NCBI GenBank assembly: GCA_964487465.1
Contig: CAZAQI010000003.1
Span: forward strand, 1 to 51,555
Direction of reading: 5' to 3'
Source of the DNA: an uncultured Candidatus Bathyarchaeia archaeon
GTDB lineage: Archaea; Thermoproteota; Bathyarchaeia; TCS64
Length of the DNA: 51,555 nucleotides
Part shown: in pieces, positions 1-51,555 of the stretch
Numbering within the stretch: the first letter of the stretch is position 1
Layout: every line of letters begins with the position of its first letter
Position numbers and translations under genes: made by a program
The notes under the pieces: generated by a model
Seen by the model: only the letters and a program-made list of their open reading frames with translations
The model's database searches: none
What the model was told of the DNA's origin: nothing

Positions 1-909
1 ATGAAGATGGGTTTAGAGGTAGCTGGAGAAAACTTGGAACTTCATATCATAGAGAAACCAGCCGAAGCAGAATATAGCCACGGCACCATAGACCTCATAG
101 ACTTGAAGAACATAGACCCCGGGAAACTGGAGGTGGGTAAACCAGCAGCCATGACCGGGGCAGCCAGCGCAGAATATGTGATCCACGCAGCCGATCTGGC
201 CCTGAATAATGAGGTAGACGCCATGGTAACCGCTCCATTGAACAAGGAAGCCCTCCATATGGGTGGATACAACTACCCGGGCCACACTGAGCTACTGGCT
301 GAGAGATCAGGAACCAAGCACTACGCTATGATGCTAGCCACCGGTAACCTACGAGTAGTCCATGCAACCACTCACATCCCCTTCAAAGACATACCCAAGC
401 ACCTTACCAAAAAGCGAATCCACACTACAATCCACATCGCTCAACGAGCCTGCCTGAGCCTAGGCATAGATAAACCCAGAATAGCCGTAGCCGGATTAAA
501 CCCCCACAGTGGAGACGGGGGCTTATTCGGAGACGAGGAAGCAGAAATCATAACCCCCGCTATACTTGAAGCTGTGAATGAGGGCTTGGACGTAGAGGGT
601 CCTGTACCAGCGGACACGGTTTTCGGTAAAGCCGCTGGAGGCCAGTACGATATAGTGGTTGCACTTTACCATGATCAGGGGCATATCCCCGTTAAACTCC
701 TGGGAATGGAATACGATGAAGCCACCGGTAAATGGCTCAACGTGAGCGGAGTCAACGTTACACTGGGTCTACGATTCATAAGAACCTCTGTCGACCATGG
801 AACAGCCTACGGTAAAGCAGGTAGAAAAGAAGGCACAGCGAACCCCGGGAGCCTTAAAGAGGCAGTCAGCTACGCTGTCCAGGTGGCTCATGCACGAAAA
901 AACCAATAA
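1..909 (+). CDS. PdxA-family NAD-dependent dehydrogenase (4-hydroxythreonine-4-phosphate / 4-phosphothreonate dehydrogenase type); 5' end probably cut by the window edge
   Basis: Motifs TAPLNKEAL, YPGHTELLAE, NPHSGDGGLFGDEE, YHDQGHIPVK and IRTSVDHGTA are typical of PdxA. The usual N-terminal GDPAGIG region is absent, so the gene appears to start before position 1. Confidence 0.85.
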   Translation: MKMGLEVAGENLELHIIEKPAEAEYSHGTIDLIDLKNIDPGKLEVGKPAAMTGAASAEYVIHAADLALNNEVDAMVTAPLNKEALHMGGYNYPGHTELLAERSGTKHYAMMLATGNLRVVHATTHIPFKDIPKHLTKKRIHTTIHIAQRACLSLGIDKPRIAVAGLNPHSGDGGLFGDEEAEIITPAILEAVNEGLDVEGPVPADTVFGKAAGGQYDIVVALYHDQGHIPVKLLGMEYDEATGKWLNVSGVNVTLGLRFIRTSVDHGTAYGKAGRKEGTANPGSLKEAVSYAVQVAHARKNQ

Positions 910-931
910 ACCCCTGGAGCTAAGACAAACC

Positions 932-2191
932 ATGCAGCTCCCAAAGATGGCAAAAGCTCAACAATTTTTCGATCAACCAGAAATCAAAGACATTGAATCC
1001 AGTATCAGGGAAGAACTGGAGAAAAAAGAGCTAAAAAAACGGGTAAAACCCGGTCAGAGAATCGCTGTAACCGCTGGAAGCAGGGGGATCGCGAACATAC
1101 CTTTGATCCTTCGAACTATAGTGGATGTGCTCCGAGAAGCCGAGACTAAGCCCTTCCTTCTAGCCGCGATGGGCAGTCACGGAGGAGCTACTCCCGAAGG
1201 CCAGATCGAGGTACTTCATAGTCTTGGCGTGACTGAGGAAACCGTGGGTGCTCCCATCGAAGCCGGGATGGAAGTAGAAACAGTAGGAACCCTACCAGAC
1301 GGTGTAGAGATTTATCTCAACCGCATAGCTCTACAGGCTGATGGGGTATTCGTCACCGGGCGGGTAAAGCCTCACACCGACTTTAAGGGGGAGATAGAGT
1401 CTGGGCTACTCAAGATGATGGCGATTGGTCTCGGTAACCAGAAGGGAGCGGAGATGATTCACTGGCACCGCTATGATGGTTACCATAGGATACTGCCTGA
1501 GGCCGGGAAATTGATCGCGGAGAAGACAAACATCGTAATGGGGTTAGCCCTGCTGGAGAACGCGTACCATAAGACAGCTGAGGTACACGCATTATACCCC
1601 GAGGAATTCTACACCCGGGAAAAGGAGCTTCTCAGAAAAGCCAAAGACATGTTACCCAGACTTCCCTTCAAGGATATCGATGTACTGGTAGTGGAGGAGC
1701 TGGGTAAGAACATCAGCGGCGTCGGCATGGACACAAACGTGACAGGCAGATTCTGGATGCCCAACGAACACGACCCACGGGCTCCAAGCATCAAAAAGAT
1801 AGCTGTACTCGACCTAACCGAGGAAACCCACGGTAACGCTATAGGAATCGGTTTAGCCGATGTAACCACTAGACGCGCCTATGAGAAGATAGATTACCAT
1901 CAGACCTACGTGAACTGTCTAACACAGGGAAGCGGAGAAACCGGGAAGATACCACCCTTCTTACCCAGTGATAAAGACGCCATCTCTACAGCCATCCGGA
2001 TCAGTGGACCCGTGCAACCGGAAAACGCGAAAGTCATAAGGATAAAAAACACCCAGGAACTGGAGACTATCTACATAAGCGAGGCACTGGTCAAAGAACT
2101 ACAAAACAATAAAGATCTACAGAAAAGACTCAAACTAGTTGAAGAATTAAAAGAAATACAGTTCGACGTAATGGGTTACCTGGCGAGATAA
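932..2191 (+). CDS. LarA-N-terminal-like (DUF2088-type) domain protein, function unknown
   Basis: Long ORF. I prefer the ATG at 932 (MQLPKMAKAQ...), which avoids the 113-nt overlap with the PdxA gene produced by the 797 start. The segment RIAVTAGSRGI...AAMGSHGGATPEGQ resembles LarA-like/DUF2088 proteins. It lies beside a PdxA-like gene, as in sugar-acid catabolic clusters. Confidence 0.5.
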   Translation: MQLPKMAKAQQFFDQPEIKDIESSIREELEKKELKKRVKPGQRIAVTAGSRGIANIPLILRTIVDVLREAETKPFLLAAMGSHGGATPEGQIEVLHSLGVTEETVGAPIEAGMEVETVGTLPDGVEIYLNRIALQADGVFVTGRVKPHTDFKGEIESGLLKMMAIGLGNQKGAEMIHWHRYDGYHRILPEAGKLIAEKTNIVMGLALLENAYHKTAEVHALYPEEFYTREKELLRKAKDMLPRLPFKDIDVLVVEELGKNISGVGMDTNVTGRFWMPNEHDPRAPSIKKIAVLDLTEETHGNAIGIGLADVTTRRAYEKIDYHQTYVNCLTQGSGETGKIPPFLPSDKDAISTAIRISGPVQPENAKVIRIKNTQELETIYISEALVKELQNNKDLQKRLKLVEELKEIQFDVMGYLAR

Positions 2192-2199
2192 TTGAGAAC

Positions 2200-2772
2200 C
2201 TAATAGTTCTCAGGCATTATCTCATAATACTCCTGCGCATGCTTGCACGCCGGGCATAGCTCTGGAGCCTCTTTACCGTGGTGAATGTATCCACAGTTCA
2301 GGCAATGCCACTTGACTACCTCGTCACGCTTGAAGACTGTCCCGTTTTTCACGTTCTCAAGCAGCTTCCTGTATCTTTTCTCATGCTCTTCCTCCACCTC
2401 GGCTATCTCTGTGAAGCTCTCAGCTATCTCATCAAATCCTTCTTCCTTCGCGGTCTCCGCGAAGTCAGGGTACAGGGTACCCCACTCCAGTTTCTCTCCC
2501 TCCGCTGCCTCCAGCAGGTTCTCAGCGGTGGTACCTATCTCTCCTGCGGGGTACTCTGCTGTGATCTCCACCATGCCCCCTTCAAGGTACTTGAAGAAGA
2601 CCTCCGCGTGTTCTTTCTCGTTAGCGGCTGTCTCCTCAAAGATCCTCTGGATCTGCACATATCCCTCTTTACGGGCCTTGCTCGCGAAGAAGGTGTACCT
2701 GTTTCTAGCTTGGCTCTCCCCAGCGAAAGACTTGAGGAGATTTTTCTCTGTCTCTGTTCCTTTAATATTCAT
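2200..2772 (-). CDS. rbr: Rubrerythrin (diiron four-helix-bundle domain plus C-terminal rubredoxin-like CxxC...CxxC)
   Basis: N-terminal GTETEKNLLKSFAGESQARNRY and EExEHAEVF diiron motifs. C-terminal CLNCGY...CPACKH. ATG start at 2772. Confidence 0.9.
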   Translation of the reverse strand: MNIKGTETEKNLLKSFAGESQARNRYTFFASKARKEGYVQIQRIFEETAANEKEHAEVFFKYLEGGMVEITAEYPAGEIGTTAENLLEAAEGEKLEWGTLYPDFAETAKEEGFDEIAESFTEIAEVEEEHEKRYRKLLENVKNGTVFKRDEVVKWHCLNCGYIHHGKEAPELCPACKHAQEYYEIMPENY

Positions 2773-2818
2773 TTTAGGACAGACAAAATTAGGTTGGGTG
2801 AGTTAAAAAAGGTGAGGT

Positions 2819-3667
2819 TTACTCTCTGAACGCGGGTGGTGTGGGTATCTTCTTCCAGCGCCTGATAAACTCGGCGATGAACTCAACCCGTTCCTCAAGT
2901 CGAGCCTTATACTCCTCCGGGTCAGCGTCCAGTGGACTATTCCAGCCATAGATACCATCACTGCTGAAATCATCAGTATCAGGCTCAGCGCATGCCCCGA
3001 AAACCTGGGACACAAGCTCCCAGTCCTCCCTATCCGGGTCCCGCATCTCCTTTAGCTCCTCACTCATGTTATTACTGGGCTTCCAGTCCTCTGGTAGACG
3101 CCACATCTCCACCAGCTCCGGGAACAGGGCTAGGGCGGCGCTGGTCTCGTTCTGGCCACTGTGAACATCCCAGTAACGCTGGCTCCGCTCAGTGTACTTC
3201 TTGGCTAACTCGGTGTCACCGGGCCCACTTGGAACCGCTACCATAACCCCGAACTCGCGTTTAGCCACCTGAGCCACCAGGTTCATGGTATTGGTATTAC
3301 CCCCATGACCATTCAACAAGACAAACCGGTTAACCCCATGATAAGCCAACGAACCAATAGTGTCCATCAAGACCCCCATCAAGGTCTCCCAGCTAAACGT
3401 AATAGAGCCAGCGAACCCCATATGGTGGGGACTGTATCCGGGCCAACACGGGTGAACACATATGCTGTTAGTACGCGAAGCAACCTTATGCACAATGGCC
3501 TTCACAGCCAATGAATCCATACCCAGAGGCAGATGAGGTCCATGCTGCTCAATACTTCCAATACCGATCACAACCACAGGCACCTCCTCGTGTTCCAACC
3601 AGTCCTCAAACGCGGGACGAGTCAACTCCGTAATCCAAAACTTGCTAAGCTTTCCATTCTCAGACAT
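2819..3667 (-). CDS. Creatininase-family amidohydrolase (copy 1)
   Basis: IGSIEQHGPHLPLGMDS and LLNGHGGN motifs are characteristic of the creatininase/ArfB-type fold. It is about 60% identical by eye to the ORF at 11662..12507. Confidence 0.8.
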   Translation of the reverse strand: MSENGKLSKFWITELTRPAFEDWLEHEEVPVVVIGIGSIEQHGPHLPLGMDSLAVKAIVHKVASRTNSICVHPCWPGYSPHHMGFAGSITFSWETLMGVLMDTIGSLAYHGVNRFVLLNGHGGNTNTMNLVAQVAKREFGVMVAVPSGPGDTELAKKYTERSQRYWDVHSGQNETSAALALFPELVEMWRLPEDWKPSNNMSEELKEMRDPDREDWELVSQVFGACAEPDTDDFSSDGIYGWNSPLDADPEEYKARLEERVEFIAEFIRRWKKIPTPPAFRE

Positions 3668-3778
3668 ACAAAATAATCACACAAACAAGAATAAAACACC
3701 ACCCACAAGCGAACAAACGAACACACTCCCACCCCCGCCCCCACAAGACACAAAAACACCGAACACTAAACACACACT
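3668..3778. promoter_or_regulatory. Divergent intergenic region with extreme A+C composition on the + strand (G+T rich on the - strand)
   Basis: I counted about 98 of 111 nt as A or C. C-runs lie at 3728-3730, 3732-3736 and 3738-3742. The region sits between the divergently transcribed creatininase and MBL-fold genes. Confidence 0.6.
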
Positions 3779-4423
3779 ATGCTACAGATACGGTGGCACG
3801 GACACAGCTGCTTCGAGTTAACCGATAGCCAAACCACCGTAATCACGGATCCTCATGACGGAGACTCCCTGAACCTCCCACCTCCACCTAAAACCGCAGA
3901 CGCAGTCACCATAAGCCATGATCACCAGGACCACATCAGCGGCGCAAACAAATACACCTGCCCAATACTCAAAGAACCCATCCAGGAAACAATAGGAACC
4001 GCACGTCTCAAGGGAGTCGAATGCTGGCACGACGACCAACGAGGAAAACGCCTAGGACCAAACATAGTCTGGAACATAATCCTCAACGGAATCCAGATAA
4101 CCCACCTAGGTGACCTGGGCCACTACTTGAAGACGACTCAGATGTCCCAGATCGGATCCCCCGAGATCTTAATCGTGAACACCGGGACCGACACAGTACT
4201 GGCAGACAACAACATCGCCTTACTGAGCCCCCGGGTAATCATCCCCATGCATTACCATACACCAGGCATCGATTTCCCCTTCTACCCCCTGAAAACCATA
4301 CAGGATTTCACGGAGGGAAAAGATAACGTGGAACACATCGGCAACATACACACCTATACACGTGAAGAGATCCCCCACCGCCCAGTAATACACGTCTACG
4401 ATGCCCCTAGAAAACAGAAATAA
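3779..4423 (+). CDS. MBL-fold metal-dependent hydrolase (UPF0173-like)
   Basis: HxHxDH motif (ISHDHQDHI), about 214 aa, with beta-lactamase-fold signature spacing. Confidence 0.75.
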   Translation: MLQIRWHGHSCFELTDSQTTVITDPHDGDSLNLPPPPKTADAVTISHDHQDHISGANKYTCPILKEPIQETIGTARLKGVECWHDDQRGKRLGPNIVWNIILNGIQITHLGDLGHYLKTTQMSQIGSPEILIVNTGTDTVLADNNIALLSPRVIIPMHYHTPGIDFPFYPLKTIQDFTEGKDNVEHIGNIHTYTREEIPHRPVIHVYDAPRKQK

Positions 4424-4445
4424 ACCCACTCACCACTACTTAACC

Positions 4446-5408
4446 ATGAAACCACCCACATTACTCGATATCATGCAAGCCGCTGAGAGAATCAAACCAT
4501 ACCTCAACCCCTCACCCCTATACACCTACCCCACCCTTAACGAGCACCTAGGCTTCAAAGCCTACATCAAACACGAGAACTATAACCCCACAGGAGCATT
4601 CAAGATCAGGGGCGGCATAAACCTAATCAGCCAGCTAACACCAGAGGAGAAGAATCGTGGCGTTATAACCGCCAGCACTGGAAACCATGGTCAGAGCATA
4701 GCCCTCGCCTCCAAGATATTCAACGTGGATGCCCATATCTGTGTACCCGAAGGAGCTAACCCAATAAAGGTCTCGGCCATACGAATGCACGGAGCCGAGA
4801 TCCATGAGAAGGGCAAAGACTTTGATGAAGCAGTAGAGAACGGGAAAAAAATAGCCGAGGAACACGGATACAGGTTCATAAACAGCGGCAACGAGCCGCT
4901 CCTAATCGCCGGGGTGGGAACCATCGGCCTCGAGATAATGCAACAGCAACCAGATATAGACACCGTGATAAGCCCCGTGGGAAGCGGAACGGGAGCCGGT
5001 GGGACAGCTACCACGATAAAAGCCTTGAATCCCAACGTCAAAGTCATCTCTGTACAAGCCGAGAAGGCACCCAGCATCTACATGAGTTACAGGAGCGGTG
5101 AACTAGAGTCCACACCCACCGCTGAGACCTTCGCCGATGGGTTAGCCACGAGAAACGCATTCAAACTACCTCTCGGCATTCTCAGGAGCCATGTCGATGA
5201 CTTCATACTAGTATCCGAGGACGAGATGCGAGAGGCCATCAAGCTCTACCTTATGCACTGTCACACGGTGGCCGAAGGCGCCGGGGCGGCTAGCCTCGCA
5301 GCAGCTTTTAAGCTGAGAGACGAGTTGAAGGACAAGAAAGTGGCACTAGTACTCAGCGGCGGTAACATTACCTATGAGGAATTACTGCGTTGCATAGATA
5401 ATTCATAG
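4446..5408 (+). CDS. PLP-dependent threonine/serine dehydratase (threonine ammonia-lyase type, no regulatory ACT domain)
   Basis: PLP-lysine motif NPTGAFKIRGG, plus STGNHGQS and the glycine loop GSGTGAGG. The ATG at 4446 is preferred over 4401, which overlaps the upstream gene. Confidence 0.8.
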   Translation: MKPPTLLDIMQAAERIKPYLNPSPLYTYPTLNEHLGFKAYIKHENYNPTGAFKIRGGINLISQLTPEEKNRGVITASTGNHGQSIALASKIFNVDAHICVPEGANPIKVSAIRMHGAEIHEKGKDFDEAVENGKKIAEEHGYRFINSGNEPLLIAGVGTIGLEIMQQQPDIDTVISPVGSGTGAGGTATTIKALNPNVKVISVQAEKAPSIYMSYRSGELESTPTAETFADGLATRNAFKLPLGILRSHVDDFILVSEDEMREAIKLYLMHCHTVAEGAGAASLAAAFKLRDELKDKKVALVLSGGNITYEELLRCIDNS

Positions 5409-5410
5409 GA

Positions 5411-5417
5411 TTAAATT
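5411..5417 (+). promoter_or_regulatory. Candidate archaeal TATA-like box for the translin gene (leaderless or short-leader transcript)
   Basis: TTAAATT is centred about 26 nt upstream of the ATG at 5440. Confidence 0.25.
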
Positions 5418-5439
5418 CCCCCCTGACCTAGTCTATTAT

Positions 5440-6063
5440 ATGTTAGATGATATCCTAGAAGCAGCAACCAGTGAACTACTCTCAAGAGAAGAGGCCCGGG
5501 ACGAGGCATACAGCCGGGCCCGCAGAGCCAGGACACTAAGTAAACAAGCCATCCTCTATCTACACAACGGTAATGAGAACCAGGCTTTAATTAACCTAGA
5601 AGAAGCAAGACAACTACTATCCGAGATCGAGCCCTATGCTGAAAATCACCCGGAGATCGCTCACTATAACGCCGTAACATCCGCAAAAGAGGAACACTCT
5701 GAGGCCAGCATCCTCTATGGATTGAACACAGGGGAAGGCTACCCCTTACCTGAGAAACTAGGTGTCTCGGCTACCGATTACCTCCTAGGATTAGCCGATG
5801 TACCCGGGGAGCTACGTCGACAATCACTGGATCACCTAAGATCGGGTAATCTAAGTGCAGCCGAGGATAACCTAGAGGTGATGGAGGAGATCTATATGAA
5901 TCTAGTATCCATTGAGGAGGCCTCTCTCTTTCTCAAGGGGCTTAGACGGAAGATGGATATAATGCGTAACGTGAATGAGCGTACAAGGGCTGAGATAACG
6001 ACAGAGGCCAGCCGAAAACGTTTGACTAGAAAACTCTCCGAACTCAGTGAGAAGCTAGACTAG
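5440..6063 (+). CDS. Translin-family protein
   Basis: The signature ATDYLLGLADVPGELRR matches the translin DYLLGLADLTGEL motif. The protein is helical and about 207 aa. Confidence 0.75.
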   Translation: MLDDILEAATSELLSREEARDEAYSRARRARTLSKQAILYLHNGNENQALINLEEARQLLSEIEPYAENHPEIAHYNAVTSAKEEHSEASILYGLNTGEGYPLPEKLGVSATDYLLGLADVPGELRRQSLDHLRSGNLSAAEDNLEVMEEIYMNLVSIEEASLFLKGLRRKMDIMRNVNERTRAEITTEASRKRLTRKLSELSEKLD

Positions 6064-6104
6064 CTCCTATCCTGTATACGATTTATACCAAAACCAGTTA
6101 CTGC

Positions 6105-6110
6105 TTTTTT
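6105..6110 (+). terminator. Oligo-T tract downstream of the translin gene
   Basis: A T6 run lies 42 nt after the stop codon. A 6-bp hairpin (atggaa/ttccat, 6147..6162) follows. Confidence 0.35.
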
Positions 6111-6247
6111 CCTAGATCTGGATCAGGTCTGGGGATTTTTCACTGAATGGAATTGTTTCCATGCTTTATTGTACCTACCCTAATCTTGTGTTTCGTTGTT
6201 ATCATAGATTAGATCATGAACTAGTGTTGGGTTTGTGGGAAAAATTA

Positions 6248-6541
6248 TTAATTTCGGGTATAGGTACCACCGAAATTCCTCAACACGGTAAACCTTAACG
6301 CCTCTCCTCCATAACATTCGACAAGATCACAGACCGTTAATGCACCTTGAATGGGACCATAATATACACTATACTGAAGCATTTCCCCGCCCTTTGCCCC
6401 GATTATCTCTTTCAGGTTTCTCCAGAATCTATTGGTAGCCTCTTTTTCCCTGAAATCATAGACAACGAGGTTTTGGTACTCTGATTCTAGGTTTTCGTCA
6501 ATACTGTCGAGTATTTTCTTGGCTCTGCTTCTTCTTCCCAC
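6248..6541 (-). CDS. Small Cas2-like (ferredoxin-fold) protein, solitary; function unknown
   Basis: The pattern LVVYDF...(helix)...LQYSVYYG...ALRFTV resembles the Cas2 beta-alpha-beta-beta-alpha-beta core (VxYDI ... QxSVF). GTG start at 6541. A T5 run follows the stop on the - strand. No cas1 or repeat array is present in the window. Confidence 0.35.
   Translation of the reverse strand: MGRRSRAKKILDSIDENLESEYQNLVVYDFREKEATNRFWRNLKEIIGAKGGEMLQYSVYYGPIQGALTVCDLVECYGGEALRFTVLRNFGGTYTRN
6260..6276. repeat. Left arm of a perfect 17-bp inverted repeat (ataggtaccaccgaaat)
   Basis: This is the exact reverse complement of 6545..6561. It lies inside the last codons of the Cas2-like ORF. Confidence 0.9.
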
Positions 6542-6544
6542 ATC

Positions 6545-6561
6545 ATTTCGGTGGTACCTAT
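6545..6561. repeat. Right arm of a perfect 17-bp inverted repeat (atttcggtggtacctat)
   Basis: This is the exact reverse complement of 6260..6276. It begins 4 nt upstream of the GTG start of the Cas2-like ORF. Confidence 0.9.
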
Positions 6562-6742
6562 GTACGAAAAACCGTGTTGCGACCAGCCTGCACCCAAAAA
6601 AGCTACAAACGAATCACGCATATCATTTATATCTGATAAAAACCCATCAATCACATCTAGAAGGGAAGACTGAGACTATTGTGTCAAAACTCTTAATCAA
6701 GGATGATTACACCCGTCTAGTCGATTCTATGGAAGTGAAACA

Positions 6743-8182
6743 ATGACAGAGCCAGATATTCATATCTATGACACCATGACGCGTCGGAAACGCCCATTCA
6801 AGCCAATAAACCCACCAAAAGTAACCATGTATGTTTGTGGACCAACCGTCTATGGAGACCCTCATATCGGTAATTTACGCAGCTTCACGAGCGGGGATCT
6901 TATCAGACGCTACTTGGAGTACAGAGGATACCAGGTCAAATACGTCATGAACATCACAGACATAGACGACAAGACCATCAGAGACAGCGGGGAAGCAGGT
7001 AAAACCCTCAAAGAATTCACAGAACACTACACAGGAGTATTCTTCCGGGGCCTTGACTTGCTTAACATCAAACGGGCAACAGCACATCCAAGAGCTACCG
7101 TATATGTTCCAGAGATGATCGAGTTCATTGAATCCTTGGAGGAAATGGGTTACGCCTACGAGACTGAGGATGGAGTCTACTTCGATATAGACAAGTTTGA
7201 GGACTATGGAAAGCTCAGCGGCATGGACATCACACGCACCGAGCAGACAACCCGTGTAGCCTCAGACGAGTACGATAAAGAGAATGCACAGGACTTTGCC
7301 CTATGGAAAAAATCAACACAAGAAGAACTTGACCGAGACATCTACTTCGAATCACCGTGGGGCCCTGGAAGACCAGGTTGGCATATCGAATGCAGCGTCA
7401 TGAGTAAAGAACTACTTGGAGACACAATAGACATCCACGCAGGGGGAGAAGACCTAGCCTTCCCCCACCACGAGAACGAGGTAGCCCAGAGTGAAGCATT
7501 AACGGGAAAGACTTTCGTCCATTACTGGGTGCATATGAGACACCTGATGATTGACGGAGGTAAGATGAGCAAGAGCCTGGGCAACTATGTGAGCTTCGAT
7601 GATGTACTGGCTAAGCATAGCCCCGATGCCTTCAGGTACTTTTACATCAGTACCCATTACCGGCGACCATTGAATTTCACGTGGAGCGCCATGGAGTCTG
7701 CTGAAAACACGGTCAACCGCCTAGAGAACACCCTTGATCTCATCGATAACGCCATAAATGGACCGGATAACAATCTAGATTACGGTGAAAGAGAGAAAAA
7801 ATTAATCAAGACTGTTAGAACGGAGAAGCAGAGCTTCATAGATGCTATGGATGATGACTTCAACACACCAGTAGCTCTCGGGCATCTCCACGCAGTAGCT
7901 GGAGCAATAAACGAATACGTACAGGAACCAACTAACAAAGGGGTCCTTACAGAGGCAGCCGAGACCTATCGGGAACTATTGCATGTACTAGGATTATTTG
8001 AGAAACGAAGCACCAGCAGCGATGAATTAACCGAGAAACTCCTACAGTTCATAACTGATCTACGAAACCAGCAGAGAGAGAAGAAGAACTATGAACTCGC
8101 TGACAAGATCAGAGATGGACTAAAGCAGATAGGGATAGAAATTCAGGACACCTCAGACGGAACCACTTGGAAAATCAAGTAA
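6743..8182 (+). CDS. cysS: Cysteine--tRNA ligase
   Basis: Class I HIGH motif (GDPHIGNLR), KMSKS motif (KMSKSLGN), CGPTVY, and a length of 479 aa. Confidence 0.95.
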   Translation: MTEPDIHIYDTMTRRKRPFKPINPPKVTMYVCGPTVYGDPHIGNLRSFTSGDLIRRYLEYRGYQVKYVMNITDIDDKTIRDSGEAGKTLKEFTEHYTGVFFRGLDLLNIKRATAHPRATVYVPEMIEFIESLEEMGYAYETEDGVYFDIDKFEDYGKLSGMDITRTEQTTRVASDEYDKENAQDFALWKKSTQEELDRDIYFESPWGPGRPGWHIECSVMSKELLGDTIDIHAGGEDLAFPHHENEVAQSEALTGKTFVHYWVHMRHLMIDGGKMSKSLGNYVSFDDVLAKHSPDAFRYFYISTHYRRPLNFTWSAMESAENTVNRLENTLDLIDNAINGPDNNLDYGEREKKLIKTVRTEKQSFIDAMDDDFNTPVALGHLHAVAGAINEYVQEPTNKGVLTEAAETYRELLHVLGLFEKRSTSSDELTEKLLQFITDLRNQQREKKNYELADKIRDGLKQIGIEIQDTSDGTTWKIK

Positions 8183-8225
8183 CACTTTTTGAAGACTTTT
8201 ATCCACTAACCCCCTGTTTCATTTT

Positions 8226-9677
8226 ATGAACTCAAATAAGAAACAAGCATTGTCTTGGCTAGAAACTCATAGCAGTGAGATGTATGATATGAGCGACCAG
8301 CTCTTCAAATGGGCTGAGCCAGGGCTACGAGAATACAAATCCAGTACACACTTGGCAGAGTACATGAAAAAACAGGGATTCAACGTAGAAATGAATATAG
8401 CGGATATGCCCACGGCCTTCAACTCAACATGGGGCGAGAAAGGTCCAGTAATTGGCTTCTTCGCGGAATACGATGCAACCCCAGGTCACAGTCAGAAACC
8501 CGTACACTATGAAGAACCCGATGTCCCCTACGGCCCCGGGTTCACCGACGCCCACAACATGCTGGGAGTAGCCGGGTGTTTCGCCGCCGCAGCCTTCAAA
8601 CATGTCATGGAGGAGAATAACCTAGATGCTCAGATCAGACTTCTAGGAACCCCTGCTGAGAAAATGTGCGTTGGAAAACCATACATGGCAAGGGATGGTT
8701 GGTTCGATGGTATGGATTGTCTTCTTGCATGGCACCCCGGTGGTCCAACAACAGTACTGGGTGAGGTCTGGCCACGCACCTATAAATCCAAAGTATATAC
8801 TTTCAAGGTCAAGGATGCTGCTGAGGGTCAGAGCGGAGCAGTAACCTATCCAGGAACTCTGGACGCCGCTGTATTGATGTATAATAACGTTAACATGATG
8901 AAGGAACATATGCCCGCCCTTATGCGGCGTGGAGGCAGCATCAACGAGTTTATGATGACCGGCGGTCAATGTACCGTCGCCAACCCAGTACTTAGCCAGG
9001 TGGTTTATGCTTGGAGAAACAGCAAATTAGATGATCAGAAGGCCGTGGAGAGGGTTATTGACCGATGCGCTGAGGGTGCAGCACTAGTAGCAGACTGCAA
9101 AGTTGAGCCAAGGGTGCTTACTGCAGTACGAACAGGTTTACCTAACACAGTGTTGAAAGGCGTAGTATGGAAAAACCTCATGGAGATAGGGACACCAGCC
9201 TATACCGAGGAGGATAAAGAGTTCGCCAGAGAGATACAGCGAAACATGGGACTAGACCCCCTTGATGAACCCATGTATACTGAGATTGTGCCTCCAGAGA
9301 AAGCATACGGGGATTTCCACCCAGCTGACGATGTGAATGAGTTCACATGGCACTGTCCAACAGCACGCCTCTACGTAAGCAAAGCCATGCAACCCATACC
9401 AGGTGTTAATTACCCAAGATGGGCGAGTAGCGCCTTATGCGGATCAGGTGTAACCCATAAAATGGGTATGTGCGCAGCCCAGATACTGGTATTAAGCGCC
9501 ATAGATCTGGTGGAAACCCCTGAACATCTAGCAGACGCATGGTCTGAGTTCCGGGAACGCAGGAAAAAACAATACGAGGGACCCTTGTTAGCAGGGGGAT
9601 TAAAGCCCCCTGTTGAGCTACGTTGGCCTGAGTGGGTTGACCGCCCAGGATCCGAGTGGTGGATCCCACCCCAGTAG
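8226..9677 (+). CDS. M20D/AbgB-like amidohydrolase paralogue 1 (divergent metal-site motif)
   Basis: It is collinear with the ORF at 49142..50590 (MPTAF..TWGE..PVIGF..EYDA.PG ... GTPAEK). The canonical GHGCGHN motif is replaced by GFTDAHN. Confidence 0.7.
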   Translation: MNSNKKQALSWLETHSSEMYDMSDQLFKWAEPGLREYKSSTHLAEYMKKQGFNVEMNIADMPTAFNSTWGEKGPVIGFFAEYDATPGHSQKPVHYEEPDVPYGPGFTDAHNMLGVAGCFAAAAFKHVMEENNLDAQIRLLGTPAEKMCVGKPYMARDGWFDGMDCLLAWHPGGPTTVLGEVWPRTYKSKVYTFKVKDAAEGQSGAVTYPGTLDAAVLMYNNVNMMKEHMPALMRRGGSINEFMMTGGQCTVANPVLSQVVYAWRNSKLDDQKAVERVIDRCAEGAALVADCKVEPRVLTAVRTGLPNTVLKGVVWKNLMEIGTPAYTEEDKEFAREIQRNMGLDPLDEPMYTEIVPPEKAYGDFHPADDVNEFTWHCPTARLYVSKAMQPIPGVNYPRWASSALCGSGVTHKMGMCAAQILVLSAIDLVETPEHLADAWSEFRERRKKQYEGPLLAGGLKPPVELRWPEWVDRPGSEWWIPPQ

Positions 9678-9678
9678 C

Positions 9679-11526
9679 TTACTTGAAGTAACTAGGTGGG
9701 AGGATATCTCCTTCTTTCTCCAGTTCCTTCAGCCCCTTCTTAATCCTATTGTGAACTGCCCAAAAGGCTTCAGGTATGCCCTCTTCATCACCGTACAGAT
9801 CCTCCATGCGCGCCTGTTTCTCTAAATACTTCTTGACGCGTATGCTGAACTGTTCAATGTATTCTTTCTCGGTGTATTCTCTCTTGAATACTTTCTTGAA
9901 TAGGCTCCGTAGGTCCTCATACCTGGGGAGATACCCTACAGGGGTCTCGATGGCATCGTACTCTCCATGGACTCGCCCCTCAGCCCAGATTACCCAGACC
10001 TTCTTATCCACTTTCTCGTTCAGGTACTCTCCATTCTCGTTTTTGATGAAGTAGTTGGTGCTAAATACTCTGGGTGTGTTCTTTAGTCTGTTCCCGAAGT
10101 CAATGTGGTTATTCAGGTATAATCCGAAGGGAACTACCATAAAGTCCATTATAGCCATGGGGCTGCTCTTCCGTACACCCGCTTTTCCAATGGTTGCGCT
10201 GGTAGTCTCGCTCTCTATTGTTGCACCCATGTATACCCCGTGTTCCCATGTGAGAGCCTCACTGATGGGTACGTTGGTGTCGCTGTCTCGACCTCCATAG
10301 AAGACTCCATGTATGATATGTCCCTCTGGGTCATCCCAGTTAGGATCAACGTTATCCAGTTCCTTGAGCCTAATAGTGTACCGCGCGTTTGGATGAGCTA
10401 ATGGTATCAAGTTTCCATCCTCATCTTTCTTGCCCTTATACCATTCACCGCTGTGGTTGATACCTGTCTCAGGGTACTCCTCCTCTCTTAATCCCATACT
10501 CAGCCAGTAGGGTTCCCCCTTGTGAATCAAGACATTGCTGAAGATCATCTCCCTAGGTGTGGTCAATGTCTTGTAGATAACGGGGTCATCTACAGGGTTA
10601 ACATCTCTGATTATGCCAAAGACCCCAGCCTCTATGTTGACAGCTCTGCAGTTGTCTTTGTCATCTTCTCGTAGGTATGCTATATCATCCCCCACGATGG
10701 TCATACCTGGGATCATGGCTGTGCTGGTCTTGCCACACGCTGATGGATACGCCCCTGTGAAGTACGTTACCCTGTTTCTATCCGGTGCCTTAACACCCAT
10801 GATCAACATGTGTTCTGTTAGCCAGTCACTATTGTTTGCCTTGTAAATAGCCAGTCTTAACGCCAGTTTCTTTAACCCCAGGCTGTTACCCGCGTACTGG
10901 TTATTAACGGAATAAACTTTGCCGTCTATGAGGTCCACGTAGATGCGTCGCTTATCTATATCCACGGTGGTGTTCCTCTCATCAAGCCTACCGGCGCTGT
11001 GAACAAAGGTGAAGAAATCATCGCCACCTTCCAGTCTCTTGAACTCCTTGTACCCGTTCCTGTATAGGATATCCTCGCTATGAGCGACATATGCACTATC
11101 CGTTATCTGTAGGGCTCGCTGGGTGAACCTGCTGTTGGTTGGCCCTAGACTGAAGAACCGTATCATACAGGTCTTCCCCTCCATGACGCCATCCATGATG
11201 CTCAGTACTTCCTCAAGTCCCTCTGTTCTATTGATGGTGTTGATGCCTTTGCTCATCTCCATATCAGGCGGTTTGAGCACCCGAGTGTTCTCCTTGTCTC
11301 TAGCCTGATCATAGTAGCTATCATAGTGGACCGTATGTCCCTCCATCTTAAGCCTCATCTCCTCACCTAGATCAATGGCTAGCTGCCTAACCCTCGCGAC
11401 ATCTTCCTCGGTGTCATCAAAGACTATGGTTTTTTCTGGCTTGCATATTTCAAGGAATCTTTTCACCTGTTCCATCACATGGGCGTTGTTAAGCGCCTTC
11501 AGCTTACTCAGGCTATCTTTATCCAT
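9679..11526 (-). CDS. pckG: Phosphoenolpyruvate carboxykinase (GTP)
   Basis: Kinase-1a motif YPSACGKTS, plus HPNARYT. Length is about 615 aa. The ATG at 11526 (MDKDSL...) is more plausible than the TTG at 11547 given in the track. Confidence 0.9.
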   Translation of the reverse strand: MDKDSLSKLKALNNAHVMEQVKRFLEICKPEKTIVFDDTEEDVARVRQLAIDLGEEMRLKMEGHTVHYDSYYDQARDKENTRVLKPPDMEMSKGINTINRTEGLEEVLSIMDGVMEGKTCMIRFFSLGPTNSRFTQRALQITDSAYVAHSEDILYRNGYKEFKRLEGGDDFFTFVHSAGRLDERNTTVDIDKRRIYVDLIDGKVYSVNNQYAGNSLGLKKLALRLAIYKANNSDWLTEHMLIMGVKAPDRNRVTYFTGAYPSACGKTSTAMIPGMTIVGDDIAYLREDDKDNCRAVNIEAGVFGIIRDVNPVDDPVIYKTLTTPREMIFSNVLIHKGEPYWLSMGLREEEYPETGINHSGEWYKGKKDEDGNLIPLAHPNARYTIRLKELDNVDPNWDDPEGHIIHGVFYGGRDSDTNVPISEALTWEHGVYMGATIESETTSATIGKAGVRKSSPMAIMDFMVVPFGLYLNNHIDFGNRLKNTPRVFSTNYFIKNENGEYLNEKVDKKVWVIWAEGRVHGEYDAIETPVGYLPRYEDLRSLFKKVFKREYTEKEYIEQFSIRVKKYLEKQARMEDLYGDEEGIPEAFWAVHNRIKKGLKELEKEGDILPPSYFK

Positions 11527-11613
11527 GTAGGTTAATAATGAACTCAATATCTATCTGATTTCATAATCAATAGACCATATTAGATTTATCGGTCAAAAAA
11601 AGGGTAAAATGTA

Positions 11614-11625
11614 ATATTTTTAAAG
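11614..11625 (+). promoter_or_regulatory. Candidate TATA-like box in the divergent pckG/creatininase intergenic region
   Basis: ATATTTTTAAAG lies about 40 nt upstream of the ATG at 11662. Confidence 0.25.
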
Positions 11626-11661
11626 ACAATCGTTAAAACCCATTAAAGCCCCCTTATTTTC

Positions 11662-12507
11662 ATGTCTGAAAACGGTAAACTTAGCAAATTCTGGGTGCAG
11701 GAACTAACACGACCAGCCTTTGAGAACTGGATGGAGAACGAGCCAGACCCATTGGTAATCATAGGGATCGGAGCTATTGAGCAGCATGGTATCCATCTTC
11801 CATTAGGTACTGACAGTCTGGGTGTTAGAGCTTTCATCCATGAGATAGCCAGCCGCACAAACAGTGTATGTATCCACCCCTGCTGGGCAGGGTACAGTCC
11901 ACACCACATGGCTTTCCCAGGATCAGTAACTTTCTCAGCAGAGACCCTGCTGAACATATTACTGGAGACTATCGAGAGCTTCGCGACCCATGGAGTCAAA
12001 CGATTTGTCTTGGTAAACCACCATGGCGGAAACACTAATACCATGAACCTAGCAGTCCAGATAGCCAGAAGAGAGTACAAGGTAATGATAGCCACCCCAA
12101 GCGGCCCCAAAAACACCGAGACCGCCAAAAAGATACAGGACAGGATGGCACGATACTTTGAGGTCCACAGTGGGCCAAGGGAGACAGCTTATGCTCTTCA
12201 CTATTTCCCCGAATTAGTAGAGATGTGGAGATTGGACGACTGGGAGAACGGCATGATACTACCCGAAGAAATACAAGAGTTCATGGATCCCGATAGAGAG
12301 GACTATGAACTGGTGAAACAGGTATTCAACGCTTCGCTACCACCAAACACAGAGGACATCACAAGAAATGGGCAGTACGCGACCAGCGACCCAAGGAAGG
12401 CTGATGTAGAGGAAGCCGAGGTTAGCATGGAGGAGTCTATCCAGTTCATAGTTGACTTCATAAAACTATGGAAATCTATCCCCATCCCAAAAGGATACAG
12501 GGATTAA
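11662..12507 (+). CDS. Creatininase-family amidohydrolase (copy 2)
   Basis: IGAIEQHGIHLPLGTDS and LVNHHGGN motifs. The N-terminus MSENGKLSKFW..ELTRPAFE is nearly identical to copy 1. Confidence 0.8.
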   Translation: MSENGKLSKFWVQELTRPAFENWMENEPDPLVIIGIGAIEQHGIHLPLGTDSLGVRAFIHEIASRTNSVCIHPCWAGYSPHHMAFPGSVTFSAETLLNILLETIESFATHGVKRFVLVNHHGGNTNTMNLAVQIARREYKVMIATPSGPKNTETAKKIQDRMARYFEVHSGPRETAYALHYFPELVEMWRLDDWENGMILPEEIQEFMDPDREDYELVKQVFNASLPPNTEDITRNGQYATSDPRKADVEEAEVSMEESIQFIVDFIKLWKSIPIPKGYRD

Positions 12508-12569
12508 TTCACCCCCTTTATTCAACTAGGTGTTTTTAAGTAATAATAACTATAATACACTGATATTCA

Positions 12570-13283
12570 ATGCCCTATTGTCCTGAATGTGGAACAGAGA
12601 TAGATGAAAATGACGAGGTTTGCAGTAATTGTGGTAGCAGAATAAGCAGCTCATCCCCAGCACCAGCTGGTGACGTGGATGCTGTTGGACACCTTACAAC
12701 CGCCTTTAACCTAGCTATGGCTCAACCCATGGTATTCATACCCGCCATACTTGGAGGCGTAATCAGCAGTGTACTAAGCTGGATAGCCACCCGACTGGGC
12801 TTCGTAGCAGCCAGCTTCGGGTTCTTCAGAGGATTCGCCATATTTACAGCCATCTTTGGAATGATAGGTGCGTTCTTCGTATACATCTTAGGCTTCGCTA
12901 CCATCGATATGGGGAGGGACGCCTACTTTAATAGACCTCTCAGCCTAGGTGAGAGCATAGGATATGTTACAGGTCGGTTAGTAGATTTCATCATAGCAAG
13001 TATAGTCGGTGCAATCCTTGGTATCACTGTGATCTTGATCCCAGTGGTATCATTGATGTTCGTAGTCATGGTAATGGATGAAGTCGGAGTGGGAACCGCG
13101 TTAAGCAAATCATTCGACGTGATCACAGCAGACCTAGGTGACATCGTAATAGTGATATTGGTAAGCATCATTGGATCAGCCCTCTTAGGTTATGTACCTG
13201 TTATTTCTGGTCTGCTCAAATCCGCCTTAACCGTGGTAATAAACCTAGCCTTCATAGACATCTATCATCATTACAGAAGCTAA
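12570..13283 (+). CDS. Zinc-ribbon domain membrane protein, function unknown
   Basis: N-terminal CPECG...CSNCG zinc ribbon, followed by about 5 hydrophobic helices. Confidence 0.55.
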   Translation: MPYCPECGTEIDENDEVCSNCGSRISSSSPAPAGDVDAVGHLTTAFNLAMAQPMVFIPAILGGVISSVLSWIATRLGFVAASFGFFRGFAIFTAIFGMIGAFFVYILGFATIDMGRDAYFNRPLSLGESIGYVTGRLVDFIIASIVGAILGITVILIPVVSLMFVVMVMDEVGVGTALSKSFDVITADLGDIVIVILVSIIGSALLGYVPVISGLLKSALTVVINLAFIDIYHHYRS

Positions 13284-13287
13284 ACAC

Positions 13288-14127
13288 TTATTCCCTCAAC
13301 TTTTTCTCTTCTTTTTTATCCATATGAACAGAATGTTCTTCTCCCGGATACTTTGAGCTTCGCACATCATCTCTGAATAGTTTAAATGCCTCGGTAATAT
13401 TCTCGTTGAGGTTCGCGTAGAGTTTCACAAATGGTGGCTGCCTCTCATAGAAGCCTAACAGATCGTGGCTGAGAACCACCTGACCATCACAATAAGGACC
13501 AGCACCGATACCAATTGTGGGTATCTCAAGCTCCTCTGTGATTATCTTTGCCGCCTCAACTGTCACAAACTCGATAACCACGCTAAAGGCGCCAGCCTTT
13601 TCCAATGCTTTCGCATCCTCCAATATCGCATTAGCTGTTTCAGCGTCTTTCCCCTGTATCTTGAAAGCTCCACCTACTGAAGCCCGCTGAGGCATCAAAC
13701 CGATATGAGCCTGAACAGGGATCCCTGTCTCAACTAGTGCCTGAACTATGGGGGCTACCTCTTTACCACCTTCAAGCTTGACGGCGTCAGCTCCCCCCTC
13801 TTGTATGAGTCGTGTAGCGTTTCGTTTTGTCTCCACCGTGCTAATATGATAGCTCATAAAGGGCATATCTGCTACGATCAACGGTGTTTTTGCTCCCCGT
13901 ACTACCGCCTTCGTATGATGGATAATATCTTCCACTGTTACAGGCACAGGGTTCTCATAGCCGAGAACCACCATACCGACACTATCACCTACCAGTATCA
14001 TATCTAGCCCAGATTTCTCCACAAGTAAAGCAGTAGGATAATCATAGGCTGTTGTCATGGTGATCTTCTCACCTTTCTCTTTCATCTCACAGAGCTTGGA
14101 GATTGTTATCTTAGACAAATTGAACAC
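13288..14127 (-). CDS. panB: 3-methyl-2-oxobutanoate hydroxymethyltransferase
   Basis: MTTAYDYPTALLVEKSGLDMILVGDSVGMVVLGY and VKLEGG motifs. GTG start at 14127. Confidence 0.9.
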   Translation of the reverse strand: MFNLSKITISKLCEMKEKGEKITMTTAYDYPTALLVEKSGLDMILVGDSVGMVVLGYENPVPVTVEDIIHHTKAVVRGAKTPLIVADMPFMSYHISTVETKRNATRLIQEGGADAVKLEGGKEVAPIVQALVETGIPVQAHIGLMPQRASVGGAFKIQGKDAETANAILEDAKALEKAGAFSVVIEFVTVEAAKIITEELEIPTIGIGAGPYCDGQVVLSHDLLGFYERQPPFVKLYANLNENITEAFKLFRDDVRSSKYPGEEHSVHMDKKEEKKLRE

Positions 14128-14308
14128 CTATTTGAGAGGCGTTTTATGGAAATAAAAAATGACTTACTACATCATTTCTGAGAAAAAGTTCCTATACAAA
14201 TATTCTGGTATCTACTTCATTAGCGAAGACTAGAACAATCAAGGATCTGTAACTTTTCCAGAAAGAAATAATCTATGTATTTGGATAATTCAAGGCTAAA
14301 AAGGAAGA

Positions 14309-17080
14309 TTATCTTATTTTACCGTTTTTTACCTTCTCTATCCTGATCTTCTCTGCGTCGGTTTTCAGCTGCTTGCCTTGGAGATAAGCTTTACCCCCCT
14401 GGGCCTCCAACGTATACTTTAGGAACTCCTCGAATGAGATCTTCTCAAATTTGTACTCCTCTACTCCATCAACATACACCTGGTCTCCAGGCTCGCTCTT
14501 CTCAGGGTTCAGTATTCCAACGTTCTCACCATCGTCTCCAGCTAGTAGCATCCCCTCACTGAGCTCGCCTCTTAGCTTCGCTGGCTCTAGGTTAGTAACT
14601 ACTACTAGGTTCTTGCCTAGCAGATCATTCGGATCAGGATAGTGTGGTTTCAGTCCAGCACATAGCTGTCTTTCCTCGTCACCGAGATCAATCTTCAACA
14701 AGTATAGCTTATCCGCGTTAGGATGATCCTTTATCTCGGTTACCTTGGCTACTTTGAGGTTTAACGCTGAGACATCAACGGGGTTAACAAGCCTATATTC
14801 ACCACCACAGTACTCCGTGATGAGCTCACACATCTCGACCAGCGCCCCCTCCAAGTATAAACCCGTGGTTTTCTCGTTACCCTGCACATAGAGTAGAAGA
14901 TTCTCTGTATCAAAACCGATCTTGGTGTGTTGTCCCTGCTTTACATCAAGCCAGCATAGGACTTTTTCCTCGTCCATCATAGCGAATTTACCGGGCTGAA
15001 TCTTCTCAGGCTCCGTCTCACCCAACGGTGTATACAGCTCATTTCCTCTTGTTACCCCGAGTTCTAGGTCACCTTTGATATTATCCAAGTCGTGGAGTCC
15101 AGCGCTGACGAGTTTCTCTGCTGACACTAGGTTATAGCTGTCGACAGCCGTGTTAATTGTTGGGAAGTTTCCATTTTCCTTAACCAATTTAACCAGATGA
15201 ACCGCAGAGTTCTCTACATCAACCTTGAATTTCTTATAGATCTTGTTGTAAGCCTCAACAATGGGGTTATGTTCCAAGTCAATATCCTTGACAATGTCTG
15301 CTACCTGTTTCTTGAGCTTCTCCAAATCACTGTCAGATTTCTCAATATCGACGCCCTCAATGATGGCTAGTTTAACCTCTACACCAAGCTTGGCTATCCT
15401 TGGATCCATCTCAAAGTTGATCTCCCTCTTCTCCGGCTCTGGTTCAGGGGTCTTGATCTCGATGGGGTCAATCTTTCTCAATATTATCTCGGCCTCGCCA
15501 AGTTGATGATCTTCTACTCTTTTATCAATGTCATCCCATGTGAGGTTCTCCAAGTTCAGCTGCTTCTCGATCTTCTCAGCGAAAAGGGGCATGATAGGTT
15601 TAATCATTATAGCTATGTTTTTCACGATGTATACGCAGTCGGTTAATAGTCTCTGCGTTTTCTCTGGGTCTGTTTTACGATGCTCCCATGGGGCATTATC
15701 CTGAAAATACTTGTTACCTGTGCTACTTATTTCCAATATCCTGTTTACAGCTTCTCTGAATTCGTAGTTATCATAGGCCTCATAGACCTTCATGGATTTC
15801 TCGTGGATATCCTCAAGTAGTTTCTCGTTATCGCTCTTCGTTGTCTTGCCGTCAAAGTATTTCCCTGTAAAACTCATAACCCTGTAGACGAGGTTAGCTA
15901 GGTTTGACACCAGTTCATTGTTGATCCTGTTCTCAAGATTCTTCAGATCCAGATCTATGTCTGTCATGGTGTGACTCAGGTTAGCTGCGTAGAAGAACCT
16001 CAACAATTCTGGGTCAAGATACTTCTGGAACTCCTCGGCTGTTAGGAATGTACCTCTGCTCTTGCTCATCTTCTCCCCGTTAACAGTCAGAAAACCATGT
16101 ACAACTATGTTGTCAGGTACATGGAACCCTGCTCCATGGAGTACCGCGGGCCAGAAAAGTAGATGAAAATAGATTATGTCCTTACCTATGAAGTGAATTA
16201 TTTCATGTTCGTCTGTCTGCCATATGTCATCAGCACTGAACTCCTTATCCTTGCAGTAATTAGCGGTAGAGGCTATGTAGCCAATAGGTGCGTCTAACCA
16301 TACGTAGAAGTATTTATCCTCCTCCCCCGGTATCTTGAAACCAAAATATGGCCCATCTCTGCTGATACACCAGTCCTCTAGGCCATCGTTTACCCATGTT
16401 AATACCTGATTCCTTATCTCCGGCTGAAGTCTCTTATTATTGTTCAACCAGTCTCTAAGCCAGTCACTGAACTCGCCCAGTTTAAAGAAGTAGTGACGGC
16501 TCTTTTTCCTTATCGGCGTGGCGCCGCATATGCTACAGTACGGGTTTAGCAAGTCAATGGTACTGTACGCTGTGTTACATTTCTCACAGACATCTCCATA
16601 CTGATCCTGAGCCCCACAATTCGGGCACGTACCTTTAACGAATCTATCTGGAAGGTATCTTTCACAGTTCTCACAGTAGGTTAACTCGATCTCCTTGGTG
16701 TATATGTGGCCTTTCTCTTTTAGACGATTGAAGATCAACTCCGTGTAATGCTTGTTCTCTGGACTATTGGTACTGTAATAACTATCAAAATCCACAAGAT
16801 AGTTATCATAATCCCTCTTGTGCTCCTTCCACCAACGATCAATAAAGTCCTCAGGTGAGACGCCCTCCTTGGCGGCGTTAATCTCGATGGGAGTGCCATG
16901 AGTATCCTCTGCGCCACAATAAATAGCGTCTCTACCGCTCATCTTGAGGAATCTAACATAGATATCTGTCTGAATATACTCTACCATGTGTCCTATGTGG
17001 ACCGGGCCGTTTGCGTAGATTAATGCGGATGTGATTAAGGTTTTCTTATTACTACTGCCTGTCAATTTTGTTGCCTCCAA
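14309..17080 (-). CDS. metG: Methionine--tRNA ligase with an inserted B3/4 domain, an EMAP/Trbp111-like tRNA-binding domain and a C-terminal tail
   Basis: HIGH motif (PVHIGHM), KMSKS motif (KMSKSRG) and four Cys knuckles (CENC, CPNCG, CEKC, CSICG). A B3/4-like segment FPTINTAVDSYNLVS...GLHDLD lies at about 14770..15425. An OB-fold segment HPNADKLYLLKIDLG...VVVTNLEPAKLRG follows. TTG start at 17080, with no ATG before the HIGH motif. Confidence 0.9.
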   Translation of the reverse strand: MEATKLTGSSNKKTLITSALIYANGPVHIGHMVEYIQTDIYVRFLKMSGRDAIYCGAEDTHGTPIEINAAKEGVSPEDFIDRWWKEHKRDYDNYLVDFDSYYSTNSPENKHYTELIFNRLKEKGHIYTKEIELTYCENCERYLPDRFVKGTCPNCGAQDQYGDVCEKCNTAYSTIDLLNPYCSICGATPIRKKSRHYFFKLGEFSDWLRDWLNNNKRLQPEIRNQVLTWVNDGLEDWCISRDGPYFGFKIPGEEDKYFYVWLDAPIGYIASTANYCKDKEFSADDIWQTDEHEIIHFIGKDIIYFHLLFWPAVLHGAGFHVPDNIVVHGFLTVNGEKMSKSRGTFLTAEEFQKYLDPELLRFFYAANLSHTMTDIDLDLKNLENRINNELVSNLANLVYRVMSFTGKYFDGKTTKSDNEKLLEDIHEKSMKVYEAYDNYEFREAVNRILEISSTGNKYFQDNAPWEHRKTDPEKTQRLLTDCVYIVKNIAIMIKPIMPLFAEKIEKQLNLENLTWDDIDKRVEDHQLGEAEIILRKIDPIEIKTPEPEPEKREINFEMDPRIAKLGVEVKLAIIEGVDIEKSDSDLEKLKKQVADIVKDIDLEHNPIVEAYNKIYKKFKVDVENSAVHLVKLVKENGNFPTINTAVDSYNLVSAEKLVSAGLHDLDNIKGDLELGVTRGNELYTPLGETEPEKIQPGKFAMMDEEKVLCWLDVKQGQHTKIGFDTENLLLYVQGNEKTTGLYLEGALVEMCELITEYCGGEYRLVNPVDVSALNLKVAKVTEIKDHPNADKLYLLKIDLGDEERQLCAGLKPHYPDPNDLLGKNLVVVTNLEPAKLRGELSEGMLLAGDDGENVGILNPEKSEPGDQVYVDGVEEYKFEKISFEEFLKYTLEAQGGKAYLQGKQLKTDAEKIRIEKVKNGKIR

Positions 17081-17378
17081 GATATGCGGTCACTAGGGTG
17101 GATTCCACAATATAATTCTAAGCCATAAACCAAGGGTTGACTAAAACCATCTGAAATCAACCGCTCAATAATCAATGATACTGTGAGTTCTATTAACACC
17201 CCAAAGTGTCTAACCTTCACAGATGCCTTGAACACATAAAAACATATAGCTCACAAACAAGAGCCTGTTCGTTAATTTATTATCCTCGACCATGGTTTTA
17301 GTCTTTGATTAAAGTGGCTGATGAGGGCTCACCGAGTATGGGCTGGCTTCAATTCTCTCATATGCCTCTGTATACTTC

Positions 17379-17645
17379 ATGAGCTGGAAAATAACCCATA
17401 AACCGAACCAAAACTTGTTTTCTCTACTTACTTATCCGGTTTACTATCTAGGCGTCTTATACCCCGTGTATCTTCTAGCGAGTAGAGCAGGATACGCACA
17501 TCTTCTAGTGGGGATTAAACACGCTGTTTACTCATGGCTTTTCTCCGGGTTCAGTTTATGGGTATTAACTGCTAAAACGAGTTTCATTTTCCTTGTCTTA
17601 TTATACTATGCTTCTTACTGGGGACTTTACCGGGCGCATACATAG
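17379..17645 (+). CDS. Small membrane protein M1, an N-terminally truncated paralogue of 25237..25710 (possibly a decaying gene)
   Basis: Gap-free alignment with M2 over 36 positions (xY...A.R.....L.V....A.YSW). Homology continues upstream of the ATG to a TGA at 17322-17324 with no start codon. Confidence 0.4.
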   Translation: MSWKITHKPNQNLFSLLTYPVYYLGVLYPVYLLASRAGYAHLLVGIKHAVYSWLFSGFSLWVLTAKTSFIFLVLLYYASYWGLYRAHT

Positions 17646-17814
17646 CATTTAGTAGACAAATACGCCGAGAAGCATCAGATGAGCTAAAGGAATCAACAAA
17701 CACCATTGAAACATAGTATATGATGGAGAAAGGATTGTTCTAGGGCTTAGATCTAAATCCTGAAGAAGTAGCTGAGGTAATCAAAGAAGTCTATTTAAAA
17801 TCACAGAAAACAAG

Positions 17815-18141
17815 ATGGAAACCTTAGAGATTCTTACATTAGAAAACATCAAACCTTGGGCCTATGTAGGAGGCGAGCTAGTAAGAGCCGCCATGGCTCC
17901 CTTGATGCCCGCGCTAGGCGAGAGCCTTGGATTAACAAGTGAAAAAATGCTACAAGTGTTTGAAAACCGAGACAATATAGAACGATTGATCCAACTATTA
18001 GAAGAAAACCTCAAAAAAGAGGAAGCAGAACGTAAACTAAAAAAAGAAAAAGAAAAGAAGCAGAAAAAAGAGGAAAAAAAGCGAGAAGAAGCAGTTAAAA
18101 AAGCTCTACGAGACGCAGAGACGAAAAATAAGCGAAAATGA
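17815..18141 (+). CDS. Small charged protein S1, paralogue of 25741..26118; its N-terminal part is disrupted upstream
   Basis: The blocks ILxLExxxP...PLxPxLG...LxxFExxxNxExLIQxLE are shared with S2 at identical spacing. It has a K/E-rich tail. The upstream stretch 17720..17814 carries the homologous N-terminus, interrupted by a TAG and a frame change. Confidence 0.55.
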   Translation: METLEILTLENIKPWAYVGGELVRAAMAPLMPALGESLGLTSEKMLQVFENRDNIERLIQLLEENLKKEEAERKLKKEKEKKQKKEEKKREEAVKKALRDAETKNKRK

Positions 18142-18229
18142 CTAAATCTATCTTAATCTTTAGGTTTCTATGAGGACTGTAAATTAGAAATCTTTAAGCG
18201 TCAGGTGTCGCGACTGAATATGAAACAAT

Positions 18230-20062
18230 ATGGCAAGCCTCAGCAAACCCAAAGAGGAAATGCAATTTATTATTGCCACCGACGTAGGCAGCACCACAAC
18301 AAAAGCCCGTTTCTTTCACAAGAAAGACGGCGAGTGGCGTTTCCTAGTAGCAGGAGAGGCACCCACGACAGTAGAAGCCCCATATGAAGACGTTACCCTT
18401 GGGGTGCAGAACGCGGTTCGTGAGGTAGAGGAGCTAACAGGACACAAGCTTCTAGCACCTGAAGGTGGAATGATCATCCCATATGACGGCGAGAAAGGCG
18501 TAGACCTTTACTGTACAACCAGCAGCGCTGGTGGAGGACTACAGATGATGGTCGCCGGCTTAATCAAGTCAATGACAGCAGAATCAGCAAACAGAGCGGC
18601 TCTCGGAGCAGGCGCTATCGTGATGGATGTAATCGCCAGAGACGATGGCCGACAGAGCTACGAAAAGATCAAGAGGATACGGAACCTTAGACCCGACATG
18701 ATCCTAATGGCGGGGGGAACCGATGGAGGAGCAAGCCAGCACGTAATGGAGATAGCTGAGCTAATAAAGGCAGCAGAACCCAAGCCGAGGCTAGGCGTAG
18801 CATACGAGCTGCCAATCGTATACGCGGGTAACAAGGCACTAAGATCAGAGATAGGCGAACTAATGGAGGAAGGCTTCGCCCTAGAGATAGTTGATAACAT
18901 CAGACCCGTTCTTGAGCAGGAAAACACAGAGCCAGCGAGGCGAGCTGTCCACGAGTTATTCATGGAGCACGTCATGAGCCATGCACCAGGCTATACAAAA
19001 CTGATGAATTGGACACCCATTGACATCATGCCCACACCAGCTGGAGAAGGTATGGCGATCCAACTAATCGCAAACACATTCGATCAAAACGTTCTAGGCG
19101 TAGGACTCGGAGGAGCAACCACTAACGTATACTCAATTGTAGAAGGAAGATTCGTACGAAGCGTATCAGCGAACCTTGGAATGAGTTACAGCGTAACCAA
19201 CGTCATGAAAGAGGCTGGCATAGAGAACATCATGCGATGGATCCCATTCAACCTAGATGAAGAAGAGGTCGCCAGTCGTCTAATGAACAAAATGATCAGG
19301 CCAACCACTATACCACAGACATTAGAAGATCTAATAGTAGAACACAGCGTTGCCCGTGAAGCACTGAGACTAGGTTTAAAACATCATAGAACCATCGCGA
19401 CTAGGCTCAAAGGCGTACAGTTAGAGAGAACCATCAGCGACATGTTCGAGCAAGCAGTAGAAGATAGCTACGTACAGATGATGAACATAGATATATGCGC
19501 TGGAACAGGTGGCTTATTGAGCCACGCCCCTAGACGAGTTCAAAGCATGCTCATACTGACAGATGCTTGGCTCACCGAGGGTATTACCAGAATGATGCAG
19601 GACAGCGTCTTCATGATGCCGCACTTGGGTGTTGTATCAACAGTATACCGTGAAGCAGCATGGAACATCTTCGATAAAGACTGTCTACTCCGACTAGGAA
19701 CAAGCATAGCAGCGTCTGGACAAGCCAAATATGGGAAACCCGTTATGGATATAGATATAGAGATGCCTAATGGTAAGAAACTGGAAGAATCCCTAAGCTT
19801 GGGTGATCTAAAGCTGATACCTTTAGGGGAAGGCGAGGAAGCCAAAGTCTTTGTTGAGCCCGCTAACCAATACGATGTAGGAGCGGGTCCAGGAAAAGAA
19901 CTTGAGGCCACTGTTAAGGGAGGCGTAGCGGGACTATTACTTGATGCCCGTGGAAGACCACTTTATCTCCCAGATGAAGAACAGAAAAGAAAAGAGCTAT
20001 TGTTGAAGTGGTTCAGAGCAATTGATCTATACCCTGAGGAATCCTTGGAGGCGTTACTATAA
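18230..20062 (+). CDS. GlmL/MutL-like ASKHA-fold ATPase (glutamate mutase accessory-protein family) with a C-terminal extension
   Basis: The N-terminal phosphate-1 motif ATDVGSTTTKA, plus MAGGTDGG and AGTGGLLSHAP, match the three ASKHA motifs as arranged in GlmL. It is 610 aa, versus about 460 aa for typical GlmL. Confidence 0.6.
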   Translation: MASLSKPKEEMQFIIATDVGSTTTKARFFHKKDGEWRFLVAGEAPTTVEAPYEDVTLGVQNAVREVEELTGHKLLAPEGGMIIPYDGEKGVDLYCTTSSAGGGLQMMVAGLIKSMTAESANRAALGAGAIVMDVIARDDGRQSYEKIKRIRNLRPDMILMAGGTDGGASQHVMEIAELIKAAEPKPRLGVAYELPIVYAGNKALRSEIGELMEEGFALEIVDNIRPVLEQENTEPARRAVHELFMEHVMSHAPGYTKLMNWTPIDIMPTPAGEGMAIQLIANTFDQNVLGVGLGGATTNVYSIVEGRFVRSVSANLGMSYSVTNVMKEAGIENIMRWIPFNLDEEEVASRLMNKMIRPTTIPQTLEDLIVEHSVAREALRLGLKHHRTIATRLKGVQLERTISDMFEQAVEDSYVQMMNIDICAGTGGLLSHAPRRVQSMLILTDAWLTEGITRMMQDSVFMMPHLGVVSTVYREAAWNIFDKDCLLRLGTSIAASGQAKYGKPVMDIDIEMPNGKKLEESLSLGDLKLIPLGEGEEAKVFVEPANQYDVGAGPGKELEATVKGGVAGLLLDARGRPLYLPDEEQKRKELLLKWFRAIDLYPEESLEALL

Positions 20063-21234
20063 TGGTAGACCAAGAAACAGAGAAAAAGACCAATAACGAG
20101 GAAAAAGATACAGAAGAAGCCCACGCATACACTCCTGGGCTTAAAGTCAAGAAATCTACATCAGTAACCAAGATGCGAAGACTCCCCTTATTAGGGGAGG
20201 TCTATGTAGAAGAAGGGGACACGGTAAAACACGAGGACATAGTCGCTAGAACAGAGATCAGTGGTGACCCTGAGATCGTAAAGATGTCCATGATTATGGG
20301 GATGGAGCCAGAGGATACTCCTCGGTATATGACCAAAGATATTGGTGATAAGGTTGAGAAAGGGGAGCAGCTTGCATTCTATAAAGCCCTTTTTGGGTTA
20401 ATTAAGAAAGAGGTTAAAGCACCGGTCACTGGAACCCTTGAAAGCTTTAGCGAGGTAACGGGACAGGCTATTATTAGAGGTTCCCCGATCCCCGTTGAGG
20501 TTGACGCATATATCCCAGGCGAGATAATAGAAATATTGCCTAGGGAAGGCGCGATAATTGAGACTCATGCAGCTTTCATTCAAGGAATCTTTGGGATTGG
20601 AGGTGAGACGCATGGAGAAATACATGTAGCGGTCTCTGGTAATGATGATGTATTGGAGGCGGATATGATAACCTCTGAGCACACAGGTAAGGTGATAATC
20701 GGTGGATGCAGAGTAACCTTGGAAGCCTTGAAGAAGGCGGTCGAGATAGGTGTGTCCGCTGTGGTAAGCGGAGGAATCCGTCACGACAACCTGACAGAGT
20801 TCACAGGGGAAGAGATCGGTGTAGCTATTACTGGTCAGGAAGAGGTAGATATTACCGTTATAATCACTGAGGGATTTGGTAACATGAACATGAACCAATC
20901 CACCTTTGCTCTATTGAAAGAATTCGAGGGTTACAGTGCCTCTGTTAATGGTACCACCCAGATCAGAGCAGGCGTCCTCCGTCCAGAGATAATTATCCCA
21001 CATGAGATGAAGGTTGAGGATGAATCTGAGGAGCTCGCTCAGGGAATGATACCAGGTACACCAATCAGGATTATCCGGCAGCCCTACTTCGGAGCCATAG
21101 GCGAGGTTCACAGTCTACCTGTTGAACTTCAGCAACTAGAATCAGAGAGCATGGTACGTGTCGTAAACATCAAACTTGATGAAGGAAAAGTAGTCACAGT
21201 ACCAAGGGCTAACGTCGAGATAATCGAAGAGTAA
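20062..21234 (+). CDS. Hypothetical protein with N-terminal lipoyl/barrel-sandwich-hybrid-like motifs, translationally coupled to the GlmL-like gene
   Basis: TAATG stop/start overlap at 20060-20064. The segments GEVYVEEGDTVKHEDIVART, VEKGEQLAF and APVTGTL look like barrel-sandwich hybrid strands. The C-terminal half is Gly-rich and alpha/beta-like. Confidence 0.45.
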   Translation: MVDQETEKKTNNEEKDTEEAHAYTPGLKVKKSTSVTKMRRLPLLGEVYVEEGDTVKHEDIVARTEISGDPEIVKMSMIMGMEPEDTPRYMTKDIGDKVEKGEQLAFYKALFGLIKKEVKAPVTGTLESFSEVTGQAIIRGSPIPVEVDAYIPGEIIEILPREGAIIETHAAFIQGIFGIGGETHGEIHVAVSGNDDVLEADMITSEHTGKVIIGGCRVTLEALKKAVEIGVSAVVSGGIRHDNLTEFTGEEIGVAITGQEEVDITVIITEGFGNMNMNQSTFALLKEFEGYSASVNGTTQIRAGVLRPEIIIPHEMKVEDESEELAQGMIPGTPIRIIRQPYFGAIGEVHSLPVELQQLESESMVRVVNIKLDEGKVVTVPRANVEIIEE

Positions 21235-21243
21235 AACTCTTCA

Positions 21244-22065
21244 CTATTTTCTTTTGAATACCTGTTTAACAGCTTCTATATCCTCGCCTATAATCTCTAT
21301 GTTATTCATATTCCCTATCCCCGTCTCATTGCACCATCTGATATGATCAATTTCTTCTGGATTAAAACCCATAATCTTTGAACCAGTAGCATCTGCTGCA
21401 ACCGGATCCGTACTTGTTATGATCGTATTCATCTTTACAGGGTCGCCACGAACCGGTCCCCTCCCTTCCATGCCGATAAATCCATCTATCACGGTTACAT
21501 GTGAGGGCAGTGTTTTGTTTATGTCCTGAATAACTTTGTGCATTCCTCTGAGATGAAATTTTCCTTTCCACTTTGTAGTTAACATACCAAACATATTTTT
21601 TAATCCCAGAGTAACCTGGGTGCCCATATGGGTCTTGAGTTTAGCAGCCGAGACTATGGCTGACTCAGTTGCAATCTTCGCGACCTTAATCTTATTTAAA
21701 ACAAGTCCTTCATCAACTTGCAACTCGACTTTCTCGACATGACGCATATTGATGAACTGAACATCCAAGCAGTCTCCCAACTCTTTCATTCCACTGGCAA
21801 TCCATGCTTTATCTGCGTTAGTAGTCTGGGCATCGGATTCAACTATGATAACTTCTTTATCAATGTCTCTAAGTCGATTAACAATAGCCTCAACAACCAC
21901 GGGATCAGTTGTTGCCCCGGTCTCCCAGTTTTTTGTGGTTATAAAGTTAACCTTGACCAGCACACGATTCCAGTCTTTAAGAGCCTCTTCATATGGTATT
22001 AAATCCAGTGCATCATAAACGGGTTCAAGTCCTCTCTCACCTTTAACAACCGCGACACGACTCAT
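21244..22065 (-). CDS. DUF362 domain protein
   Basis: The N-terminal VAVVKGE...VLVKVNFIT and the later GMEGxGP-type segment (GMEGRGPVRGDP) are typical of DUF362. Confidence 0.6.
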   Translation of the reverse strand: MSRVAVVKGERGLEPVYDALDLIPYEEALKDWNRVLVKVNFITTKNWETGATTDPVVVEAIVNRLRDIDKEVIIVESDAQTTNADKAWIASGMKELGDCLDVQFINMRHVEKVELQVDEGLVLNKIKVAKIATESAIVSAAKLKTHMGTQVTLGLKNMFGMLTTKWKGKFHLRGMHKVIQDINKTLPSHVTVIDGFIGMEGRGPVRGDPVKMNTIITSTDPVAADATGSKIMGFNPEEIDHIRWCNETGIGNMNNIEIIGEDIEAVKQVFKRK

Positions 22066-22099
22066 ATTAATTCATACAAAGAGCAACTTTTAGAGTATT

Positions 22100-22531
22100 C
22101 TAAGGACTCCATCCGTATATTTTTCCATGATCTTTTACAAACAGTACTTTTCTATCCTGAGTATCAGTTGTGTACACTATCTTATAATTAACTGCTTTTA
22201 TCTTGAAATCCGTGTACTCCAGTTTTATTACATCTTCCTCGGGATAAGATTCAGAATACTCGGTTATTACGCAGCCTAGTCTTCTCAGATCCTCAAGCGC
22301 CTCAGTCATGTTTGGTTTCGTTTCATTCTTAACCGGTATCTGCGGCTCTGTTTCTTCCTTTGTCTGCATCGAAACTGGTTTAAATAAGTCATCTCCGAAC
22401 ATGGTTTCGCCTCCCCATTGACCATTGACCGTAAGCAAAAACAGGCAACCAATGAATAATACAATGCTGGTAAGTAAGACAAGGGCTCCAAGGATACCTA
22501 AACGTCCTTCTCTATGCCTTGTTATGGCCAT
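22100..22531 (-). CDS. Membrane-anchored hypothetical protein
   Basis: A single N-terminal hydrophobic helix (LGILGALVLLTSIVLFIGCLFLL) followed by a soluble domain of about 90 aa. Confidence 0.5.
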   Translation of the reverse strand: MAITRHREGRLGILGALVLLTSIVLFIGCLFLLTVNGQWGGETMFGDDLFKPVSMQTKEETEPQIPVKNETKPNMTEALEDLRRLGCVITEYSESYPEEDVIKLEYTDFKIKAVNYKIVYTTDTQDRKVLFVKDHGKIYGWSP

Positions 22532-22676
22532 GTTCCCTCTAATGGTTTTTAAATTAAGATATTTGCGGAGTAATACTATTTTTCACTACTCTTAACTAAT
22601 AGTAGGTGCCGATGGTATAGAGTTATATAGATATTTTTAAGATGAGAAAACAGATAATTGATTTAAAAAAGTGGTC

Positions 22677-25163
22677 CTAAGCAGTTCCATAGTAAATGCT
22701 GTTGAATAATAGCTTTAAGGTGGCTCTATTCTGGTTTCTGAAATGAGGTGGGCATCCAATCATGATTATTGTCCCATCCCCCGCTGGTATATCTGCTACA
22801 GATGTCTTTCCTCTGAGATGTTTTTCACCCAGTATCCAGCCGCTTATCAATGGATCAGCCTCAGGGTACCATGCAACCGCTTCACCGTTCTTCAGATTGA
22901 AGGCTGGGCTATGTAAGAACATTATTGTCTCTTCTCTATCGAAACCGTAACCTGTGGGATGTGCGTTATCCACTAATACCCTCAATAAGCTACCTGGGCA
23001 ATAGAACTCTTTCTCGTCGAGACCCTCCAGTACTAGTTCTGCTTCAGCCCAAAGTTCTTTCACTGCGTATTCGCAACTACGGTTAAGAGTAATCACTGTG
23101 CCGCCTTTATCAAGGAAGTCTAGTATATTCCGGTTACCTATATCCCCGATTCCTTGGATGTATTTTTTCTCGTACATGGATGGGTCCATGTATTCCTGTC
23201 CATGCATTCCATTCATTATGGATGAGTTGGACATATCTGGAATAATCAAGACCTCTGTTTCATCAAGTTTCCCTGATCTTATATCCTCGGGGTAGAGATT
23301 AGTATAATTGAAGTCGTATGCTTCCAGAACCATTCTTAGCCACCCCTCATCGGCAAGGGGTAACCATGGTCGATAAACTCCAATCTTCGGTGGGTTTATC
23401 TCAAATGTATCAGGAAGGGGTCTCTCTAATCCCGTGAAATCAATACCGTAATCTATCGCCATCTCTCCCAGGACTCTTTTTATCCCCGTCTCGGATTCAA
23501 CGATGTATGTTCCGGGTTTGAGTGCCTCATCGCCTACTTCAAATTCTTCCAGAGATCTATGTACCTTAAACCCTTCTCTAAGTAATTTGTTCACGGCTTT
23601 AACGGAATAGTTTGGAGTGGGGTCAAACACATAGTATTCCCCTTCTCCAATAACCGCTCCTTTTTCGAGTTCTGGCTCATCAACTATTCGTAATGCAGCG
23701 TCGAATGATTCAGCTACCTCAACAACGTTTACACCCATCTGAAGATTCAAAGTATGTGCTGTAACATCATACGGCACCTTAGGTGGCATATCAGGTTTAT
23801 CTCTAAGATCAGGGTATACTTGTTTCTCCAGTAATGCCTTGGCGAATTTACCGTAGGGCTGAGCATAGCGTATGAAATAGCTCCCAGCAGGATAATCTAT
23901 TCCATCAGCAGTGAATTCGGCTATTGCCTGATCAACTTCAACATCACCCATACGCATAACCTCAAGTAATTCAACAACTGCAGCGGGGTCACGTTGCCCT
24001 GATGGGATTATGAATCCATAAGACCCCTCTTCGGGGGTTAATGCTCTTTTTCCCATCTCATATGTTCCTTTTAACCATCTTTTACGGAATTTAGCTGCGG
24101 TCTTGAGACACGCAATGGAGGCTATGAGTTCGTATTCTATAATGTCTCTTAGGGTCCATTTTCCCCCTCTCCATGGAAGAGGATGGTTCCATCTAGAGTC
24201 AAGAGGTTTGAAGCCTTGGCGTTCTTCAAGTTCTTCTTTTTCAATCTCTATGGGTGAGGCTATGTTGACAGAGGCAGCTTCTGAGAGTATTCTTATTCCT
24301 CCATGGTAGTGCTGGTATGCTCTTGCTGGGGTCCAGCCATCAAAAACCCAGTGCACCGCCACGCCTTTTCTGTCTTCGCGTGCAAGGGCATCAGCCATGC
24401 TTATCCCCATGAAGTTTACACCACTCTGCAGTATAGGATCTACGTTTGGCTCCATAGGGTCTATGAAGGGGGGAACAAAGAATCTTGGCCCTTTCTTACC
24501 CATTTGATGGATATCATAGACTATCTGAGGGTGCCAGACATTGTGAACTTTGCTTATGGCTAACTGGGTTTCTTTTAGAATAAACATGTACCAGTCACGG
24601 TTGTTATCGTGACCCGCGTACTTGTGGTAGACATATGGAGGGGTGCTTCCCTCATAATCTGTGCCAAGATATTTCTTATACCATTCAACAACTCGTCGAT
24701 TTCCATCTGGGTTTAGAGAAGGAACCAACAGGAATACAACATTATCCAAGATCTCCTTTACCTCCGTATCCATACTGGTAGCCAGTTTATGTGCTAGCTC
24801 CATGCTCATCTGACTACCGCCAACCTCGGTGCTATGGATGCTACATGTGATCAAGACAATTGTTTTCCCTTTCTCGATTAACTTCTCAGCTTCTTCTTCA
24901 CTCAGATCTACTGGTTTGGATAGCTTTAGCTGGATTTCTCTAAGCTCATCTAGATTAGCGAGGTTCTCGGGGCTTGAGATGGTTGCTAATATGAACGGGT
25001 TTTTTTCAGTGGTCTCACCGAGAGTCTCTACTTGTATCCTTGGAGACGTTTTGCCAATCTTGTTAAAATAATCGACTATCTCAGGCCAATCAGCCAGTTT
25101 CTTATCTGTTCCAACTGGATAACCAAGATGATCTTCAGGTGAAATTACGTCCTGTACTGTCAT
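22677..25163 (-). CDS. M14-family zinc carboxypeptidase with a large C-terminal extension
   Basis: HxxE zinc motif (CSIHSTEVGG), plus LVPSLNPDGN, GHDNNRDW and a third ligand region YDIHQMG. The protein is 828 aa. Confidence 0.8.
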   Translation of the reverse strand: MTVQDVISPEDHLGYPVGTDKKLADWPEIVDYFNKIGKTSPRIQVETLGETTEKNPFILATISSPENLANLDELREIQLKLSKPVDLSEEEAEKLIEKGKTIVLITCSIHSTEVGGSQMSMELAHKLATSMDTEVKEILDNVVFLLVPSLNPDGNRRVVEWYKKYLGTDYEGSTPPYVYHKYAGHDNNRDWYMFILKETQLAISKVHNVWHPQIVYDIHQMGKKGPRFFVPPFIDPMEPNVDPILQSGVNFMGISMADALAREDRKGVAVHWVFDGWTPARAYQHYHGGIRILSEAASVNIASPIEIEKEELEERQGFKPLDSRWNHPLPWRGGKWTLRDIIEYELIASIACLKTAAKFRKRWLKGTYEMGKRALTPEEGSYGFIIPSGQRDPAAVVELLEVMRMGDVEVDQAIAEFTADGIDYPAGSYFIRYAQPYGKFAKALLEKQVYPDLRDKPDMPPKVPYDVTAHTLNLQMGVNVVEVAESFDAALRIVDEPELEKGAVIGEGEYYVFDPTPNYSVKAVNKLLREGFKVHRSLEEFEVGDEALKPGTYIVESETGIKRVLGEMAIDYGIDFTGLERPLPDTFEINPPKIGVYRPWLPLADEGWLRMVLEAYDFNYTNLYPEDIRSGKLDETEVLIIPDMSNSSIMNGMHGQEYMDPSMYEKKYIQGIGDIGNRNILDFLDKGGTVITLNRSCEYAVKELWAEAELVLEGLDEKEFYCPGSLLRVLVDNAHPTGYGFDREETIMFLHSPAFNLKNGEAVAWYPEADPLISGWILGEKHLRGKTSVADIPAGDGTIIMIGCPPHFRNQNRATLKLLFNSIYYGTA

Positions 25164-25236
25164 AGTAATGATGAGCCTTTTCTGATAGTTAAGATCAACG
25201 AATAAACCTAAGAACCCCTAGGACTATGCTAGTTTA

Positions 25237-25710
25237 ATGGATGAAGAACAAAGGGAAACCAGTGGATCCGAACGGATAAAAGAGTCTATCGAAGAGAACA
25301 AGTTGCCCAGAGAACCTAATCAAGCCGACTATATGGCTGCAGCAATATTAGCAAACGGTATAATCTGGTTCTGGATGGAATCTCTAAAAATGTTCAGCGG
25401 GTTCACGAGTAGGATTCATCCTACATTTTTAGCTGATCTAAGTTATTTAACTTTCATAATAGCCGGTTTTATCTCTTCTCAACAGGTTGCTAAAAGAAGT
25501 GATCGAAACCAGTTGATAGTCGCATTGCGCTCTGCTCTGTATTCTTGGGCGGGTTCCCTTTTTATGATGGTTACTATGACTGGGGGTCCAACAATCTCTT
25601 TCGCTTTAATCATACTAGTCTGTCTATTAGCGGGGGCTGTCCTTGGTAGTTACATGTTGATAAGATGGCGTATAAAAGAACGAAAGAATATTCTCAAAGC
25701 AAGTTCTTAA
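25237..25710 (+). CDS. Membrane protein M2 (about 4 TM), full-length paralogue of 17379..17645
   Basis: Acidic N-terminus followed by hydrophobic helices. It shares the A.YSW block with M1. Confidence 0.6.
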   Translation: MDEEQRETSGSERIKESIEENKLPREPNQADYMAAAILANGIIWFWMESLKMFSGFTSRIHPTFLADLSYLTFIIAGFISSQQVAKRSDRNQLIVALRSALYSWAGSLFMMVTMTGGPTISFALIILVCLLAGAVLGSYMLIRWRIKERKNILKASS

Positions 25711-25740
25711 ATCCGATTCAAACATGAGTAATATTGTTTC

Positions 25741-26118
25741 GTGGACATCATGTTTTGGGATGAAGAAATATCGCCGGAGGAAGAGGAGGAAATCATAGAG
25801 TCAATTGCCCGAAAGTTATATCGATACGGATTAGAGACCGCGGGGATACTGTTTCTTGAAAGCCTAAGACCTATCAGTAGATATGCTTCAAGTATGGGTC
25901 AAGTTGTTGTTTCACCTTTGTTGCCTTTCCTGGGTGACAATCTTATGATGAAAGGTGACAAAACTTTAAGAATATTTGAACGAGAAGAAAATGTTGAAAA
26001 ACTAATTCAAAGATTAGAAGATTTAGCTGTAACAGGTCTAGAATCTGAAAAAGAGCTTAAAAACGAATTAGAGTGTCGAGAAAATGATGAGACAAGCATA
26101 GAAGAAGAAAAAGGTTGA
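25741..26118 (+). CDS. Small acidic protein S2, paralogue of 17815..18141
   Basis: GTG at 25741 or ATG at 25750. It has the same conserved blocks as S1 and lies 30 nt downstream of M2. Confidence 0.6.
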   Translation: MDIMFWDEEISPEEEEEIIESIARKLYRYGLETAGILFLESLRPISRYASSMGQVVVSPLLPFLGDNLMMKGDKTLRIFEREENVEKLIQRLEDLAVTGLESEKELKNELECRENDETSIEEEKG

Positions 26119-26434
26119 CCTATAACTATCTTTCAATTTAGTTAATATTGATCGCGATAAATTTGTTGTATTATGTTTTCTAAAACCTGTTTTTCTCAGA
26201 GAACGAGAACAAGTTTCTATTTTCATTAGATCTTTTCTTTGTATAGGTAGTTATTTTTTATGAGAACTTAGTAAAAATTCTTTTAAAACTAGAAATATTA
26301 TAAAATATCTAGTTATTGAAAAAAAGTATTATATATACAAAGTAATGATATTGATTCAAGTCTATATTCATCGCGAGTAGCTCATAGTCGCTCTCAGGGG
26401 TAATTATGAGTCTCTGTGATGAATAGGCTAAAAA

Positions 26435-27235
26435 ATGGAAGGAAAAACAATGGCAATTATAGTAGAAGGACGAGTGATGACTTTCCTATTGATGGTCATT
26501 TTCTTCGTCTTAATGTACTACTTCATGGTACTAAACAAGGACGAACAGTATACTATTAGAACAATGCCGGCACTAGAAGCAGTTTCTGAAGCTGTTGGAA
26601 GAGCAGCGGAGATGGGGCGTCCAGTTCTTTGGACACCAGGTATGTCTGGAGCTTTGAACAACTCAAACCAAGGGCCTCAGGTATTAGCTGCCATCAGCAT
26701 TCTCCAATATGTTACAGAGGAATGTGTTAAGGCGGGGGTGCATATACAAGCAATTACGCCTCTACCAGATGCATTACCTCTTGTCGAGGAGACAATGCGA
26801 ACAGCATACCTAAGGGAAGGAAAACCTGAAGAGTTTGATCCCTCCGAACAAATTACTTTCATCGCTCAGCAATCACCCTACCTGACTGGGGTTTTAGGTT
26901 ATATGAATAGAGAAAAACCAGCCTCAAACATCCTAGTCGGTGGATTTTACTATGAGGCGGTAGTAATCGGTGAAGCAGGAAACCATATTGGTGCGATGCA
27001 AATCGGTGGAACCAACAACACACACCAGATGCCGTTCCTCGTAGCAACATGTGACTACATGCTCCTAGCAGAGGAACTATTCGCAGCAGGTGCCGCTATT
27101 AGCCAAAACAGAGATATGCTTGGTTCAATTAAAGGAGAGGACTATATGAAAATAATCCTTATGGCGATAACAGGGATTGGTTTCATACTAGGTGCACTAA
27201 ACATAACAATAATTGCTGACCTGTTAAGGATGTGA
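26435..27235 (+). CDS. Membrane operon subunit A: bitopic-anchored protein (N- and C-terminal TM helices with a central domain of about 200 aa), unknown function
   Basis: Hydrophobic segments MTFLLMVIFFVLMYYFMVL and IILMAITGIGFILGALNITII. I recognise no motif. An alternative ATG lies at 26450. Confidence 0.65.
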   Translation: MEGKTMAIIVEGRVMTFLLMVIFFVLMYYFMVLNKDEQYTIRTMPALEAVSEAVGRAAEMGRPVLWTPGMSGALNNSNQGPQVLAAISILQYVTEECVKAGVHIQAITPLPDALPLVEETMRTAYLREGKPEEFDPSEQITFIAQQSPYLTGVLGYMNREKPASNILVGGFYYEAVVIGEAGNHIGAMQIGGTNNTHQMPFLVATCDYMLLAEELFAAGAAISQNRDMLGSIKGEDYMKIILMAITGIGFILGALNITIIADLLRM

Positions 27236-27242
27236 TGAAAAG

Positions 27243-27893
27243 ATGTCAAATGTACTAAAACAAGAAGCAGTTTACATACTTACGGGGATAGTCACAGTTT
27301 TAATGCTAGTTGAATATTTCTTTTTTGCTGGTACTCAAGTATGGGCTGAGACCATAAGAACTTGGGCTGTTATTATTTTTAACATCTCACTTGGTCTCGG
27401 AGCAGCCCGATTACTAATACAACACAGTTTGAGGGTTCAAAGGCAGAGGAGAGATTGGCACTTCAGCGTAGTATTATTAGGATTATTCGTAGTAATGCTC
27501 TTGACTGGCTTTACAGGTTACATCACAACAGGTGTACAGACAAATAACGCTATTTACAACTGGTTATTCAATTACGTTTATACCCCACTAGGTGCAACAC
27601 TATATCCAATTACTGGGTTCTATATCTTCTCAGCAGCCTATCGTGCTTTCAGAGCAAGGAATGTCGACGCAGCCCTCATGCTAATAGCAGGCTGTTTCGT
27701 TATGCTTAAGAATGCTCCTGTAGGCGAGGCTATCTGGGTAGGTTTTGCGACCATAGGTGATTGGTTCCAGTTCACTGGTCAAACACCGGGAATGAGAACC
27801 TTTGCTATAGTAGGTGCTTTGGGTCTAATCGCGTATGGATTCAGAGCGTTACTTGGTAAAGAGCGTGGATTCTATGCAGGAGGAGGCGAGTAA
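27243..27893 (+). CDS. Membrane operon subunit B: polytopic membrane protein of about 6 TM, unknown function
   Basis: It starts 7 nt after the stop of A. Six hydrophobic stretches are present. The motif NWLFNYVY is shared with subunit D. Confidence 0.65.
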   Translation: MSNVLKQEAVYILTGIVTVLMLVEYFFFAGTQVWAETIRTWAVIIFNISLGLGAARLLIQHSLRVQRQRRDWHFSVVLLGLFVVMLLTGFTGYITTGVQTNNAIYNWLFNYVYTPLGATLYPITGFYIFSAAYRAFRARNVDAALMLIAGCFVMLKNAPVGEAIWVGFATIGDWFQFTGQTPGMRTFAIVGALGLIAYGFRALLGKERGFYAGGGE

Positions 27894-27895
27894 GA

Positions 27896-28726
27896 GTGAG
27901 TATATTAAGTAAACTAGCTGATATAGATCGTAGGGTATTCTACTGGATACTCTTCGTGGCTCTTATGGTTCCATATCTTAATCCAATCGGATTGCCGATT
28001 AACATAGCAGAGAATACTCAAGAACTATACGATGGAATCACCGGTGACTCTGTAGACGAGGGTGATGTATGGATCATAAACTTTGGCTATGGCGTCAGCG
28101 CTTGGTCAGAGTGTCATCCAGCCGTTACAGTCTGTACGAAAGCATTATTCAGAGAAGGTGCCAAGCTAATATTCGTTGGTATACATTACGATGTCGAGCT
28201 TACCTATAAAAAGCTACATGAGACAGTCCCAGATTTCGCTGACAAGGAATATGGTGAAGATTATGTATTCCTTGGCTATTTCACAGGCGGCGAATCTGGT
28301 GTTGCCCAGATGGCATCCAGCATAAAGAGCGTATTCCCCGAAGATCACTTCGGAACGCCCTATGATGAAATACCGATGCTACAAGACGTCGAAGATGTAC
28401 ACGATATAGCTGGTGTCCTTTCCTCGGATACAGGTGACTACGGCGGGCACTTCATGACTCAGTGGCAAGCCGCCTACGGAACAAAACTAGCAGAGATAGG
28501 AATCGCAATGAACGCCTCAACTGATCTGCCAAGATGGCAAGCAGGCAACTTCTTTGGCTTAAGCGTAGGTTCACGAGGTGGAGCAGAACTAGAGAAACTC
28601 ATTGGCGAACTTGGTGATGCTACCATCACAATGGACAGCATTAACGTAAGCCACCTGTTAGTTGTGTTTGCGATAATACTAGCTAACATAGGAGTAATCA
28701 CAGAAAAACTAGGAGGTAATCAATAA
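27896..28726 (+). CDS. Membrane operon subunit A': same architecture as A (N- and C-terminal TM helices with a central domain)
   Basis: The GTG start lies 2 nt after the stop of B and is preceded by GGAGGAGG. Hydrophobic segments are VFYWILFVALMVPYL and LLVVFAIILANIGVI. Confidence 0.65.
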   Translation: MSILSKLADIDRRVFYWILFVALMVPYLNPIGLPINIAENTQELYDGITGDSVDEGDVWIINFGYGVSAWSECHPAVTVCTKALFREGAKLIFVGIHYDVELTYKKLHETVPDFADKEYGEDYVFLGYFTGGESGVAQMASSIKSVFPEDHFGTPYDEIPMLQDVEDVHDIAGVLSSDTGDYGGHFMTQWQAAYGTKLAEIGIAMNASTDLPRWQAGNFFGLSVGSRGGAELEKLIGELGDATITMDSINVSHLLVVFAIILANIGVITEKLGGNQ

Positions 28727-29361
28727 TGGCATATCCAACAGCAACCTGGGACGTAATCGGCCTATGGGTGGGCTGGTTCCTGATGCTAATGATATACAGC
28801 CTACCGCTGTATAAAGAAAATATAGCTTACAGGACAGCAGAGCACATGTTCATAGGCGTTACATTGGCAATTTCAATTATTGTCAACTTTAGTAACGTTA
28901 TGAGAATGTGTATCAGACCTTTAATGCAGGGTAATCTACTGATGATCGTACCCTTAATTCTAGGGTTAATGATCTTCACGATGCTAATCCCTGAATATAG
29001 ATGGTTAAGCAGATACCCAATAGCAATACTGGTCGGAGCCGGATTTGGCCTAGGTATCCGTGGAACAATAAAACCGAACCTTCAGGACGCTATTATCGAT
29101 ACGATAACAGCTCCTACAAGCGGCGGTCTAATGGCTTGGTTCAACTACCTGTACGTAGCTGTAGGTCTAGTCTGCAGTATAATGTACTTCATGTTGACCT
29201 TTGAGCACACCGGACCACTAAAGGCGCCCACGAGGATCGGACGATTGTTTATCATGGTTGGTCTAGGAGCCTACTTTGGTAACACAGTACTGTTCAGGTT
29301 CACGATGCTAGCAGGCAGAGCACAACACTTCCTGCAGGTACTGAAACTAATACCCATGTAA
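28726..29361 (+). CDS. Membrane operon subunit B': polytopic protein of about 6 TM, distant paralogue of B
   Basis: TAATG overlap with A'. GGAGGT lies 8 nt upstream. The motif AWFNYLY matches NWLFNYVY of B at a comparable position. Confidence 0.65.
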   Translation: MAYPTATWDVIGLWVGWFLMLMIYSLPLYKENIAYRTAEHMFIGVTLAISIIVNFSNVMRMCIRPLMQGNLLMIVPLILGLMIFTMLIPEYRWLSRYPIAILVGAGFGLGIRGTIKPNLQDAIIDTITAPTSGGLMAWFNYLYVAVGLVCSIMYFMLTFEHTGPLKAPTRIGRLFIMVGLGAYFGNTVLFRFTMLAGRAQHFLQVLKLIPM

Positions 29362-29434
29362 CTAACCCAACTTTCTTTACACTATTTTTCAAAAAACGTT
29401 TTACCTAGCTGGAACCAGAGATAACTGATAACCC

Positions 29435-30310
29435 ATGGACCAGAGCACCATCAAAAAACTATTAGAACAACACCTCATCTCTCCGAAAGCCAAATTAGAG
29501 GCATTCCTAGCTACCAGTCTAAAGCTACGACCAGCCAGCCAAGTAACCATACCCGCAGAACTACCCAGCGGCTTAGCGATGGGTAAAAAGATCGATCAAG
29601 CAGTTCAACCTCACATGATCAAGCTCCAGAAGATAAAGGATATACGACAGAGAGCATCAGCTGTCCAGGGATTAAAGAAGCTTCTTGATAAGCACTTTGA
29701 GGAAGTTGTTGAAGGGTCCGATGAATACCGGGCGTATTATGACTGGGCTAAGAACAATGGATTGATGGTTAACCAGATTAAGGTAAGGCCAACTGTTCAT
29801 GAGATGTATTTCTACAGAGATAGGGGAACCGGGAGAAAAATCAATAGACTAATGCGAGAACGAGAGAAAATACGGAGAAAAGTACAGCGAAAACCAGGGG
29901 AAAACGTAAACAGCATTAGATTCGCCTACCCGGAAGAGTTTGAACCGAAATGGCTCAAGAGCCTTGGACACATACTCGGATACCCTGATTGCTGCGTAGA
30001 ACAGTACGCCGATGACAGGAAAAATGAAGTAAACGTTGAGGCTAGAGCAGCCCAACAACTGGTAGATGCCCTGAAAGAGGAAGACGTTGACACCCATGTA
30101 TATTACACTGGATACTTTTTCCCCTGTACCCCCAGATGCGAGAAGGCGCTAGAGAAAGGATACCATTGGCATGAAGCCTTCAAAGAACTGGACATGAATC
30201 TAGGCTCCATGTATGAGCAGAACATCTATGTCAACACAGAACTGGTTCTCAAACAACCTGAACTGATACAGAGATACCTCTCACAGTTTAAACCAAAAAC
30301 CAGTGACTAA
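29435..30310 (+). CDS. Cys-rich archaeal protein, DUF483-like
   Basis: The motifs GYPDCCVEQY and FFPCTPRCEKALEKG resemble the conserved Cys motifs I associate with DUF483. Confidence 0.4.
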   Translation: MDQSTIKKLLEQHLISPKAKLEAFLATSLKLRPASQVTIPAELPSGLAMGKKIDQAVQPHMIKLQKIKDIRQRASAVQGLKKLLDKHFEEVVEGSDEYRAYYDWAKNNGLMVNQIKVRPTVHEMYFYRDRGTGRKINRLMREREKIRRKVQRKPGENVNSIRFAYPEEFEPKWLKSLGHILGYPDCCVEQYADDRKNEVNVEARAAQQLVDALKEEDVDTHVYYTGYFFPCTPRCEKALEKGYHWHEAFKELDMNLGSMYEQNIYVNTELVLKQPELIQRYLSQFKPKTSD

Positions 30311-30657
30311 GGATTTGGATAAGGCGGAGGATACTCCCCTTGATCAACCTCAACTCTCTCTATTTTGAAAACCACAGGTCTCTCAGAGTCCGGGCAGCTA
30401 AAATATGTGATCTTATCCATATAATCCCAGGGCTCGGTTACCTCTCGAGTCATGGCGCTAGTTAAAGGAAGAATAGCGCTGAAAGCAGCAAGACAGACGC
30501 TGTCTGTTTCCTCTAATAGGAGCCTGCCAGGGTTCCCGGTGACTGTCATCTTGTCCCCAACCTTATACATCTTACACGGCCCAGAAACATGAATAGATTC
30601 TCCATCAATACTACAGGGCTCGTTTACCTCCACTACCGTGAATACTACTTTATACAT
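30307..30657 (-). CDS. TIGR04076-like small Cys-containing protein
   Basis: It is 116 aa. The pattern C...H.SGPC.MYKVGD ... DSVCLAAFSAILP ... FSCPD resembles the TIGR04076 family. It is divergent from the radical SAM gene. Confidence 0.4.
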   Translation of the reverse strand: MYKVVFTVVEVNEPCSIDGESIHVSGPCKMYKVGDKMTVTGNPGRLLLEETDSVCLAAFSAILPLTSAMTREVTEPWDYMDKITYFSCPDSERPVVFKIERVEVDQGEYPPPYPNP

Positions 30658-30770
30658 AGTCTATCTTGAACCTTTGACTGTAAAAAGATTGGTTATCCTC
30701 AGATGGGCAGGTTTTTTTCGTTCCAGTTCTGAGTATGATTTATAGGTTGTGAAAAAGTACCGTTGCTAAA

Positions 30771-31856
30771 ATGCAGTATCATCTGGTTCTCACCGAGCGT
30801 TGTAATAAACACTGCACCTATTGCGGCGGAACAAGACACATAAACGGTATTCCTCTTGATGTCACATATTCTATAGACGAGTTGGTAGCTTTCATAAAAC
30901 AGGATCCGGATCCAGTTATCGGATTCTATGGCGGTGAACCCTTACTCGCACTGGATTACATGTATCAGGTAATGGACAAGGTGCCTGCAAAAGCCTATAC
31001 GCTCCAGACAAACGCTACCAAGCTAAACATGATCAAGGACAAGTACCTGCACAGATTGCACTCAATACTAGTGAGCATCGACGGTGGAAAAAAAGTCACT
31101 GACTCATGTAGAGGAGAGGGAACCTATGAACAAGTAACCAGTAATCTCTTGGAGATCGAGAACCGGGGATACAGCGGCGATATTATAGCAAGAATGGCGT
31201 TCAGCAAGAACGGAGACATTTACCGAGACGTATCTCATCTCCTAGAAATGGAGGCGCCTTATTTTGATCATGTTCACTGGCAGCTTGATGTTTTCTGGTC
31301 CATATTAGATTCTTGGAATGATCTTGAGGGATGGTTGAAACGATATGAATCAGGTGTATCTCGACTGGTCACAGATTTCACTGAATCCTTCAAGACCGGA
31401 GATCCCTTAGGTATCGTGCCGTTCATACCTGTGCTCAAAACCTTGTTGACGGGGGAAGAAACACCTTATATAAGATGTGGCGCAGGCGCAACAAGTTTTG
31501 CTATACTTACTAACGGTAGAATCGAGGCCTGCCCAATTGCACCGGAGTTACCCTACAGTAACGTGGGACATATAAATGACTCTTCACCTAGCGAGATCCG
31601 TGAAAGCATTCCAGTCGGTTTCCCCTGTACTGAATGTGATGTGCTGGGTGTTTGTGGTGGGCGATGTTTGTTCGCAAACAAGAACAAGTTTTGGGGTATT
31701 GATTGGTTCAATAGGCTATGTGAAACCACTAAACACATGATTAATGAATTACGAAAATGTGTGCCCACGGCAAGGGGACTCATCGATGAGGGAGTTCTCG
31801 ACTCTGGGTTCTTTGATTATCCTGAGATAAATAACGGCTGTGAGATAATACCCTAA
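30771..31856 (+). CDS. Radical SAM enzyme with a C-terminal SPASM domain (AF0577/TIGR04084-like putative peptide-modifying maturase)
   Basis: The CxxxCxxC motif (CNKHCTYCGG) is at the N-terminus. The C-terminal auxiliary-cluster cysteines are CGAG...ACP...CTECDVLGVCGGRC. Confidence 0.75.
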   Translation: MQYHLVLTERCNKHCTYCGGTRHINGIPLDVTYSIDELVAFIKQDPDPVIGFYGGEPLLALDYMYQVMDKVPAKAYTLQTNATKLNMIKDKYLHRLHSILVSIDGGKKVTDSCRGEGTYEQVTSNLLEIENRGYSGDIIARMAFSKNGDIYRDVSHLLEMEAPYFDHVHWQLDVFWSILDSWNDLEGWLKRYESGVSRLVTDFTESFKTGDPLGIVPFIPVLKTLLTGEETPYIRCGAGATSFAILTNGRIEACPIAPELPYSNVGHINDSSPSEIRESIPVGFPCTECDVLGVCGGRCLFANKNKFWGIDWFNRLCETTKHMINELRKCVPTARGLIDEGVLDSGFFDYPEINNGCEIIP

Positions 31857-32042
31857 TAAACACGTAGATTACAGGCTATCTGTAGACCCTTGGACTATCT
31901 AGAAACGATACTGGTGCACTTCCCTATGTAAATAAAGACCACTAGTCAAATCCATCTTGATAATCTCCCCCCTTCAACAAGATTATACAAGTTAATCCAA
32001 AGAAAATCTTCTCTCCTATGCGATATAGATAGCGATGTTTAT

Positions 32043-32924
32043 TTGATAGATACACCTGCTGGTCGCGACATAGCGTGCTATCCTCACTTAGTGTCCAAGG
32101 AATTATCTGATCTATGTATTGACGCCGCTAAAAGTTTTTCAGCAATTATTAATGAACTGGGGGTTGTCACCGTAGATTCTGCCATTCTTCATATTCTCCG
32201 TGGAAGCTCCGGTTACATGGTTCACAAGGCGTTACCTGATCTCCCAGTATTCAATATTAGAACCGAGTATAGTGAAGACGGGTATAGAGAACACTCAGAT
32301 GACTCTAGGATGATACAGGTAACCTATAGTGATTACAGGGAAACCGAGGTGGATACACTGATCATACCAGACACCTATGCCACGGGTAGAAGCGTAGAAG
32401 CTGTCCTCAAACACATTATAGAAAAAGGTTTCGAGGCTGAAAACGTAATAATATATGGGTTTATCGCGGTATCAGCTATCCAGCGATTATACAGGTTACT
32501 GGATGAAAATAATATCAAACTCACAGTCTTCAGCATCTGTAATATTACCCAGCTATGTTCCAACAACTATGATATGCCTCTATATGGATTGGATGAACAC
32601 CTATACAGAGAACGGGGTAAGATCAAGCCTATAGGCTCCATAGTTTCACCTGATACGTTGCAGGAGATGCTTCCCCACTATATCCCGGGTATGGATCAGC
32701 CTGGTGACTGGAGTGAGAGACATTTATATCTTTATAATGGTCACACATATGAAAATGGTAACATACAGGGTCACCTTGAGAAATCCATCCAATTCATGGA
32801 ATCTCTTGACAAATTAAACAGTCAACAACTCTGGTATACTGAAACTATTTATGAACTTACCCGTAAAGAAATTAGAAAATGTAAAGAGAAATTAAGATCA
32901 ATTCGATCCACTGATAATCGCTAA
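32043..32924 (+). CDS. Phosphoribosyltransferase-fold protein (UPRTase-like PRPP loop) with a C-terminal extension
   Basis: The PRPP-binding-like motif VDTLIIPDTYATGRS is present. TTG start at 32043, and the next in-frame Met is about 58 codons in. Confidence 0.5.
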   Translation: MIDTPAGRDIACYPHLVSKELSDLCIDAAKSFSAIINELGVVTVDSAILHILRGSSGYMVHKALPDLPVFNIRTEYSEDGYREHSDDSRMIQVTYSDYRETEVDTLIIPDTYATGRSVEAVLKHIIEKGFEAENVIIYGFIAVSAIQRLYRLLDENNIKLTVFSICNITQLCSNNYDMPLYGLDEHLYRERGKIKPIGSIVSPDTLQEMLPHYIPGMDQPGDWSERHLYLYNGHTYENGNIQGHLEKSIQFMESLDKLNSQQLWYTETIYELTRKEIRKCKEKLRSIRSTDNR

Positions 32925-33143
32925 ACACAATAACTCTATAACTTTTTCCCTTGTCACTCTCCCCCATTTGGTTCAACTGTTACTTCACTAGGTTTTCAAG
33001 AGTCATCAAGATATTTACAGAAACCATTACCTACGTGGATTATTCCTGGGTGAAAAATGAATATTTTACACTATAAATCATATAATAATACTAGTATTTG
33101 AAAAAAGTAAAGAAAAAATGGGAAACTTGTTTTTTCGAGGCTG

Positions 33144-33974
33144 TTACTCAAATGAGAATATTATTTGAACATTCACGGTAACAGCTAATTCGCCTGATAT
33201 TACAGGTGTCGGCGCATAGCTCTTGGATGCGTCCTCTGCAGATGCGTATGCGTAGCTTCTCACTGGGACATAACTGCTCTCAGTAACTCTCTGTACACCG
33301 GTTATGGTTAATCCAAGGGTATCAGCGATGACCTCTGCCTTGTCCTCCGCGTCGGTAAGTGCCGCGATATATGCGTTGGTCTTTAATTCTTCGCGTTTCG
33401 CGTCGCTGAGACCAAACGTTATGCCGTTGATCTGATTAGCTCCAGCTTCTGCTGCTACATCTATAACGTCTCCAACTATGTGTAGATCTTTAATGGTTAT
33501 CTGAACTAGGTTAGTCACCGTATAACCTCTGAATTCTCGACCGTCTTCCGTCCAGTCATATTGTGGTGTCACACTATAACTGGTAGTAACGATATTGTCC
33601 TCAGTAATGCCTAGTGCTTTTACGGCTTCGATGATGGCTGACATCTTATCAGCGTTCTCACCGATAGCCTCACTGGCCATCATGGATGTAACTTGTACAC
33701 CCAGGTCAACTGTGGCCTGATCAGCTTGGGAAGAAGCACTACCAGAACCAGATAGACTAATGGTCTTTTGTTCTTCAACAGTTCCCTGAGATACATCACT
33801 GTAAAGTGTTGGAAGCCCTTGGCTCACTCCCACTCCTGATGGGAATCTGAATCCTTTAGGCAGTGACTGGGATAGCTCAGGAACAACTCCCGGTTTGTAG
33901 GCTATTATTGCCCCTGCCATGATTATGCTAAGGCAGATGGCTGCGACCGCAAATGTTTGTTGGTTTTTATTCAT
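33144..33974 (-). CDS. SIMPL (DUF541) domain protein with an N-terminal membrane anchor
   Basis: TM anchor FAVAAICLSIIMAGAIIAY. The segments ISLSGSGSAS..ADQATVDLGV and NQINGITFGLSD are typical of SIMPL. Confidence 0.6.
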   Translation of the reverse strand: MNKNQQTFAVAAICLSIIMAGAIIAYKPGVVPELSQSLPKGFRFPSGVGVSQGLPTLYSDVSQGTVEEQKTISLSGSGSASSQADQATVDLGVQVTSMMASEAIGENADKMSAIIEAVKALGITEDNIVTTSYSVTPQYDWTEDGREFRGYTVTNLVQITIKDLHIVGDVIDVAAEAGANQINGITFGLSDAKREELKTNAYIAALTDAEDKAEVIADTLGLTITGVQRVTESSYVPVRSYAYASAEDASKSYAPTPVISGELAVTVNVQIIFSFE

Positions 33975-34053
33975 TGCTCGTCGAATAGATGAAACGTAAG
34001 ATTGGTTAATATACCCATCAAATAGAACAGTTGTTCAAAGACTTAGAACGGAG

Positions 34054-34527
34054 CTAGTAATCCTTGTATTCTATGAAGGTTTCATAGATCTCCTTTGCTT
34101 TATCCTTTAGGCTATCTGGCATATTTTCATCATTCTTTATATCTCTAGTATGCTGGGCTAGTCGATGTTTGAGCCAGTAATAATCCTCAAGAATAAGGCT
34201 GTAACCAAGTTCATAATCCATAGCTTTCAGATGAGCGCTGTAAAGCACTTCTTTGGGAGTATCAACTATGGTCTTGTTATTTATCTCAATACCCACTTCC
34301 TTGAGTTCACTTATCTCTATTATAGAATGGAGGAAAAGGTACTCGTTTCCAAGTCGATCAAGGAAAGTGATCTTTGTTTCCTTGAAGTTTTCTCCTGTGA
34401 GGTAATCGTATAACTCTTTAGGTGTGCACTCGTTAAACTCGTACTCGAATTCATTTAATAGTTCTATAACTTGGTCTAACCTGAATTCAATGATCTCCTG
34501 TATTTCCTCATAGGGTGGAGTTACCAT
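34054..34527 (-). CDS. Hypothetical acidic cytoplasmic protein
   Basis: A clean 157-aa ORF with an ATG start. I recognise no motif. Confidence 0.45.
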   Translation of the reverse strand: MVTPPYEEIQEIIEFRLDQVIELLNEFEYEFNECTPKELYDYLTGENFKETKITFLDRLGNEYLFLHSIIEISELKEVGIEINNKTIVDTPKEVLYSAHLKAMDYELGYSLILEDYYWLKHRLAQHTRDIKNDENMPDSLKDKAKEIYETFIEYKDY

Positions 34528-34599
34528 GTACGTTTAGCTGTATTAGGTATATTTTAAAACTAGCGGATGGGTAAAAAGTTGGAAAAAGTGGAAGGTGTT

Positions 34600-36123
34600 T
34601 TAGTCTTTCTTGGGGGTGGGTATGTGCCAGTCACGTCCACGCTCAGTGACCACGTATTCTGGCCAGGGTAGATCAATGGGTGGATCCCATTCAGGGTCTA
34701 GCTGAGGAGGCTCATACTCCTCCTTGATTCGTTCCTTCCATTCATCCTTACATGCCTTTAATTTAGTAGGGTCTTCAGCCAAGTCAAGTAAAGTGCCACT
34801 TATCGCTTTACCTGCTGTATATATTGTTCGATCAATTGGACCTCTTACCCCACCCATGTAGAGATATGGCCATCTGGGGAGTCTCTCTCCCTCTACTCTC
34901 ACATGTGGTCTATAGACCTGTATCCATACACCTGGGCAGTGCCACTGGAACTCTACATAGTCGTCGCTACCGAATTTCTTCTGGTGACTGGGGATGAGGC
35001 TTCTCCACATCTTCTCCCACTCCTCTGGTGGGGTGAGTTCTTCGTTAAAGGGCTCCTCCTGTTCAGGGTAACCCATGTTTCTGAGTAACTCGTTTGCTAT
35101 CTCTTTATCTTTGTCAGTGAATTTTGGTGGCCCAACCAGTTCAAGATTCTCGTAAGCTAGGTCCGCTAATGCCTTGTTGAATAGACCGGTTCTCTGCTTT
35201 GTTACCCATCTAACCGTTAACTTTGTTCCCGTTATTCTGGCTACGTTCTCCGCGTTGTTGATTAATACCTTGGCTATCTGTTTCTGCTGCGTTAAGCTTG
35301 GGCTCCTGAATGCGTATTGTAGTATGCCAATTCTAGGAGGCATGTTGTCAGCTGTAGCCTGTCCAGCAACCATTACCGCCTCATTAATACTCCAGAGACC
35401 TGTACGTGGTAGCATATTCTCCTTCGTGTATTTGGTTGTAGTATACATCAAGGCTACAGCATCTAACGCTGCTGGGGCTCTAGCGTTTCTTGGTAGGTCA
35501 TCAGCGTAGGCGATCCATTTTTCAGGTTCATCACATTCAAATACAAATGCGACGTTCCAGTAACTGCCCCATTGAGTCTCATACATTACTGTTGTGTAGG
35601 CTCTTGGATGCCAACCCACCATCGCGTCCAAACCATCAAAACGTCCTTTCGACGCGAACCAACTCTTGGCACATACTTTCTCCGCTGGGGTGCCGAAGAC
35701 CTTGATGCTTCCCTTAATATCATGTTCCTCCATCGCGTGTTTAGTGGCTACAGCTCCGATTAACGCTCCAACGCCTAGGGCGCTGTGAGGGTCGGTATGA
35801 CCTGCCCTATAGGGGTTGTCCGCTGATCTGTATGGAACCTGATCCTGCCAAGCTGATGGGACAGCATCGTATTCACAGTAGGTGCTCAATACTGGTTTTC
35901 CTTCCCCCCACGTAGCTTCATATGCGGTAGGCATACCCGCTACCCCATGGATTACGTTAAATCCTTCTTCTTTGTGGAACTCGACGAATGCTTTCGCTGA
36001 TTTATATTCCCTGAAAGATGTCTCAGCATAGTTCCAGATTAATTGATGAAAATCTGAGATCCTTTCCGAGTTTTCATTGATCCATTTGAAGGCTGTCTTT
36101 TTTGCTTCTGATAGCTCTGTCAA
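34600..36123 (-). CDS. M20D/AbgB-like amidohydrolase paralogue 2 (divergent metal-site motif)
   Basis: It is collinear with the other two copies (GMPTAYEATWGEGKPVL..EYDAVP, GTPAEK). GHGCGHN is replaced by GHTDPHS. TTG start at 36123. Confidence 0.7.
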   Translation of the reverse strand: MTELSEAKKTAFKWINENSERISDFHQLIWNYAETSFREYKSAKAFVEFHKEEGFNVIHGVAGMPTAYEATWGEGKPVLSTYCEYDAVPSAWQDQVPYRSADNPYRAGHTDPHSALGVGALIGAVATKHAMEEHDIKGSIKVFGTPAEKVCAKSWFASKGRFDGLDAMVGWHPRAYTTVMYETQWGSYWNVAFVFECDEPEKWIAYADDLPRNARAPAALDAVALMYTTTKYTKENMLPRTGLWSINEAVMVAGQATADNMPPRIGILQYAFRSPSLTQQKQIAKVLINNAENVARITGTKLTVRWVTKQRTGLFNKALADLAYENLELVGPPKFTDKDKEIANELLRNMGYPEQEEPFNEELTPPEEWEKMWRSLIPSHQKKFGSDDYVEFQWHCPGVWIQVYRPHVRVEGERLPRWPYLYMGGVRGPIDRTIYTAGKAISGTLLDLAEDPTKLKACKDEWKERIKEEYEPPQLDPEWDPPIDLPWPEYVVTERGRDWHIPTPKKD

Positions 36124-36222
36124 AATGTGTTCACGGGTATTTACGTCACGTATGTGGTATAAAACAATTAGAGTTGAAACTGTTTTTTAGATGTTATATA
36201 AAAAATGAATAAAGGGGTGTGG

Positions 36223-36558
36223 TTACTTGACTTCTGTAATGACTTTTTGGGTCTCTTCTGGGAAGTCGCGGAGCAGGTTTTTTAGGACAACTTTAGCTAT
36301 GTATTCCTTAAATTCCGTCTCATCATATTTGGCAGTGTATATTCGCCTATGTCCTCCCTTCCCTGTTGTCTCCGTGTAGTTAAGCACACCCTCGTCTACC
36401 ATGGAGTTAAGGAAGTTGATGATTGATGCTCTGCTAATGCTATCGTTTTCTCCTAGATCCTCATTTACTTGTGCCCAGACGTCTCTGCTGCTTGCGCCTT
36501 CGCCGTCTAGTCGCCATAAGTATTTTAGGGCTAATTCTTGGTAGTCCTTGAGTATCAT
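36223..36558 (-). CDS. Winged-helix DNA-binding protein (putative transcriptional regulator)
   Basis: It is 111 aa. The segment SISRASIINFLNSMVDEGVLNY..TGKGGHRRIY has a recognition-helix plus beta-wing pattern. Confidence 0.5.
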   Translation of the reverse strand: MILKDYQELALKYLWRLDGEGASSRDVWAQVNEDLGENDSISRASIINFLNSMVDEGVLNYTETTGKGGHRRIYTAKYDETEFKEYIAKVVLKNLLRDFPEETQKVITEVK

Positions 36559-37266
36559 GGCGAGTCCTTCATTTGATGTATCAATTTTTAATGCCAGTTT
36601 TTGTCACCAACGACCTCATTCAGCAGTCTCATGCTATTTAAACATTGACCTTTTAATGTAGGTGTCACTTTCTTATCTCCATGGCTTTTTTTTAAATAAA
36701 TATTGTTAACAATGATGGATTATGGATTAATTTAATTATATTTAACTAAAAAACGAAGATACACCCCAGTTACCAAATGGAAACCTCATTAGAAGAGATC
36801 TTATCTACCAAAACAACAATTCGATTAAATGTGCCTTCCACCCAAAAGGTTAAACAATTAAAATCTGTCTTCTTCGTCTATCTTGGCTTAGCGCTGCGTT
36901 TTGATTTCATGTATCTAGAAATCAGCATAATACTTACTGGATTAATGGTGCTTCTTCGTTATATCCTTGTGTCAATCTTAGACTCTAGGGTTATCAAGGA
37001 AAAGAATGGTTTATTCTCGACTATTCTTCATTCAAGGATCCAGTAGTCTTGTTCTAGCACATTTTATCGAACAGTATGATCCATCAGGCGAGTTTTTTGG
37101 CTAATCCTCAACTTTTCAAGAATATACTCATGCCGATGGTGGTTTCTCATATACTGTTTTCCTCTCTTCTTGCTTCAATAATAGCTGAGAAACAAATCTC
37201 AATGAATAAACCAATGAGAGGAAGAGATGTGAGAAAAGATATAGATGATAAAAGAGGAGAGAAAGT

Positions 37267-39231
37267 TTAATCGAGATATCTCTTAAACCATTTTATCATG
37301 TGTTCAAGCCTTTCTTCACGGTGTTTGGGTTTCCCTGATCTGCTTAAGTCGTGGTTTTCCTCTGGGAAACGAATAAACTCGGTATCAACACCAAGTATCT
37401 TGAGGGCTGTGAAGAGTTGTTCAGCCTGTTCCATGGGGCACCGGTAGTCTTTCTCGCTGTGAATTATCTGGGTGGGCGTTTTCACGTTCTCCACATAGTT
37501 TATTGGGCTTTTCTTCATGTACTCCTCTTTGTTTTCCCACCAGTAGCCCCCTATCTCTGTCTTCCCGAAGGTCCAGCCTATATCGCTTACTCCGAAGAAG
37601 CTTACCCAGTTGGTTATGCTTCTAAGAGTTGATGCAACTGCGAATCGATCTGTATGCGTAATGATCCAGTTGGTCATTACGCCGCCGTAACTTCCTCCTG
37701 TAACTCCAAGATTGTCCGTGTCTACCCATCCATTGTTCTCGACTACTACATCTACGGCTTTCATCAAGTCGTCATAATCTTGTTCAAAATAGCTACCTGG
37801 TAATCCTGCCTGGTATTCCTCATAGTAGCCTCCACTACCCCATGGGTTGATGTACATTATAGCCCATCCTTGGGCTGCCAGTACCTGGAACTCGTGTAAG
37901 AAGCTATTCCCATAAGCACCTCTTGGCCCACCATGAATGTGAAGTATTAGGGGGTGTTTTTTAGATTCATCAAAACCAGGTGGCTTCATTAGCCATCCTT
38001 CCACCTCGTGTCCAGCGTTACTTTTGAAGGTGAATCGCGTATGGGGCATTATCCGTGTACTTTCTCTGTATCCCTTGTTCAGGTCTGTTAGTTGTTTTGT
38101 TTTATCCTCCCTCATTACCCATAGTTCTATGGGCTCAGTGGTTTTCAGAGTCGTGTACGCTATTACCCCATCTTTGTTTATATCGAATGTCTCGACGCTG
38201 TGATCCACTTTTCCTATGAGTTTTTCAACGTCTCCCCCGTCTTTATGGATTCTGTGAAGTCCCGCTGTTCCAGTGTAGGTTGATGTGAAGTAAACATAGT
38301 CACCGCTCCATGAAGGGTTAGTGCTAGGACTGCTTACACGAATATCGCAACTCAGCTTGGTTCCAATGTCTTGATCAAATTCTAGGGTGATCGGATTTGC
38401 GTCTCCATTCTTGTAGATCCAGACCTCGCTGTTTGATCCTGAGCCGTTCCTGTAGTCATGTCCGGTGAAAGTTATCTCTTCTCCTTTAGGGTTTGGGGCT
38501 ATACCGCTTATACTCATGAGGGTGTCTGTTAGCTGCTCAGACTCTCCGCCATTGGCGTCAACCCTGTAGAGGTAGCTTCGTCTAACAATATCTGCGTCTG
38601 GCTCAAGGTTACTGCTGAATATAATGGTTTTTTCATCGCTACTCCACTTGGGGTTAGAGACATCAAACTCTCCATCTGTCACCTGCACTGTTTTTCCCAC
38701 CTCAAGATCAACTGTGAAAAGATGTTTCCTGATGTTTTCATAGAATCCTCTGCCATTAAACTTGTAGCTGAGTCTATCGATGACTTTTACATCGGTCTCA
38801 TCTCTATCTGTTCTCTCTACGCCGCTAACAAAGAGGATTTTATCCCCGCTAGGGCTCCACTCAGGGGATTCAACGTCCTCCTTCATCTCTGTTAATTGGC
38901 GGGCTTCTCCCCCATCCACAGGGATTACATATATCTGGGTTTTCGGTTTTTTCTCCTCTTCTTCTTTGGAGGGGGGCGTTGATGTGAATAATATGTGTTT
39001 ACCGTCTGGGCTCCAACTCGGGTTCTTATCCTTTCCTCTACTGGCTGTAAACTGGTATGGTTCGCCTTCATCGGTGTCCGCTATCCAGAGATGGTTGATG
39101 TATTCATCTTCCTCAAAATTCATCTCTGTATGAACGAAAACTACCTTTTTTCCGTCAGGGGAAATCCTCGGGGCGCTAATTATCTCGATCTCCTCAAGAT
39201 CCCTTATCTCCACTTTTTTCTTCTCAGGCAT
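37267..39231 (-). CDS. S9-family serine peptidase (acylaminoacyl-peptidase / prolyl oligopeptidase type) with an N-terminal beta-propeller
   Basis: Repeated SPDGK propeller motifs, the nucleophile motif GGSYGG, and the C-terminal D...H region (SEKDYRCP ... ENHDL). Confidence 0.85.
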   Translation of the reverse strand: MPEKKKVEIRDLEEIEIISAPRISPDGKKVVFVHTEMNFEEDEYINHLWIADTDEGEPYQFTASRGKDKNPSWSPDGKHILFTSTPPSKEEEEKKPKTQIYVIPVDGGEARQLTEMKEDVESPEWSPSGDKILFVSGVERTDRDETDVKVIDRLSYKFNGRGFYENIRKHLFTVDLEVGKTVQVTDGEFDVSNPKWSSDEKTIIFSSNLEPDADIVRRSYLYRVDANGGESEQLTDTLMSISGIAPNPKGEEITFTGHDYRNGSGSNSEVWIYKNGDANPITLEFDQDIGTKLSCDIRVSSPSTNPSWSGDYVYFTSTYTGTAGLHRIHKDGGDVEKLIGKVDHSVETFDINKDGVIAYTTLKTTEPIELWVMREDKTKQLTDLNKGYRESTRIMPHTRFTFKSNAGHEVEGWLMKPPGFDESKKHPLILHIHGGPRGAYGNSFLHEFQVLAAQGWAIMYINPWGSGGYYEEYQAGLPGSYFEQDYDDLMKAVDVVVENNGWVDTDNLGVTGGSYGGVMTNWIITHTDRFAVASTLRSITNWVSFFGVSDIGWTFGKTEIGGYWWENKEEYMKKSPINYVENVKTPTQIIHSEKDYRCPMEQAEQLFTALKILGVDTEFIRFPEENHDLSRSGKPKHREERLEHMIKWFKRYLD

Positions 39232-39322
39232 GTATTATCAAATATGATCCTTTCCTCTGGAAATAAAAAAACAGGTGTTGAGTTTCTCCTTTTCAGGTTT
39301 CATTGATACTATTGGAAATATA

Positions 39323-40375
39323 TTATCTAAAATTATGTTTATCCAGTATGCTTAATGCCTCATCGATGGGCAAAGCGTATCGTATGTGATCCTTATATCC
39401 CCGTAGAGTCTCGGCTTTGAACAAGGCATTGAGTACCGCTTCCTCAGTTGCTTCCACAACTCCATTGTATAAAGGACTCAAGAAACCATCCCCAGGTAGG
39501 GTTTTGTCCAGAGACTCAGTGAAATCGTCGCGGTTTAGTTCCCCTGTTGAAAACGCAATACTAAAGTCGCCGCTCCCATTGCTACTAAATGATCCTGTTC
39601 TTGCGAGACCCAGCATCGTTCGTTTAGCCAGTTTCCAGAGTTGTCTTGAACCTAATATCACATCCGTGGCTACTATCATCATTATGCTGTTACCCGGGCT
39701 TTTCTCCGATCTTTCAGGGAACTTGATCTCTCGTCCAACAGGTGCTCCCATTATTCTCAAATCCTCTTTTCTTCCACAGTTTAACTGAACCAATACTCCA
39801 ATGGTTGCTGTTCCGATTCTTCTTGAAGCAGTTCCTATTCCACCTTTAAACCCGTAACCTGTCATAGGGGTACCCCCACCTACGGACCCTTCATCTACCG
39901 GTCCTTCACATCCATAGGCTCTGTGGATTGCTCCAAAGACCTCTTTTTTACCTATTCTTCTTTCATGGTTATCGGTCAGGTAGCTGCCGTTTGTCTCACC
40001 TACCACCGAGTTCAGGCTTCTCGGAGTGAATCCAAGTCTCTCCGGGTAATAATCTATCAGTGCATCTGCTACTCGATAGGTGTTCAGAGTCTCAGTAAGC
40101 ATAATCGGTGTCTCTATGGTTCCTTCGTTAATGATCTGGCTGAGACCAACGGCTTTCCCATACCCATTAAACACATCCACTGCTGCTGAGACTTTTTCCT
40201 CGTAAAGGTTTCCCTTGTGGGGTGTTATAGCGGTTACTCCTGTTCTAATATCCTCTCCCTCAATCAAAGTATAGTGTCCAGCCCCCACACCCTCCACATC
40301 GGCTATGGTGTTGTGTCTCCCAGTCGGGAGTTCCCCTGGCTCTAAACCGTATTCTCTGACTCTCTCCCTTTTCAT
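39323..40375 (-). CDS. DmpA/P1 (formerly S58) family aminopeptidase
   Basis: The segments GVTAITP, GGIGTAS, NSIMMIVATDV and SNGSGDFSIAFS resemble the DmpA self-processing Ntn-type family. Confidence 0.7.
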   Translation of the reverse strand: MKRERVREYGLEPGELPTGRHNTIADVEGVGAGHYTLIEGEDIRTGVTAITPHKGNLYEEKVSAAVDVFNGYGKAVGLSQIINEGTIETPIMLTETLNTYRVADALIDYYPERLGFTPRSLNSVVGETNGSYLTDNHERRIGKKEVFGAIHRAYGCEGPVDEGSVGGGTPMTGYGFKGGIGTASRRIGTATIGVLVQLNCGRKEDLRIMGAPVGREIKFPERSEKSPGNSIMMIVATDVILGSRQLWKLAKRTMLGLARTGSFSSNGSGDFSIAFSTGELNRDDFTESLDKTLPGDGFLSPLYNGVVEATEEAVLNALFKAETLRGYKDHIRYALPIDEALSILDKHNFR

Positions 40376-40442
40376 GATTCAACTCATGGTTCTTGGGCAT
40401 ATAATTATTCCATTTATAACCCAGATCCGTGTATCTTCAGGT

Positions 40443-41327
40443 ATGAGTGGCAGGAACTGGTTTATAGAAAGATATAGGGCTATGGGATCCAGTTTAAACG
40501 GTGATGAGACCACTCCACAGGCTATACGAGTTAACCCCCTGAAAACCAGCGATGAGGAACTAGTTAACACTTTAACTGATCAAGAGGTTAAACTGGAGAA
40601 GATATCTTATCTTGATCATGGATACAGGGTCTTGGAATCGCCATTCAGCCTAGGGGCCAACATTGAGTATCTTCTCGGATTGTACTCGCTTCAGGAATCA
40701 GCGTCCCAGTACCCTGTTCAAGCATTAAACCCCTCCCCCTCAGATACCTTATTGGATATGGCGTCAGCCCCAGGTGGAAAAACAACTCAGGCCTCAGCCT
40801 ATATGCAGAACAATGGCATAATCGTTGCTCTCGATATTAGTCGTTCTCGTCTATATGCGACGGAGAACAATGTAGAGCGATGCGGTGTAACAAATATAAG
40901 CATACATCACGTGGATGCACTGGAGTTACCCGAAGAACCTGTATTCACAAAGATTTTACTGGACGCACCATGCTCTGGTAATTATGTGACTGATGCCTAC
41001 TGGTTTAAGAAAAGAAATCAGATCGATATAGAACATAATGCTGGTCTACAGAAGATGCTTCTTTCAAAGGCTTTGAAGCTATTGAAGCCTCAGGGGGTAT
41101 TGTTATACTCTACTTGCAGTCTTGAACCCGAGGAAAACGAGCTAAACATGCAGTGGCTGCTGGATAACCATGATGTAAACTTAATGTCCCTCGATGGCCC
41201 CGGTTCCCCTGGATTCACAGAGTTTAACGGTTCTTCACTTGATGATGAAATATCTAATTGTATGCGTTTTTGGCCGGATGAGACTGGTACTCAGGGCTTT
41301 TTCGTTGCCAAGGTGGTGAAAATATGA
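40443..41327 (+). CDS. NOL1/NOP2/Sun-family RNA (cytosine-C5)-methyltransferase
   Basis: Motif IV LLDAPCSG, motif VI YSTCSLEPEENE, and the SAM-binding segment DMASAPGGKT. The ATG at 40443 avoids the overlap with the DmpA gene created by the 40305 start. Confidence 0.85.
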   Translation: MSGRNWFIERYRAMGSSLNGDETTPQAIRVNPLKTSDEELVNTLTDQEVKLEKISYLDHGYRVLESPFSLGANIEYLLGLYSLQESASQYPVQALNPSPSDTLLDMASAPGGKTTQASAYMQNNGIIVALDISRSRLYATENNVERCGVTNISIHHVDALELPEEPVFTKILLDAPCSGNYVTDAYWFKKRNQIDIEHNAGLQKMLLSKALKLLKPQGVLLYSTCSLEPEENELNMQWLLDNHDVNLMSLDGPGSPGFTEFNGSSLDDEISNCMRFWPDETGTQGFFVAKVVKI

Positions 41328-41764
41328 GGCTATTACAACGTTTCCTAAGTGATATCGGCTCAAGTTACTCGCCTAGCGATGTATTGAATATTAACAACAA
41401 GCGCTTCACATCAGAGGTAGTCCCCCCAATAATGCTCTCAGAACAGGTCTACACGGGAATATATCTCGGACAGAATAAGCGCCGCTTCCAACCCAGCAGC
41501 ATATTACTTCAAAAACTCGCTGAGGACCCAGACACCCATAAAGTCTATGTTAATAGACAGACAGCGTGGCTTTTCGTCGTAGACAAAGATATCTTCGACG
41601 AGAATATAATCAAACGCACGGAAGGAGTACATCTCGGCGGGTACTGTCTAGTGATGTATAATGAACACTGTATAGGATATGGTCGATATGAAACAAGCCG
41701 TGAACTAAAGGTAGTGAAAAACATATATGATGTAGGGGATTTTCTGCGAAGGGAACAGGAATAG
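41324..41764 (+). CDS. Nip7-like (UPF0113/PUA-containing) protein
   Basis: ATGA overlap with the methyltransferase gene. The segment GIYLGQNKRRFQPSSILLQKLA, together with a C-terminal PUA-like segment, matches the Nip7 pattern. Confidence 0.55.
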   Translation: MRLLQRFLSDIGSSYSPSDVLNINNKRFTSEVVPPIMLSEQVYTGIYLGQNKRRFQPSSILLQKLAEDPDTHKVYVNRQTAWLFVVDKDIFDENIIKRTEGVHLGGYCLVMYNEHCIGYGRYETSRELKVVKNIYDVGDFLRREQE

Positions 41765-41795
41765 TGTTTTATCCTTTTTGTACCGATCTACGGGT

Positions 41796-42962
41796 ATGAG
41801 CATTTACAGTAGATACGGCGTCAAACGTGTAGTAAACGCAGCTTTTCACTTAACACGGTTAGGGGGAAGCACACTCTCACCAAACGTTCTCAAAGCCATG
41901 GAGGAGGCCAACGAATCCTATGCCTATATGTGGGACCTCATAAAGAAAGGAGGCGAACACATAGCTGAGAGAATAAACGCTCCAGCTGCTTGGATCACCA
42001 GCGGAGCCTTCAATGCACTTGTGTTGGCTGCAGCAGCCTGTATAGCCGGGAAAGACCCGGAGGCTATGAGACGATTACCCAAAACTGAGGGCATGAAGAA
42101 TGAGATAATTATCCAAAGGAACGCCCGGCTGCTTGTCTATGATAGGAGCATGGAGGTTGCTGGCGGTAAATTCGTATTTGTGGGTGATGAGAGATGGGGT
42201 TGTCCACCTGAGCAACTAGAGGCAGCTATCACCGATAAGACCGCGGCCATACATTACGCATACCCTGCGTGGGGGAACCCGTACATCTGCCCATTAGAGA
42301 AGGTGTTAGAGATCGGAAAACGGAATGGTGTACCTGTTATCGTTGACGCAGCTGGTGTAACCTATCCCAAGGATGTTCAGTCTAGATTCATGGAGATGGG
42401 ATGTGATCTAGTCGCTGTGGGTGGAAAATACGTGGGTGGACCTAACAGCACAGGTTACATTTATGGTAGAAAAGATCTCATCGAGGCAATAGGCTTACAT
42501 AGCTTCATCGGAGCCGAAGCAGGTCCCAAGGAGCAGTCAGGATTCTACAGGAGTCTGGGTAGAGGCTATAAGCTGGATCGTCAGGAGATCATCGGTTTAC
42601 TGGTTGCTTTTGATGAGTGGATGGAGATGGATCATGAGAAAGAACGTTTCAAACCTGCATGGGAGCGAGTTCACTATATTGAGGAGAACATCAAGAACCT
42701 ACCTGGCTTAGAGAACGCTAGGATGGAATATTACCCCAAGTCAGGTGAGGGCACCGGTTACCATACCATCGGGTTGCATATCACCTTGATTAATAAGAGC
42801 ATAGAGGAGACCAATGAATTGGTGAAGCAGATGCGTGAAAAAGACCCAGAGGTATGGGTAAGAAACTGGGGAACCAGCAACGACTTCATAATCAACACCC
42901 TTAACCTCCAGGAAGGCGACTCCGAGATAATAGTAGAGCGATTCAAGGAGATATTCGGGTAA
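41796..42962 (+). CDS. SelA-like (MJ0158-type) fold-type I PLP-dependent protein, unknown function
   Basis: The PLP-lysine region VAVGGKYVGGPNSTG parallels SelA SGDKLLGGPQAG. The ATG at 41796 is preferred over the TTG at 41778. Confidence 0.55.
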   Translation: MSIYSRYGVKRVVNAAFHLTRLGGSTLSPNVLKAMEEANESYAYMWDLIKKGGEHIAERINAPAAWITSGAFNALVLAAAACIAGKDPEAMRRLPKTEGMKNEIIIQRNARLLVYDRSMEVAGGKFVFVGDERWGCPPEQLEAAITDKTAAIHYAYPAWGNPYICPLEKVLEIGKRNGVPVIVDAAGVTYPKDVQSRFMEMGCDLVAVGGKYVGGPNSTGYIYGRKDLIEAIGLHSFIGAEAGPKEQSGFYRSLGRGYKLDRQEIIGLLVAFDEWMEMDHEKERFKPAWERVHYIEENIKNLPGLENARMEYYPKSGEGTGYHTIGLHITLINKSIEETNELVKQMREKDPEVWVRNWGTSNDFIINTLNLQEGDSEIIVERFKEIFG

Positions 42963-43325
42963 CCTACTGGTGTATGTTGGGAGACCTTTAACCGGCTTAA
43001 AGTCGGCTTCGACATAGACACTGTTTTGTTCGCGTTGTCCAGCTGGTATCCTTTGGCTGTATTATTCATGATGTTGAACCGTGTCATTGTCTTATTCACT
43101 ATGCCAATTAGGCAGACTTTTGCCTCTGGCATGGTCTCACCTGAGGAGACAGCTACTGCTATAGGTGTGAGTAATTCTGCTATGATGGATGTAAGAACTA
43201 TTGCACCGACTCTAGTTGGCTATATGTTTGAGGCTGTGAGCCTGACGTTGCCTTTATAAACGGGAGCTGTGTTGATGGCGTTGAAAGGCTGGTTTTTCTG
43301 GTCCTTCTTCAAGCCTGAGTCTTGA
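42963..43325 (+). pseudogene. C-terminal remnant of an MFS transporter with an in-frame TAA
   Basis: The frame is open from directly after the SelA-like stop. The segment PIRQTFASGMVSPEETATAIGVSNS...RTIAPTLVGYMF...LTLPL*TGAVLMALKGWFFWSFF looks like the last two or three MFS helices. No N-terminal half is present. The 3' end overlaps the DUF3795 gene. Confidence 0.55.
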
Positions 43326-43689
43326 TCCATGCCTCATAGCCCATTTCTTTGATGTTTTTCAGGTTCTCCACTGCTTTCTTGTGGTTACTGTGGCCGTCTG
43401 ATGCGAAGGCTTCTAACTTAGTGCATATAAATTCCGGGCACTGGCTGCAATAATTATAACGTTTTTCTATGGCGCATTTTCTTAACTCGCAGTCTGGACT
43501 CCAGTGGGGTTTATCAGGGCCTCTACATCCGTGACACATGGTTTGCTCAGGAGTTATGGTTTTCCCGTGATCTTGTTTGACCCAGTTGATTATTTCCTGT
43601 TGTTTCTTTTTGTCTCCTTTACCTGCTTTATATAAGTCGCAACTTGCACAGTTTAATCCACATATGGAGATTTTCCATCCCTTATTCAT
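43309..43689 (-). CDS. DUF3795 Cys-rich protein
   Basis: The cysteine patterns CGLNCASCDLY, CHGCRG, CELRKC and CSQCPEFIC are typical of DUF3795. Confidence 0.65.
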   Translation of the reverse strand: MNKGWKISICGLNCASCDLYKAGKGDKKKQQEIINWVKQDHGKTITPEQTMCHGCRGPDKPHWSPDCELRKCAIEKRYNYCSQCPEFICTKLEAFASDGHSNHKKAVENLKNIKEMGYEAWIKTQA

Positions 43690-43719
43690 GTTTGATAAAT
43701 TTCTTTGGTTTAATAATAA

Positions 43720-44568
43720 TTAAATGGTTGAGATTCCAAGTATTTCCACTGTTTTATCCCAGAGCTTGTCTTGGAGTTCTTTGTCATAGGTTTCGGGCGC
43801 TGTTTCCACCTCTTTTTTCCGGTGGAAGGCTCTTCCTGTTATATTTACTAGTCTAGGTTCGGTTGCAGCCCATACTGTGGTCTCTGCGCCCCTTTTGGGA
43901 GTGACTTGGGCTGGTCTTGCTAGTAGGTAGCCTAATCTGTTCAGGATTCCTTGCTTGTTTCTACCTAGCTGGGTAGCTGAGCTTCTGGGCTGGACTATGT
44001 TGGCTGTTACCCCTGTGCCTTGTATTCTCTCCGCTAGGGCATATGTATAAGTGGTGAGCATGAGTTTGCTGTTAGCGTAGGCTTGGGTTCCTTTATATCC
44101 TTTTTTCATCATTAGATCTTCAAAGTTTAACTCTCCGGTTCTGTGTAGGCCTGAGCCGTGGTTTATGATTCTTGATGGTGGTTTTTCTTTGAGTAATGGT
44201 AATAGGTTTTGGGTTAGTTTGAATGGGGCCAGATAGTTGGTGGATATGGTTTTCTCGTAACCTTCTGTGGTCTCTTGTCGGGTGTTGTGGATGGCTCCGG
44301 CGTTGTTTATTAGTACGTGAAGACAGGTGAAGCGGCTTTGGAACTCATTTGTGAAGCTGTCTATGCTATGCATATTGTTTAAGTCGCAGTGCATTCTGTA
44401 TACGCTGTGGCTGCCTGTAGCTTGTTTGATTTCTTTTTGTGCTGTTTCTGCTTTTTCTTGGTCTCGGCATACTAGTACTACTGTGGCTCCTTTTTGGGCT
44501 AGTTGTTTGGCGGTATGGTATCCTATGCCTGTGTTAGCTCCTGTGATGATGCAGAGTCTGCCTTTCAT
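43720..44568 (-). CDS. Short-chain dehydrogenase/reductase
   Basis: TGxxxGIG (ITGANTGIG), NNAG and YxxxK (YANSK) motifs. Confidence 0.85.
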   Translation of the reverse strand: MKGRLCIITGANTGIGYHTAKQLAQKGATVVLVCRDQEKAETAQKEIKQATGSHSVYRMHCDLNNMHSIDSFTNEFQSRFTCLHVLINNAGAIHNTRQETTEGYEKTISTNYLAPFKLTQNLLPLLKEKPPSRIINHGSGLHRTGELNFEDLMMKKGYKGTQAYANSKLMLTTYTYALAERIQGTGVTANIVQPRSSATQLGRNKQGILNRLGYLLARPAQVTPKRGAETTVWAATEPRLVNITGRAFHRKKEVETAPETYDKELQDKLWDKTVEILGISTI

Positions 44569-44736
44569 GTCTGGGTAGGATTTGTGGCGGTGGCTTTAAA
44601 TGGTGACGGAGTGGAAGAGGTTGGACGGAATATTGTTTATAGTGATGATGTATTGCATCTGGTAAACTGGAATATATAGAAACCCTGTTTGAGTAAAAAG
44701 ATGCTTAGCTTGAGCGATATATACAGTGTAAATGGG

Positions 44737-45879
44737 TTAGATACTATTCTTCAACTCATTTACCAGTAATGGTAAGAATGTGCCTACGTCTGTCACGATG
44801 CCTACCGCTTGGCTTGTTCCCCTGTCACTGAGCTTGGTGACTACAGCCGGGTTTATGTCCACGCAGATTGTCTTGACTCTGCTTGGCAGCATGTTCCCCA
44901 CGGCAATACTGTGGAGCGTTGAGGCCAGCATGATAACATAGTCAGCGTCCTTCACTTGTTTACGGTACTGTCTCTGGGCTTCGTCGCTGCATTTTATTAC
45001 CTCTGGTATGGGCCCGTCGTCGCGTATTGAGCCGGCTAGAACGTAGGGTACATTGTGTTTAGTAAGCTGGTAGAAAATACCTTTTTTGAGTTTGCCGTTT
45101 TCTACCAGAGCCTTTATGGAACCTGCTTTGAGTACCTGATTTATTGCTGCTATATGATTTCTAGGGTTCTGCACCTTGATGTTTTCAAGATCGACCCCGA
45201 GACTGGTGCCGTAGAGGGCTCGTTCAATGTCATGAACCGCCAACGCGTTACCTGAGAGCAGAGAGTCCACGTAGCCTAGCTCAACTAGTTCAGCTAGATG
45301 GGGGGCACCTCCTGTATGGATCACCGCGGGTCCAGCCACCACCACGATCTTGCCTCCGTTACCGGCTCTCTCTTTAATGCTACGGGCGACTTCCCGTATT
45401 ATTGATGTGGCTGGTTTCTCCGGTGACACGTCACTGTTCATGAACTCAAATACCCCCACGCCTTCCCTTGGGCGTTCCGGGTGTTTCACCTTGACGCCAC
45501 GTTGACCTACTACCACCAAGTCGCCTTTCTTCACCTCGGCTATGGGTTTACAGTAGGCTGTCTTCTTCTCAGGGTCCACGATGATATGTTTGTCCATCAT
45601 CTGGCTTTCCACCTTTATCCATTCACCTTGTATGTAGACCATGGTCTCATGGTTCGTGGTGCAGTAGAAGTCATCGGGGAGCATCATATCTCCCGGTGCC
45701 TCCATATATTCTACTTCAGGTGTCTCCGGGAGGGTAGCTCCAAGGCGCGTTACCTCCCTTATTATTGTGTCTAGTTGCTCCCTACTCTCAGCTATTAGCT
45801 GTATGCGTGTGGAGCTTGGATCGTGTTTTCTCTTGCCGACATTGAACTCTTGGAACTCAAACTCTGCTTGATGATCCAT
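44737..45879 (-). CDS. TIGR00300 / LOR-SDH-like family protein (ornithine-cyclodeaminase-type); the true 5' end probably lies upstream of 45879
   Basis: The segments EFNVGKRKHDPS and VVAGPAVIHTGG, and the overall length. The open frame upstream encodes IELHGHLIDSNILSQVLDTI, which resembles the family N-terminus. Confidence 0.6.
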   Translation of the reverse strand: MDHQAEFEFQEFNVGKRKHDPSSTRIQLIAESREQLDTIIREVTRLGATLPETPEVEYMEAPGDMMLPDDFYCTTNHETMVYIQGEWIKVESQMMDKHIIVDPEKKTAYCKPIAEVKKGDLVVVGQRGVKVKHPERPREGVGVFEFMNSDVSPEKPATSIIREVARSIKERAGNGGKIVVVAGPAVIHTGGAPHLAELVELGYVDSLLSGNALAVHDIERALYGTSLGVDLENIKVQNPRNHIAAINQVLKAGSIKALVENGKLKKGIFYQLTKHNVPYVLAGSIRDDGPIPEVIKCSDEAQRQYRKQVKDADYVIMLASTLHSIAVGNMLPSRVKTICVDINPAVVTKLSDRGTSQAVGIVTDVGTFLPLLVNELKNSI

Positions 45880-46374
45880 TATGGTGTCTAGGACCTGTGA
45901 GAGTATGTTAGAATCGATTAGGTGTCCGTGGAGTTCAATGATTTGAGAATATGTTTCTGTTGGTCGGAATGCTATCCCTTGCCATCTCTTTCACCGAGGT
46001 TTATTGGATTGCGGTGACCAGAGATAAATGTTTGGTCACAGCTGAGCGGTTATATTGGAGAGATATAGGTTTATTCGAAGAATGTAATATGAAGAGTAAT
46101 GCAGCGATTATTATTATTAGGAATACCACTAGGGGATGCTCCTCTGTCTGTCAGCCACGCTAATGATCTTACACCCCATTAACTCGAGTGAACCTCCAAG
46201 TTGCCCAACAGACCAGATGACTGTGACGATAAGAAAGACATCTATTACTATGGGTACTCGTTCTAGTGTAGTAATCTTAACCGGCTATCCTTCTATTTGG
46301 ACTAGGTGTATAATTATTATCTTAAGCCATATGTATCCGGTGATATTATCAATTGAACCCGTTTTACTTGTATT

Positions 46375-47208
46375 ATGAGTACACAGTTCAAGGTTCACGG
46401 CTACACCGTGAATGATTTAATGAATATGAAGAAGGCTGACCTACGCGGCATACTACATGAACGCACCCACCACACCATCGAGGTCTATATCTACAGGATC
46501 CTCAACGGCAGTTATGAACTACCCCAAGATTTCGGTAAAGTTGCTGAACGTCTCCTAGAGATATGGAAAAAGCGAGGTTATAGCACCGAGCCACCGGACA
46601 TCCAGTGGTGCAAGAAATACATAGAAGCAGCGAAGAGGCTAAGAGAAGGTAAATCAGCGGACTTTGAGACAACCTCATGGGAGAGCTTTACCGAGGAAGA
46701 AGTCGAGACCATAGAACGCCTAATCTATGGACGCAAGAGCATCCGACAGTTCAAACCAGAGACAGTACCCGATCACATGATACGCAGGATACTCAAAGCC
46801 GGGTTATACGCCCCACACGGCTGCAACGTAGGCTGCACTAGGTTCCTCGTACTACGCGACCCAGAGGAGCAACAACTGGTAAGCAGTGATATACCCATAG
46901 AGAACTGTGTCATGATAGTGGTTCTCCAGGAGCTCAGCATGTATCATACCCTGAGGTTCGAGAAATACGTACCCCAGAACCTCTACTATGACGCCGCGGC
47001 CGCAGCAGACCATATATGCCTTATGGCTCATGCCCTAGGCTTGGGGAGTTGCTGGCTAACCCACGGTGAAGAGACCCAGAAACGATTAAGAGACTACTTT
47101 AACCTTAGCTCCACCATGACCAGCCGAAACCATATAATCCTTGGCTGGCCAGATGAGGAGACCCTGAAATCAGAGAGAATCCATTTAGATGAGGCCATAT
47201 TAAACTAG
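46375..47208 (+). CDS. Nitroreductase-family protein with an N-terminal extension of about 110 aa
   Basis: The segment RKSIRQFKPETVPDHMIRRILKAGLYAPHGCN is typical of the nitroreductase fold. Confidence 0.7.
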   Translation: MSTQFKVHGYTVNDLMNMKKADLRGILHERTHHTIEVYIYRILNGSYELPQDFGKVAERLLEIWKKRGYSTEPPDIQWCKKYIEAAKRLREGKSADFETTSWESFTEEEVETIERLIYGRKSIRQFKPETVPDHMIRRILKAGLYAPHGCNVGCTRFLVLRDPEEQQLVSSDIPIENCVMIVVLQELSMYHTLRFEKYVPQNLYYDAAAAADHICLMAHALGLGSCWLTHGEETQKRLRDYFNLSSTMTSRNHIILGWPDEETLKSERIHLDEAILN

Positions 47209-47212
47209 TGGT

Positions 47213-47935
47213 ATGAAGCCCCTCCTCCTCTTTGACATGGATGGCACACTCATAATTCAGGAGAAGAAACCCGAGTATAAAGGCACAAAGACCCACTATG
47301 AGCCCTATATATCCATTAAACAACAGATGAAGAAAATAGTAATCAAACACGGTGTATCCGCAGAAAAAGTAGTACCTCTAGACCGGATGGCATTGATCTG
47401 GAACACCACCAGACGCCACCTAGAAGAGAACAATCACCCACTTGACGAAATCCAGCTAATTATGGATGAGATCAATAAACCCTTCATGGCAGAGGAGCGA
47501 GCGGATCACGAGATAAGCGTACTACTCCCCGACACGTTAAATGGTCTGGAATCTTTGAAGAAACTCGGTTACACGATGGGGCTTGTAACCACCGCCAGCC
47601 GTGGATCATATGATAGAATAAGCAGCCACCATGACTACGGCTGCTTCGGCGACTTCTTCAAGCACTCAGTCACACGGGACGAATGCCGCTTCATAAAACC
47701 AGACCCGGAGCCAATCAATAGAATACTAGATATGTACCACCAAGGCGACTTCATATACGTCGGTGACTCAGATCATGACGGCTACGCATGTAAAGAGGCA
47801 GGCGGATTTTTTGTCCTCATTAACACTCGTGAATACAGTGAATCGACACTCAGGAAACTAAACCCAGATGCTGTGATAAACAAGCTAACCGAGTTGCCGG
47901 AACTATTAGAAGATATGTGTTACAACGACTCGTAA
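47213..47935 (+). CDS. HAD-superfamily hydrolase
   Basis: Motif I LFDMDGTLI, motif II VTTAS and motif IV GDSDHD. Confidence 0.8.
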   Translation: MKPLLLFDMDGTLIIQEKKPEYKGTKTHYEPYISIKQQMKKIVIKHGVSAEKVVPLDRMALIWNTTRRHLEENNHPLDEIQLIMDEINKPFMAEERADHEISVLLPDTLNGLESLKKLGYTMGLVTTASRGSYDRISSHHDYGCFGDFFKHSVTRDECRFIKPDPEPINRILDMYHQGDFIYVGDSDHDGYACKEAGGFFVLINTREYSESTLRKLNPDAVINKLTELPELLEDMCYNDS

Positions 47936-48478
47936 ACCAATAAGTATCAGTATCAATCCACCCACGATCTGAGCCTTCTTACCGAACCTCGATCCTGTCT
48001 TATTCCCGATGGTGAGCCCGATAAACGTGAAAACAAGGGTACCTGCACCCATATAGAGGCTGGGCACCCAGATACTCAGCTCTTGGAGGCTAAAACTAAG
48101 ACCAACTGCTAACGCATCAATACTCACAGCAACTGTAAACATAACCAGACTGGTGAAGTTAAGCAAATCACAGGCGTTTATCTCATCCGAAACCTCATCC
48201 AAACCCTCCTGGATCATCTTGCCCCCTACGAAAGCCAGTAATATGAAGGCAATCCAGTGATCCCATCTCTGGATAAACCCGATGATAGTGGATCCCATTA
48301 ACCAGCCTAATATAGGCATAACTATGTGTGCTACACCGAAACTTGAGCTCACCCTCGCCGTATCCATGAACTTGATCTTGCCTAGACCGAATCCAGCTAC
48401 CAGAGCTACACTGAAAGCGTCCATGGCTAACCCCACTGATAACAGGATTAAGGATGGGATGTCCATAACATGACTCAT
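47906..48478 (-). CDS. mntP: Manganese efflux pump MntP family (DUF204 repeats)
   Basis: Two internal repeats contain the AMDAFSVA / SIDALAVG motifs. The protein has about 6 TM helices and is 190 aa. Confidence 0.75.
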   Translation of the reverse strand: MSHVMDIPSLILLSVGLAMDAFSVALVAGFGLGKIKFMDTARVSSSFGVAHIVMPILGWLMGSTIIGFIQRWDHWIAFILLAFVGGKMIQEGLDEVSDEINACDLLNFTSLVMFTVAVSIDALAVGLSFSLQELSIWVPSLYMGAGTLVFTFIGLTIGNKTGSRFGKKAQIVGGLILILIGLRVVVTHIF

Positions 48479-48519
48479 TATATCCTACAGCCTAACCTGG
48501 TCTGGTTTAAAGATTTATC

Positions 48520-49059
48520 TTAGAGATTCCTGCCTATCTCTTTAGCTTTCTCCAGCAGTTCATCTCTTTCCTCGACGGGTTTCTTGGTTGTACCCGCGGC
48601 CACTAGGTTGATGGACTTCTTCATACCATACCAGTCCCATATGCCATCCAGCCACTCCAGTAAGTGATCATAGGCATCCTCCTCCTCACGCTCATAGGTC
48701 AATATGTTGACTGGTTGAGCCCTCGGCCACTTCTCAGCATTCTCCTCGCTATACGAACGGTTATAGTAATAGGTCCGGGTGATAAAGTTCAGTGTCCGGG
48801 TATCTACTTGTCCATACCAGACCGGTGCACCTAGCACCAATGCCTCCATGGACTCCAGATCCGGCTGCATCTTCTCAAAATCATCTAATGGGAGCAAGGT
48901 CTCCCCCTCTAGGTATCCTAGGTGACCGATATAGGTATCCTTGAGCCTCCAGGTAACCACCGTGTGACCCGCCTCAAGAGCCCCGTCCAGCACCGCCCGC
49001 ACTAGTTTAAACGTGTTACCATCCGTCTTCGCTCCACCGATAACGCCTACGACCTTCAT
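48520..49059 (-). CDS. Flavodoxin-like fold NAD(P)H-dependent FMN reductase family protein
   Basis: The N-terminal MKVVGVIGGAKTDGNTFKL resembles the FMN-binding loop of NADPH-dependent FMN reductases. Confidence 0.55.
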   Translation of the reverse strand: MKVVGVIGGAKTDGNTFKLVRAVLDGALEAGHTVVTWRLKDTYIGHLGYLEGETLLPLDDFEKMQPDLESMEALVLGAPVWYGQVDTRTLNFITRTYYYNRSYSEENAEKWPRAQPVNILTYEREEEDAYDHLLEWLDGIWDWYGMKKSINLVAAGTTKKPVEERDELLEKAKEIGRNL

Positions 49060-49141
49060 AACAACAAGACCCCTATACCATCATATAACCCCTTAGAGTT
49101 TTTCGCACCTTTTTTACATCCACGCACCCATTCTATGAGAT

Positions 49142-50590
49142 ATGATCAAGGAAACTTCATGGAAATGGATCGATGAGCACCGTGAGGAGTTCATCGAGGT
49201 AAGTGATCAGGTATGGGAGTACGCGGAGCTAGGCCTAGTTGAGCATAAATCCGCTCAGCTTCATGTGGACACTCTGCGGGAACACGGCTTCGAGGTGGAG
49301 CACGGTGTAGCGGGTATGCCCACGGCCTTCGTAGCCACATGGGGCGAGGGAGAACCAGTAATTGGGTTCATGGGTGAATACGATGCCCTCCCCGGTATCA
49401 GCAACAAACCCGTACCACGCAAAGACCCCCTTGTGGAAGATGGCCCCGGACACGGTTGCGGCCATAACATCCACGGCACCAGCGGCTTCATGGCAGCCAT
49501 CGCCACCAAGAACATCATGGAGAAAGAAGAAATCAAGGGTACTATCAAAGTCTACGGCAGCCCCGCTGAGGAAAACTATGACGGAAAAGCCTACCTCGTG
49601 AGGGAGGGCTACTTCAAGGGTGTTGACGCCTGCCTGAGTCACCACCCGAGCGGCATGAATGTCGCGGGACTAGCATCAAGCAACGCGGTTAACAGCGTGA
49701 AATACGAGTTCCACGGAAAGACGGCTCACGCGGCTGGCAGCCCCGAGCAGGGCAGAAGTGCGCTGGACGCCATCGAGTTGATGAACATCGGGGTCAACTA
49801 TCTACGTGAACACGTGGTACAAGAAGCCCGGATCCACTACGTCATCGAGGAGGGTGGTGGACAACCTAACGTGGTTCCCGATTACGCCCGTTCATGGTAC
49901 TACATCAGGGCCCCAGAGAGGTCACAGGTAGACACCATCTATGAACGTATCAACAAGATCGCAGAAGGCGCAGCCATGATGACCGAGACCGAGTTAAAGA
50001 TCGATCTCATCGCAGCCATCTACAACAAGATACCCAATAAGACTCTCAGTGAATTAGTAACCTCTAACATGCGGGAGATAGGACACCCCGGATGGACAGA
50101 TGAGGAGCTTGAGTTCGCAGCGAAGATAGCCGAAACCATCGATGTGGAGGATAAGATGCAGAGCCTACGCAAATACGGTGTGCCTGAAGCCGAGAAATAC
50201 CGTGACGTGAACCTTATGACGGATATACTGGACGCGTGGAACGAGGGTGAGGTCAGCAAGGGAAGCACGGATGTCAGTGATGTTAGCTGGGTGACACCGA
50301 CCATGGAGTTCGGAACCGCCTGCAATATACTTGGTGCACCCGGCCATGACTGGAGATTCACCGCCGTAAGCGGTATGAGCATCGGCCACAAGAGCCTCAT
50401 ATTCGCAGCCAAGACCATGACTGCCAGCGCCCTAGACCTATTCACAAACCCGGAACTCTTGGAGAAGGCCAAGAAGGAGCATGAGGAACGATTAGCCGGT
50501 AGGGAATACGAGTGCGCTATACCCGAGGACGTGGAGCCTCCGCTGGAGATCGCTGAGGAAGCCTGGCAGAAGCTAAAAGGCAAACAATAA
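49142..50590 (+). CDS. M20D/AbgB-type amidohydrolase paralogue 3 (canonical metal site)
   Basis: Canonical GHGCGHN motif (Cys codon at 49457-49459), plus GSPAEE and HGKTAHAA. Confidence 0.8.
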   Translation: MIKETSWKWIDEHREEFIEVSDQVWEYAELGLVEHKSAQLHVDTLREHGFEVEHGVAGMPTAFVATWGEGEPVIGFMGEYDALPGISNKPVPRKDPLVEDGPGHGCGHNIHGTSGFMAAIATKNIMEKEEIKGTIKVYGSPAEENYDGKAYLVREGYFKGVDACLSHHPSGMNVAGLASSNAVNSVKYEFHGKTAHAAGSPEQGRSALDAIELMNIGVNYLREHVVQEARIHYVIEEGGGQPNVVPDYARSWYYIRAPERSQVDTIYERINKIAEGAAMMTETELKIDLIAAIYNKIPNKTLSELVTSNMREIGHPGWTDEELEFAAKIAETIDVEDKMQSLRKYGVPEAEKYRDVNLMTDILDAWNEGEVSKGSTDVSDVSWVTPTMEFGTACNILGAPGHDWRFTAVSGMSIGHKSLIFAAKTMTASALDLFTNPELLEKAKKEHEERLAGREYECAIPEDVEPPLEIAEEAWQKLKGKQ

Positions 50591-50593
50591 ACC

Positions 50594-50615
50594 TTTTTTC
50601 TATTTTACTATTTTT
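50594..50615 (+). terminator. Oligo-T tracts after the M20 gene
   Basis: T6, T4 and T5 runs lie within 25 nt of the stop codon, between convergent genes. Confidence 0.35.
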
Positions 50616-51186
50616 AACCAGTTGCAGGGAATTCAGGGGTAATATGTCTCATTATTATCACCCAGGTATTCATTAACAGTATACCATAAGTCTCGACAGC
50701 AGCGATAGACGGCCAGGGTACCAGAACCGCACCTAGGGGACCAAGCGTGCTCAATAATAGGAAGACCCAGGACTCACGTCTCCATCTCCTCTCCTGGATT
50801 AATGCCAGTCCCCAGACGAGTATAGATAGATCCCCCTGTATGAAAAACCAATAAGAGACGAAGGTATGATGCCTTGTTCCCTCGGGAAAACACCCGATAA
50901 GGCTAAGAAAGACCCCTGTTATCATCATGAATGCACCTCCTACCGAGCCCCGCTTATTGAATGAGACATAAACCAGGTATAATCCATACAGTAGTACAAG
51001 TAATCCATTCAGCATCATACCAAAGTTGAATATCCATGGATCATTCGCAGCTGGGTTACCCAGATCACTGAAAGCGTTCTCAGTGAAAACAAACCAGCTG
51101 TTTCGTGAGATAGCTAAAAAGATAATTAGCCAACCTCCAAGGAATCCTAGTAGGCCTGTGTGCTGTAGATGCTTAACCTTGGACAT
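50614..51186 (-). CDS. DUF998-like polytopic membrane protein
   Basis: About 6 TM helices. The segment FSDLGNPAANDPWIFNFGMMLNG resembles the DUF998 conserved loop. Confidence 0.55.
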   Translation of the reverse strand: MSKVKHLQHTGLLGFLGGWLIIFLAISRNSWFVFTENAFSDLGNPAANDPWIFNFGMMLNGLLVLLYGLYLVYVSFNKRGSVGGAFMMITGVFLSLIGCFPEGTRHHTFVSYWFFIQGDLSILVWGLALIQERRWRRESWVFLLLSTLGPLGAVLVPWPSIAAVETYGILLMNTWVIIMRHITPEFPATG

Positions 51187-51196
51187 GTTATTTCCT

Positions 51197-51555
51197 TTAC
51201 TTTATTCGTTTAAACTTCTGTATTCTGCTTCCCTCCAACGTCTCTCCCACGTAGAGGTCACCCTGGCTGTCTAATGTGGCGCAGTGGGGATTCATGAATA
51301 AACCCGGCTCCAGAGTCTTTGCTCCTCCCCAACGTAGTAATAGCTCTCCCTCCTGTGTTAGGATGCTGAATCTCTGCTGGAGCTCCGAGACATATATTAA
51401 TCCATCATCATCGATGGTGACGCTGCAAGGCTGTCGGAACCCACTCCACTCATCTATATACTCGCCACCCGGTGTGAATATCTGAATCCTGTGATTCTGA
51501 CGATCCGCGATAAACACCCGTCCGTCCTCGGCTATGCATACATCGTGGCATATAT
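51197..51555 (-). CDS. NHL-repeat protein, C-terminal part (5' end outside the window)
   Basis: The repeats VFIADRQNHRIQIF and GDLYVGE are NHL-type. The frame stays open upstream of the GTG at 51517 (ICHDVCIAEDGR) up to the window edge. Confidence 0.7.
   Translation of the reverse strand, partial: ICHDVCIAEDGRVFIADRQNHRIQIFTPGGEYIDEWSGFRQPCSVTIDDDGLIYVSELQQRFSILTQEGELLLRWGGAKTLEPGLFMNPHCATLDSQGDLYVGETLEGSRIQKFKRIK

Follow-up and report, generated by a model that had tools for sequence, protein, structure and literature searches.

Several well-described membrane systems resemble, in one respect or another, the locus considered here. RnfA/RnfE and NqrD/NqrE, of the Rnf and Na+-NQR complexes, are inverted-topology pairs, and PilM-PilN/O, GspL and FtsA offer examples of bitopic membrane proteins coupled to actin-like folds. 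The closest relative by sequence is Pfam DUF6754 (PF20539), a catalogue entry without function, structure or literature, which comprises 2,167 clusters at 50% identity and whose source names include Bacillota and Vulcanimicrobiota. A full-length member of this family is encoded in the window, a stretch of 51,555 nucleotides from an uncultured Candidatus Bathyarchaeia archaeon, as the first of four forward-strand genes, A-B-A'-B'; its obligate partners B, A' and B' have a family in neither Pfam nor NCBIfam. The first-pass annotation had recognised no transporter, respiratory or secretion signature in the four proteins, and searches against Pfam, NCBIfam, PADLOC, PDB sequences and Foldseek likewise gave no match to a characterised system, whether for transport, respiration, secretion or defence; the module thus probably encodes a membrane machine of a still-unknown kind. 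Confident profile matches of all four proteins to one characterised complex were looked for, and only A was found to have a family; no profile of the four families matched a solved structure.

Subunit A (266 aa; 26435..27235) matches PF20539 at 7e-66 over profile positions 7-255 of 257 and consists of an N-terminal TM helix, a Rossmann-like alpha/beta domain and a C-terminal TM helix (AF2 model pLDDT 66). Most A orthologues are 260 aa long and begin at the window's Met6, so the true start may be 26450. A' (276 aa; 27896..28726), with no Pfam or PDB relative, also has a Rossmann-like domain between an N- and a C-terminal TM helix, and its AF2 model (pLDDT 83, pTM 0.82) contains a generic Rossmann-like domain only; an EF-hand-like DxNxDGxIxxxE insert is seen in the A' of one bacterial-type locus, L040. 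B (216 aa; 27243..27893) and B' (211 aa; 28726..29361) are orphan 6-TM membrane proteins, the former with no relative in Pfam, NCBIfam or the PDB and the latter with none in Pfam or the PDB. The alternation first noted, of A and A' with terminal TM helices around a domain of about 200 aa and B and B' with about six TM helices, is borne out. B, of which 491 homologues were found, has a conserved SAAYRAFRARN motif that is predicted to be cytoplasmic. The TM cores of B and B' are almost without conserved charged residues, which speaks against transport, and conserved Cys, flavin or Fe-S motifs were found in none of the four subunits.

The coupling of these genes is tight. Six open reading frames, M2, S2, A, B, A' and B', lie in this part of the window, and the four module genes follow one another with gaps of 7 nt (A/B), 2 nt (B/A') and -1 nt (A'/B'), with GGAGG-type sites upstream of A' (GGAGGAGG) and of B' (AGGAGGT), just as the first-pass annotation had read them. 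An AT-rich spacer of 316 nt (26119..26434), in which no Rfam element was found, separates S2 from A and is presumably the promoter region of an A-B-A'-B'-(DUF483) unit. The last member of that unit, a Cys-rich DUF483 protein (CC...C...C; 29435..30310, forward strand; PF04467, 9e-10), is placed there by synteny, as its gene follows B' in most Bathyarchaeia loci where the sequence reaches far enough; DUF483 also adjoins MutL-X390 (see below) in two loci, L052 and L066.

Whether gene order would be kept in related genomes had been left as a check on the original proposal, and all 32 Bathyarchaeia loci turn out to have the order A-B-A'-B', as do 52 of the 52 testable cases among 83 further, very divergent loci from archaea and bacteria. 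The bacterial-type loci L040-L042 have the same order, with homology at E = 1e-31 to 1e-83. Such an arrangement of four families is far beyond chance, and A-B-A'-B' is a strictly ordered module across archaea and bacteria, not a local oddity. No further gene family recurs near the module, so these four are enough to make up the unit. Some loci carry it as two or three tandem sets, and in the tandem paralogous modules of L080, L100 and L109 the A proteins differ in the length of their N-terminal regions. Strict order and tight coupling across both domains favour the earlier view of a single operon, and this synteny suggests that its products form a hetero-oligomeric membrane complex.

A is predicted to be N-out and C-out with a cytoplasmic domain, the K/R bias being 3.7 after TM1 versus 0.5 before it. 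In keeping with this topology, bacterial A proteins have a signal peptide and then an FN3, PQQ_2 (PQQ-propeller) or PKD ectodomain ahead of TM1, the P0469 A has a PKD-containing extension after the last TM, and the Bathyarchaeia A is without any ectodomain. For the other three subunits, the positive-inside rule was the sole basis of prediction: A' would be N-in and C-in with an extracytoplasmic domain (K/R 6.4 on the tails versus 2.7 on the domain flanks), B would be N-in and C-in (10.7 versus 2.9) and B' would be N-out (3.1 versus 6.7). A and A', like B and B', appear to lie in the membrane in opposite orientations, giving an asymmetric topology.

The operon had also been described as internally duplicated, and in that case A'-B' would be a duplicated copy of A-B and the complex a pseudo-symmetric dimer of homologous two-subunit modules, an inverted-topology pair. 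Comparisons of A with A' by hhalign gave P = 6e-4, 6e-3 and 1e-3, always in the same collinear beta-alpha-beta region and end to end with relaxed settings, the secondary-structure elements of the two AF2 models come in identical order, sizes and TM counts are matched, and the predicted orientations are opposite for both pairs. However, the A/A' HMM-versus-sequence scores of 6-7 bits are barely above the 3-4 bits of controls, and Rossmann-like folds recur by convergence. B against B' gave P = 0.19-0.27, the level of the shuffled and reversed controls, and an internal tandem repeat of a 2-TM hairpin in B' (residues 35-91 and 95-161; P = 5e-5 versus at least 0.056 in controls) is missing from B. 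The W-FNY motif that had been seen to link B and B' is present in the window but conserved in neither family. The A/A' half of the claim thus keeps weak support, collinear at P of about 1e-3, and the B/B' half is at background, leaving duplication of the whole pair doubtful; if it happened, it is older than the bacterial-archaeal spread of the module.

Upstream of the spacer lie M2 (157 aa; 25237..25710), a small polytopic protein of about 4 TM with no family match above cutoff in Pfam or NCBIfam, and S2 (125 aa; 25741..26118), a small acidic accessory protein, both on the forward strand. In most Bathyarchaeia loci M precedes S and the module, a synteny that marks it as a probable archaeal accessory component and agrees with the idea that an M-S cassette is part of the locus. 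A second copy of the pair does exist: S1 (17815..18141) shares 38% identity with S2 (E = 7e-15), and M1 (17379..17645), a weak match to M2 (E = 9e-6), looks like a truncated and probably frameshifted copy, the M profile matching its region in two frames. Directly downstream of S1, on the same forward strand, is an actin-fold (ASKHA) ATPase of the GlmL/MutL family (610 aa; 18230..20062), which matches PF13941 end to end (1.7e-115), extends about 125 aa beyond the profile at its C-terminus and contains DVGSTTTK and GGTDGG, which we take to be the ASKHA phosphate-binding motifs. Its stop codon is overlapped by the start of X390 (20062..21234, forward strand), a conserved partner whose N-terminal domain is a barrel-sandwich hybrid by profile matches (Biotin_lipoyl in 11 of 11 family members, RnfC_N in 8 of 11, best 1e-6), whose C-terminus is KOW/SH3-like and which has no sequence relative in the PDB.

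The first-pass annotation placed the second M-S copy next to this ATPase operon, correctly, and treated the operon as a mere neighbour, which does not hold, since S-MutL-X390 abut the module in deep-branching relatives. S-family genes adjoin A or MutL in Bathyarchaeia and in six divergent loci (L066, L072, L108, L118, L119 and L122), and the S-MutL adjacency is conserved. The ATPase gene is directly upstream of A-B-A'-B' in L006, L032-L037, L119 and L122, the full set M-S-MutL-X390 is directly ahead of it in L006, L032, L034, L035 and L037, X390 is directly upstream of three modules in L100, and MutL-X390 abuts modules in 9 of the 83 metagenomic loci. The module and the ATPase operon 7.5 kb upstream of it are parts of one system. 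MutL-X390 cannot be its general energy source, because eight of the nine loci that extend 5 kb or more beyond the module on each side lack it.

From these features we infer, tentatively, that the module is most likely a new type of transport or translocation machine, obligately hetero-oligomeric and with an accessory ATPase. A single integral-membrane complex with about 16 TM helices would have A, B, A' and B' as its four obligate subunits, and their genes would make up an ancient, self-contained module common to archaea and bacteria. Its two unlike halves, A with B and A' with B', would face opposite ways, with B and B' (6 + 6 TM) making up the membrane pathway. The tethered external domain of A' may capture or gate the substrate, assisted in bacteria by A's ectodomains (FN3, beta-propeller or PKD), and the cytoplasmic domain of A together with the basic loops of B could provide a surface for docking and regulation. 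That surface would be served by S, the actin-fold ATPase and X390 in Bathyarchaeia and some other lineages, and in archaea also by M and DUF483; a single accessory set can adjoin one, two or three membrane modules, as would a unit for energising or assembly that they share. The 6 + 6 TM helices with a tethered external alpha/beta domain, the 2-TM repeat in B' and the tandem paralogous modules are all compatible with a transporter. Against transport, no subunit is like the known transporter families in sequence, nor are A and A' in fold, and we know of no precedent for an actin-fold ATPase that energises transport.

The ectodomains of A are of types typical of surface proteins, and they raise the alternative of an envelope-spanning scaffold or surface-assembly machine, not a small-solute transporter, in which the bitopic A and A' link surface structures to the cytoplasmic actin-fold protein, with the external A' domain and the ectodomains of FN3, PKD or propeller type on the outer side. 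The predicted placement of the A and A' domains on opposite membrane faces would suit such a machine, as would the ASKHA protein and small adaptor-like S protein adjoining A in several lineages and the varied N-terminal regions of A in tandem modules. It is nevertheless unlikely, given that the A of Bathyarchaeia lacks an ectodomain, that most loci are without MutL-X390 and that no pilin, secretin, S-layer or glycan-synthesis genes recur near the module.

A membrane-bound enzyme complex, for example in lipid or glycan modification, would use the Rossmann-like domains to bind a substrate, nucleotide-activated or phosphorylated, and B and B' to hold the lipid-linked partner. The best Foldseek matches of A', generic Rossmann, NAD(P)-domain and nucleotide-sugar-binding C-domains of GT-B glycosyltransferases, lean this way but are weak (E at least 7e-4, TM-score at most 0.41), and the GT-B-like domain is predicted to face the cell exterior, which offers no nucleotide sugars. 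The many invariant acidic and glycine positions of A include E59, G169, G186, E214 and D236, the acidic ones (E59, E214, D236) fitting an enzyme as well as a transporter, and in B' two acidic motifs of interfacial position, AEH and F-x-EH, are conserved; Pfam and PDB sequence searches, however, link no subunit to an enzyme family, and the idea seems quite improbable. That the GlmL-type ATPase loads or repairs a corrinoid or metal cofactor imported by the membrane module is very improbable. Relatives of this ATPase do accompany B12-dependent mutases, and B has one weak match to CbiM (E = 0.006), but at 16 bits against a cutoff of 193, and CbiM is not among the families reported for 30 B homologues scanned against Pfam. 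Moreover, searches for RNA elements, cobalamin riboswitches included, found none, no B12-dependent enzyme recurs near the module, and the ATPase, at 211-217 bits, is below the NCBIfam equivalog cutoffs of 475-600 for GlmL and Or-4.

Set beside the accessory proteins of the B12-dependent mutases, the favoured transport or translocation machine shares a whole PF13941 domain, but its ATPase differs in score and C-terminal extension and has membrane proteins and X390, instead of mutases, as its genetic partners. With PilM-PilN/O, GspL and FtsA it has in common an ASKHA-fold cytoplasmic protein genetically linked to bitopic proteins with globular domains, although there is no sequence relationship, pilus and secretion genes are missing nearby, and those systems have no counterpart of the polytopic B and B'. 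Rnf and Na+-NQR likewise combine a pair of 6-TM subunits of about 200 aa in opposite orientation (RnfA/E, NqrD/E; here B/B') with bitopic subunits bearing a globular domain, and X390 has an RnfC_N/NqrA_N-type barrel-sandwich domain, the only part that it shares with RnfC and NqrA; B and B' have no Rnf-Nqr family match, and the redox motifs sought are missing from the module. To binding-protein-dependent importers (ABC, and group-II ECF with its shared energising module), the likeness is architectural only: ABC_tran, BPD_transp, EcfT and S-component signatures occur in no module subunit, and the ATPase, which most loci lack, is of actin-fold and not of P-loop type, but the module too has two 6-TM subunits, a tethered external alpha/beta domain and a cytoplasmic nucleotide-fold domain, with one ATPase gene set beside several paralogous membrane modules.

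Four consecutive membrane-protein genes at 26435-29361, here called A, B, A' and B', form an operon-coupled, strictly ordered set that is found across bacteria and archaea, and that is accompanied in some lineages by an accessory actin-fold ATPase set. The ORF listing bore out the layout proposed in the first-pass annotation, with six co-directional genes: M2, a protein of about four TM helices (25237-25710, 157 aa), S2, a small acidic protein (25741-26118, 125 aa), and then A (26435-27235, 266 aa), B (27243-27893, 216 aa), A' (27896-28726, 276 aa) and B' (28726-29361, 211 aa). An AT-rich spacer of 316 nt lies between S2 and A. The claimed spacing of the last four genes (7, 2 and -1 nt) was found, as were the ribosome-binding-type sites upstream of A' (GGAGGAGG) and B' (AGGAGGT), and hydropathy agreed with the proposed architectures of one TM helix at each terminus of A and A' and about six in each of B and B'. 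In-frame ATG codons of A occur at 26435 and 26450. Because most A orthologues are 260 aa long and begin at the residue that is Met6 in the window, the annotated start may be 15 nt too early and the true start may be 26450.

A is a full-length member of the Pfam family DUF6754 (PF20539; 222 bits, E = 7e-66, gathering score 27 bits). A', B and B' had no Pfam match at E <= 1 and none in NCBIfam, and one-by-one Pfam scans of 56 diverse homologues (30 of B and 26 of B') gave no consistent family. PDB sequence searches with profiles of all four proteins revealed no solved relative, and literature searches on DUF6754 or PF20539 returned nothing. The unit picked out at first pass is nevertheless real, and more general than could be seen from one stretch of DNA. 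In a database clustered at 90% identity, 303 homologues of A', 224 of A and 491 of B were found, the B homologues listed all being at least 75% identical. Close relatives were Bathyarchaeia MAGs throughout, one locus (L031) being 95-99% identical over the region, and a reference-genome scan with A' gave 32 loci, all from Bathyarchaeia but for a contig of 4 kb assigned to a 'Ca. Desulfaltia' bin. That name (loci L027 and L001-L003) is the sole bacterial label among close A' homologues; a DUF483 gene and a radical SAM gene lie downstream in L001, and because this gene order is typical of Bathyarchaeia, the contig was probably mis-binned. The order A-B-A'-B', whose conservation the first-pass annotation had made a test of its reading, was kept in every reference-scan locus with enough sequence to reveal it.

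An exhaustive profile search with A reached much further, with 2,167 clusters at 50% identity (931 of them at E <= 1e-30), many carrying long N-terminal extensions and with Bacillota and Vulcanimicrobiota among their source names. In three bacterial-type loci (L040-L042), DUF6754 is followed by three genes that lack Pfam matches and are true homologues of B, A' and B' (E = 1e-31 to 1e-68); these loci, together with the signal-peptide forms of A, are the genuine bacterial cases. When metagenomes were scanned with an alignment of diverse DUF6754 members, 80 further loci at 33-88% identity were added, and wherever at least three module genes came after A, the order was A-B-A'-B' (52 of 52 cases). 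On some contigs (L074, L080, L090, L100 and L109), complete modules stand in tandem sets of two or three, among which the N-terminal regions of A differ in length in L080, L100 and L109, a pattern that looks like paralogous expansion of the kind expected for specificity-determining components. Unsupervised clustering of 883 flanking ORFs yielded no further recurrent partner save a generic ABC ATPase family. Since the order is strict, the spread wide and no other neighbour recurrent, the four genes are an ancient, self-contained unit. This strict unit is the strongest argument available for a single complex, and from it we infer that A, B, A' and B' assemble together with about 16 TM helices.

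In the AlphaFold2 models, A and A' each begin with a TM helix, continue as a Rossmann-like domain of alternating beta and alpha elements and end in TM helices; the A' model is good (pLDDT 83, pTM 0.82) and that of A moderate (pLDDT 66), with residues 148-210 poor. A is predicted to lie N-out and C-out with its domain in the cytoplasm, as indicated by signal-peptide and ectodomain fusions and by K/R values of 3.7 after TM1 versus 0.5 before it. Extended bacterial forms of A start with a signal-peptide-like segment and then an ectodomain (FN3, PQQ_2 beta-propeller or unassigned), the DUF6754 region beginning at the next TM helix; in one extended homologue, P0469, the order is mirrored, a PKD-containing extension coming after the last TM helix. 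With the positive-inside rule as the sole guide, A' is predicted N-in and C-in with an external domain (K/R 6.4 on the tails vs 2.7 on the domain flanks), B as N-in and C-in (10.7 vs 2.9) and B' as N-out (3.1 vs 6.7). The A'-B' half thus appears inverted relative to A-B, so that each side of the membrane would bear one Rossmann-like domain. In the FCB-type bacterial genome of L040 (11641-12669), A' is 342 aa long and has inserts in the predicted external domain, among them an EF-hand or dockerin-like calcium-loop sequence, DxNxDGxIxxxE (DDLNEDGIISEDEVD), which is compatible with an external location.

The second M-S copy proposed at 17.3-18.1 kb was recovered, S1 being 38% identical to S2 (E = 7e-15) and M1 matching M2 weakly (E = 9e-6). 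M1 (within 17081-17815) is only 88 aa long, and the M-family profile matches two reading frames there (E = 2e-11 and 1e-6), which suggests a truncated, frameshifted pseudogene or a sequencing error; the adjoining S1 is intact. The 'ATPase operon' described beside S1 proved to consist of two genes. The first encodes an actin-fold ATPase of 610 aa (18230-20062, plus strand; PF13941, 387 bits, 1.7e-115) that scores below the NCBIfam equivalog cutoffs for GlmL (NF040745) and Or-4 (NF040744), with 211 vs 475 and 217 vs 600, and below that of the subfamily TIGR01319 (148 against 204); by these scores it is classed as a GlmL/MutL superfamily member, orthologous to neither GlmL nor Or-4. Its highly conserved partner of 390 aa, X390 (20062-21234, plus strand), has a start codon that overlaps the ATPase stop and an N-terminal barrel-sandwich hybrid domain with Biotin_lipoyl matches in 11 of 11 members. 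Neither profiles of X390 and DUF483 nor the single ATPase sequence found relatives in PDB sequence searches. Literature searches on DUF483, GlmL, TIGR04076, TIGR04084 and Bathyarchaeia with actin-like proteins gave only irrelevant matches; a 2025 paper on a 'fifth actin-like family' was set aside, its subject being a ParM-like protein.

In deeper-branching Bathyarchaeia (L032, L034, L035, L037 and also L006), the parts are contiguous as [A2-B2-A'2-B'2]-M-S-MutL-X390-A-B-A'-B'-DUF483. Each gene of the additional module matches its own family at 28-38% identity, and therefore the four families were distinct before that duplication. In the window's lineage, three reverse-strand genes (DUF362, a 143-aa protein and an M14-like peptidase) are inserted between X390 and the module, and the M-S leader is duplicated. 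Beyond Bathyarchaeia, 9/83 metagenomic loci have MutL-X390, often accompanied by S, directly beside modules, and in L100 X390 lies immediately upstream of three modules. Because the pair is missing from eight of the nine loci flanked on each side by 5 kb or more, MutL-X390 is an accessory in some lineages and lies outside the core. The DUF483 gene (29435-30310; PF04467, 39 bits, E = 9e-10, gathering score 25 bits) follows B' in most Bathyarchaeia loci with enough sequence, and adjoins MutL-X390 in L052 and L066. Searches with Rfam, covering the window and 16 loci, revealed no regulatory RNA ahead of the module, and so gave no ligand clue. A c-di-GMP-I riboswitch (94 bits) occurs in L076 at 15860-15946, about 3 kb downstream of a bacterial module and not placed to control it.

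Other neighbours were also noted in the window. A protein of 828 aa with an N-terminal M14 zinc-carboxypeptidase domain (22677-25163, minus strand) lies next to M2 in divergent orientation, an arrangement kept in most Bathyarchaeia loci, and, with DUF362 and the 143-aa single-TM protein, separates the two halves of the system in the window's lineage. Just past DUF483, at 30307-31856, a small TIGR04076-family protein (minus strand, 3e-19) is encoded divergently from a TIGR04084 radical SAM/SPASM protein (1.5e-103); the two are kept there in many Bathyarchaeia loci, are not so conserved in bacterial loci, and may be a separate peptide-maturation pair.

The reading of the module as internally duplicated found weak support in the A/A' pair and none in B/B'. 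Pairwise BLAST gave nothing for A/A' (E = 1.1) or B/B' (E = 0.24). With hhalign, A against A' went from P = 0.055 with shallow profiles to 6e-4 with profiles of about 90 sequences, and gave 6e-3 with independently built alignments and 1e-3 in a further run, always over the same collinear beta1-alpha1-beta2-alpha2(-beta3) segment, within which falls the collinear pair pointed out at first pass, GRPVLWTPGMSG / GDVWIINFGYGV. Cross-family controls gave P = 0.09-0.4, in HMM-versus-sequence comparisons the scores reached only 6-7 bits, where shuffled or reversed controls gave 3-4 bits, and adding AlphaFold2 secondary structure left the hhalign score unchanged. Homology of A and A' is plausible but unproven. 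Deeper profiles did not help B against B', which stayed at P = 0.19-0.27, no better than controls, and the W-FNY motif said to link the two was dropped as evidence because it is conserved in neither family. B' does contain a tandem repeat of a two-TM hairpin (residues 35-91 vs 95-161, TM2-3 resembling TM4-5; P = 5e-5 vs at least 0.056 for reversed and column-shuffled controls), each unit having a conserved Arg at its start and a conserved acidic motif at its end (PEY, FEH); the corresponding comparison in B gave P = 0.017. A pseudo-symmetric duplication, which concerns evolutionary origin and is compatible with any functional reading, is on this showing fairly unlikely.

The first-pass annotation had recognised no transporter or respiratory signature, and none emerged when the defining parts of known systems were sought. 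An ABC transporter would bring an ABC_tran ATPase with a recognised permease or binding-protein family inside the operon, and no such match was found in the six locus proteins or in the 56 diverse B/B' homologues, where TMD0_ABC matches were weak (9/30, E at least 0.004). Neither the DctM/DctQ/DctP domains of TRAP nor the TctA/B/C domains of TTT systems were matched. Rnf and Nqr are defined by Rnf-Nqr 6-TM subunits, an FMN-binding RnfG/NqrC and Fe-S or flavin subunits; A, B, A' and B' had no Rnf-Nqr or FMN_bind match, and likeness was limited to the barrel-sandwich domain of X390, with RnfC_N in 8/11 members (best 1e-6) and NQRA_N in 3/11. A PADLOC-DB 2.0 search of nine proteins for anti-phage defence gave nothing meaningful, the sole match being AbiEi on the ATPase (E = 0.024). 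For ECF or CbiMNQO systems, with an S component or CbiM, EcfT or CbiQ, and EcfA ATPases, the sole signal was B against CbiM (16 bits against a cutoff of 193), and CbiM was absent from the families reported for the 30 B homologues; a corrinoid or metal system is highly improbable. A membrane-bound lipid or glycan enzyme is doubtful, though less so. Foldseek matches of A' to the PDB, all at E >= 7e-4 and TM-score <= 0.41, were generic and took in GT-B glycosyltransferase C-domains, transhydrogenase dIII, dehydrogenases and GPCRs with a fused glycogen-synthase domain, and A had no match below E = 0.07. The top 'GPCR' matches of these models were rejected, being due to the fused glycogen-synthase (PGS) domain and the TM helices. 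An envelope-spanning scaffold or assembly machine, after the manner of PilM-PilN/O or GspL, is somewhat better placed than an enzyme and still unlikely. Membership is established for DUF6754 (A), the GlmL/MutL superfamily (the ATPase, below equivalog level) and DUF483 only; the module is thus partly catalogued yet uncharacterised and fits no known kind of system, and B and B' could still prove to have a distant known fold at the level of predicted structure.

Tentatively, and at a little less than an even chance, we prefer to read the module as a transport or translocation machine of a new type. Its membrane pathway would be provided by B and B', and substrate capture or gating would fall to the external domain of A', with the ectodomains of A assisting in bacteria. 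A docking face would be formed by the domain that A has in the cytoplasm together with the basic loops of B, among them a conserved SAAYRAFRARN motif; where the S-MutL-X390 unit is present, it would act on this face. Stated in full, the proposal is possible, if on the unlikely side: an unrecognised, ancient class of membrane machine in bacteria and archaea, with four subunits in two oppositely inserted halves and one Rossmann-like domain per face, which would move or transduce something across the membrane and in some lineages be driven or assembled by a GlmL/MutL-type actin-fold ATPase and its barrel-sandwich partner.

A strictly syntenic module with more than 2,000 sequence clusters, carried by Bathyarchaeia, which are abundant sediment archaea, and by several bacterial phyla, ranks among the larger pieces of prokaryotic membrane biology still unknown, and for three of the four subunits there is not even a DUF entry. 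With the module defined, annotators gain four linked families together with its accessory partners, and predictions become open to test in the opposite topologies of the halves, the cytoplasmic docking face and the shared ATPase. Genetics that Bathyarchaeia do not yet allow may be feasible in bacterial carriers, spore-forming Bacillota for example. To our knowledge, energy or assembly coupling by an actin-fold ATPase is undescribed for any transporter, and if it is true that such an ATPase powers or assembles a membrane translocator, this would be a new coupling principle. ECF and ABC systems have shared energising modules, and it is these that come to mind where a single ATPase set adjoins one to three modules.
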